Shown here piece by piece: positions 1-32,000 of a stretch of 32,000 bases of DNA. This DNA comes from Dubosiella newyorkensis (GTDB lineage: Bacteria; Bacillota_I; Bacilli_A; Erysipelotrichales; Erysipelotrichaceae): contig NZ_MPKA01000054.1 of the NCBI RefSeq assembly GCF_001945605.1, forward strand, positions 1-32,000, in the 5' to 3' direction. Under the pieces are notes generated by a model. The model had not been told where the DNA came from. It saw nothing but the letters and a program-made list of their open reading frames with translations, and did not search any database. Numbering within the stretch: position 1 is the stretch's first letter; each line of letters starts with the position of its first letter. The position numbers were made by a program, and so were the translations under genes.

Positions 1-104
1 TTTTTGGAAAAGGAATCTCGGTAAATACAAGATCTTCATTATGAGCAGTGGTATTCGTTTCCATAGGGTAGCCACCTCCTGTGGTTACTCTACTTTAACT
101 TTCA

Positions 105-836
105 TCAGGCTGCTACCCGCTGTTTTAATTCCCGCTTACGGGTTATTAGGTAAGAAGAATTGATGATACGATCCAGGATCGCATCTGCGATCGGGCCTCC
201 ATCTAACAGCTGATGCCATCCGTCAAATGAATACTGGCTGCAGAAAATCGTTGATTTCTTATTGCACCGGATTTCCATCAATTCTAGCAGATCGCTTCGT
301 TCTGTTTCGCTTGTGGATCTTAATAGAAATTCATCCAGGATGACAAAATCGTATTTTCCCAGTTTCTTCAGGTATTCATTATATTTTCCTTGGATCCGCA
401 TTTCTTCGAATTTGGAAAACAGTTCCGGCAGGCGAATGTACAATACCGTTTTTCGATCTCTGCAGGCGTGAACGCCCAATGCGTTTGACAGCCAGGTCTT
501 TCCGCATCCGGAGGCGCCGACAAAGATCACGTTCAATCCTTTTTCGAGATATTTGTTCGTTGCCAGTTCTTCCATTTGAGATCGATCCAATTTTCTTTCC
601 GGATCATAGTTGATGGATTCCATGCTTGCCGAAGAATCATAAAAATGTGCATTTTTTATATATCGCTCGATCGTATGATTGACTCGGCTGTTGTACTCCA
701 TGTCGATCAATTCGGAAAATCTTTCGTCAAAGGATAATTGAGAATAAGCAGGGTCTTCTGTCTGGAGCTCATACTGCTCCGCCATGATCGGTAATTTCAT
801 GTGTTTGAGTTTTTTCATCAGATCTTTTTTATTCAT
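105..836 (-). CDS. istB: IS21 helper ATPase IstB
   Basis: Walker A GASGCGKTWLSNALG and Walker B FVILDEF, with IstB-like length. ATG at 836 follows GGAGGA by 6 nt and overlaps the istA stop (ATGAATAA). The track ORF starts at 851. Confidence 0.9.
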   Translation of the reverse strand: MNKKDLMKKLKHMKLPIMAEQYELQTEDPAYSQLSFDERFSELIDMEYNSRVNHTIERYIKNAHFYDSSASMESINYDPERKLDRSQMEELATNKYLEKGLNVIFVGASGCGKTWLSNALGVHACRDRKTVLYIRLPELFSKFEEMRIQGKYNEYLKKLGKYDFVILDEFLLRSTSETERSDLLELMEIRCNKKSTIFCSQYSFDGWHQLLDGGPIADAILDRIINSSYLITRKRELKQRVAA

Positions 837-2373
837 TGGATTTTCCTCCATAGTAGTCTTTTCCCCTTACAAATGCGTATTCATTCTTTTCTTTTTGTGG
901 ATCGTTCTTTCTCTCTTTCAAATCTTGATTCGATTGAAGTATCATTCTAATATTTCTATATCCAGGCTGGCTGATGTGCTCCAACGCCAATCGACACGCA
1001 TTTTCCAGTCTGGATTTTCCGTATTTATCGTAAAGTTTAAGAATAGACAAGCAGCCTTTATAGGCTTGTTCTTCCTCTTTATACCGATCGAATAATTTTT
1101 GAATGATGATCAATGTGTTTTCTCCCATCGAAGCGCCCCATTTCAGAAACCGCTCCTTATTCCACTGAAATCTTTGATGGTTTTCCGGCATATGGCTTTC
1201 ATTTGTCGAATATTGATTGACCCTGCCATATAAGCGGTCATGTGTGCAGATCTGATTCATTTTATAGTAGATGGTTACTGCACTTTTAGTAAGTTTGATA
1301 TCGACATATTTTCCAACGTATTCATGAGGAACCGAATAGTTCATTTTTTCTACCGAGACATGATAATTCAATTGTACTTTGGCTCTTTTCCATGTGCTCA
1401 TTTCGAAAGGATATTCCGGAAGACGTTTCATGAATGGAAATTCTTCCTCCATATATACACTCTTTCTTGATCCTTCTCGTTTTTGAAAAGGCCTGGTATT
1501 GAATCTTTCCAATTCTTTGAAAATAGCTCGGTTGAGATCATCAAATGAATAGAATTTCCTGTTTCGAAGTTTTCCGACAATGGCTACCGTACAATCACCG
1601 ACAGCGCCTTCCACTGCTGCTTTATCCTTTGGCCTGCGGACCCTGGCAGGAAGGATCGTTGTATCATAATGATCCGCCATCTCCTGGTATGATTTGTTCA
1701 GGATCGGATCCTCATATTTTTTATGAGATATCACTCCAGTCTTTAGATTATCGGGAACCAGAAGGCGTGTCGCACCGTCAAAATAACGATAAGCCTGAAT
1801 ATGGCAGTCGATCCAATCGCCTATTTTCATACTTGGACAGGCCTGTACATAGCTATACATGCTGAAAGGAAGAGTCGCCTCGAACAAGTAGGCCGGAATC
1901 ATTTCGCCAGTGTATTGATCATAAACTGTCATTCGCGTCCCGTTCCAATCCACCATCAGCTTGTCACCAGGTTTATGATTGATATGCATCGTAAGCTTGT
2001 GCTTATTGACATATTCCCGGTACTTTTCGCAGAAGTAACTGTACTGATAAAATGGGATTCCCGCTGTTCGGCTAGCCTGCGCATATTCTTGCCATAACAG
2101 CTTGATCGTTGTGCCTGGTTTCAGAAGTTCCTTATGAACATAATCAAAGTCAGGCTGTTTGATCGATAGATTAATTTTTAAATCTTCCTCAAATAAAAGT
2201 TTTTGAACATCCGGCTCGTTAAGGTCTTTGATCGAAGACCAGCAGATTTTTTTTGAGTTAGCGATATTGAAAATTTTTCTGACCGTATCTCTGGAAATTT
2301 TCAATGATATAGAAATCTGCCGCTGACTATGGTTCTGGGATCGCATCTCCAAAACCTTTTTAACATCTCGCAT
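829..2373 (-). CDS. istA: IS21 transposase IstA (HTH + DDE integrase core)
   Basis: 514-521 aa with an N-terminal HTH (SQRQISISLKISRDTVRKI) and a DDE-type core (KPGDKLMVDWNG...). ATG at 2373 is preceded by AGGAGG at a 7-nt spacing; the track start at 2394 is TTG. Confidence 0.9.
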   Translation of the reverse strand: MRDVKKVLEMRSQNHSQRQISISLKISRDTVRKIFNIANSKKICWSSIKDLNEPDVQKLLFEEDLKINLSIKQPDFDYVHKELLKPGTTIKLLWQEYAQASRTAGIPFYQYSYFCEKYREYVNKHKLTMHINHKPGDKLMVDWNGTRMTVYDQYTGEMIPAYLFEATLPFSMYSYVQACPSMKIGDWIDCHIQAYRYFDGATRLLVPDNLKTGVISHKKYEDPILNKSYQEMADHYDTTILPARVRRPKDKAAVEGAVGDCTVAIVGKLRNRKFYSFDDLNRAIFKELERFNTRPFQKREGSRKSVYMEEEFPFMKRLPEYPFEMSTWKRAKVQLNYHVSVEKMNYSVPHEYVGKYVDIKLTKSAVTIYYKMNQICTHDRLYGRVNQYSTNESHMPENHQRFQWNKERFLKWGASMGENTLIIIQKLFDRYKEEEQAYKGCLSILKLYDKYGKSRLENACRLALEHISQPGYRNIRMILQSNQDLKERKNDPQKEKNEYAFVRGKDYYGGKSNE

Positions 2374-2488
2374 AAAAACACCTCCTGACTGCAAGATTGG
2401 ACAAGTATAAAAATACTTATCACTCTATATCTTATAGTCAAGAGGCGAGAATATATTCGAAAAGTGGTGGGCTTCTCTAGCGGAACGG

Positions 2489-2552
2489 GTGGACTTTGCC
2501 ACCGTATCCAGTGGACTTATTTTAGCGTATTGGGTGGACTTGAAGTTACGTA
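2489..2552 (-). repeat. IS21 subterminal direct repeats (putative IstA binding sites)
   Basis: GTGGACTT at 2489-2496, 2511-2518 and 2534-2541, spaced 22-23 bp. Each copy is followed after 6-7 nt by CGTA. A degenerate copy GTGGTGGGCTT lies at 2464-2474. Confidence 0.7.
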
Positions 2553-2559
2553 ATATTCA

Positions 2560-3083
2560 AATCCAAAAATTCAGGTGTTCCAAATATAATTGCTAAAGTA
2601 TCATGGAAGAATAATGGAATTCGTAAGTTAAAATTAGTTAGAGATTTATGGGTCGAAATTTCAAAAACATCTGCTGAACAAATTTGTAGTATCTATACAG
2701 GGGAACCTATAAATTTTAAGAATTTTGATTTAGATCATTTTATCCCATGGAGTTATATTGGAAACGATGAATTATGGAATTTAGTCCCAACGGAACCGAA
2801 TATCAATTCATCTAAAAGCAATCATTTACCGAGCTGGGATGTGTATATAAAACGGTTTGTAGATATTCAATGGTTTCTTTATTGTTGTGTGTTTTCGAAT
2901 GAAAAGATTCGATTTAAGTTTGATCGTTGTCGTCAAGATAATTTAAATGAGATTTGGGCTACAGAACTGTTGTTTGTTCCTGGACGGACCAAAGAAGAAT
3001 TTAAAAACATTCTTGTTCAAAATATTCGTCCAATCTATAATTCAGCTGAACTGCAAGGTTTTACGATTTGGACGTATAAATAA
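2560..3083 (+). pseudogene. 5'-truncated HNH endonuclease gene, interrupted by the IS21 insertion
   Basis: The frame of track ORF 2841..3083 stays open back to 2544 with no start codon. It encodes ..CSIYTGEPINFKNFDLDHFIPWSYIGNDELWNLVPTEPNINSSKSNHLP.., an HNH / His-Me finger signature (DH..P..N..N). The reading frame runs straight into the IS end. Confidence 0.7.
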
Positions 3084-3097
3084 AAATACAAATTACT

Positions 3098-3139
3098 GTT
3101 GTGGGAGTTGATTTTTTAGGTCAACTCCCACAACTTTTT
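3098..3139 (+). terminator. Rho-independent terminator of the HNH gene
   Basis: Perfect 14-bp stem GTTGTGGGAGTTGA / TCAACTCCCACAAC (3098-3111 and 3121-3134) followed by TTTTT. Confidence 0.8.
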
Positions 3140-3321
3140 AACTGGATATAATTAAACCGTTTTTTATGCAATGCTCCCAATTGATTTTTTTTCTTCCAAT
3201 AGATCTGAATAAAATTGTAACGATTTCTTCTTCAATTAAAACGATTCTTCCTTTTCCGTATTTGGCATGAAAGATTATTTTATTTTTTATAGGCTTTTTT
3301 AACTCGGATCCAGGCTTAGGT

Positions 3322-3600
3322 TTATTCCCTTGATTTTCTTTTTTTTGTATTTGATTTTAACGGTATCTTAGCTGGGTTTTTTTGTATATTTTTTGGGTAA
3401 TATTTGCAATTTTTATATGAGTTTTTACCAAGTTGTGGAATATATAGACCTGTCTTAATACATAGAGCGTTTTCACAAAACTGGCATTGATAACATGATT
3501 CTCGTTCTGTATCTTGTCGAAGGGTATGGATAGAGTAACCATATCCAGTATTTTGGTATCCACCTTTGGTGCGATATTTATTATAATTTTGTCTAGACAT
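3322..3600 (-). CDS. Hypothetical small Cys-rich, K/N/Y-rich protein (about 92 aa)
   Basis: A 94-codon ORF in ~30% GC DNA, where stop codons are frequent. It has a CYQCQFCENALC motif. ATG at 3600 is preferred over TTG at 3606; the RBS is weak. No family recognised. Confidence 0.4.
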   Translation of the reverse strand: MSRQNYNKYRTKGGYQNTGYGYSIHTLRQDTERESCYQCQFCENALCIKTGLYIPQLGKNSYKNCKYYPKNIQKNPAKIPLKSNTKKRKSRE

Positions 3601-3700
3601 AATCAATTTCTCTTTTCTATTAATACCATTATACTAAATTTTATCAAATTCTATTATATAATTTTGCTTTATTAGAATTACAACTCATTAGGTTGAATCG

Positions 3701-3709
3701 TGCTATACT
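3701..3709 (+). promoter_or_regulatory. Candidate extended -10 promoter (TGcTATACT) for the ybaK-like operon
   Basis: TGCTATACT lies 25 nt upstream of the ATG at 3734. No good -35 was seen. Confidence 0.35.
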
Positions 3710-3733
3710 AAAGCACAAAAGGAAGGAAACACT

Positions 3734-4201
3734 ATGAGAGTAGAACAAGTTAAACAACATCTAGCCAAATATCAACTATCCGAGTCGATCATCACTCTCG
3801 ATGAATCGAGCGCATCTGTAGAAGAAGCCGCCAAAGCCCTTCATATCCAGCCAGAACAAGTCGCTAAATCGTTGACCTTCTCATCCGAAGAAGGATGCAT
3901 CATGGTTCTCTTGGCTGGGGATCGAAAAGTTCACAACGGAAAATTCAAACGCACATTCCACACCAAACCCCACATGCTCTCTAGCGACCAAGTTCTTGCA
4001 TACACCAACCATGAAGTAGGTGGCGTCTGCCCATTTGGGGTGAACGATCATGTCTTCGTTTACTTGGACCGCTCATTGCAAAACTATGACTATGTTTATC
4101 CAGCCTGCGGAGAAAGGAACAACGCCATAAAACTCACCCCACAACAACTGTATGAAATCTCGCAAGCCATCGACTGGGTCGATGTAGCCAAAGACCAATA
4201 A
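3734..4201 (+). CDS. YbaK/EbsC/ProX-type aminoacyl-tRNA deacylase domain protein
   Basis: 155 aa with a family-typical layout (..SVEEAAKAL..VAKSL.., GGVCPFG motif). RBS AAGGAAGG is upstream. Confidence 0.8.
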   Translation: MRVEQVKQHLAKYQLSESIITLDESSASVEEAAKALHIQPEQVAKSLTFSSEEGCIMVLLAGDRKVHNGKFKRTFHTKPHMLSSDQVLAYTNHEVGGVCPFGVNDHVFVYLDRSLQNYDYVYPACGERNNAIKLTPQQLYEISQAIDWVDVAKDQ

Positions 4202-4213
4202 GATGGAGCCAGC

Positions 4214-5341
4214 ATGGAAATCAAAACCGAAACGATCGTCAAACAATGTTTAGAAACGATCCAAGAAAAAATCAATGACCTCAATACGCTCAATATCTTA
4301 GTTATTGGAAAATCGGGTGTTGGAAAAAGCACGCTCATCAACACGATGTTTCGAGGCGAACTCGCCAAAACCGGACTAGGAAGACCGATCACTCAAGAAA
4401 TCCGTAAAATCGAAAAGAAAGATGTTCCACTCGTTATTTACGATACGCCTGGCTTCGAACTTTCTTCTTCGCAACAAAAACAAGTCAAAGAAGAAATCAT
4501 CGAACTCCTCGAACAAGGAGCTCGCTCCAAAGACATCAACGACGCCATCCATTGTATTTGGTATTGCATCAACGTAGGCGCCAATCGAACCTTCGACGAA
4601 ACCGAACTCCAATGGTTAAGGACCTTGACTTCGGAAAATCAAAAATTCAAAGTCCCGATCTTCATCGTGCTCACTCAAGCCATACCTAAGAAAAAAGCGC
4701 AAGAAATGAAGCAGCTGATCGAAAAAGAAAACTTAGACATCGTCAAAGTCGTCCCCGTCCTCGCCAAAGATATGGAATTTGACGACGAGTACACCGCCAA
4801 AGCGTATGGACTCGACCATTTAGTCGATCTGATGAGCGAAGCATTGCCCCAAGAATTAGAAAAAGCCTTTCAAAACGTGCAGATCGCCAATCTCGACGCA
4901 AAAAAAAAGAGCGCTAGAAAAGCGATCGCCACAGCCGTGAGCGCCAGCTTCACCGAAGGATTCACACCCATTCCTTTCGCGGATGCTGCTCTGCTCGTTC
5001 CTACGCAAGTTTCTATGATCGCCGCCATCACCATCATCTATGGATTTGAAGCCAACAAACGCTTTTTGACCGCCTTTATGAGCGCCACGATCGGACCCCT
5101 TTTAGCCACAGGACTCGGAAGGACTCTCAGCGCCAACCTGCTCAAACTCATCCCAGGCGCAGGCAGTCTTGGCGGCGGACTCATCTCCGCAACCACCGCC
5201 AGCCTGATCACGACCGCCATGGGAGAAGCCTACATCCGCTTGATGGAAATGATCATCAAAGGCGAGATCCGCAAAGAAGATCTCGAAACCCGCGCCGGAA
5301 AAAAACAAATCACTCAACTATTCAAAAAAAATTTAAAATAA
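4214..5341 (+). CDS. Small GTPase domain fused to a C-terminal DUF697-like membrane-associated domain
   Basis: G1 is GKSGVGKST and G3 is YDTPGF. The C-terminal half has Gly/Ala-rich hydrophobic segments resembling YcjF/DUF697. The gene starts 12 nt after the ybaK-like stop with a GGAG RBS. Confidence 0.8.
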   Translation: MEIKTETIVKQCLETIQEKINDLNTLNILVIGKSGVGKSTLINTMFRGELAKTGLGRPITQEIRKIEKKDVPLVIYDTPGFELSSSQQKQVKEEIIELLEQGARSKDINDAIHCIWYCINVGANRTFDETELQWLRTLTSENQKFKVPIFIVLTQAIPKKKAQEMKQLIEKENLDIVKVVPVLAKDMEFDDEYTAKAYGLDHLVDLMSEALPQELEKAFQNVQIANLDAKKKSARKAIATAVSASFTEGFTPIPFADAALLVPTQVSMIAAITIIYGFEANKRFLTAFMSATIGPLLATGLGRTLSANLLKLIPGAGSLGGGLISATTASLITTAMGEAYIRLMEMIIKGEIRKEDLETRAGKKQITQLFKKNLK

Positions 5342-5344
5342 TGT

Positions 5345-5373
5345 TTGACACACCCCAAGATGTAGGGTATTAT
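5345..5373 (+). promoter_or_regulatory. Sigma-70-type promoter of tRNA unit 1
   Basis: TTGACA (5345-5350), a 17-nt spacer, then TATTAT (5368-5373), about 20 nt before tRNA-Ile. Confidence 0.6.
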
Positions 5374-5392
5374 AAATGAGAATTCAGCAATC

Positions 5393-5469
<77 letters not shown>

Positions 5470-5487
5470 TTTGCTGAATTAATATGT

Positions 5488-5563
5488 GGGGTGTTAGCTC
5501 AGCTGGGAGAGCACCTGTTTTGCACGCAGGGGGTCAGGAGTTCGATCCTCCTACGCTCCACCA
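5488..5563 (+). tRNA. tRNA-Ala (anticodon UGC), encoded CCA
   Basis: Acceptor GGGGTGT/ACGCTCC with a G3:U70 pair, anticodon loop TTTGCAC, and T-arm GGAGTTCGATCCTCC. Confidence 0.95.
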
Positions 5564-5576
5564 TTTTAAAAACAAC

Positions 5577-5611
5577 GAACACTTTCTTGAAGAAAGTGTT
5601 CTTTTTTTTTT
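5577..5611 (+). terminator. Rho-independent terminator of tRNA unit 1
   Basis: 10-bp stem GAACACTTTC/GAAAGTGTTC with a 5-nt loop and a T10 run. Confidence 0.8.
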
Positions 5612-5766
5612 CGCCACATTATGGTATAATTACAATGCAAGTCGACATCCCTTTCTTTGTTAAAATTCGTCGGCTTGCTTTTTATATGGAGCGAGAAAGA
5701 AGAACAATGAAAATTTAGAAAGATATGATAAAATACTTATACTATCAACGTAAAGAAAAGAGAAGA

Positions 5767-5976
5767 TCATTCTCTGCTTTCTTTATAGTCTTGGTTTTGT
5801 TTCTTATGGGCTTCCATATCCGCTTGGATGAGCTGCTTCACATACGGAGAAAATTGACGATTCTCTAACCATTCGATCATTTCTTTTTCCGTGTTTTTGT
5901 TAAACCGGATCCCCTTTAAAATCGTATGTGTTTTGTTGTATTTATTGCTTGCCCTAATTTGTGCAGGACTTGACAT
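5767..5976 (-). CDS. Small ribbon-helix-helix (Arc/CopG-like) DNA-binding protein, putative
   Basis: 69 aa. The N-terminal segment ASNKYNKTHTILKGIRFNKNTEKEMIEWLEN..YVKQLIQADME resembles Arc-type RHH proteins. A strong RBS GGAGG lies 7 nt before the ATG. Confidence 0.55.
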   Translation of the reverse strand: MSSPAQIRASNKYNKTHTILKGIRFNKNTEKEMIEWLENRQFSPYVKQLIQADMEAHKKQNQDYKESRE

Positions 5977-6010
5977 GAGGTACCTCCGCTTTCTCGTTTT
6001 TCTACGTAAT

Positions 6011-6045
6011 ATTATAGCTAAAATTTACACTATCAACAACGATAG
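6011..6045 (-). promoter_or_regulatory. Promoter of the RHH gene with an overlapping palindromic operator
   Basis: On the minus strand: TTGTTG (6034-6039), 17 nt, TATAAT (6011-6016). The palindrome CTATC-AACAAC-GATAG (6030-6045) covers the -35. Confidence 0.45.
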
Positions 6046-6250
6046 AGCTAAAAAAAATGAAAAAAATTTTTTTGGTTGTAAAAAAGCCAACCCTTTCTCT
6101 AATTATAAACAATCAAAATATCCATTTCCAATCTAACCATTTAAAGGATATTTTACAGTCTCTAACAGGTAGGATGGCGCATTCAAAAACAAAACATGAC
6201 CATTACCCGTTTTATTTTGAGAGCAAAAGCTAAAAAAAATATTTTTTTTG

Positions 6251-6279
6251 TTGACTTAAAGGTAGGGATGACGTATTAT
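6251..6279 (+). promoter_or_regulatory. Sigma-70-type promoter of tRNA unit 2
   Basis: TTGACT (6251-6256), 17 nt, TATTAT (6274-6279). The geometry matches unit 1. Confidence 0.6.
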
Positions 6280-6303
6280 AAGTGAGCAATCAGAAAACAA
6301 ATC

Positions 6304-6380
<77 letters not shown>

Positions 6381-6401
6381 TGTATTTGATTGTTTCAATG
6401 T

Positions 6402-6477
6402 GGGGTGTTAGCTCAGCTGGGAGAGCACCTGTTTTGCACGCAGGGGGTCAGGAGTTCGATCCTCCTACGCTCCACCA
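6402..6477 (+). tRNA. tRNA-Ala (UGC), second copy
   Basis: Sequence identical to 5488-5563. The Ile-Ala spacer differs (21 nt versus 18 nt). Confidence 0.95.
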
Positions 6478-6492
6478 TTTTTTAAAATTAAA

Positions 6493-6522
6493 GAACACTT
6501 TCTTAGAAAGTGTTCTTTTTTT
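6493..6522 (+). terminator. Rho-independent terminator of tRNA unit 2
   Basis: Same 10-bp stem GAACACTTTC/GAAAGTGTTC, with a 3-nt loop and a T7 run. Confidence 0.8.
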
Positions 6523-6597
6523 GTTTTCAGTCTTCTCTCTTGTAGAGCGAGTTATCACCGACTAAAATGAACAATGTTCATAACAGGAGGGAAAACA

Positions 6598-7014
6598 ATG
6601 AAACAATATTTAAACTGGTCGATCTTCTATGCGTTTGCAGGATTGGCAGCAGGCGTCTTCTATCGAGAATTTACAAAAATAAATCAATTTACCAACATCA
6701 GCACCCTTGGAAAAGTCCATGGACACCTCTTACTGTTGGGCATGGTGATGTTTTTGATCGTGGCCCTCTTCTCCACAAAATTCGATCTAGAACAAGCCAA
6801 ACACTTTTCCTTGTTCATGATCCTATACAATGGAGGACTCATCCTTAGCGCGATCATGATGATCATCCGAGGCATCCTTCAAGTCAAAGCGATCGCCCTA
6901 TCCGCGATGGCCAACGGCATGATTTCTGGAATTGCAGGACTCGGCCACATGGCCATGGGTATCGGCCTGCTCATTTTCTTGTTCATTCTACGAAAGCTAG
7001 CCAGCGATCAATAA
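6598..7014 (+). CDS. DUF2871-like small integral membrane protein
   Basis: Four hydrophobic segments and a YREFTK motif. ATG at 6598 follows AGGAGGG; the track ORF starts at 6574. Confidence 0.75.
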   Translation: MKQYLNWSIFYAFAGLAAGVFYREFTKINQFTNISTLGKVHGHLLLLGMVMFLIVALFSTKFDLEQAKHFSLFMILYNGGLILSAIMMIIRGILQVKAIALSAMANGMISGIAGLGHMAMGIGLLIFLFILRKLASDQ

Positions 7015-7021
7015 AAAAAGC

Positions 7022-7054
7022 GAACACTTTCTTAATCGAAAGTGTTCACTTTTT
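7022..7054. terminator. Third copy of the GAACACTTTC/GAAAGTGTTC hairpin (bidirectional terminator-like)
   Basis: The same 10-bp stem with a 6-nt loop, followed by ACTTTTT. An A-run lies upstream. The hairpin overlaps the last codons and the stop of the recombinase fragment. Confidence 0.65.
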
Positions 7055-7628
7055 GCGTTTCACCTGTGTTGAACCGAATGAGCGCAGAGTCTTCATAAAG
7101 CGTGATCGAATCGATCAGCAAATCGATCAGACTCCAAGCATATTTTGGATCGGTTCGGACGTTTTCTTGGACCTCTTTTAATCGATCCATCACCATCGAC
7201 TCACTCAAAACGATCGACTCTTTCTTCTCTTGCTCGATCAAAGCTTGTAGTTGGATCTCTTCTTTTTTGAGCTCTAAAGCCCGTGCTAACTCCGACTCTG
7301 AAACGTTTCCATCCTCGATTCGAGCCATCAGCTTTTCTTTTTCGCGCATGCATGTCTGCAAACGCGCTTCGAACGAAGCCAAAGACAAACGGCCTTGTTT
7401 CTCCTTCGCGTATTCTTGGCTGACGATCTTAGCGATCTTCGCTATGTTTTCCAACGTCAAAAATTCGATCGCACACTCTAGGATGATCGGATCCAAAACA
7501 CCCCTACGAATCTTTTTTACACCATCTTGACTAGGACAAACATAATGATCGCCTTCGATCACAGCTCTCGAATGAGAACATCCACAAAAAACTTTGGGCG
7601 CCAACACATAGTTATAGTTGCGATTCAA
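7032..7628 (-). pseudogene. C-terminal fragment of a large serine recombinase (zinc-ribbon remnant + coiled-coil); no catalytic resolvase domain
   Basis: The segment ..VFCGCSHSRAVIEGDHYVCPS..GVKKIRRGVLDPIILECAI.. is followed by a long E/K/L-rich coiled-coil, as in serine integrase C-terminal domains. The ORF opens with TTG, and nothing resolvase-like lies upstream. Confidence 0.65.
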
Positions 7629-7859
7629 CGTAGATCTTCCTCTCTTTTTCTTTATTTCTTGATCCTAATTCCTATAGTACAAAAAACGATCCTGAAAAAG
7701 AAAGACTTCTTTTGATGCATTTTTGAATTATTTTTGATAAATGTTACAAAATCCCCGAAATTATACTTTACTATTGGTGTAATATTCGTTATATTGCTGA
7801 CTCAGAGGTCCAAATTTGCTTGCTGTGCTAGTGAGAAACAAAAAAAAGACGACCTCTAT

Positions 7860-7887
7860 GAAGCGTTCTTCGGGACGCTTCTTTTTT
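7860..7887 (+). terminator. Orphan rho-independent terminator (UUCG tetraloop)
   Basis: Stem GAAGCGTTC/GGACGCTTC (9 bp, one G-U pair), loop TTCG, then TTTTTT. No credible CDS lies upstream on the + strand. Confidence 0.6.
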
Positions 7888-8113
7888 CTATTTTCATTCC
7901 CAAAAAAAGCAAAAGCGACAGAAGATCTGCCACTTTTGTATTTTTTAAGTTTATTTAAGGAGAGAGATTATAGAAGAGATTTTTACGTGTCCCTTAACAC
8001 ACCTATAAGGTACCGCTTTCTTATCGATAAACTATGCCTCTAATTTGGGAAACAATGTGACTTTCGCCCCGAATATGTAAAATTACATGAATTTTTAGGG
8101 AGAAGCAATGCTG

Positions 8114-8122
8114 TGATATAAT
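8114..8122 (+). promoter_or_regulatory. Candidate extended -10 promoter (TGaTATAAT) of the ftsX-like/M23/ftsEX operon
   Basis: TGATATAAT ends 21 nt before the ATG at 8144. The -35 is weak. Confidence 0.4.
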
Positions 8123-8143
8123 GTGACCGATCGGAGGATGAAA

Positions 8144-9046
8144 ATGACTCTATTTTTTAGAAGCTTGCCAAGACTTTGGCGCAAAGCCAGCCTAGATCTA
8201 AAACGACATTTTGCCATGACCTTTTCCGCCTCGCTCTCGATCGGGATCGCTTTGCTCATGGCCATGCTTTTGCTGATCAGCGCTGCAAATATTGCCAACT
8301 TCACCCAACATATCGAACAAGAACTTATGATCCAAGTCTCCTTGCAGCCAACGCTCGATGCTTCACAACAAGAAAACATCCAGCAACAGCTCGTCAACAT
8401 CCAAGGCGTCAAGAACGTCACCTATTCCTCCAAAGAAGAGGAACTCGACAAATTGATCCAAGAAAACGGAGACATCTTCGCCCAATACGCTCAAGAAGGA
8501 AGAAACCCCCTCTATAATGTCTTTTTGATCGAAGCCGATCACGCCGACCAAATCGAAACGATCTCAAAAAAAGCGAAAACGATCCATGGCGTGATCGACG
8601 TCAGCTATGGCGGAGGCGCGATCCAAAAACTCATCGCCCTCTTTAAAAATGTCCGCATATGGGGCACTCTCTTTGTCGCCCTCATGATCCTGCTAGCCAT
8701 CTATCTCATACGAAATACGATCAAAATGACGATCCATGTCCGTAAGGACGAGATCGCCATCATGCGCCAAGTCGGCGCCTATAATTGGTTCATCACGGTC
8801 CCATTCGTATTGGAAGGAATGATCATCGGCCTAAGAGGCGCCTTGATCCCCGCCCTGATCGCCGGCATTGGCTATCCGCTCTTATATCAAACGATGAACG
8901 GTGTCTTTTTATCCGACATGTTCATCCTTCTTTCACCGATCCCCTTTATTCTCTATCTTGTCGCTTTTTTGCTTTTGTTAGGCTTAGGCGCAGGATTGGT
9001 CGGCTCCTATCTAGCCGTTAGAAAATATGTGAGATTTATCCGATGA
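8144..9046 (+). CDS. FtsX-like ABC permease paralog with no adjacent cognate ATPase gene upstream
   Basis: Overall pattern shared with the ftsX at 11118: N-terminal TM segment, extracellular domain with SSKEEEL, YGG, IMRQVGA, and three C-terminal TM segments. RBS GGAGGA lies before the ATG at 8144; the track start at 8123 is GTG. Confidence 0.85.
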   Translation: MTLFFRSLPRLWRKASLDLKRHFAMTFSASLSIGIALLMAMLLLISAANIANFTQHIEQELMIQVSLQPTLDASQQENIQQQLVNIQGVKNVTYSSKEEELDKLIQENGDIFAQYAQEGRNPLYNVFLIEADHADQIETISKKAKTIHGVIDVSYGGGAIQKLIALFKNVRIWGTLFVALMILLAIYLIRNTIKMTIHVRKDEIAIMRQVGAYNWFITVPFVLEGMIIGLRGALIPALIAGIGYPLLYQTMNGVFLSDMFILLSPIPFILYLVAFLLLLGLGAGLVGSYLAVRKYVRFIR

Positions 9047-10422
9047 ACACATTCAAAAAAACAAGCGCAGCCATCCTAGCGCTCTCTTTGAGCTTGTATT
9101 CCTTCTCTACGCCCCTCTTTGCCCAAGACTACTCCAACACCGAAGAATGGTATACGACATGTTCAAAACCCCAAACATCGCAAGAGGGCGTAAAAGCTTG
9201 CCAAGGCTTTCAAGAATACCAAAACAAACGCAAAGAAGAATTGGCCCAAAGCATCCAAAGCTTCAACGAATCGATCCAAACCCTTGAAAACGACACGAAC
9301 CAAGTCGCGGCGCTTGCCCAAGAACAAAAAGCGCTCGCCGAACAACTCAATACCCAGATCGCCGAAAAAGAAGCGGCCATCCAGCAAATCGAAGCCAACA
9401 TCCAAACGCTCCAACAAGAAATCGAAGCCAAACAAGCCGAAATCGAAGCGTGGGACGCCCAGATCAAAGAAAGGATGCGCTTTGAACAAGCCAACTTAGG
9501 CACCAATATGATCATCGACCTCGTCATGGGCAGCAAGAACCTCAACGACATGCTCCGCCGCATCAGCGGCATCGAGCGCATCACCGAAGACGACCAAGAC
9601 CAGATCGAACGCTTGAACGAGCTCAAAGCCGAGCTCGAACTCCAAAAATCCGAAATGGACCGCCTCAAACAAGAACAAGAAAGCCAAAAGACGCAGCTCG
9701 AAGAACAAAGAGCCCAAGCCCAAGCTTTAGAAGAAAGCTATAATAAAATGGTCGAACAATACCAAGCCCAGATCCTTGAGCTCCAAGCCAAAAAGCGCGA
9801 AGCCCAAATCGATATGGATTCGATCCGCAACTTTACGATCTCGACCGCCATGGGCAACGTCATGATCGCTAGCGTTCCAGGCTTTAGCGCCCCGATCGCA
9901 GGGGGAGGAAAGACGGCAGGCACATGGGCTTATCCTGGAGGAGGCCTTCACTTAGGCTTAGATTGGGGCGTTCCGATCGGAACACCCGTCTATGCTCCAG
10001 CCGATGGACTCATCCTCTACGCCAACAATCCCGTTCCAAGCAATTCCGGCTATTTAGGAAACTGGAGCGGCTACCCATATGGCGGAGGAAATACGATCGA
10101 AATGCTCTGCAACGTCAATGGAACGTTGTACGCGATCTCCTTTGCCCACTTAGCCCAAGAAAACTTTATGGTCAGCGCCGGACAAAGCGTCGCGCAAGGC
10201 CAGCAGATCGCGGCCACAGGCAATTCCGGAAACACATCCGGCCCCCATTGCCATATCGAAATCTACAATCTAGGACAAATGAGCGTCGAAGAAGCCGTCA
10301 GTCGCTTTTCGAAAAACGCCGACTTCGCTTGGGGAACGGGATGGAGCGGCACAGGAACTTCTTGCGATGCGACAGGGGGCAGGACCCCGTGCCGAGAGCG
10401 TCCCGAAAAATTCTTCTCTTAG
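9043..10422 (+). CDS. Secreted coiled-coil M23 metallopeptidase (EnvC/PcsB-like peptidoglycan hydrolase or activator)
   Basis: Signal peptide ..STPLFA/QD, then about 240 aa of Q/E/A-rich coiled-coil. The C-terminal M23 motifs are HLGLDWG, PVYAPADG and GPHCHIE. The start overlaps the upstream stop (ATGA). Confidence 0.9.
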   Translation: MNTFKKTSAAILALSLSLYSFSTPLFAQDYSNTEEWYTTCSKPQTSQEGVKACQGFQEYQNKRKEELAQSIQSFNESIQTLENDTNQVAALAQEQKALAEQLNTQIAEKEAAIQQIEANIQTLQQEIEAKQAEIEAWDAQIKERMRFEQANLGTNMIIDLVMGSKNLNDMLRRISGIERITEDDQDQIERLNELKAELELQKSEMDRLKQEQESQKTQLEEQRAQAQALEESYNKMVEQYQAQILELQAKKREAQIDMDSIRNFTISTAMGNVMIASVPGFSAPIAGGGKTAGTWAYPGGGLHLGLDWGVPIGTPVYAPADGLILYANNPVPSNSGYLGNWSGYPYGGGNTIEMLCNVNGTLYAISFAHLAQENFMVSAGQSVAQGQQIAATGNSGNTSGPHCHIEIYNLGQMSVEEAVSRFSKNADFAWGTGWSGTGTSCDATGGRTPCRERPEKFFS

Positions 10423-10434
10423 AAAGGAGAGTCT

Positions 10435-11121
10435 ATGATCGAATTTAAAGATGTAAGCAAAGCCTATCCGAATGGAGTGCACGCCCTCAATCACGTCAAT
10501 CTCAAAGTGGAAGATGGCGAATTCATCTACGTGATTGGCGCTACTGGCTCTGGAAAAAGCACGATGATCAAGCTGCTCAATGGCGAAGAAGTGAGCGACT
10601 CTGGACAACTGATCGTCGATGGAGTCGATGTAGGCGCCCTCAAGCATCGGAAAGTCCCGGCCTATCGACGCAATGTCGGCTGCATATTCCAAGATTATCG
10701 CCTTCTTCCAAAGCTGACTGTCTATGAAAATATCGCCTTCGCCTTAGAAGTCGTAGGCATGCGTAAAAAAGACATCAAAAACAGAGTGCGCGAGATTCTC
10801 GAACTTGTCGACTTGAAAGACAAGGCTAGAAGCTATCCGGACGAGCTTTCAGGCGGCCAGCAACAAAGGGTCACGATCGGAAGAGCGATCGCCAACCGAC
10901 CAAAGATCTTGATCGCCGACGAGCCGACCGGAAATCTAGACCCTGAAAAAAGCTTAGAAATCATCCAGCTGCTCGAAAAGATCAATCAAAATTTCGGCAC
11001 GACGATCGTCATGGTCACCCACGATAAAGTGCTCGTCGACGAATTTAAAAAACGAACGATCATCTTGGATGGCGGCTATGTGATCCACGACTCTAGAGTA
11101 GGCGGGTACCGCTCCGTATGA
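10435..11121 (+). CDS. ftsE: Cell-division ABC transporter ATP-binding protein FtsE
   Basis: 228 aa. The N-terminus is MIEFKDVSKAYPNG.., Walker A is GATGSGKST, the signature is LSGGQQQRV and Walker B is ILIADEPTGNLD. Confidence 0.92.
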   Translation: MIEFKDVSKAYPNGVHALNHVNLKVEDGEFIYVIGATGSGKSTMIKLLNGEEVSDSGQLIVDGVDVGALKHRKVPAYRRNVGCIFQDYRLLPKLTVYENIAFALEVVGMRKKDIKNRVREILELVDLKDKARSYPDELSGGQQQRVTIGRAIANRPKILIADEPTGNLDPEKSLEIIQLLEKINQNFGTTIVMVTHDKVLVDEFKKRTIILDGGYVIHDSRVGGYRSV

Positions 11122-12020
11122 GAAAATGGTGGACATTGCTTGGATACGAGATCAAATACGCGTGGCTTGGCTTACGGCGCCACCTGCTCGTATCGCTTTC
11201 GGCCATGAGCGCCGTCATGGTCACCCTCTTTTTGATCGTCGCCTTTTTGATCGTCGGAGTCAGTGTGGAATCTTTTTCAAAAAGTGTCGAACAAGATCTT
11301 TCGATCCATGTCGTTCTTGATCCGGCCATACAAAGCGAAGAAGAGCTTCAGTCGATCCAAGAGCAGATCGAATCGCTTTCTCAAAGCGATCACGTCGTCT
11401 TTTCCAGCAAAGAAGAAGAACTGCAGCTCATGATCGAAGAAAAGGGAGAAGCCTTCCAGCTCTATGAAGGGGAAGAAAATCCTTTGGGGAACGCGTTTTT
11501 TGTCTACGCCAAAGACGGAGAACAGATCCAAGAACTTGCCAAAAAGATCCGAGAAATTCCTGGGGTGGCGCATGTGGCCTATGGGGGAAAGAGCGTGACC
11601 GGACTGGTGGCGCTGTTGGCAAAAGTGCGAACGATTGGCATCGTGGCGATCGTTCTTTTGCTCATCCTTTCATTCTATTTGATTTATAATACGATCCGTA
11701 CTACCATTTACTCGAGATCGGACGATATTATTATCATGCGACAAGTGGGCGCCGAAAATTCATTTGTCAAACGGCCATTTGAAATCGAAGGAATCATGAT
11801 CTCGCTTTGCGGAGCGATCATCCCCTTTGGACTAGTCGCCTATGGATATCCTAAGCTGTATGAAAGCTTGCATGGCTATTTGTTCGCGCGCATCCTTGAA
11901 CTCGTGCCGGTCCATACGATCATCGCCCTATCGGGGAGCGCTTTGATCGTATCCGCCATCTTGATCGGATGGTTTGCCAGCTTTTTAGCCGTGAATAAAT
12001 ACATACGCGAAAAACGATAG
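11118..12020 (+). CDS. ftsX: Cell-division ABC transporter permease FtsX
   Basis: 300 aa with FtsX topology and motifs. ATGA overlap with ftsE. Confidence 0.9.
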   Translation: MRKWWTLLGYEIKYAWLGLRRHLLVSLSAMSAVMVTLFLIVAFLIVGVSVESFSKSVEQDLSIHVVLDPAIQSEEELQSIQEQIESLSQSDHVVFSSKEEELQLMIEEKGEAFQLYEGEENPLGNAFFVYAKDGEQIQELAKKIREIPGVAHVAYGGKSVTGLVALLAKVRTIGIVAIVLLLILSFYLIYNTIRTTIYSRSDDIIIMRQVGAENSFVKRPFEIEGIMISLCGAIIPFGLVAYGYPKLYESLHGYLFARILELVPVHTIIALSGSALIVSAILIGWFASFLAVNKYIREKR

Positions 12021-12038
12021 GGCCATCCTATCGTTTTT
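12014..12038 (+). terminator. Terminator or attenuator hairpin between ftsX and the S41 protease gene
   Basis: 8-bp stem ACGATAGG/CCTATCGT with a 5-nt loop, then TTTT. It overlaps the ftsX stop codon. Confidence 0.55.
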
Positions 12039-12059
12039 GGAATAATAAGGGGAGAAAAC

Positions 12060-13508
12060 ATGAAGAAAACAAAAAAACCAAGCGAAAGACAGAGCGCTAA
12101 GCAAAAAGGACTCATCCTCCTTTTATGTGTTGCTTGTTTTGGGGCCGGCGTGAGCGTGCCCATGTTGATCGAGAAGGCAAAAGGCATCGACAGCCAAGAA
12201 TTCTCAAAATTAGAGACGGTCTATTCGCTTTTAAAGAATCAATGGTACTATGGCGCGCAAATCGAAAATTTGGAGGATCAATTGATCGAGCAATCGATCG
12301 TCGGGATGAGCAGCAACGAGATCGATCCACACACGAACTATCTTGGCCTTGATCAAGCCAAAGATTTTTCGGACGCGCTAAGCGGAAGCAATGTCGGCAT
12401 TGGCACGGGCTTTTATCGCGACGCCGACAACAATATGGTCGTCAAAAGCGTCTTTATCGATTCGGCCGCTGATCAAGCGGGCATTCAAGAAGGCGATGTC
12501 ATCACCAAGGTGGGCTCGAAAATGGTCAGCGACATCTCCAGCGAAGATTTGATCACGCTCATTCAAAATCATGATGGCCAAAATCTAGACATCACCTTGA
12601 TGCGGAATGGAGAGCCGAAAAATGTCCACGTCGTTCCGGGCGTGTATGATTCGACCGTGATCTGCCGTGAATTTGACGGATATGGAGAAATCGTTCTTTC
12701 TAGCTTTTCCGAACATAGCGGACAAGACTTTAAAAAAGCGGTCGAACGCTTGCAAGAAAAAGGGATCAAAAAGATCATCATCGACCTTCGCAACAATACG
12801 GGCGGTTATCTCGACGCGGCCATTCAGATCGCTTCTTCCCTTCTTCCTAAGGAAAGCATCGTGTTCAAGGAAAAGACACGCAATGGAAAGATTGAAGAAA
12901 GCGAAGTGCTCGATTCGTATACGCCAGCTCAATTTGATCAGATCGTCCTCTTGCAAAACGAAAATAGCGCTAGTGCTTCGGAAGTGCTCATTGGCGCTTT
13001 GAAAGACAATCTCAAAGACAAGGTGACAACGATCGGTTCGACAAGCTATGGAAAAGGAACGAAGCAAGTGCTCGTCCCTTTCAGCGATGGAACTTCTTTA
13101 AAATACACAGAATCGGAATGGCTCACACCTTCTGGTGAGTCGATCAACAATAAAGGGTTCGCGCCCGATGTCGAAGTCGAAGATACGGCGATCCGGCAAT
13201 CGTATTATTCCACCCAAGAAGAAGATCTTGAATTTGAACAAGATAGCGTGAATCCCAACGCGCAAGCTTTGCAGCTCTTTTTACAATATCTTGACTATCC
13301 TGTGGATCGGGTGGATTCCTATTTCTCGGCCCAATCGGCCCAAGCGCTCAAGCAGTTCCAGGAAGATCATCAATTGGAGGCGAATGGCAAAGTCGACGCC
13401 AAGACGTGGGAAGTTCTTGAACAAGAGGTCAGCTTAAAAATGAATCAAAAAGAGATGGAGGACGATGTTCAGCTTCAAAAGGCGATCGAATTGATCAAAG
13501 CAGAATAG
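12060..13508 (+). CDS. S41 family C-terminal processing peptidase (CtpA/CtpB-like) with PDZ domain and C-terminal peptidoglycan-binding repeat
   Basis: N-terminal TM anchor; PDZ-like segment (GIQEGDVITKVG); S41 core (IIDLRNNTGGYL, ASASEVL, GTKQ); PG_binding_1-like tail (ALKQFQEDHQLEANGKVDAKTW). Confidence 0.9.
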   Translation: MKKTKKPSERQSAKQKGLILLLCVACFGAGVSVPMLIEKAKGIDSQEFSKLETVYSLLKNQWYYGAQIENLEDQLIEQSIVGMSSNEIDPHTNYLGLDQAKDFSDALSGSNVGIGTGFYRDADNNMVVKSVFIDSAADQAGIQEGDVITKVGSKMVSDISSEDLITLIQNHDGQNLDITLMRNGEPKNVHVVPGVYDSTVICREFDGYGEIVLSSFSEHSGQDFKKAVERLQEKGIKKIIIDLRNNTGGYLDAAIQIASSLLPKESIVFKEKTRNGKIEESEVLDSYTPAQFDQIVLLQNENSASASEVLIGALKDNLKDKVTTIGSTSYGKGTKQVLVPFSDGTSLKYTESEWLTPSGESINNKGFAPDVEVEDTAIRQSYYSTQEEDLEFEQDSVNPNAQALQLFLQYLDYPVDRVDSYFSAQSAQALKQFQEDHQLEANGKVDAKTWEVLEQEVSLKMNQKEMEDDVQLQKAIELIKAE

Positions 13509-13541
13509 AGGATCAAAAAATTAAATTAAGGGGGTGTTTCT

Positions 13542-14204
13542 ATGGATCATGATAGAAACAAAAAAACATGGAAGCCCGTATTGAATTCGATCAATGCGCA
13601 TTCCAACACGATATCTTTATATATTGCGCTTTTTTCGCTGATTTTCAGTATCTTTACTTTTTATATGACCGTCAAGATCGAGGAGCATTCGAACTATTTA
13701 TCGGATTTGCAAGCGCCTTGTATTTATAAGCTCAAGGTGAGCGGGAATGTAGAGTTTCCGAAAGTGGATGCGGGCGCCTCGACGATCGAGCTGGATCAAA
13801 CGCGGATCGTTTTAGCGATCACGAGCGGTTCGGTGCTCGATATTGGCAACGTGGTGATGTCTGATGATGGCTACATTGAAAGGATCCGTTCTTGGTCGAT
13901 CGCGCAGCATCAGCCTGCCAACAAGGAAATGGAAGCAGAAGAAGAAAAGCTCGATGGAACGACGACACTTTCGTATCGGCCGGGTTTATGGAACTATGAG
14001 GCTTCTTCTAAAAGTGCGTATACGGTGTTGTTCGTAAAGACAGGAAACAACACGAGCGATATTTGGCTGCTTGTGCTCGATGAAAACGGGAAGCTGAGTA
14101 TTTATGGCTACGACGCGTTGGCGATCGATCCAGACAGCAAGTATCCTAAGGCGTTCGAGGCTTATCGGAAGGCGCGTGAATTTTTAGTCGCCAACGACAT
14201 TTGA
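13542..14204 (+). CDS. Hypothetical membrane-anchored protein
   Basis: One N-terminal TM segment ([21 protein letters not shown]). RBS AAGGGGG. Tightly packed between the ctp and uvrB genes. No family recognised. Confidence 0.7.
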
Positions 14205-14214
14205 AAGGAAGAAC

Positions 14215-16179
14215 ATGGAAAAATTTGAACTTGTCTCGGCGTATAAGCCGAGCGGAGACCAGCCCGAAGCGATCAAAGAATTAGTGGAAGGCATCAAAGA
14301 AGGAAAAAAAGCCCAAGTTCTTTTGGGTGCGACGGGAACGGGAAAAACGTTTACGATTTCGAATGTGATCGCTCAAGTCAATAAACCAACGCTTGTTTTT
14401 GTTCATAATAAAACGCTCGCTTCGCAGTTGTATTCAGAGTTCAAAGAATTTTTTCCCAACAATCATGTGGAATATTTTGTTTCGAACTTTGATTTTTATC
14501 AGCCAGAAGCGTATGTGCCAAAGACAGATACATATATTGATAAAAACACGAAAACGAATGACGAATTAGATATGCTTCGGATGGCGGCTGTCAATTCGGT
14601 GCTCCACCATCGGGATACGATCATTGTCGCCTCTGTCGCTTCGATTTATGGCGCCAGCAATCCAGAACAATACAAAAATATGATTGAAACGATCCGCGTA
14701 GGGGATGTGATCGATCGTAACGAGCTCATGCTCAAGCTCGTTCACCAGCAATATAAGCGCAACGATATCGATCCGGTGCGGGGAACGTTTCGGGTACGGG
14801 GCGATACGATCGAAATCACGCCAGGTCATACGGAAGCGTATTTGATCCGGATCGAAATGTTTGGCGATGAGATCGAGAGGATCTGTGAAGTCGATCCGCT
14901 TACAGGAAAGCTGAATGCGGCTTATCAGATCTACAACATTTATCCGGCCAATGGATACGCGACGAGCATGGATATCATGAAGCGGGCGGCGAAAAATATT
15001 GAAACGGAATTGGAGGAGCGTCTCCATTATTTTGACGAGATGGGAAAACCGCTGGAGAAAGAACGTTTGGAGCAGCGGTGTCGGTATGATATTGAGGCAT
15101 TGCGTGAATTTGGTGTCTGTCCTGGGATCGAGAACTATTCGCGTCATATTGATGGAAGAAAGCCTGGAGAGAGGCCATATACGTTATTCGACTATTTTCC
15201 GGATGATTTCTTGCTTGTCGTGGATGAAAGTCATGTTTCTTTGCCGCAGGTGCGGGGAATGTTCAATGGAGATCGGGCGCGTAAGCAAACGTTGGTCGAT
15301 TATGGCTTCCGTCTGCCTTCGGCTTTGGACAATCGTCCGCTGAAATTCAACGAGTTCGAGTCGATGACGCCGCAGTCGATCTTCGTTTCGGCAACGCCAG
15401 GCGATTATGAATTGGAAAAGACGAATCATCATGTGGTCGAGCAGATCATTCGTCCAACGGGTCTTCTCGATCCAGAAGTCGAAGTCCGTCCAATCGAAGG
15501 ACAGATCGATGATCTTGTGGATGAGATCAAGGAGCGGGTGGCGCGCAACGAGCGGACGCTAGTGACAACATTGACGGTCCGCATGGCGGAGGATCTTACT
15601 TCGTATTTGAAAAACATGGATCTGAAGGTGGCTTGGCTGCATCATGAGGTGACAACGATCGAAAGGACCGAGATCATCCATGATCTAAGGGAGGGCAAGT
15701 ACGATGTGCTTGTGGGGATCAACTTGCTTCGGGAAGGTTTAGATATTCCAGAGGTTTCGTTGATCGCGATCTTAGATGCGGATAAGGAAGGCTTCTTGCG
15801 TTCGCGTCGTTCATTGATCCAGATCATTGGGCGGGCGGCTCGAAACGCGCAAGGGAAGGTCATCATGTATGCGGATAAGATCACAGAGAGCATGGATGAG
15901 GCGATCAAGGAGACGGCGCGTAGACGTAAGATCCAAATGGAGTATAATGAGCGTCATCATATCACGCCAAAGACGATCATCAAGCCGATCCATGATGTCG
16001 TTCGTTCGAAAGAGACGAAGGAAGTTACGCGGAAATATTTAGCGAAGAAGAAGATCAGCAAGAAAGATAAAGAGAAGATGCTGGAAAATTTGCGGAAGGA
16101 AATGAAAGAGGCCGCCAAAGAGCTCGATTTCGAGCGGGCAGCCGAACTTCGCGATATGATCATCGAATTGGAAGGATAG
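14215..16179 (+). CDS. uvrB: Excinuclease ABC subunit B
   Basis: 654 aa. N-terminus [17 protein letters not shown], Walker [14 protein letters not shown] box, and a C-terminal UVR motif ([12 protein letters not shown]). Confidence 0.97.
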
Positions 16180-16869
16180 TTATCCTTCCTTTTTTAGATT
16201 GCTTTTTGTCCATTGGATCGGTTGGATATGGTGGGCTTCTAAGAAGGCGTTGGCTTTTTGAAAGCAGTTGGAGCCAAAAAAGCCGCGGGAAGCCGATAAA
16301 GGAGAGGGGTGGGCGGATTCGAGAACGAGGTGTTCTGGATTGGTGAGCATCTTCTTCAAGGAGCAGGCTTTGTTGCCCCATAAAATAAAGACGATGGGTC
16401 GATCTTGGGCGTTGAGCGCTTCTAAAAGGGTGTTGGTGAAGCGTTCCCAGCCTTTGTTTTGGTGGGAGAGCGGTTTGCCTCGTTGCACGCTCATGATCGG
16501 ATTGAGCAAAAGGACGCCTTGTCTTGCCCAGTCTCTTAGATCGCCGCTTCGAAGGATCGGGGTGTGGTATTCACTTTCCAATTCTTTGTAGATGTTTTTT
16601 AAAGAGGGCGGGATCGGCTGGTCCGGATTGACGGAGAAGGCGAGCCCGTGTGCCTGGTTTGGTCCGTGATAGGGGTCTTGGCCTAGGATCACGACTTTCA
16701 CTTTGGAAAGGGGTGTCAGGCGCAGGGCGGAAAACACTTGTTCTTTGGGTGGATAGATCGTTTTGGTGGCGTATTCTTGCTGGAGAAAGCGAAACAAATC
16801 TTGCATATAGGGCTTGGAAAACTCTTGTTGATAGAGAGGATCCCAATCGTTATTCATCATCGACATCAT
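16180..16869 (-). CDS. ung: Uracil-DNA glycosylase
   Basis: GQDPYHGPNQAHGLAFSV water-activating loop and HPSPLSA motif. 229 aa. Confidence 0.95.
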   Translation of the reverse strand: MMSMMNNDWDPLYQQEFSKPYMQDLFRFLQQEYATKTIYPPKEQVFSALRLTPLSKVKVVILGQDPYHGPNQAHGLAFSVNPDQPIPPSLKNIYKELESEYHTPILRSGDLRDWARQGVLLLNPIMSVQRGKPLSHQNKGWERFTNTLLEALNAQDRPIVFILWGNKACSLKKMLTNPEHLVLESAHPSPLSASRGFFGSNCFQKANAFLEAHHIQPIQWTKSNLKKEG

Positions 16870-16917
16870 ATACCTCTTTTCGTTGGAATTCTTTCTTTAA
16901 TCATATAGAATGGAGCC

Positions 16918-18066
16918 ATGGTAATTCAAGATAAGATCAAGTATATAGAAGCAAAAAGAGGAAGAAACCATCCTTTGTTCATGTTTAGAAATTGGCTCGA
17001 TGAAAAAGTGCCGTCGCATCGTGAGCTTAAGCTCATTCAGGTGGGGGGCACGAATGGCAAGGGGAGCACGTGTCAGTGGCTAAACTTGTTTTTGCGAAAG
17101 GAAGGTTTTCGTACGGGGATGTTTACGAGTCCGCATCTTGTCTCGCATTTGGAAAGGATCCAAGTGGATGGAAGCTGGATCGAGGCGAGCGAATGGGAGC
17201 GGATCTATGATCGGTATGCCGATTTTTTTGAGGAAGAGCAGCTGACGATGTTTGAGATCGATTTGTTTATGGCGATCGTTTATTTTGTTGAGCAAAAGGT
17301 CGAGTATGGCATCATCGAGGTGGGAATGGGTGGTCGTTTGGATGCGACGACCGCTCTAGATTATATTGCGACATTGATCACGAATGTGGGGATGGATCAT
17401 ACGGAGTATTTAGGGACGACGCTTTCTCAGATCGCAAAAGAGAAGGCGGGGATCTTTAAAGAGAGCACGTTAGCGATCGCCTATGATACGACGTGTTTTT
17501 CCGTTATGGAGGAGGAGGCTTTTCGGAAGCGGACTTCTTTATTGGTGGCTGACTATGATCTTTCGAATTTGGATACGAGCGCATTGCCGGCGTATCAAAG
17601 GGAAAATCTTGTGCTGGCTTTAAGTTGTTTGCGGCAGCTTAAGCTTTTGAAGCCTTATTCTATTCAGAGCGTGATCGACTCATTTTCTTGGCTAGGACGG
17701 TGCACGGTGCTTAGAAAGGATCCTTTGGTGCTTTTGGATGGGGCTCACAATATGCCTGGGATCGAGGCGCTCATTCGTTCGCTCTCTTCTTTTGAGGGCG
17801 TGATCTATTTTTCGGTTCTCAAGGAAAAAGAGTCGGATAAGATGATCAAGCGGATCCTGAAATGGAATTCGAATGTGGTTCTTGTTCGTTTTGAGGAGGA
17901 GCGGCTCGCGGATTTGGATGTGCTGCATGCGCATTATCGGATCCCGACGATCGATTTTGAGGATATGATCGATCGTTTAAAAGGAGCGAAAACGAGTACT
18001 TTGATTTGTGGCTCGTTGTATTTTGTTGGGAAAGTTTTGGCGCATCGAGATGAGATCGGTTCTTAA
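16918..18066 (+). CDS. folC: Folylpolyglutamate synthase / dihydrofolate synthase
   Basis: GGTNGKGST P-loop, FTSPHL motif and Mur-ligase-like layout. 382 aa, on the short side for FolC. Confidence 0.85.
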   Translation: MVIQDKIKYIEAKRGRNHPLFMFRNWLDEKVPSHRELKLIQVGGTNGKGSTCQWLNLFLRKEGFRTGMFTSPHLVSHLERIQVDGSWIEASEWERIYDRYADFFEEEQLTMFEIDLFMAIVYFVEQKVEYGIIEVGMGGRLDATTALDYIATLITNVGMDHTEYLGTTLSQIAKEKAGIFKESTLAIAYDTTCFSVMEEEAFRKRTSLLVADYDLSNLDTSALPAYQRENLVLALSCLRQLKLLKPYSIQSVIDSFSWLGRCTVLRKDPLVLLDGAHNMPGIEALIRSLSSFEGVIYFSVLKEKESDKMIKRILKWNSNVVLVRFEEERLADLDVLHAHYRIPTIDFEDMIDRLKGAKTSTLICGSLYFVGKVLAHRDEIGS

Positions 18067-18075
18067 TCGCTTCGC

Positions 18076-18104
18076 TTTACACATTTCCTCGTTTTTTTCA
18101 TAAT
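18076..18104 (+). promoter_or_regulatory. Candidate promoter of the yihY-like gene
   Basis: TTTACA (18076-18081), 17 nt, CATAAT (18099-18104). The -10 sits in the loop of a 12-bp inverted repeat. Confidence 0.45.
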
Positions 18105-18128
18105 ATAGAAAAAACGAGGAGAGAGAGC

Positions 18129-19019
18129 ATGGCTGGATTTAAACGCTTAAAGGCATCTTTGCAAGAAAAAAAAGACACAAATTTATTGTTTGCGCTGGTT
18201 CAGCGGTATTTGAACAACAATATTGGCACGAAGTCGGCGGCGATGGCGTATTATCTTGTTTTTACGCTTTTTCCTTTGATGATCGTTCTTGGGAACATTT
18301 TGGCAATGTTCCATATCAATGTGGATACGCTCACGAGTTTTTTGAAGCCGCTCATGCCTATGGATACGATTCAATTGTTGGCGAGCTACATCAATTATGT
18401 GAATGAGTCGTTCAGTCCGGTTTTTTTGTCGTTTGCGATCATTTTTTCGATTTATTTTCCATATCGGGCGATCAAGGATCTGATGGAGGATGTTCGTGCG
18501 GCGTATGGGCTTGGCAAGCGCGCTTCTTTTTTGTCTTCGTTATGGCGCGAGCTTGTATGTACGTTCCTGATTCCATTGAGCTTGTTGTTGTCGTTTTTAT
18601 TGGTGGTGCTTGGTGAAAATGTCATTCGTTTCTTTTTGGGTTTTTTCCCGGCGGATTTTTTTCATATTTCGGATTTGATCTTGCATTTGTGGCAATATTT
18701 ACGGTTCGTGGCGGCCGCTTTATTGATGGGGGCTTCTTTAGGTGTCTTGTATCAGTTGAGCCTGGATCAATGGGTGCGGTTCAAAAAGGTCGTGCCAGGG
18801 ATCGCGTTTGCGATCTTGGTATGGATCGTCATGTGTATCGGATTTTCGTTTTATGTGGAAAACTTTGCCCATTATTCTGTGATCTATGGAGCGCTTGGTG
18901 GTTTTATCGTTCTGCTGTTGTGGTTGTATTGGACAAGCTTGATCTTCATCATGGGTGGCGAGTTCAATGCGGCGATCGATAAGAAGCGTCAGATCGAGAT
19001 GGATGTTCAAAAAGCATAA
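18129..19019 (+). CDS. YihY/BrkB (virulence factor BrkB / former RNase BN) family membrane protein
   Basis: 296 aa, six hydrophobic segments, family-typical N-terminus (..AAMAYYLVFTLFPLMIVL..). Confidence 0.85.
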   Translation: MAGFKRLKASLQEKKDTNLLFALVQRYLNNNIGTKSAAMAYYLVFTLFPLMIVLGNILAMFHINVDTLTSFLKPLMPMDTIQLLASYINYVNESFSPVFLSFAIIFSIYFPYRAIKDLMEDVRAAYGLGKRASFLSSLWRELVCTFLIPLSLLLSFLLVVLGENVIRFFLGFFPADFFHISDLILHLWQYLRFVAAALLMGASLGVLYQLSLDQWVRFKKVVPGIAFAILVWIVMCIGFSFYVENFAHYSVIYGALGGFIVLLLWLYWTSLIFIMGGEFNAAIDKKRQIEMDVQKA

Positions 19020-19028
19020 GAAGAGAAA

Positions 19029-19056
19029 GAAGGAGCCTTGTGGGCTCCTTCTTTTT
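19029..19056. terminator. Bidirectional rho-independent terminator (yihY-like gene / Nudix gene)
   Basis: 9-bp stem GAAGGAGCC/GGCTCCTTC, loop TTGTG, T5 downstream and an A-rich run upstream. Confidence 0.75.
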
Positions 19057-19471
19057 AGGGGAATAAGAGGGTGTCTTGAGCTAATTTTTGAGCGATCGGC
19101 AAGTCTGCTGGAAGCCAGTCGATTGAAAGAAGGTCAGCGGGCAAGACCCATTTGGCGGCTTCATGCTCCACCAATTGGAGCTCTCCGTTTTTGATCGTTC
19201 CAATAAAACAATCCATCGATAAAAGGAAAGAAGGATATTCATAGTCGATGTGCTCATAAAATTTTTGGATAGAGGTATCGACTTTAAGTTCTTCTTTGAG
19301 TTCCCGAACAAGAGCTTCTTCCTTGGTTTCATGGGGTTCTACTTTCCCTCCAGGAAACTCCCATCCTCCTTTAAATTCGCCATATCCGCGTTGCGTTGCT
19401 AAGATCTTTCCGTTTTGAATGAGGATCCCAGCGACGACGTGGATCTTTTTTTTAATTTGTGATGTAGTCAT
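19055..19471 (-). CDS. MutT/NudG-type Nudix (deoxy)nucleoside triphosphate pyrophosphohydrolase
   Basis: Nudix box GGWEFPGGKVEPHETKEEALVRELKEELKV. ATG at 19471 gives 138 aa (MTTSQIKKKIHVVAG..). The track start at 19564 would sit 113 nt inside the upstream gene. Confidence 0.85.
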   Translation of the reverse strand: MTTSQIKKKIHVVAGILIQNGKILATQRGYGEFKGGWEFPGGKVEPHETKEEALVRELKEELKVDTSIQKFYEHIDYEYPSFLLSMDCFIGTIKNGELQLVEHEAAKWVLPADLLSIDWLPADLPIAQKLAQDTLLFP

Positions 19472-22370
19472 AAATGTCTGAGCGGACTGGATGTTCGAGT
19501 TCGTATTCGATTTCAACGGCGCTTTTGCCGCCAACAGTAACGGTTTTATAATGTCCAGTCGCAAAAATCCTTCCTAAGTAGTAGAATTCTTTTGATTCTT
19601 TGTCGTCTTTGTTTTTGCGAACGAATAAATACATATTCACGTTTTTTTCTTTGGCTTTAAGCGCGATCGAAACATCGCTTGAATCGGGAGTCCTGCCTTG
19701 TTTTGAGATTGCTTTTAAAAGACTTGGCGAAATAAAACGGTCTTCGTATTTTGTCGTTTCTGAAATCGTCTCTTCCTTCACATAATTAATATAGATAGGA
19801 TATGTTTTTGTTTGTTCATCATACTTATATCCGCCAATATTCAAAGCGACTTCTCCTTTTTCCCAATTCAATAAACGGCCGACATCATCGTACGTGTACT
19901 TCGCATATAAAACAAAAGGCGAATTATCACTTGAATGCAGATATTTTGTTTTATAAAGATAGATACCATACTCGATCACTTCTTCGATACTTTCTTTGAA
20001 ATCTTTGTTTTTGAGTAAAGAATCAAAGTGAGAAGAGATCGTATAATCGTTTCCTTCTTCCTTTAAAAAGATACAATCTTTATACGTATCCTTTCCCGTT
20101 CCTGTGATGTAGTTGTTCGTAAATTGATTGACAAGATTGATCGTACCACTATGATCGAGATCAAGTCCATAGTCTTCTTTTAAGCAAGATGCAAAATGAG
20201 CAAAAGAAGGTTTCTTTTTGGAAAGAAGTTCTTTTAAAAGAAGAAGCTCATGGATCCTTTTTCCAGAAGCAAAACGCTTTGATATGTATTCTAAAATCTT
20301 TAATTGTTCTTTGGAAAAGGAGAATGGATACTCTTTTTCATATTTTTGTAAGTAAGCTGGATAGGAACCAAATTTTTGGAGGATCTTGGAAGGTTCGATT
20401 TCACCAAATTCTTCAAAATCCATCAAGGTCGGTATTCTACCGAGCATTTGTTTTAACTGCAAATAAGAATCACGAATCAATTTTGTCGTTTGAAGCTTTG
20501 CTTGATCGATCGATTCGAAGATTTTTTCTCGCGAGATCCGATCAAAATGGATCGTTGAGCTTCCGGGCAATAATCGATCGCCTTCTAAAACGAAGTGGCG
20601 GATCGTATCTTTGTTGTAGGTGCGATCGCTAGAAAGAGCGATCGGGATCATATAGTTGCTTTGATAATTACCAATAAAATCTAAGATCACGACATATTCT
20701 TTTTCTTTATATTTTCGTAAGCCTCTTCCAAGTTGTTGAATAAAGATGATCGGACTTTCTGTAGGACGTAGCATGATGATTTGATTGATACTTGGAATAT
20801 CGACGCCTTCATTGAAGATTTCAACAGTAAAAATATAATCCAAACTGTTTTCTTTTTCATTTTGTGCAAGACGTGCGATCGCTTGTTCTCTTATTTGTGA
20901 AGAATCTTCACCTGTTAAATATGTCGTATGAAACCCTTTTTGATTGAACCGGTTCGAAAGTTCTTTGGCTTCTTCTTTCCGAGAAACAAAGATCAATCCT
21001 TTTGGACGAGGACCACTATATCCATAGTATTGGATCTTTTCGATGATATAGTTCACGCGATCTTCTTGGATTAGATAGTTAAAATTTCTGAGATCTTCTT
21101 TTTCGTAAAGATTTCCATCAACTAAAAAATCGGTGATCCCAAAATAATGGAAAGGACAAAGTAAATTTTCTTTTAAAGCTTGATTCAAACGGATCTCATA
21201 GGCGATGTTATGATCGAAAAGTGCATAGAGATCATAATTGTCTCTTCGTTCTGGAGTTGCTGTCATCCCTAACAAAAGTTTTGGTTCAAAATAATGAATT
21301 ATTTTTTGATAGCTGTATGCACCAGCACGATGAACTTCATCGATGATGATCGCATCAAACTCTCTTGGATCAAGATTTGATAGGACATCATCTTTAGAGA
21401 CGAATTGGATCGTCGAAAATACATAGTCTGCCCTTGAGGATCGATGCTTGGAAGTCAATTTTCCATAGGTTCTTTCTTCTTTGAGAACGACTTGAAAGCT
21501 GTTGAGTGCTTGTTCTACGATCACGTCACGATGAACAAGAAAGAGGATCCGCTGAAAATGGAGCTCGCGCATCGCAAAAGCAGCAGCAAATGTTTTCCCT
21601 GTCCCTGTAGAGCTGATCAATAAAGCCCGTTTTTGCCCATGATCGATGAGCTTTTTTAAATTTTTGATGAACGCGTGTTGCATCGTGTTTGGCTCAAGCT
21701 TTTGAACGATTGTTTTCGTATCCGTATGAGGTAAAGTACTGTTGAATGTTTTATGATAGTTTTTAAACTCTTCTTGATAAAAATCTTTGAATTCCACATA
21801 ATCAAAACTCATTTCAGAATTCCAATACGTATTGAATTCAAAGAGAAGAGATGTGCTTAAGCTTCCTGTTTCTAAAGCAACGATGCGAGTATTCCATTCT
21901 TTATTCACTGTCAGCGCGGATTGGGTTAAGTTAGAGCTTCCAATGATTGCCCGAACTTGATTACCTCTTTTGAAAATATAGCCTTTTGTGTGAAAGCCGG
22001 GAGCGTTTGGCTGAACATGGTAGAGCTTGACTTCAATATTTTTTAAGTTCGAAAGACGCTCAAGTGCCGATGGATCAGAAAAACATAAGTAATCGGTCGT
22101 TAAGATCTTTCCGGGAATGCCTTTTTCTTCTAGTTCCTTGAATACTTGGAGAAGAGGAGTAAGGCCGCTCATGGTGATAAAAGCCGTGCTAAAACAAAAG
22201 GAATCACAATTCTTCAATTCTTCTTCAAGGGCGACAAGGACCTTTTTGCCTTGAAGAGGATCGTTTTGGAGAAGCTGTAATTCTAGGTCGGGACGAGAAT
22301 AATAATCTTGATCGATCAAAGATGTTTGTACTGAAGCTAATAATTCTTCTTTATGGATCGTAGTATACAT
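19452..22370 (-). CDS. SauUSI-like PLD-nuclease / SF2 helicase-ATPase / DUF3427 protein (putative Type IV modification-dependent restriction enzyme)
   Basis: 972 aa. PLD motif FHTKGYIFKRGNQVRAIIGSSNLT; Walker A SSTGTGKTF; DEVH box; motif VI QQLGRGLR; C-terminal DUF3427-like region (..FVLYAKYTYDDVGRLLNW..FYYLGRI..). RBS AAGAGGGA. Confidence 0.85.
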   Translation of the reverse strand: MYTTIHKEELLASVQTSLIDQDYYSRPDLELQLLQNDPLQGKKVLVALEEELKNCDSFCFSTAFITMSGLTPLLQVFKELEEKGIPGKILTTDYLCFSDPSALERLSNLKNIEVKLYHVQPNAPGFHTKGYIFKRGNQVRAIIGSSNLTQSALTVNKEWNTRIVALETGSLSTSLLFEFNTYWNSEMSFDYVEFKDFYQEEFKNYHKTFNSTLPHTDTKTIVQKLEPNTMQHAFIKNLKKLIDHGQKRALLISSTGTGKTFAAAFAMRELHFQRILFLVHRDVIVEQALNSFQVVLKEERTYGKLTSKHRSSRADYVFSTIQFVSKDDVLSNLDPREFDAIIIDEVHRAGAYSYQKIIHYFEPKLLLGMTATPERRDNYDLYALFDHNIAYEIRLNQALKENLLCPFHYFGITDFLVDGNLYEKEDLRNFNYLIQEDRVNYIIEKIQYYGYSGPRPKGLIFVSRKEEAKELSNRFNQKGFHTTYLTGEDSSQIREQAIARLAQNEKENSLDYIFTVEIFNEGVDIPSINQIIMLRPTESPIIFIQQLGRGLRKYKEKEYVVILDFIGNYQSNYMIPIALSSDRTYNKDTIRHFVLEGDRLLPGSSTIHFDRISREKIFESIDQAKLQTTKLIRDSYLQLKQMLGRIPTLMDFEEFGEIEPSKILQKFGSYPAYLQKYEKEYPFSFSKEQLKILEYISKRFASGKRIHELLLLKELLSKKKPSFAHFASCLKEDYGLDLDHSGTINLVNQFTNNYITGTGKDTYKDCIFLKEEGNDYTISSHFDSLLKNKDFKESIEEVIEYGIYLYKTKYLHSSDNSPFVLYAKYTYDDVGRLLNWEKGEVALNIGGYKYDEQTKTYPIYINYVKEETISETTKYEDRFISPSLLKAISKQGRTPDSSDVSIALKAKEKNVNMYLFVRKNKDDKESKEFYYLGRIFATGHYKTVTVGGKSAVEIEYELEHPVRSDIYDYITN

Positions 22371-22433
22371 GTGGTTCCCTCTTATTGGCAGGATAGCATA
22401 TTCAAAGCTTTAGATCAAAAAGACAAAGAGAAT

Positions 22434-22442
22434 TGATATAAT
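22434..22442 (+). promoter_or_regulatory. Extended -10 promoter (TGaTATAAT) placing the TSS at or next to the TetR ATG (leaderless)
   Basis: The -10 ends at 22442 and the ATG is at 22449. There is no SD sequence between them. Confidence 0.45.
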
Positions 22443-22448
22443 TGAAAC

Positions 22449-23007
22449 ATGGATACCAAAGAAAAGATCGGCTACACGCCTCTAGAAAAGATCAAAAAAA
22501 AAGCCACTTTCAAAGATCACGATCCAAGAGATCGCAAAAGAAGCCCAAGTCTCTAAACAAACTTTTTATAATTATTTTGAAGATAAGGAAGCTCTCATCC
22601 AATATATCTATGTCCACTTCATCATTCCTGACTTTGATGAGACAGTTTTTTCAGTTTCTTTTTTCCAAAGCTATCTACGATCGTTGAAGCAAATGAAAAA
22701 ATACGGATCCTTTATGAAGCAAGCATTGATGATCGAAGGACAAAACAGTTTAAGATCGTATATTTCAACCCATTGCGAAACGTTCGATCTAGCCTATCAT
22801 CGATATTTGTATGGAAAAGAACTGAATGAAACGTTGCGCTTATCCACGATTTATCATGCCTCTGCCTCAAGCGCAATGACTTTTTCTTGGATCTTAGGAG
22901 AATTTCAAGGAAAAGAAGAAGAGCTTGCCAAACTTGTCTGCCAAATGAGACGTCTTGGAATGGATGCTCTTTGTCAAAAACAAGATCCGTATCAAGTGGA
23001 CGATTGA
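22449..23007 (+). pseudogene. TetR/AcrR-family regulator interrupted by a frameshift in an A9 homopolymer
   Basis: ATG at 22449 encodes MDTKEKIGYTPLEKIKKK in frame A, which stops at 22554-22556. The HTH (PLSKITIQEIAKEAQVSKQTFYNYFEDKEAL) and the rest of the protein continue in the +1 frame to 23007. The switch point is the A9 run at 22494-22502. Confidence 0.75.
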
Positions 23008-23031
23008 TCAAAAACGTAAATCGTCTTTTTT
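22999..23031 (+). terminator. Terminator-like hairpin after the TetR gene
   Basis: Stem GACGATT/AATCGTC with a 13-nt loop, then T6. Confidence 0.45.
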
Positions 23032-23077
23032 CATCGTTTTTGATATGATTAAAACAACATAAAGACGAGGGAAGAAG

Positions 23078-23905
23078 ATGAAAAAACTAGAGAGAAGCCA
23101 ACAAGGGCAAGTGATCGCACCGGCTTCGATCGCGATCAAAAAAGAAGCATTTGACAACCGTCAAGAAACAGCGATCTATTGGCTAGGAGGAGGAGCAGCC
23201 ATGATCAATTCGCATGGAACGAATCTTTTGATCGATCCAGTACTCGAAGGATTTGACCTTCCGCTGCTCATAGAAAATCCGTTGCCGATCGAAGAGGTTG
23301 GAAAAGTCGATGGCGTTTTGATCACCCATATTGACAATGATCATTTTTCAAGACCGACACTCAAAGATATTCGTGAGCAGACTTTTTCCTATCATGCGCC
23401 TCATTATGTGGCTGAGCAAATGCAAAAGGAAGGACTTCCAGGCACAGGACACGATATTTACGACACGTTTTCAATAGGAACGATGAAGATCCGCCTAACA
23501 CCCGCTTGCCACAATTGGCAGAACGGTTCTTCCAAATACAATTTCCGATATTGGAAGGAAGAGGATTATTGTGGCTATTGGATCGACACGCAAGATGGCT
23601 CGATTTGGATGCCGGGCGATTCGAAACTGCTTCATTCTCAATTGCATATGCCTGATCCCGATGCGATCTTGTTCGATTTTGCGGATAATGACTGGCATAT
23701 TACTTTAGAAGGCGCGATCCAGCTTGCCAACAACTATCCAAAGGCAGATTTGATCTGTATTCATTGGGGGACGGTCGATGCGCCAGAAATGACGCCATTC
23801 AATGGAGATCCAGAAATTTTGAAAGAGCGGATCCAAACCCCAGAACGGCTTCATATTCTTGCGCCTGGTGAAAAATTTGTTTTGATAAAAAAGAAAGACT
23901 GCTGA
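23078..23905 (+). CDS. MBL-fold metallo-hydrolase
   Basis: 275 aa with a THIDNDH metal-binding motif and a beta-lactamase-fold-like pattern. RBS GAGGGAAG. Confidence 0.8.
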   Translation: MKKLERSQQGQVIAPASIAIKKEAFDNRQETAIYWLGGGAAMINSHGTNLLIDPVLEGFDLPLLIENPLPIEEVGKVDGVLITHIDNDHFSRPTLKDIREQTFSYHAPHYVAEQMQKEGLPGTGHDIYDTFSIGTMKIRLTPACHNWQNGSSKYNFRYWKEEDYCGYWIDTQDGSIWMPGDSKLLHSQLHMPDPDAILFDFADNDWHITLEGAIQLANNYPKADLICIHWGTVDAPEMTPFNGDPEILKERIQTPERLHILAPGEKFVLIKKKDC

Positions 23906-23924
23906 GCGATCAGCAGCCTTTTTT
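23899..23924. terminator. Bidirectional terminator between the MBL hydrolase gene and folT
   Basis: Stem CTGCTGA/TCAGCAG with a 4-nt loop. T6 lies downstream on the + strand, and a T-rich run follows on the minus strand. Confidence 0.7.
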
Positions 23925-24468
23925 ACAGCTTGAGTTGCGGTTTGATGCGTGCGCACATCCGCAATAAAAGATAGAGCATCGTGCAGTCGATCGGGAACAT
24001 GATCACATTTTTTAATAAGCGAGCCCCCACTAAAACAAAGAAGCTATCGCCATACATGATCGACATCCATAATGAGTTCAAAAATAAGTAGTTGATCAAA
24101 ACGACGAGCAACCTTGCGACGAGCACTCTCCACACCTTGACAGGCTGTTCATAAAAGAACGAGGAAAAAATAAAAGCAAGCAAGATGGCATTGAGCGCAT
24201 AACCAGGAAAATACGGACCATCAGGATGCATCGCATAACCGATAAAATCCATGATCAACCCAGCAATCATATTCGGATAAGGTCCATAAAAATAACAGCT
24301 TGCGGCTGTGGCTAAAAAGCCAAAAGTGATTCGCAACGTGGGCGCTAGGTAAATGTTGAACATGTCGAGAATGACTTCAAGAGCACAGAACATGGCGACT
24401 CCCACGATCACTTTCGTGTTGGTGATGGCGCGAGCATTGTCTTTCAACATAACAAAGTATTGATGCAT
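23923..24468 (-). CDS. folT: ECF transporter S component, folate family
   Basis: 181 aa from the ATG at 24468, preceded by GGAAAGGAGG. FolT-like pattern (LRITFGFL, YGPYP, PYFPGY, LWMSIMYG). A THF riboswitch lies upstream. Confidence 0.85.
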   Translation of the reverse strand: MHQYFVMLKDNARAITNTKVIVGVAMFCALEVILDMFNIYLAPTLRITFGFLATAASCYFYGPYPNMIAGLIMDFIGYAMHPDGPYFPGYALNAILLAFIFSSFFYEQPVKVWRVLVARLLVVLINYLFLNSLWMSIMYGDSFFVLVGARLLKNVIMFPIDCTMLYLLLRMCARIKPQLKL

Positions 24469-24528
24469 AAAAAAACCTCCTTTCCCTCGTGCAAAGAAAA
24501 AAGAGGTCGTATTTCTTATTTCTTGGCA

Positions 24529-24629
24529 ACAGCGGGATGCAGAAAACCAATCGCAAGTTTCGTTTCCTTTTCGTTTTAGAACCAACTCCCCGTGTTCTAA
24601 ACACTTAACGCTTGTTTTCTTACTCTGCT
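24529..24629 (-). promoter_or_regulatory. THF (tetrahydrofolate) riboswitch aptamer
   Basis: The minus strand reads GCAGAGUAAGAAAACAAGCGUUAAGUGU...GCAUCCCGCUGU. This matches the conserved GAGUAG..GCGUUAAGUG..GCAUCCGCU core as I recall it. P1 is GCAGAG/CGCUGU, keeping the expected A-G mismatch with compensatory changes. Confidence 0.75.
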
Positions 24630-24638
24630 ACGACCCTT

Positions 24639-24666
24639 AGTATAGGCCGATTTTTTGATTTGTAAA
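24639..24666 (-). promoter_or_regulatory. Promoter of the THF riboswitch-folT transcript
   Basis: On the minus strand: TTTACA (24661-24666), 16 nt, TATACT (24639-24644), about 10 nt before the aptamer. Confidence 0.55.
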
Positions 24667-24792
24667 CCACAAAAATTCCACAATCTGGAAAACGTTTTCT
24701 TTTTTAGAAATATGCTAAAAAGTTCACAATCTTACATATAGAAAAATTGAAATATCTATTCTATACTACAAATGAAAAGAGGAATAAATTGT

Positions 24793-25767
24793 ATGATAAT
24801 TGATAAATTAGAAGATAAAGTCCGCGGTAGAGGGACTAAGATCGTCTTTACAGAAGGTTGGGATCCTCGTGTTCAAAAAGCTGTCATTGAATTGAAAAAA
24901 AATGACGTCGTAGAACCGATCCTTTTAGGAGAAAAAGAAGAAATCGAAAGTTGCGCGAAAGAAAATGGATTCGACTTGACAGGGATCCAAATGCTTTCTC
25001 CTTCCGATTTCCCAGATATGGATGCGATGGCTTTGAAAATGGTCGAACTCCGTCGTGGTAAATTAGATATGGCTCGTTGCCGCAAAGCATTGGAGAGCAC
25101 GAACTACTTTGGAACGATGCTCGTTCAAATGGGCTATGCGGATGGCTTGCTCGGTGGTGCGACATATTCGACAGCCGATACGGTGCGTCCAGCGCTTCAA
25201 TTAGTCAAAGCAGCTCCAGGAAACGCGCTAGTATCTTCTTCGTTCTTGCTAGTCAAAGGGGATGAAGAATACGTGATGGGCGATTGCTCCATCAACATTA
25301 ATCCAAATGCGGATGATCTTGTTGAGATCACGATGCAGACGGCATTTACTGCTCGTCAATTTGGTTTGGAACCAAAAGTCGCTCTCCTTTCGTATTCGAC
25401 GATGGGTTCTGCAAAAGGGGATTGTGTAGCGAAGATGGCCGAAGCCGCTGTTCGTTTGAAACGTATGCCGATCGATTTTGCTGTCGATGGAGAAATGCAG
25501 TTTGACTGTGCCGTATCTCCCGAAGTCGCAGAATTAAAAGCGCCACATTCGACCGTTGCCGGACATGCCAACACATTTATTTTCCCAAATCTTTCCAGCG
25601 GAAATATTGGATATAAGATTGCTGCCCGCCTAGGCGGATGGGAAGCGATCGGACCTGTTCTTCAAGGTTTGAACGCGCCGATCAATGACTTGTCGCGAGG
25701 ATGCACTTGGGAAGAGATCTACAAGATGGCAATCGTAACGGCTGCCCAAAAATCATTAGGAATCTAA
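24793..25767 (+). CDS. pta: Phosphate acetyltransferase
   Basis: Pta pattern (IVFTEGWDPRVQKA, GGATYSTADTVRPALQ, NIGYKIA). ATG at 24793 follows AAAGAGGA; the track start is 24772. Confidence 0.92.
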   Translation: MIIDKLEDKVRGRGTKIVFTEGWDPRVQKAVIELKKNDVVEPILLGEKEEIESCAKENGFDLTGIQMLSPSDFPDMDAMALKMVELRRGKLDMARCRKALESTNYFGTMLVQMGYADGLLGGATYSTADTVRPALQLVKAAPGNALVSSSFLLVKGDEEYVMGDCSININPNADDLVEITMQTAFTARQFGLEPKVALLSYSTMGSAKGDCVAKMAEAAVRLKRMPIDFAVDGEMQFDCAVSPEVAELKAPHSTVAGHANTFIFPNLSSGNIGYKIAARLGGWEAIGPVLQGLNAPINDLSRGCTWEEIYKMAIVTAAQKSLGI

Positions 25768-25773
25768 GGAATT

Positions 25774-25803
25774 AAGAAGAAGGATGCCTCTTCTTCTTTT
25801 TTT
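25774..25803 (+). terminator. pta terminator
   Basis: AAGAAGAAGG..CCTCTTCTTCTT hairpin with a small bulge, followed by a T-run. Confidence 0.6.
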
Positions 25804-25819
25804 GTGGTATATTGTTTGC

Positions 25820-26305
25820 ATGATGGAACAGAAAGAAAAATTTCCCTATGAGATCGAGGATGGCGCGATCATGGATTTTGTCGATGGCAAATTCATGTTT
25901 GTCTTAAAAGATCACGCGTGGTCCGAGGAAGAAATCAAGATGCTTAAGAAAGTCAGGATCGCTTTTTGTTTTACGAACGATCTAGCGATTTTCGTTTTAG
26001 AGGGTGGCGACATCGACTCGAGCGATTTTTACTTCAACATCCAAGAGTGCGATGAAAAAGATCGTTTGCTCAGTCAAGAGATCTTGCCAGTCGAAATGGT
26101 GCTGGTGGATCAAAACAACGAGATCTGCCTCAAAAAGTCGGGCGCTTTCTCAAAAGAAGAGAGCACAAAGATCAAAGACTTTTTGAAACGGCAAAGCGAG
26201 ATCTCGTTTATGCCAGGAGAGTATGACGTCAATGTATCAGGTATGCAGGCGGCCTACGAACCCTATGAATTGCTGAAATATGAACAGTGTGCGATCACGA
26301 TATAG
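25820..26305 (+). CDS. Hypothetical acidic cytoplasmic protein (about 161 aa)
   Basis: The ORF starts right after the pta terminator and ends 9 nt before the ACT-domain gene. There is no SD. TGgTATATT ends 6 nt before the ATG. Confidence 0.6.
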   Translation: MMEQKEKFPYEIEDGAIMDFVDGKFMFVLKDHAWSEEEIKMLKKVRIAFCFTNDLAIFVLEGGDIDSSDFYFNIQECDEKDRLLSQEILPVEMVLVDQNNEICLKKSGAFSKEESTKIKDFLKRQSEISFMPGEYDVNVSGMQAAYEPYELLKYEQCAITI

Positions 26306-26314
26306 GAGGATTTT

Positions 26315-26581
26315 ATGAAAGCGGTAATTACAGTAGTCGGAAGCGATCGAGTGGGCATTTTAGCTATGATCGCCAATGCGTGCGCAAAATATGATGTAAA
26401 TGTGTTAGATGTTTCGCAAACGATCGTCGATGGCATCTTTACGATGACGATGATCACCGATTGTTCAAAAGTCAAAGACTTTGGATCGTTTGCCTCTTTT
26501 ATGGAAAAGCTTGGACAAGAAAATTCTTTGATCGTGCGCGTCATGAACCAAAATATCTTTGACGCGATGCATACGGTGTAA
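26315..26581 (+). CDS. ACT domain protein, UPF0237 family
   Basis: 88 aa beginning MKAVITVVGSDRVGILA.. RBS AGGAGG. Confidence 0.85.
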   Translation: MKAVITVVGSDRVGILAMIANACAKYDVNVLDVSQTIVDGIFTMTMITDCSKVKDFGSFASFMEKLGQENSLIVRVMNQNIFDAMHTV

Positions 26582-26584
26582 GCT

Positions 26585-27940
26585 ATGCAGACACAACAAA
26601 TCTTAGAGACGATCAAGATGATCGACGAAGACTATTTAGATATTCGCACGATCACGATCGGTATTTCTTTGTTGGATTGCATCGATCCGGACATCCATGC
26701 TTCTTGTCGAAAAGTCGAAGAAAAAATTTGCCGGATCGCCAAAGATCTCGTGCCTGTTGCCGAAGAGATCTCAAGAACGTATGGTATCCCGATCGTCAAC
26801 AAACGCGTATCTGTGACGCCGATCTCGCTTTTGTGTTCCGCTACGCAAGGAGATCCGATCGAATATGCTCTGACATTAGAACGTTGCGCACAAAAGTTAG
26901 GTGTCGATTTTATTGGCGGTTATTCGGCATTGGTGCAAAAAGGATATACAGAAGGGGATCGGCGCTTGATTCGTTCGATCCCGCAAGCCCTCAAACAAAC
27001 GAGTCATGTATGCTCGAGCGTCAATATCGGTTCGACCAAAGCAGGCATCAACATGAATGCGGTCAAAGAAATGGGCCAGATCATCCGTGATTGTGCTGAG
27101 CTTACAAAAGATGATAATTGTCTTGGGGCCGCAAAGCTGGTCGTTTTCTGCAATGCCCCAGAAGATAATCCATTTATGGCGGGTGCTTTTCATGGAGTTG
27201 GAGAAGCGGATTGTGTGATCAATGTCGGTGTCTCTGGTCCAGGAGTTGTGCGTGCAGCGCTTGCGAAAGCGTCAAAAACAGCGCCAATGGATGAGTTGGC
27301 GGATCTGATCAAGCGGACCGCGTTCAAGATCACTCGAATGGGTCAAATGGTTGGCGTCTTAGCCAGCGAAAAACTAGGGATCCCTTTTGGGATCGTGGAT
27401 CTTTCTTTAGCGCCTACTCCAGCTATTGGGGATTCAGTAGCCCACATTTTAGAAGAGATGGGACTCTCGACATGTGGAGCCTATGGAACGACCGCTTGTT
27501 TGGCGATGCTCAATGACGCGGTAAAAAAAGGCGGCGTCATGGCTACAAGTCATGTAGGTGGTCTTTCAGGTGCGTTCATTCCCGTTTCAGAGGATGCAGG
27601 TATGATCGATGCGGCTCGTTCTGGTGTTCTCAATCTTGAAAAGCTGGAAGCGATGACGGCTGTCTGCTCGGTCGGTCTTGATATGATCATCATTCCAGGC
27701 GATACTCCGGCCTCGATCATTTCTGGTATCATTGCCGATGAAGCGGCGATCGGTATGGTCAACTCGAAAACAACGGCGGTCCGTTTGATTCCGGCTGTCG
27801 GGAAAAAAGTGGGCGAAGAGCTCAACTTTGGCGGATTACTGGGCCATGGTCCGATCATGAAGGTCAATATGGCAAGCAATGAAATCATGATCGATCGTGG
27901 CGGCCGGATCCCAGCACCTCTGCAGTCTTTGAAAAACTAA
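26585..27940 (+). CDS. UPF0210 (DUF711, PFL-like) family protein
   Basis: 451 aa. The N-terminus ..[27 protein letters not shown] is typical of UPF0210, and it forms the conserved pair with UPF0237. Confidence 0.88.
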
Positions 27941-27948
27941 ATTTAAGG

Positions 27949-27977
27949 TTTACATTCCAAACACATCTGTTTATAAT
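27949..27977 (+). promoter_or_regulatory. Promoter of the T-box leader
   Basis: TTTACA (27949-27954), 17 nt, TATAAT (27972-27977). Confidence 0.65.
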
Positions 27978-27992
27978 GTTTCCATAAAACAA

Positions 27993-28217
27993 AGAAAAGA
28001 AGTAGTACAGGCGGAGCGGTTGTTAGAGAAGTGACGGTTGGTGCAAGTCATTGAACTTTACGTTTGGAACGTGTCTTGGAGTTGCATAGTCGATGGATAC
28101 GGAGGCTATGATCGTGAATTCGCGTTAAGAATGAGATGTCATCCATATCGAGTGGATGGAAGTTTGGTGGTACCGCGTAATGTTTACGTCCTTTCGTTTC
28201 GAGGGGACGTTTTTTTG
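27993..28217 (+). promoter_or_regulatory. T-box riboswitch leader, specifier read as CGU (Arg), with intrinsic terminator
   Basis: Stem I has AGUAGUA (28001-28007), the AG bulge AGAGAAG (28025-28031) and the distal loop GGUUGGUGCAA. The specifier loop is GAA-CGU-G (28067-28073). The T-box motif AAGUUUGGUGGUACCGCG is at 28160-28177. The terminator has a 10-bp stem (28186-28210) plus T7. Confidence 0.85.
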
Positions 28218-28246
28218 TGCCTGTATCGCAGAAAAGGAGAAGGAAT

Positions 28247-29029
28247 ATGAATAAACTTTTAAAAATTGGTGCTGCGGCCATGCTTGCCGCTGCAACTTTA
28301 GTGGGATGCTCATCTTCGAAAAGCTCAGAAGGATCGGAAGAAAAACCGCAAGAGATCTTGATCGGTATTTCTCCAGACTATATGCCTTATGAAGGTTTGG
28401 ATGAAGATGGAAAACTCGAAGGATTCGATATCGACATGACCAAATGGTTGTTCGATTATATGAACGAGAATGGTCACAATTACTCGTATGAGTTTAAGGA
28501 GCTTTCGTTCGATACGATCATTACGGCCCTTCAATCTGACCAGATCGATCTAGGAATTTCTGGTTTCACATACGATGAGGAACGGGAAGGCTTGTTCTCC
28601 GATTCTTATTATGATTCTGCACAAGTCATGGTCGTCAATGCGGATTCCGATATTCAATCATCGAAAGATCTGAACGGAAAACTTGTCGGCGCTCAGCAAG
28701 GCGCGACAGGCGAGGATGTTGCCAACGATATTGAGGGAGCTGAAGTCCAAGCGATGCAAGATGTAAAAGTATTGATGGAATCTTTAAAAGCAAAAGGTTT
28801 GGATGCGGTCGTGATCGACCAAGCGGTTGCGGACAATTATGCGGTCAATGGCGATTATAAAGTATTGGATGAAAAACTTCTGGATGAAGAGAATATCATC
28901 TATACGACAGAGAAGCACAAAGACTTATTGGATGACATCAATAAAGCAATCGAAGCATTCAAAGCGAGCGATGATTATCAAACACTCGTAAAGAAGTGGT
29001 TTGGCGCTTCTGGAGAAGTCAGTGAATAA
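28247..29029 (+). CDS. Amino-acid ABC transporter substrate-binding lipoprotein
   Basis: Lipobox LVGC after MNKLLKIGAAAMLAAAT. Family 3 SBP pattern (GFDIDM, GISGFT). ATG at 28247 follows AAGGAGAAGG. Confidence 0.9.
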   Translation: MNKLLKIGAAAMLAAATLVGCSSSKSSEGSEEKPQEILIGISPDYMPYEGLDEDGKLEGFDIDMTKWLFDYMNENGHNYSYEFKELSFDTIITALQSDQIDLGISGFTYDEEREGLFSDSYYDSAQVMVVNADSDIQSSKDLNGKLVGAQQGATGEDVANDIEGAEVQAMQDVKVLMESLKAKGLDAVVIDQAVADNYAVNGDYKVLDEKLLDEENIIYTTEKHKDLLDDINKAIEAFKASDDYQTLVKKWFGASGEVSE

Positions 29030-29693
29030 GGTTTTCTCCCCCGAAAATATTGAATTTTTGCTCAAAGGTGCCGGCGTAAGTATTGCGCTGGCCTTTGGTG
29101 CTTTAGTGATCGGGGCACTGATCGGCGTGATCGTGGCGGCCGGTAAATTATCGAAAGTCAAGATCTTGAATTGGTTGTCGAATATATATGTAGAACTTTT
29201 TCGCGGAACGCCAATGCTGTTGCAAATCCTCTTCTTTTATTTAGGAGTACCTGTCCTTATTTCGATGGTCACTGGAGCTAGAGTTCGAATGAATGTCTAT
29301 GTCGTCGCGCTTGTCGCCCTTTCTTTGAATTCGGGCGCCTATCAAACGGAATTGATCCGTTCAGGGATCCAAGGCGTGGATAAAGGACAATGGGAAGCAT
29401 GTGAAACGTTAGGGATTTCCTATTGGACGATGATGAAAGAAGTCATCTTGCCACAAGCGTTCAAACGCATCGTGCCGCCATTGGTTTCAGAATTCATCAC
29501 GCTGATCAAAGATTCGTCTTTAGCATCTGTAATCGGAACCGGAGAGTTGATGTATCGAACACAAGCGTTAGGTGCCCGCTATTACAACTACTTATATCCG
29601 CTGTTGATAGCGACAGTATTTTATTTAGTGATGACACTTTGTGTATCTTGGATCGGCAAGAAAATAGAAAAGAGGTTAGCGGTCAGTGATTAG
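29022..29693 (+). CDS. Amino-acid ABC transporter permease (His/Glu/Gln/Arg/opine family)
   Basis: EAA-type loop ..[30 protein letters not shown]... GTG at 29022 follows GGAG at 5 nt. TTG at 29001 is the alternative start. Confidence 0.85.
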
Positions 29694-30417
29694 AGCAGAA
29701 CATATTTCAAAAAGCTTTGGGAAGCTGCATGCCCTCAATGACGTATCCCTCAATGTAGAAAAAGGAGAAGTTGTTTGTTTGATCGGACCTTCTGGTTCGG
29801 GAAAATCAACGTTTTTACGTTGCATCCATGGACTAGAGATCCCGGATTCAGGAAGTCGATATTTGGATGGTGAATTGATGGATCCAAACGACAAGAAAAA
29901 ATACGGCGAACAAAGAGAACGTATGGGATTCGTATTCCAGCATTTTAATTTATTTCCAAATAAGACGGTGTTGGACAATTGTACTTTAGCGCAGCAGTCG
30001 GTTTTAAAACGAACAAAAGAAGAAGCCGAACAAGTGGCTTTAGAATATTTAAAAAAGGTAGGTCTTCTTGATAAAAAGGATTCATATCCTAATGCGTTAT
30101 CAGGAGGTCAAAAGCAGCGTGTGGCGATCGCGAGAGCCTTGTGCATGAATCCGGAAATCATGTTGTTCGATGAACCGACTTCAGCGCTTGATCCTGAAAT
30201 GATCAAAGAGGTGCTTGAAGTCATGAAAGATCTCGCTTCTCAAGGGATGACGATGATCGTAGTGACTCACGAGATGGGGTTTGCCCGCAAAGTTGGAAGC
30301 AAAGTCGTATTCTTAGAGGCTGGAAAGGTGGTCGAAGAATCCGATTCCGAATCATTCTTTACGAACCCGAAAAGCGATCGTGCTAAAGACTTTTTAAGCA
30401 AGGTATTCTATGAATGA
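29686..30417 (+). CDS. Amino-acid ABC transporter ATP-binding protein
   Basis: Walker [10 protein letters not shown], signature [15 protein letters not shown], Walker [12 protein letters not shown]. The GTG start overlaps the permease stop. Confidence 0.92.
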
Positions 30418-31508
30418 AGCTGAAGGATTTTTATTGTGAACAATGGATGACGGCGTATGAGAAAGAGGCTGTCTACAATATGACGGATACTTCTTTTTCG
30501 GCGCTCTCTTTCCATGATCTCTTTGATTCAAAGAGTTTAGAGGAATTTGATCCTTTGCTGGATTATGGAGAGATCACAGGAGATCGAGGTTTGAAAAAGG
30601 AGATCGAGCGGCTATATACAACGAACGATCGCGCTTTGACCTTCTGTCATGGGGCTTTGGAAGGAAATGAACATGTCATGAGCACCCTTCTCGAGCCGGG
30701 GGATCATGTGATCGCTTTTCGGCCCGGCTATCAGCAATTTTATGAGTATCCGCGTTCGCTTGGTTGCACAGTGGATGTGCTGGATTATGAAGAAGAAAAT
30801 GGCTGGAAGCTTCCTTTTGATGCGATCGAGAACACGATTTGCGAAAAGACGAAGATGATCGTTTTGGCAAGTCCTGCCAATCCAACAGGAACGACGCTTA
30901 CTTTAAAAGAATGGGAGCGACTGATCGAATTATGCAAGTCGCATTCTATTTATATTTTGTGCGATGAAGTCTATCGTGGATTGATGCAGACACCTTCTGT
31001 TTCTGATCTTTATGAGTACGGGATTTCGACAGGTTCGTTGTCGAAGGTCTATGCTCTTCCTGGCTTGCGTTTTGGGTGGATCCGCGCTCGAGAAAGTGTG
31101 ATCGATAAGATCAATATTCGGCGAGATTATACGTTTATTTCGACTGGGCCTTTGGTCGACGGCTTGGCTAAAAGGGCATTTGGAAAGAAAGATTGGATCT
31201 TGAAGCGGAGTTGGGCGCTTCTTGCGGAAAATAGGAAGATCTTAGCGGAGTGGCTGGCTTTTGATCCTCGTTTTTCGATTCGACTGTACGAAGAATCTCC
31301 GGTTGCCTTTTTGAAGTATGATTTTGATTGGCTATCAAAAACGTTTTGTCTGCAAGCTCTCAAGGAAGCGGGAATCTTTTTTGTGCCAGGCAGCTGTTTT
31401 GGCTGCGAATATCATGTGCGGCTAGGTTTAGGAAGAGAGAGCGATTCCTTTAAAAAGGGCTTATACCAATTATCGCATTGGCTTGATGAAACGTTGAAAA
31501 AGACATAA
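30414..31508 (+). CDS. Class I/II PLP-dependent aminotransferase
   Basis: 364 aa with the [15 protein letters not shown] lysine motif and ANPTGT. ATGA overlap with the ATPase gene. Confidence 0.85.
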
Positions 31509-31544
31509 ATTATATGATATTATGTGTTTACAAGGGGTGTTGAG

Positions 31545-32000
31545 ATGAAAAAGGGTTTCTTAATTTTGTGTGCTTTGTGCTTGTGTGGCTGTACACGAAT
31601 CAACAAAGCGCCGTCTGCAGAAAAGGTAGAGAAAAAACAAGAAGAGGAATTGACTCAGCATACTTTGGAATGTATAAAGGATTCGGATTCGATGTCATTT
31701 GTTGCGGTGGGGGATATGCTTCAACAACAAACACAAGTGTTCTATATGACGTATGAGGATCTAGGAATCAACGAAGGATTGAACCATGATGATTTACTGA
31801 AGGCGATCAACGAGAAGCTCGCTCAATCCTATGGTGCTTTACAAGGTGTGGATGTGGTGAGCTCACTGGAAGATAATCGAGTAAAAGTTACAGTGAGTAT
31901 CGACTACAACCAAGCAAATATTCAAGCTTTGATCGATGCGGGACTGCTTCATGAGGGTGAAGTGGAAACAAAATACGTGAGTTTAGGTAAAACGCAAAAG
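31545..32000 (+). CDS. DUF1307 (YehR-like) lipoprotein, 3'-partial at the window edge
   Basis: MKKGFLILCALCLCGC lipobox, then ..VSIDYNQANIQALIDAGLL..KYVSLGKTQK as in DUF1307. The frame stays open to the last base. It is absent from the ORF track because no stop lies within the window. Confidence 0.7.
   Translation, partial: MKKGFLILCALCLCGCTRINKAPSAEKVEKKQEEELTQHTLECIKDSDSMSFVAVGDMLQQQTQVFYMTYEDLGINEGLNHDDLLKAINEKLAQSYGALQGVDVVSSLEDNRVKVTVSIDYNQANIQALIDAGLLHEGEVETKYVSLGKTQK

Follow-up and report, generated by a model that had tools for sequence, protein, structure and literature searches.

How are two FtsX permeases, one FtsE ATPase and one coiled-coil M23 peptidase, all encoded in a single operon, assembled into a working machine? 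The question is raised by a locus in a 32-kb stretch of the genome of the gut bacterium Dubosiella newyorkensis (hereafter, the window). The five genes at this locus, called from the listing of open reading frames (ORFs), are as follows.

8144..9046, + strand: ftsX1 (start at 8123/8144 in the ORF listing), 300 aa, X1 orthogroup; directly 5′ of the M23 gene and overlapping it
9043..10422, + strand: M23 peptidase gene, 459 aa; secreted, coiled-coil, LytM-type
10435..11121, + strand: ftsE, 228 aa; sole FtsE-type ABC ATPase at the locus
11118..12020, + strand: ftsX2, 300 aa, X2 orthogroup; start overlaps the ftsE stop codon
12060..13508, + strand: S41 C-terminal processing protease gene, with PDZ and peptidoglycan-binding domains

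Gene order and origin of the second ftsX

A first-pass annotation of this DNA had given the same gene order and coordinates (8144-13508), which were borne out by the ORF listing and by Pfam and NCBIfam searches; the ATGA stop/start overlaps that it placed at 9043-9046 (ftsX1/M23) and 11118-11121 (ftsE/ftsX2) were confirmed by reading the sequence. The gap between the M23 gene and ftsE is 12 nt and contains an AAAGGAG ribosome-binding site, and that between ftsX2 and the S41 gene is 39 nt. The S41 protease carries S41, PDZ and PG_binding_1 domains in Pfam and passes the NCBIfam model of the prc subfamily (TIGR00225, 234.5 bits; cut-off 218.6). Its gene is the canonical downstream neighbor of the ftsEX-M23 cluster and also lies 3′ of single-FtsX loci.

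The synteny check proposed in the annotation showed that the arrangement is conserved. The order X1-M23-E-X2-S41 was present in 27 of 29 genome loci, from several genera, and in further metagenome loci (L030, L034, L035, L042 and L044-L046), a recurrence that is not due to chance. More than 35 loci, in Dubosiella, Faecalicoccus, Holdemanella, Merdibacter and Faecalitalea, have this five-gene order; from Faecalibaculum, X1 orthologues are known by name. Two loci (L037 and L041) showed the alternative order ftsE-X1-M23-X2. The content was constant in both orders, with two ftsX, one ftsE and one M23 gene, so that the two permeases and one ATPase pointed out earlier were found at every two-ftsX locus seen. 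No description of this arrangement was found in the literature searched.

The suggestion that X1 and the M23 gene had been inserted ahead of ftsEX was only partly borne out by the relatives. Single-FtsX members of the Erysipelotrichales have ftsE-ftsX-M23-S41-uvrB, and ftsE-ftsX-M23-S41 was observed in ~45 diverse other loci. Together with the order E-X1-M23-X2, these loci indicate that ftsX was duplicated once, long ago, within the canonical operon and that one ftsE was retained; the duplication took place in a branch of Erysipelotrichales. The locus may well be the canonical Firmicutes ftsE-ftsX-(coiled-coil M23 peptidase)-ctp operon for control of a cell-wall hydrolase, with an anciently duplicated ftsX. 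It shares with the single-FtsX cluster the four gene families, secA-prfB upstream, uvrB downstream, the overlapping junctions and orthologous M23 proteins with the same catalytic residues. What sets the Dubosiella clade apart is that ftsX occurs twice and ftsE is displaced (X1-M23-E-X2), whereas in the sister arrangement (E-X1-M23-X2) the second ftsX follows M23. Both orders could derive from an ftsE-X1-M23-ftsE-X2 intermediate in which either redundant ftsE was subsequently lost; an intermediate with two ftsE genes was not found among ~120 loci.

X1 was always immediately 5′ of M23 and mostly overlapped it. Because ftsX-M23 is the canonical junction in single-FtsX loci, X1 sits beside M23 just as the canonical ftsX does. 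The translational coupling of X1 and M23, previously read as a sign that X1 is dedicated to this enzyme, is inherited and therefore gives no evidence of dedication. In an FtsX phylogeny, another check that the annotation had proposed, the X1+Xa group was split from the X2+Xb group in ~75-83% of neighbor-joining bootstrap replicates, but deep nodes were poorly supported, and the paralogue clade excluded the single-copy FtsX of L038 in only 40% of replicates. X1 and X2 are two orthogroups; X1 orthologues with 46-75% identity occur in many genera, and X2 orthologues were likewise found.

Two FtsX paralogues and one FtsE

Each FtsX carries an FtsX_ECD domain (PF18075, residues ~62-153) and an FtsX permease domain (PF02687, ~175-296), and in both copies TM1 is followed by the extracellular domain and three C-terminal TM helices of the FtsX-permease type. 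X1 and X2 scored 288.2 and 269.5 bits, respectively, against NCBIfam FtsX_Gpos (NF038347; cut-off 225), and were 38% identical to each other over 290 aa (E=7e-67), in agreement with their earlier description as clear but diverged paralogues. X1 could be aligned over its whole length to solved FtsX chains, the closest by sequence being the M. tuberculosis chain 8idb_C (residues 22-296, E=5.5e-18); LolF and LolE were among its weak PDB matches. Both copies are intact, conserved and under strong purifying selection (dN/dS 0.03-0.09 for X1 and 0.04-0.09 for X2).

An alignment of 62 sequences, 31 per paralogue, contained 83 columns in which one paralogue or each of the two is conserved to 90% or more, without a residue common to both. 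The N-terminus and TM1 form the most divergent region between the paralogues (25% identity), yet they are 54-61% conserved within each. Invariant motifs specific to each paralogue are kept in both helical lobes of the extracellular domains, and conservation is complementary, with the membrane part better kept in X1 and the extracellular domain better kept in X2. The part most alike in X1 and X2 is the cytoplasmic TM2-TM3 loop, the coupling-helix region, with 59% identity compared to 25-37% elsewhere, in line with both copies fitting the same FtsE.

FtsE has a Pfam ABC_tran domain and passes NCBIfam TIGR02673 with full-length model coverage (273.8 bits; cut-off 264.85). Its gene was present once in every related locus seen. 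The ftsX2 start overlaps the ftsE stop codon and ftsX1 is one gene away, but the X1 orthologue adjoins ftsE in the two loci with the alternative order. Our count of ftsE covers 32 kb of the D. newyorkensis genome and ~15 kb around the locus of each relative, a range that would allow a second ATPase of the FtsE type, encoded elsewhere in the genome, to serve one of the FtsX proteins; two permeases with one ATPase would then be true of the locus only. We consider this very improbable. No second ftsE was found in the ~15 kb around any locus of either gene order, and the window encodes just one further ABC ATPase, which is part of a T-box-controlled amino-acid importer. The likeness of the FtsE-contact loops in X1 and X2 also argues against it, as does a mirror-tree comparison, a weak test, in which FtsE distances followed those of the membrane parts of X1 and X2 equally closely (partial r 0.44 and 0.36).

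The M23 protein and a possible FtsX heterodimer

The M23 protein consists of a signal peptide, a helical hairpin (~47-260), an M23 domain (~289-411) and a conserved Cys-containing C-terminal tail; its N-terminal hydrophobic stretch, as read from the sequence, ends in FAQ. Pfam recognized CC_PcsB (PF24568, 40 bits) and Peptidase_M23 (PF01551, 63.4 bits; gathering threshold 28.7), and no CHAP domain was detected with Pfam or NCBIfam. The EnvC/PcsB-style coiled coil and the intact M23 site noted earlier were upheld by the CC_PcsB match and by the HLGLD and HCH motifs, which are invariant among orthologues. H303 and D307 (HxxxD), H369, and H402 and H404 (HxH) showed no variation across 23 orthologues, nor in relatives at greater distance. 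An AlphaFold2 model of moderate confidence (pLDDT 69) contained helices at 47-162 and 167-260 and a beta-rich domain at 289-411, and its top Foldseek match was V. cholerae EnvC in the FtsEX complex (8tzl_E); 6tpi_A was also matched. By sequence, the M23 protein was closest, among solved proteins, to zoocin A, ShyA and LytM, which are active M23 enzymes. Its fold seems EnvC-like yet its catalytic site is invariant, and its invariant His and Asp residues and the activity of its nearest solved relatives predict an enzyme rather than only an activator.

Two specific identities were considered and rejected. The score for EnvC was 15.2 bits (NF008644, cut-off 270) and the LytM catalytic residues are not degenerate; that for PcsB was 17.9 bits (NF046104, cut-off 450), with a match in the coiled coil only. 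Some sources label orthologues of the M23 protein as "murein hydrolase activator EnvC".

The FtsEX-EnvC systems of E. coli, V. cholerae and P. aeruginosa (PDB 8tzl, 8hd0, 8i6s and 6tpi) resemble this locus in their clustered genes, in the type VII ABC complex that FtsE and FtsX form, and in a secreted partner with a signal peptide, a long antiparallel coiled-coil hairpin and a C-terminal LytM/M23 domain, the best structural match of our model. EnvC's LytM domain, however, is degenerate and not catalytic, EnvC itself activates amidases, and the known complexes contain a homodimer of one FtsX, whereas the Dubosiella locus has two paralogous ftsX genes. In FtsEX-PcsB (S. pneumoniae), FtsEX-CwlO (B. 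subtilis) and FtsEX-RipC (M. tuberculosis, PDB 8idb), the coiled-coil partner is itself a peptidoglycan hydrolase under direct FtsEX control, and these systems are further linked to ours by the CC_PcsB match and by the nearest solved FtsX. Their catalytic domain is CHAP or NlpC/P60 rather than M23, and they too have a single FtsX.

We rate an FtsE2-X1-X2 heterodimer, similar to LolCDE and clamping a single M23 protein, as the likeliest assembly, with a probability of about 0.45. That the X1/X2 heterodimer is obligate, sits on one FtsE dimer and directly gates an M23 endopeptidase that is itself catalytically active, instead of an activator of amidases, is proposed slightly more tentatively. 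A single FtsE dimer would power the heterodimeric membrane unit, as LolD does for LolC/LolE; the two different extracellular domains would each grip a face of its own on the coiled-coil hairpin; and ATP binding and hydrolysis by FtsE would switch on the endopeptidase at sites of wall growth or septation. Such a heterodimer was absent from the readings offered by the first-pass annotation. LolCDE (LolC/LolE with LolD2), compared with LolDF and its homodimeric LolF, sets a precedent among ABC complexes of this type (type VII, MacB-like): its operon joins a pair of paralogous permease genes to a single ATPase gene, and the paralogues, descended from a duplicated homodimeric ancestor, have periplasmic domains with different binding roles. 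The task of Lol is lipoprotein extraction, that of FtsEX mechanotransmission to a wall hydrolase, and the X1/X2 pairing is inferred.

The heterodimer is consistent with the single coiled-coil partner and single ATPase encoded in each two-ftsX locus of both gene orders. Solved complexes contain two FtsE, two FtsX and one EnvC; the two FtsX periplasmic domains contact EnvC differently, and the FtsX dimer interface is on TM1/TM2 (PMC10214136). The divergence of TM1, the paralogue-specific lobe motifs and the complementary conservation of X1 and X2 may reflect a heterodimer and were counted in its favor. If so, FtsEX would here be heteromeric for the first time, two structurally different contacts of the symmetric FtsX dimer with its coiled-coil partner having been split between specialized genes, in parallel with the transition from LolF to LolC/LolE. 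What the operon encodes may be a natural bipartite form of a machine that is otherwise known solely as a symmetric pair.

The main rival, which we judge rather unlikely, is essentially the model of the earlier annotation: two homodimeric complexes drawing on one FtsE pool, of which FtsE2-X1₂ would control the adjacent M23 protein and FtsE2-X2₂ another wall hydrolase or activator encoded elsewhere or, alternatively, recruitment of the divisome. Gram-positive FtsEX partners are often encoded elsewhere, cwlO and pcsB being unlinked to ftsEX, so that X2 could serve an unlinked partner as a homodimer; the Dubosiella partner gene, in contrast, lies inside the operon. In many loci a single ftsEX precedes a tandem array of two or three coiled-coil M23 genes. 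These loci run counter to the earlier premise that one FtsX generally pairs with one hydrolase; they show that in this system partners have commonly diversified and that multiple partners do not need a heterodimer. The conserved but differing lobe motifs would also fit different ligands, the coupling loop kept in both copies would let either bind FtsE, and X1 constantly adjoins M23 on the 5′ side. That adjacency is ancestral, however, and hence silent on exclusivity. The coiled coil did not co-vary preferentially with the X1 extracellular domain (partial r 0.07 for X1 and 0.30 for X2, in a weak mirror-tree test that does not separate the models). A second partner was not seen in any locus, and X2 has been kept in the operon with X1 and M23 in both gene orders despite divergence down to 38% identity.

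Candidate promoter, possible redundancy and the 3′ hairpin

Two further features flank the ftsX and ftsE genes.

8114..8122, + strand: candidate extended −10 promoter element TGaTATAAT, a consensus match only, read from the sequence
12010..12038, + strand: hairpin with a 12-bp perfect stem from RNA folding, overlapping the ftsX2 stop codon and with a U-run at its end

The candidate promoter, which a simple two-hexamer promoter scan did not report, is separated from the upstream region by a terminator-like hairpin (7860-7881), and a GGAGGA ribosome-binding site (~8133-8138) lies shortly 5′ of the ATG at 8144. One operon with one candidate promoter common to X1 and X2 could suit partly redundant or condition-specific copies, forming homodimers or mixed dimers with FtsE, acting on the same M23 protein and kept for dosage or for differential regulation, as between growth and stationary phase or in sporulation-like states. 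Both copies score as full FtsX and are under similar constraint, as redundancy would have it. We nevertheless find this reading improbable. The 38% identity and the 83 paralogue-distinct conserved columns argue for specialization, and redundant copies are rarely kept over so many genera. Differential regulation is unlikely because there is one apparent promoter, and the 12-nt gap and the overlaps leave no room for an internal one.

The hairpin with a T-run reported earlier at the end of ftsX2 is real (dG −16.9 kcal/mol, z = −4.8 relative to shuffled sequences), but it fell outside the criteria of a simple terminator scan. Transcription into the S41 gene may be attenuated or partly terminated there. 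The hairpin was absent from loci where the ftsX2-S41 gap is only 8-17 nt, and an equivalent hairpin with different loops was present in six loci (L001-L003, L013, L014 and L030).

The five-gene block and its products

Our analysis confirmed in every detail the arrangement described in the first-pass annotation, which comprised the order and coordinates of five genes, two ATGA overlaps, two FtsX-type permeases and the motifs of an M23 peptidase. The ORF calls and the signals around them are as follows.

7860-7938, terminator-like hairpins 5′ of the -10-like element
8114-8122, candidate extended -10-like element TGaTATAAT directly upstream of X1, from sequence reading
8144-9046, + strand, ftsX1 (X1), FtsX-type permease, ORF call
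9043-10422, + strand, M23, secreted protein of 459 aa, ORF call
10435-11121, + strand, ftsE, ABC ATPase, ORF call
11118-12020, + strand, ftsX2 (X2), second FtsX-type permease, ORF call
12010-12038, perfect 12-bp stem hairpin overlapping the X2 stop codon, with a U-run at its end (-16.9 kcal/mol, z = -4.8)
12060-13508, + strand, S41 protease, ORF call

Direct reading of the junctions placed the ATGA overlaps at 9043-9046 (X1/M23) and 11118-11121 (ftsE/X2), and showed that M23 and ftsE lie 12 nt apart, with an AAAGGAG ribosome-binding site in the interval, and X2 and S41 39 nt apart. The longest ORF for X1 begins with a GTG at 8123, and the ATG at 8144 is preceded by a GGAGGA ribosome-binding site. 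Because of this close packing, together with the -10-like element and the hairpins upstream of it, the block looks like a single transcription unit that starts at X1. Hairpins formed from the same last codons (AAA CGA TAG) as that at 12010-12038, with other loops, were found in the Dubosiella group, in two other related loci (L013 and L014) and in Faecalitalea, and an equivalent hairpin was absent where the X2-S41 gap was only 8-17 nt. It is plausible that this element acts as a lineage-specific partial terminator or attenuator ahead of the protease gene.

X1 and X2 each carry an FtsX extracellular domain and an FtsX permease domain, and both scored above the 225-bit cut-off of the NCBI curated Gram-positive FtsX family (288 and 269.5 bits, respectively). 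They share 38% identity over 290 residues, X1 aligned end to end with solved FtsX chains, and public annotation simply names both genes FtsX. The ATPase scored above the FtsE equivalog cut-off (273.8 versus 264.85), and the protease, with its S41, PDZ and peptidoglycan-binding domains, above that of the prc subfamily.

In the secreted protein, a PcsB-type coiled coil is combined with an M23 domain. Its AlphaFold2 model, which is of moderate confidence (pLDDT 69), contains two very long helices (residues 47-162 and 167-260) followed by a beta-rich domain (289-411). In structural comparison, the model matched best to the full-length EnvC of V. cholerae, as solved in its FtsEX complex, and also matched FtsX-bound EnvC from E. 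coli. The closest solved sequences were those of the active enzymes zoocin A, ShyA and LytM, and H303 and D307 (HxxxD), H369, and H402 and H404 (HxH) were unchanged across 23 orthologues and also in more remote relatives. Taken together, the EnvC-type fold, the invariant M23 residues and the nearest solved enzymes indicate that the protein is an EnvC shape with a predicted working M23 active site. Some public sources name it EnvC; this assignment by sequence was rejected, as the EnvC equivalog score was 15 bits versus a cut-off of 270. Four cysteines are invariant, one pair close to the N-terminus (C40/C53) and another in the tail (C441/C450), and the C-terminal tail beyond the M23 domain (449-458) carries a near-invariant PCRERPEKFF motif. 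Even relatives with a single FtsX retain these features; the cysteines may be disulfide-bonded, or the tail may serve for docking.

Distribution, gene orders and the origin of the duplication

In the 90%-identity cluster of X1, the named members are Dubosiella newyorkensis FtsX, and X1 orthologues with 46-75% identity occur in Dubosiella, Faecalibaculum, Holdemanella, Faecalicoccus and Merdibacter. The order X1-M23-ftsE-X2-S41, usually with uvrB next, was present in 27 of 29 species-representative genome loci; of the other two, L026 ends after X1-M23 and one is a Patescibacteria outlier. The same order was found in Faecalitalea, in three further contigs and in human-gut metagenome contigs L044-L046, and two more such contigs (L047 and L048) are incomplete or fragmented. 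Pairwise dN/dS, taken only from pairs with unsaturated dS, was 0.03-0.09 for X1 and 0.04-0.09 for X2, with similar values for M23 and S41. Pseudogenisation of one ftsX copy was rejected because the ratio stayed within 0.03-0.09 in both, and neither copy is decaying as judged from these substitution rates.

Three gene orders were distinguished among the compared loci. Type A, the canonical order with one ftsX, is (secA-prfB-)ftsE-ftsX-M23-S41-uvrB and was seen in an Erysipelotrichales MAG (L038) and about 45 diverse metagenome loci, many of them with two or three M23 paralogues in tandem. Type B, ftsE-Xa-M23-Xb(-S41-uvrB), was seen in loci L037 and L041, and type C, X1-M23-ftsE-X2-S41, is that of the window and its clade. 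FtsX trees were built by neighbour joining from 162 taxa, which gave poor resolution, and then from a reduced set of 83 taxa for bootstrapping. Xa clustered with X1 and Xb with X2, and the two groups separated in about 75-83% of bootstrap replicates. This result points to one old ftsX duplication, either before or after the split from the single-FtsX Erysipelotrichales, that gave rise to two orthogroups, after which the position of ftsE would have varied.

Both overlapping junctions of the window have an exact counterpart in the canonical E-to-X-to-M23 operon: X1-to-M23 corresponds to the canonical X-to-M23 junction and ftsE-to-X2 to the canonical E-to-X junction. This comparison indicates that X1-M23 was not inserted ahead of ftsEX, as had been proposed from the sequence of the window, and that the X1-to-M23 coupling was inherited. 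The coupling had also been read as a sign that X1 is dedicated to M23; being inherited, it cannot count as evidence for such a pairing. A recent horizontal insertion of X1-M23 was likewise rejected, as the block is syntenic across genera, with secA-prfB upstream and S41-uvrB downstream. In the simplest history, duplication would have produced an ftsE-X1-M23-ftsE-X2 intermediate, from which loss of the second ftsE would give type B and loss of the first would give type C. None of 80 metagenome loci and about 40 others had the two-ftsE order E-X-M23-E-X, and this step is therefore one that we infer.

Many other bacteria have the opposite multiplicity, in which a single ftsE-ftsX pair precedes a tandem array of two or three coiled-coil M23 paralogues, often with S41 next (loci L058, L061-L063, L067, L068, L070, L071, L073, L075, L078, L079, L081, L085, L086, L088, L090, L091, L096 and L101). 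In these loci, one FtsX apparently serves several M23 partners, as far as gene content can tell. In an Erysipelothrix sp. MAG (L040, 1752-4561), ftsX-M23-S41 has no ftsE immediately upstream; 5′ of ftsX are a divergently oriented gene for a methyltransferase and about 800 nt in which no gene was called. The contig is short, and ftsE may be elsewhere or lost.

Two FtsX paralogues and one ATPase

FtsEX, a switch that is conserved widely among bacteria, licenses the cleavage of the cell wall as cells grow and divide. Every type B and type C locus contained exactly one ftsE, and the window encodes just one further ABC ATPase, which is part of an amino-acid importer preceded by a T-box. The TM2-TM3 cytoplasmic loop, the site at which FtsX contacts FtsE in the solved complexes, showed the highest similarity between X1 and X2 (59% identity versus 25-37% in other regions), and in a comparison of distance matrices FtsE tracked the membrane parts of X1 and X2 about equally. 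That the two gene orders have each kept one ftsE, and reciprocally so, suggests that a single FtsE suffices for both FtsX proteins. No second ftsE was present in the window or in the type B and C loci, for which about 15 kb per relative was compared, and one elsewhere in the genome is unlikely.

In the solved complexes, two FtsE and two FtsX hold one EnvC, FtsX dimerises via TM1/TM2, and the two FtsX periplasmic domains contact the coiled coil differently (PMC10214136); the only FtsEX composition given in a 2024 review is two copies of each subunit (PMC11627006). In all FtsEX structures known so far the ratio is two FtsE to two FtsX to one partner, and such an asymmetric ligand on a symmetric dimer is the setting in which a duplicated subunit can specialise. 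We propose that an FtsE2-X1-X2 complex clamps a single M23 protein and that ATP-driven movement of this complex switches M23 activity, a reading to which we assign a probability somewhat below one half (about 0.45). A precedent within the same ABC type is the evolution of the LolF homodimer into the LolC/LolE heterodimer.

Several observations favour the heterodimer. Each locus has one M23 partner and one ATPase, and X2 stays with X1 and M23 in both gene orders. The N-terminus and TM1 showed the lowest identity between X1 and X2 (25%), yet 54-61% within each paralogue, and both extracellular helical lobes retain motifs that are strong and specific to the paralogue. The two proteins are conserved in complementary parts: X1 better keeps its membrane part, X2 its extracellular domain. 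The coiled coil of the M23 protein is most conserved at the hairpin tip (about residues 150-195), which we take to be where FtsX domains bind EnvC in solved EnvC-FtsX structures. That X1 and X2 are instead partly redundant appears unlikely.

Alternatively, FtsE could be shared by two homodimeric complexes, and X2 would then serve a partner encoded elsewhere. In Gram-positive bacteria, CwlO and PcsB are examples of such unlinked partners, and the relatives in which one FtsX accompanies several M23 genes indicate that partner diversification is common; we regard this arrangement as the main rival reading, less likely than the heterodimer. Mirror-tree and partial-correlation analyses in 31 genomes, based on distance matrices of the coiled coil, of the extracellular and membrane parts of FtsX, and of FtsE, gave raw correlations of 0.74-0.95, all driven by shared phylogeny, and small partial correlations that did not favour an X1-M23 pairing. 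The mirror-tree analysis therefore does not discriminate between the models, and none of the other computed comparisons separates the heterodimer from the two-homodimer reading.

The component families are all known; what is new, by prediction from sequence, is the conserved combination of two FtsX, one FtsE and one catalytically intact M23 protein in two gene orders. Full-text literature searches yielded no description of a paralogous, second or heterodimeric FtsX, and in the papers checked "FtsX1/FtsX2" and "two FtsX" denote the two protomers of a homodimer. Two diverged FtsX with one FtsE and one partner would split the halves of the interaction genetically, so that each could be mutated separately and asymmetry, force transmission and partner specificity would become directly testable. 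If the heterodimer is true, it would be the second type VII ABC case in which a homodimer evolved into a heterodimer; if two complexes share one ATPase instead, the locus would show ATPase sharing between wall-remodelling modules. The carriers of the two-FtsX system, Dubosiella, Holdemanella and probably Faecalibaculum, are gut commensals that occur in abundance and have been studied for how they affect the host. To our knowledge, the cell biology of all three genera is almost unexplored.

Other features of the window

Outside the five-gene block, the following features were recorded.

105-2394, - strand, IS21-type element, with genes for an IstB-like ATPase (105-851) and for a transposase whose C-terminal domain is of the Mu-transposase type (829-2394)
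7032-7628, - strand, 198-aa ORF without a Pfam match, between a DUF2871 gene and the ftsX1 promoter region
13542-14204, between the S41 gene and uvrB, 220-aa ORF that matches no family and has a hydrophobic segment at its N-terminus
19452-22370, - strand, 972-aa protein with PLD-like nuclease, ResIII/helicase core, HNH-associated repeat and DUF3427
24528-24629, - strand, THF riboswitch upstream of an ECF S-component gene (23923-24585)
27983-28196, + strand, T-box leader upstream of an amino-acid ABC importer and an aminotransferase (28217-31508)

A tRNA-Ile(GAT) and tRNA-Ala(TGC) pair, which is normally located in rRNA spacers, occurs twice (5389-5612 and 6300-6528, about 912 nt apart), and the window contains no rRNA gene. 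The two copies are 98-100% identical over the tRNAs, and each is followed by a terminator-like hairpin. The 198-aa ORF was also called in identical metagenome contigs, and the 220-aa ORF was present, among the compared loci, only in the Dubosiella group (L001-L003). The gene for the 972-aa protein lies in a low-GC stretch (0.36-0.40 versus 0.45-0.51 around ftsEX) and could function in defence or belong to a mobile element. The importer behind the T-box comprises a binding protein, a permease and an ATPase.

Follow-up and report, generated by a model that had tools for sequence, protein, structure and literature searches.

The window analysed here, a stretch of 32,000 nucleotides from Dubosiella newyorkensis, carries on its minus strand the gene for a predicted SauUSI-type type IV restriction enzyme (19452..22370, 972 aa) and, overlapping its end, a Nudix gene (19055..19471, 138 aa from its ATG). 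Assignment of the large gene to the SauUSI family follows from its open reading frame and from Pfam, PDB and PADLOC matches. A PDB search aligned residues 18-972 collinearly with S. aureus SauUSI (7clg, E=1e-203), the identity being 39.8% over residues 13-972, and PADLOC mREase_IV matched at 3.4e-212; the D. newyorkensis protein P0001 is 99% identical. The three parts of the enzyme, all encoded on the minus strand, are a PLD-type nuclease domain (aa 71-165, 21876..22160; PLDc_2 3.2e-8, RE_NgoFVII 1.4e-4), an SF2 ATPase/translocase core (aa 225-552, 20715..21698; ResIII 7.9e-38, Helicase_C 5.2e-13) and a DUF3427 region (aa 695-971, 19458..20288; 8.6e-86) that corresponds to the coupler and the SRA-like target-recognition domain. 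The PLD motif reads FHTKGYIF...GSSNLT and includes H127, K129 and N147, which together with S145 are invariant in the family alignment of nucleases, and the SF2 motifs GTGKT, DEVH and QQLGRGLR align with those of SauUSI. When the SauUSI pocket residues (listed in PMC7913695) were mapped through the 7clg alignment, Y831, I842 and D858 were kept in the window enzyme (Y848, I861 and D877), and F841, M829 and W868 were changed to Y860, G846 and A887. Since M829 and W868, two of six residues in the modelled 5mC pocket, are not kept, the exact modification specificity of the window enzyme is putative.

The small gene, to judge from Pfam (NUDIX 4.4e-19, NUDIX_4 3.9e-12) and PDB matches, encodes a NudG/MutT-like Nudix protein, a putative NTP pyrophosphohydrolase of the NudG/3GWY type; P0121 of D. 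newyorkensis is 100% identical. Its Nudix box, a regex match at aa 42-64 (GKVEPHETKEEALVRELKEELKV; 19280..19348, minus strand), fills every catalytic Glu/Arg position of GX5EX7REUXEEXGU, and the final Gly aligns with Lys in the window protein and 5X1X and with Asp in 3GWY. PDB matches include V. cholerae MutT (4v14, the top match, 2.5e-21), 5x1x, NudG (2rrk) and 3gwy, with identities of 38% to NudG and 35% each to 3GWY and 5X1X. The best NCBIfam scores lie under their cut-offs (NudG 91.4 against 156; MutT TIGR00586, 87.4 against 97.9). A preliminary description of this DNA had claimed both reading frames, the three-part layout with its SF2 and PLD motifs, and a SauUSI-like and a NudG/MutT-like product, all of which these searches bear out.

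The junction and its transcription signals

The nuclease ends in DIYDYITN*, and the Nudix ATG lies within its last codons, producing a 20-nt overlap (19452..19471, minus strand). The junction sequence, ...GAC ATT T[ATG ACT ACA TCA CAA ATT AA]A, contains no Shine-Dalgarno-like purine run before the Nudix ATG; GAGGG is found upstream of the nuclease ATG. With its start embedded in the nuclease gene and no ribosome-binding site in front of it, the Nudix probably relies in the window lineage on ribosomes that finish the nuclease for its translation. The overlap is confined to the D. newyorkensis lineage (the window and L001-L003). In other lineages the spacer between the two genes is mostly 0-30 nt among the matches listed, and many other loci have a Shine-Dalgarno-like purine run 5' of the Nudix start.

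The ~800 nt preceding the Nudix start contain no promoter-like site on the minus strand. Directly 3' of the Nudix stop is a hairpin terminator (19026..19054, read as 19054-19026(-)) whose 12-bp stem has six GC pairs. The minus strand continues from it into a T-rich tail and the plus strand, in the opposite direction, into TTTTT; the hairpin is shared with the convergent yihY/BrkB-like gene, which ends at 19019. The presumed place of the operon promoter is the region between the nuclease gene and a divergent TetR-like gene (22371..22448), where it was not located; the sole consensus match (22391-22362) extends into coding sequence. These features indicate that the nuclease and Nudix genes form one operon-like unit that shares a transcript end and is co-expressed. 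The preliminary description was thus right about the overlap, the missing Nudix promoter and the bidirectional terminator, and its translational coupling by overlap is probable for the D. newyorkensis lineage but, given the spacers elsewhere, not as a property of the module.

Conservation and loss of the pairing

Among the best 80 matches to the nuclease, 64 other species-level genomes have 600 nt or more of flanking sequence on each side, and in 58 of these a same-strand Nudix gene directly abuts the homologous nuclease gene (46 downstream, 12 upstream), with three more having one within 2 kb. Percentages from this survey and from its Nudix-side counterpart are rough, since each comprises the best 80 matches. 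The adjacency is far beyond chance. The two proteins co-diverge, their pairwise distances being correlated among the matches listed (r=0.56, a value reached in 0 of 2000 permutations). Apart from the pair, the loci have unrelated flanking genes (among the matches listed, the 134 nearest neighbours carry 137 Pfam families, none of them found in more than seven).

GC3 is lower in the nuclease and the TetR-like gene (0.35 and 0.36) than in the Nudix gene (0.43) and the flanking genes (0.42-0.59), and the window and L001 both have a BrkB-like gene on the side of the Nudix, as would be expected had a restriction gene been inserted by chance beside a housekeeping mutT. However, the 58 abutting pairs, a 75%-identity relative that has the same 20-nt overlap but differs in its upstream context, and reverse look-ups in which three of three Nudix homologues, chosen blind to context, sit behind a SauUSI-like gene leave chance adjacency a practically negligible probability, and it was rejected on the neighbourhood survey. 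The surroundings of the pair differ in each of three Dubosiella-related genomes. For plasmid-borne distant homologues (36-40% identity) from Chondrinema, Hymenobacter, Latilactobacillus and L. plantarum, the gene immediately upstream is in every case annotated as a '(deoxy)nucleoside triphosphate pyrophosphohydrolase'. As shown by homology, a Nudix gene accompanies the SauUSI-type enzyme family across phyla. The survey agrees with the two-gene unit of the preliminary description, which was mistaken in placing the pairing outside the described system: in 2011 Xu et al. had described a conserved MutT/Nudix gene in linkage with sauUSI and counted 'at least 60' linked homologues (PMC3141236). The pairing has been known since 2011, and the window holds the D. 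newyorkensis copy of a known module.

Loss of the two genes is asymmetric. About 5% of nucleases have no Nudix neighbour (among the best 80 matches), and in the Nudix-side survey 22 of 73 informative loci (30%) lack the nuclease and a further pattern, an intact Nudix gene adjoining a truncated or multiply split nuclease, accounts for 12 of 73 (16%; both among the best 80 matches). Some of these decayed nucleases retain only the last 60-120 codons, and Holdemanella strains follow the pattern too. That the nuclease so seldom occurs alone, whereas the Nudix often does, gives indirect support to a Nudix that protects the host from the nuclease. The few intact nucleases without a Nudix or Nudix remnant (L015, L035, L064 and L105, among the matches listed) count against a protective role for the Nudix, and the asymmetry could alternatively arise because the nuclease is costly to keep and the Nudix does no harm.

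Candidate substrate and role of the Nudix protein

The characterised relatives in this Nudix branch are two, E. coli NudG and B. fragilis Q5LBB1 (3GWY), and both prefer 5-methyl-dCTP. The kcat/Km of NudG is 1.3e6 for 5-methyl-dCTP against 4.7e4 for CTP, and for Q5LBB1 the values are as high as 4.8e6 with 5-Me-dCTP and 4.4e6 with 5-hm-dCTP, its activity on canonical NTPs being much lower (PMC5158307). NudG also acts on 2-OH-dATP. Linked Nudix proteins encoded upstream of the nuclease are 46-53% identical to 3GWY. Among the matches listed, all 65 linked Nudix proteins have the Asp found at NudG D118 and in 3GWY, a position that is Asn in E. coli and V. cholerae MutT, and 64 of 65 share with 3GWY the Phe of the YPxF motif, a position taken by Arg or Lys in MutT and NudG. 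MutT uses its Asn (N119) to read 8-oxoguanine. Another NTP pyrophosphohydrolase, not related to the Nudix and belonging to the MazG-like/DCTPP1 family (Pfam PF12643; PDB 4qgp 1.7e-15, RS21-C6/DCTPP1 4.5e-7) directly adjoins the pair in L006, L028, L030, L103 and L113 and lies within a few kb in eight further loci, among the matches listed. NudG R72 and R77, residues that matter for recognising the substrate, are replaced by Tyr and Phe in the window protein and count against a NudG-like specificity, as do the low identities to 3GWY and NudG and the scores below both NCBIfam cut-offs against a 5-methyl-dCTP reading. On these clues a substrate of the 5-methyl-dCTP type is plausible. Since the 3GWY gene is not next to a SauUSI-like gene and E. 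coli NudG is not known to be linked to one, 5-substituted dCTPase activity also exists as general housekeeping.

The same protein bears the database name 8-oxo-dGTP diphosphatase/MutT, has V. cholerae MutT as its top PDB match and scores near the TIGR00586 cut-off. It might therefore serve general MutT-type mutation avoidance, acting on 8-oxo-dGTP or 2-OH-dATP (the latter also a NudG substrate), with a linkage unrelated to cytosine modification, for example offsetting damage from DNA breakage or hitch-hiking in mobile islands. Monk et al. suggested that the Nudix possibly degrades mutagenic nucleotides (PMC3312211). We consider this quite improbable: all 65 linked proteins (among the matches listed) have Asp at the MutT N119 position, that of Arg78 is Phe, the second enzyme that recurs beside the pair is of the DCTPP1 family, which is specific for dCTP, and hitch-hiking leaves the co-divergence, both gene orders across phyla and the variable flanks unexplained.

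SF2 ATPases release ADP and Pi, and Nudix enzymes make PPi and do not consume it. It is thus very unlikely that the Nudix serves the ATPase chemistry of the nuclease by clearing a product or inhibitor or by tuning the ATP/dATP cofactor, although SauUSI requires ATP or dATP and Xu et al. proposed pyrophosphate breakdown (PMC3141236); restriction in S. aureus is also intact without the Nudix, and the protein falls in a base-specific, NTP-sanitising branch. Monk et al. (2012) obtained an S. aureus Newman mutant without the Nudix gene, and it remained without the transformable phenotype that a sauUSI deletion confers (PMC3312211). This phenotype fits a protective rather than catalytic role. It also comes close, at least in laboratory medium, to the loss without effect that the preliminary description had named as contradicting its proposal. 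Any protection would be conditional, because the strain could be obtained.

Our preferred reading, held tentatively and at somewhat less than even confidence, is a SauUSI-type enzyme with a Nudix that would clear 5-substituted dCTP and protect the host from the nuclease; within it, an immunity-like role of the Nudix is plausible. The SauUSI-type enzyme combines a PLD nuclease, an ATP-driven SF2 translocase and an SRA-like domain that reads 5mC or 5hmC by base flipping. The Nudix would be a pyrophosphohydrolase for 5-substituted (deoxy)cytidine triphosphates, converting 5-methyl-dCTP and 5-hydroxymethyl-dCTP to the monophosphate and PPi. No methyltransferase protects the host of such a type IV enzyme, which is safe only as long as its own DNA is free of the mark. 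The sole methyltransferase-free entry of the mark would be polymerase use of modified dCTP, derived from salvaged methylated DNA (including foreign DNA just degraded by the system) or from phage metabolism. By shutting that route the Nudix would act as a conditional, immunity-like partner, and cleavage would proceed without it.

With an identical substrate, the Nudix may instead be an anti-phage effector that hydrolyses the 5hm-dCTP or 5m-dCTP of cytosine-replacing phages, which make the modification on the nucleotide, and starves their replication, the nuclease attacking the remaining modified DNA in parallel; both would then be aimed at the invader, neither shielding the host from the other. 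The nuclease is functional without the Nudix in S. aureus, and the Nudix is often kept alone (22 of 73, among the best 80 matches), as would follow if it brought a benefit on its own. A PADLOC candidate model, PDC-S07, matches the window Nudix over its full length (1.7e-47) and co-localises with type IV RM in 23/23 S. suis genomes. However, PDC-S07 also matches 99% of Enterobacter genomes, so the model picks up housekeeping NudG and a match to it does not point to defence. By our own reasoning phage kinases can reverse hydrolysis to the monophosphate, and this alternative, which we regard as unlikely, gives no reason for the nuclease's rare lack of a Nudix or for the tight operonic fusion in both gene orders.

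Comparison with known systems

S. aureus SauUSI (SAUSA300_2431; PDB 7CLG) has the same order of PLD nuclease, SF2 ATPase, coupler and SRA/DUF3427, aligns over the full length and has catalytic and ATPase motifs also present in the window enzyme. Its operon includes a NudG/MutT-like Nudix (SAUSA300_2432; PDB 5X1X), as in the window. However, the enzymes are only 39.8% identical and differ in two of six modelled pocket residues, and the Nudix proteins are 35% identical. The S. aureus order is Nudix then nuclease with a 1-nt spacer (TAA-T-ATG), whereas the window has nuclease then Nudix with the 20-nt overlap. The window host, unlike that of S. aureus SauUSI, is a gut Erysipelotrichaceae, with the TetR-like gene divergently upstream.

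B. fragilis Q5LBB1 (3GWY) belongs to the same Nudix branch, with the YPxF motif and the xAD Asp in common, and its substrates 5-Me-dCTP and 5-hm-dCTP are precursors of the marks read by SauUSI, but its gene stands alone without a SauUSI-like neighbour and the protein is 35% identical to the window Nudix. E. coli NudG (Orf135; 2RRK) is 38% identical and its D118 Asp is kept, but the window protein scores 91.4, below the cut-off of 156, and has Tyr and Phe for R72 and R77; in E. coli NudG is not known to be linked to a restriction gene. Mammalian DCTPP1 (RS21-C6), whose fold is unrelated to Nudix and which has no counterpart gene in the window, would do the same job as proposed for the Nudix, and its all-alpha homologues adjoin some SauUSI-Nudix pairs. 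It reportedly keeps 5-methyl-dCTP out of DNA (PMC4491611).

By functional analogy only, Type II RM systems with orphan methyltransferases also join a nuclease to a small enzyme that keeps host DNA outside the target class, and there too the nuclease decays and the protective partner remains, as in the Nudix-side survey (among the best 80 matches). In contrast to Type II systems, an S. aureus Nudix deletion strain is obtainable, and the putative protection by the Nudix would act on the nucleotide pool rather than on DNA, preventing a mark instead of adding one.

Layout of the nuclease-Nudix operon

The SauUSI-like nuclease gene (19452-22370, minus strand, 972 aa) is followed by the Nudix gene (19055-19471, minus strand, 138 aa from the first ATG), and both products match Dubosiella newyorkensis entries at 99-100% identity. 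The junction sequence is GAC ATT T-ATG-ACT ACA TCA CAA ATT AA, and the Nudix start therefore lies 20 nt ahead of the nuclease stop codon; the nuclease product terminates in DIYDYITN, the conserved ending of this family. Among the loci compared, the 20-nt overlap is restricted to the window and three homologous loci (L001-L003), while spacers elsewhere are mostly 0-30 nt, and many loci have a purine run resembling a ribosome-binding site before the Nudix start. In the window, the nuclease ATG is preceded by GAGGG, and a purine-rich ribosome-binding site is absent upstream of the inner ATG of the Nudix gene. No minus-strand promoter-like match was found in the final ~800 nt of the nuclease gene, and no convincing sigma-70-type site for the operon was found in the 78-nt divergent region (22371-22448). 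Directly 3' of the Nudix gene, a hairpin (12-bp stem, T-rich tail; 19054-19026) faces a convergent yihY/BrkB-like gene. The ORFs, their overlap, and the terminator had been described accurately in the preliminary description, as had a nuclease built of PLD, SF2 helicase, and DUF3427 parts, which is borne out by profile searches and by full-length collinearity with the Staphylococcus aureus SauUSI structure (7clg).

The match to 7clg_A (E = 1e-203) pairs residues 18-972 of the nuclease with chain residues 16-953, at 39.8% identity to SauUSI over 979 columns, and the PADLOC type IV model mREase_IV is matched from position 11 to 953 of 953 (3.4e-212). Pfam searches identify PLDc_2 in the N-terminus (3.2e-8), ResIII (7.9e-38) and Helicase_C (5.2e-13) in the central region, and a DUF3427 or SRA-like C-terminus covering the full model, positions 1-280 (8.6e-86). 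Residues H127, K129, S145, and N147 are invariant in our alignment of homologues (A1) and align to GFHAKGYIF...GSSNLT of SauUSI, to which the SF2 DExH motifs I, II, and VI (GTGKT, DEVH, and QQLGRGLR) also align. Six residues have been modelled by Tumuluri et al. around the flipped 5-methylcytosine (M829, Y831, F841, I842, D858, and W868; PMC7913695). In this modelled pocket, F841 is replaced by Tyr, M829 by Gly, and W868 by Ala in the window; because Y831, I842, and D858 are conserved, the nuclease is likely a reader of modified cytosine, and its predicted activity is an ATP-dependent cleavage of 5mC- or 5hmC-bearing DNA.

Several features surround the operon. A TetR-like gene (22442-23010, plus strand), upstream of the nuclease gene and divergent from it, carries a frameshift in the window, where an A-run (22494-22502) has 9 A versus 7 in a conspecific strain (locus L002); with 8 A, an uninterrupted ORF would start at the ATG at 22449 (MDTKEKI...). 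This difference could reflect phase variation through a change in homopolymer length, or else an error in sequencing. The GC3 of the TetR-like gene (0.36) is like that of the nuclease gene (0.35) and unlike that of the flanking genes; the gene was rejected as a member of the module, being present only in D. newyorkensis. In L002, an rve-family transposase gene (13371-14132) follows the Nudix gene in place of the BrkB-like gene of the window, which indicates that the edge of the pair has been rearranged between strains. Further upstream, a THF riboswitch (24528-24629, minus strand) precedes an ECF-transporter S-component gene (23923-24468), and a T-box leader is present at 27983-28196 (plus strand). 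Two tRNA pairs (5393-5560 and 6304-6474, plus strand) have identical Rfam scores and lie ~0.9 kb apart, suggesting a local duplication.

Conservation of the pair across genomes

One genome per species was scanned with an alignment of nuclease homologues, and the best 80 matches were retained as loci, which were then searched with a Nudix profile built from homologues of the window Nudix. The hosts include Lachnospiraceae, Erysipelotrichaceae, Veillonella, Selenomonas, and Bacteroidales, as well as Fibrobacter, Spirochaetales, Succinatimonas, one Mycoplasma, and one Methanosarcinaceae MAG. Among these best 80 matches, 64 loci have at least 600 nt of flanking sequence on both sides and are informative. 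A same-strand Nudix gene is directly downstream of the nuclease in 46 of the 64 and directly upstream in 12, and is within 1-2 kb in 3 more. The partner is thus conserved next to DUF3427 helicases (58/64 directly adjoining). Only L015, L035, and L064 of the informative loci have no Nudix gene near the nuclease. The nuclease of L064 (Mycoplasma testudinis) appears fragmented under genetic code 11 and is intact under code 4, a reading in which the locus genuinely has no Nudix gene nearby. A Fusobacterium copy of the nuclease also has no Nudix gene, and at L073 the first 37 Nudix codons are present at the contig end.

Linkage is also evident in other comparisons. For more distant, plasmid-borne homologues (36-40% identity) from Chondrinema, Hymenobacter, Latilactobacillus, and L. 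plantarum, the nuclease gene is in every case preceded by a gene annotated as '(deoxy)nucleoside triphosphate pyrophosphohydrolase', which either ends 5-9 nt before it or overlaps it. In a reverse look-up, all three Nudix homologues, picked only because they were named and lay on long contigs, lie behind a SauUSI-like gene. Pairwise distances of the nuclease and Nudix proteins are correlated (r = 0.56), a value reached by none of 2000 permutations, and the context of the pair differs in each of three Dubosiella-related genomes. The nuclease and Nudix genes are a genuine two-gene module. Chance adjacency, including insertion of the nuclease beside a housekeeping mutT, is excluded by this conserved linkage across genomes.

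The 134 nearest other neighbours carry 137 Pfam families, none of which is found in more than 7 of these genes, and no third conserved gene of the module was identified among them. The commonest immediate neighbours are HNH_4 endonuclease-domain genes (7/134; L004-L083, alignment A2), and in Holdemanella (L096) such a gene is again found upstream of the pair, in divergent orientation; Schlafen-group-3 helicase genes occur three times among the nearest neighbours of L004-L083. L081 has Nudix genes on both sides of the nuclease, the upstream one (5519-5977) 3GWY-like and the downstream one (8929-9354) more NudG-like. At L035, which has no Nudix gene, the nuclease is beside a gene whose product has a cytosine-C5 methyltransferase-like N-terminus (FIDLFAGLGG) and a serine-recombinase-like gene (3754-5142 and 5250-5900, minus strand); a methyltransferase-like gene is unexpected next to a nuclease that depends on 5mC. 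In the phage collection, all matches were on fecal contigs without annotation or on S. aureus contigs carrying the label 'UNVERIFIED_ORG', which are uninformative.

The operon in the window was correctly read and is intact and conserved; the module has, however, already been described, and the pairing is not new, contrary to what the preliminary description had supposed. Xu et al. (2011) reported a conserved MutT/NUDIX-like gene (SAUSA300_2432) linked to sauUSI and at least 60 SauUSI-like enzymes linked to putative pyrophosphohydrolases, leaving the function of the Nudix 'to be examined' (PMC3141236). The gene order in S. aureus is Nudix then nuclease with a TAA-T-ATG junction, in contrast to the order nuclease then Nudix with a 20-nt overlap in the window. 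Our literature search found the Nudix unmentioned in later SauUSI papers and in a 2025 review, and found no paper assigning a function to a SauUSI-linked Nudix.

Nudix signature residues and predicted substrate

The window Nudix is placed by sequence in the MutT/NudG branch, below the curated cut-offs of both families. It matches Pfam NUDIX (4.4e-19, 69.3 bits versus a cut-off of 21.1) and misses the NCBIfam equivalog cut-offs for MutT (TIGR00586, 87.4 versus 97.9; PRK10776, 68.6 versus 148) and NudG (PRK10546, 91.4 versus 156). The Nudix box (GX5EX7REUXEEXGU) is present as G42-X5-E48-X7-R56 E57 L58 K59 E60 E61 L62 K63 V64, with the replacement of the last Gly by Lys as its sole departure. The closest solved relatives, at 35-38% identity, are Vibrio cholerae MutT, 5X1X, Escherichia coli NudG, and Bacteroides fragilis 3GWY. 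The structure 5X1X ('Mutator mutT protein') shares 97% identity with the ORF directly upstream of sauUSI in S. aureus contig OR845003 (L104:2065-2466), so that a structure has already been solved for one SauUSI-linked Nudix; its identity as such came from sequence, as a literature search on this PDB entry found nothing relevant. Downstream Nudix ORFs of ~200-225 aa are present at four loci (L031:8968-9651, L043:8987-9616, L049:8975-9571, and L059:8925-9596), with an N-terminal extension of 45-70 residues (MALLKL... in three).

A generic MutT-like role in mutation avoidance is disfavoured by the residues at two signature positions. In E. coli MutT, N119 is the Asn that reads 8-oxoguanine, and Arg78 has a role as well; the corresponding residues in the window are D123 and F82. 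Asp is found in all 65 linked Nudix proteins at this first position, where NudG (D118) and 3GWY also have Asp and E. coli and V. cholerae MutT have Asn. The Phe belongs to a YPxF motif that is common only to 3GWY and the linked proteins (64/65), whereas this residue is Arg or Lys in MutT and NudG. Of the residues implicated by mutagenesis in substrate recognition by NudG (Orf135; E33, R72, R77, and D118), E33 and D118 are kept in the window as E38 and D123, and Tyr and Phe take the places of R72 and R77. The window Nudix thus carries the 3GWY-type signature (YPxF + xAD), with an overall identity to 3GWY of 35%.

A match to the PADLOC candidate PDC-S07 (HMM PDLC04899; 1.7e-47, model positions 3-131 of 135) was rejected as a sign of a defence role. 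This model matches 99% of Enterobacter genomes and is therefore essentially a model of NudG, including the housekeeping enzyme, and silent on defence. In a 2025 Streptococcus suis preprint, PDC-S07 is co-localised with type IV RM in 23/23 cases.

The Nudix protein probably hydrolyses 5-substituted dCTP, a reading favoured by four indirect lines of evidence: the substrate preferences of the two characterised enzymes of this branch, the signature residues above, a recurring second pyrophosphohydrolase, and the unequal loss of the two genes. The kcat/Km of NudG is 1.3e6 for 5-methyl-dCTP versus 4.7e4 for CTP, and B. fragilis Q5LBB1 (3GWY) has values of 4.8e6 (5-Me-dCTP) and 4.4e6 (5-hm-dCTP) and is much less active on canonical NTPs (PMC5158307). 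Nudix proteins of the upstream class are 46-53% identical to 3GWY. The 3GWY gene and its close relatives stand alone and were rejected as SauUSI-linked, so that 3GWY supports the chemistry and not the linkage; both it and nudG differ from the window Nudix in being unlinked to restriction genes.

A second, small NTP pyrophosphohydrolase, MazG-like (PF12643) and structurally unrelated to Nudix, recurs beside the pair as a raw count. It directly adjoins the pair at L006:4161-4547, L028:4102-4458, L030:2883-3272, L103:5404-5724, and L113:882-1205, lies within a few kb at L020, L060, L069, L082, L134, L136, L143, and L144, and is absent from the window. Its solved relatives include 4qgp ('pyrophosphatase', 1.7e-15) and RS21-C6/DCTPP1 (4.5e-7), the mammalian enzyme that cleanses 5-methyl-dCTP. 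The 5-methyl-dCTP hypothesis of the preliminary description is a reasonable one, with support that is independent, though indirect.

Proposed roles of the Nudix partner

The Nudix companion was already reported in 2011, and the value of the present finding lies in the role of this partner gene. The nuclease would tolerate its host only while host DNA is free of 5mC and 5hmC. Modified dCTP from salvage or phage metabolism would be the sole methyltransferase-independent source of these marks, and by removing it the Nudix would close that source. Most likely, then, the Nudix would act as a conditional protective partner of the nuclease. In S. aureus Newman, a Nudix deletion was obtained and did not make the strain transformable (Monk et al. 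2012; PMC3312211); the Nudix is therefore dispensable for restriction, and a protective role that is conditional fits this intact restriction. The guess of Xu et al. was pyrophosphate breakdown, by which the Nudix would service the nuclease ATPase; this conflicts with both the Nudix chemistry and the S. aureus deletion result. More tentatively, SauUSI-family type IV enzymes may not be solitary, with the Nudix (and a DCTPP1-like MazG at some loci) forming a nucleotide-pool 'immunity' component that would destroy 5-methyl- and 5-hydroxymethyl-dCTP and so prevent polymerisation of the targeted mark into the host chromosome. The nuclease would then be conditionally self-toxic without the Nudix, and self and non-self would be told apart among DNA precursors and not in the DNA itself.

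In staphylococci, SauUSI is the chief obstacle to genetic manipulation and to horizontal gene transfer, and its homologues are common in gut anaerobes. Protection of the host by the Nudix would explain how a methyl-directed nuclease is carried safely in DNA-rich, salvage-active environments, and would mean that type IV systems have a second component that has gone unnoticed. The nuclease could then be turned on its host by Nudix inhibition or by feeding 5-methyl-deoxycytidine. Such protection would also be relevant to the engineering of Dubosiella and other gut Firmicutes strains.

The two genes are lost unequally. Among the best 80 nuclease matches, an intact nuclease without a Nudix is rare (roughly 5%). 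From the Nudix side, where the best 80 matches were likewise retained and 73 metagenome loci are informative, 22 of the 73 have no nuclease, and in 12 an intact Nudix adjoins a nuclease that is truncated or split more than once. Only the last 60-120 nuclease codons remain upstream of an intact Nudix at L139, L154, L165, and L174. In Holdemanella strains (L094:2086-4988 and L095:2080-4988 versus L096:2058-4988), the nuclease is split at differing points, into products of 272 + 694 aa and 176 + 794 aa, but the strains share one identical downstream Nudix protein. An anti-phage role, in which the Nudix depletes modified dCTP made by phages, would involve the same chemistry as host protection and would account for a Nudix retained alone, and would place the gene in the growing class of nucleotide-pool defences; it leaves the rarity of the nuclease without a Nudix unexplained, and we regard it as unlikely. 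The retention of the Nudix beside a decayed nuclease resembles the pattern of orphan methyltransferases in type II systems.
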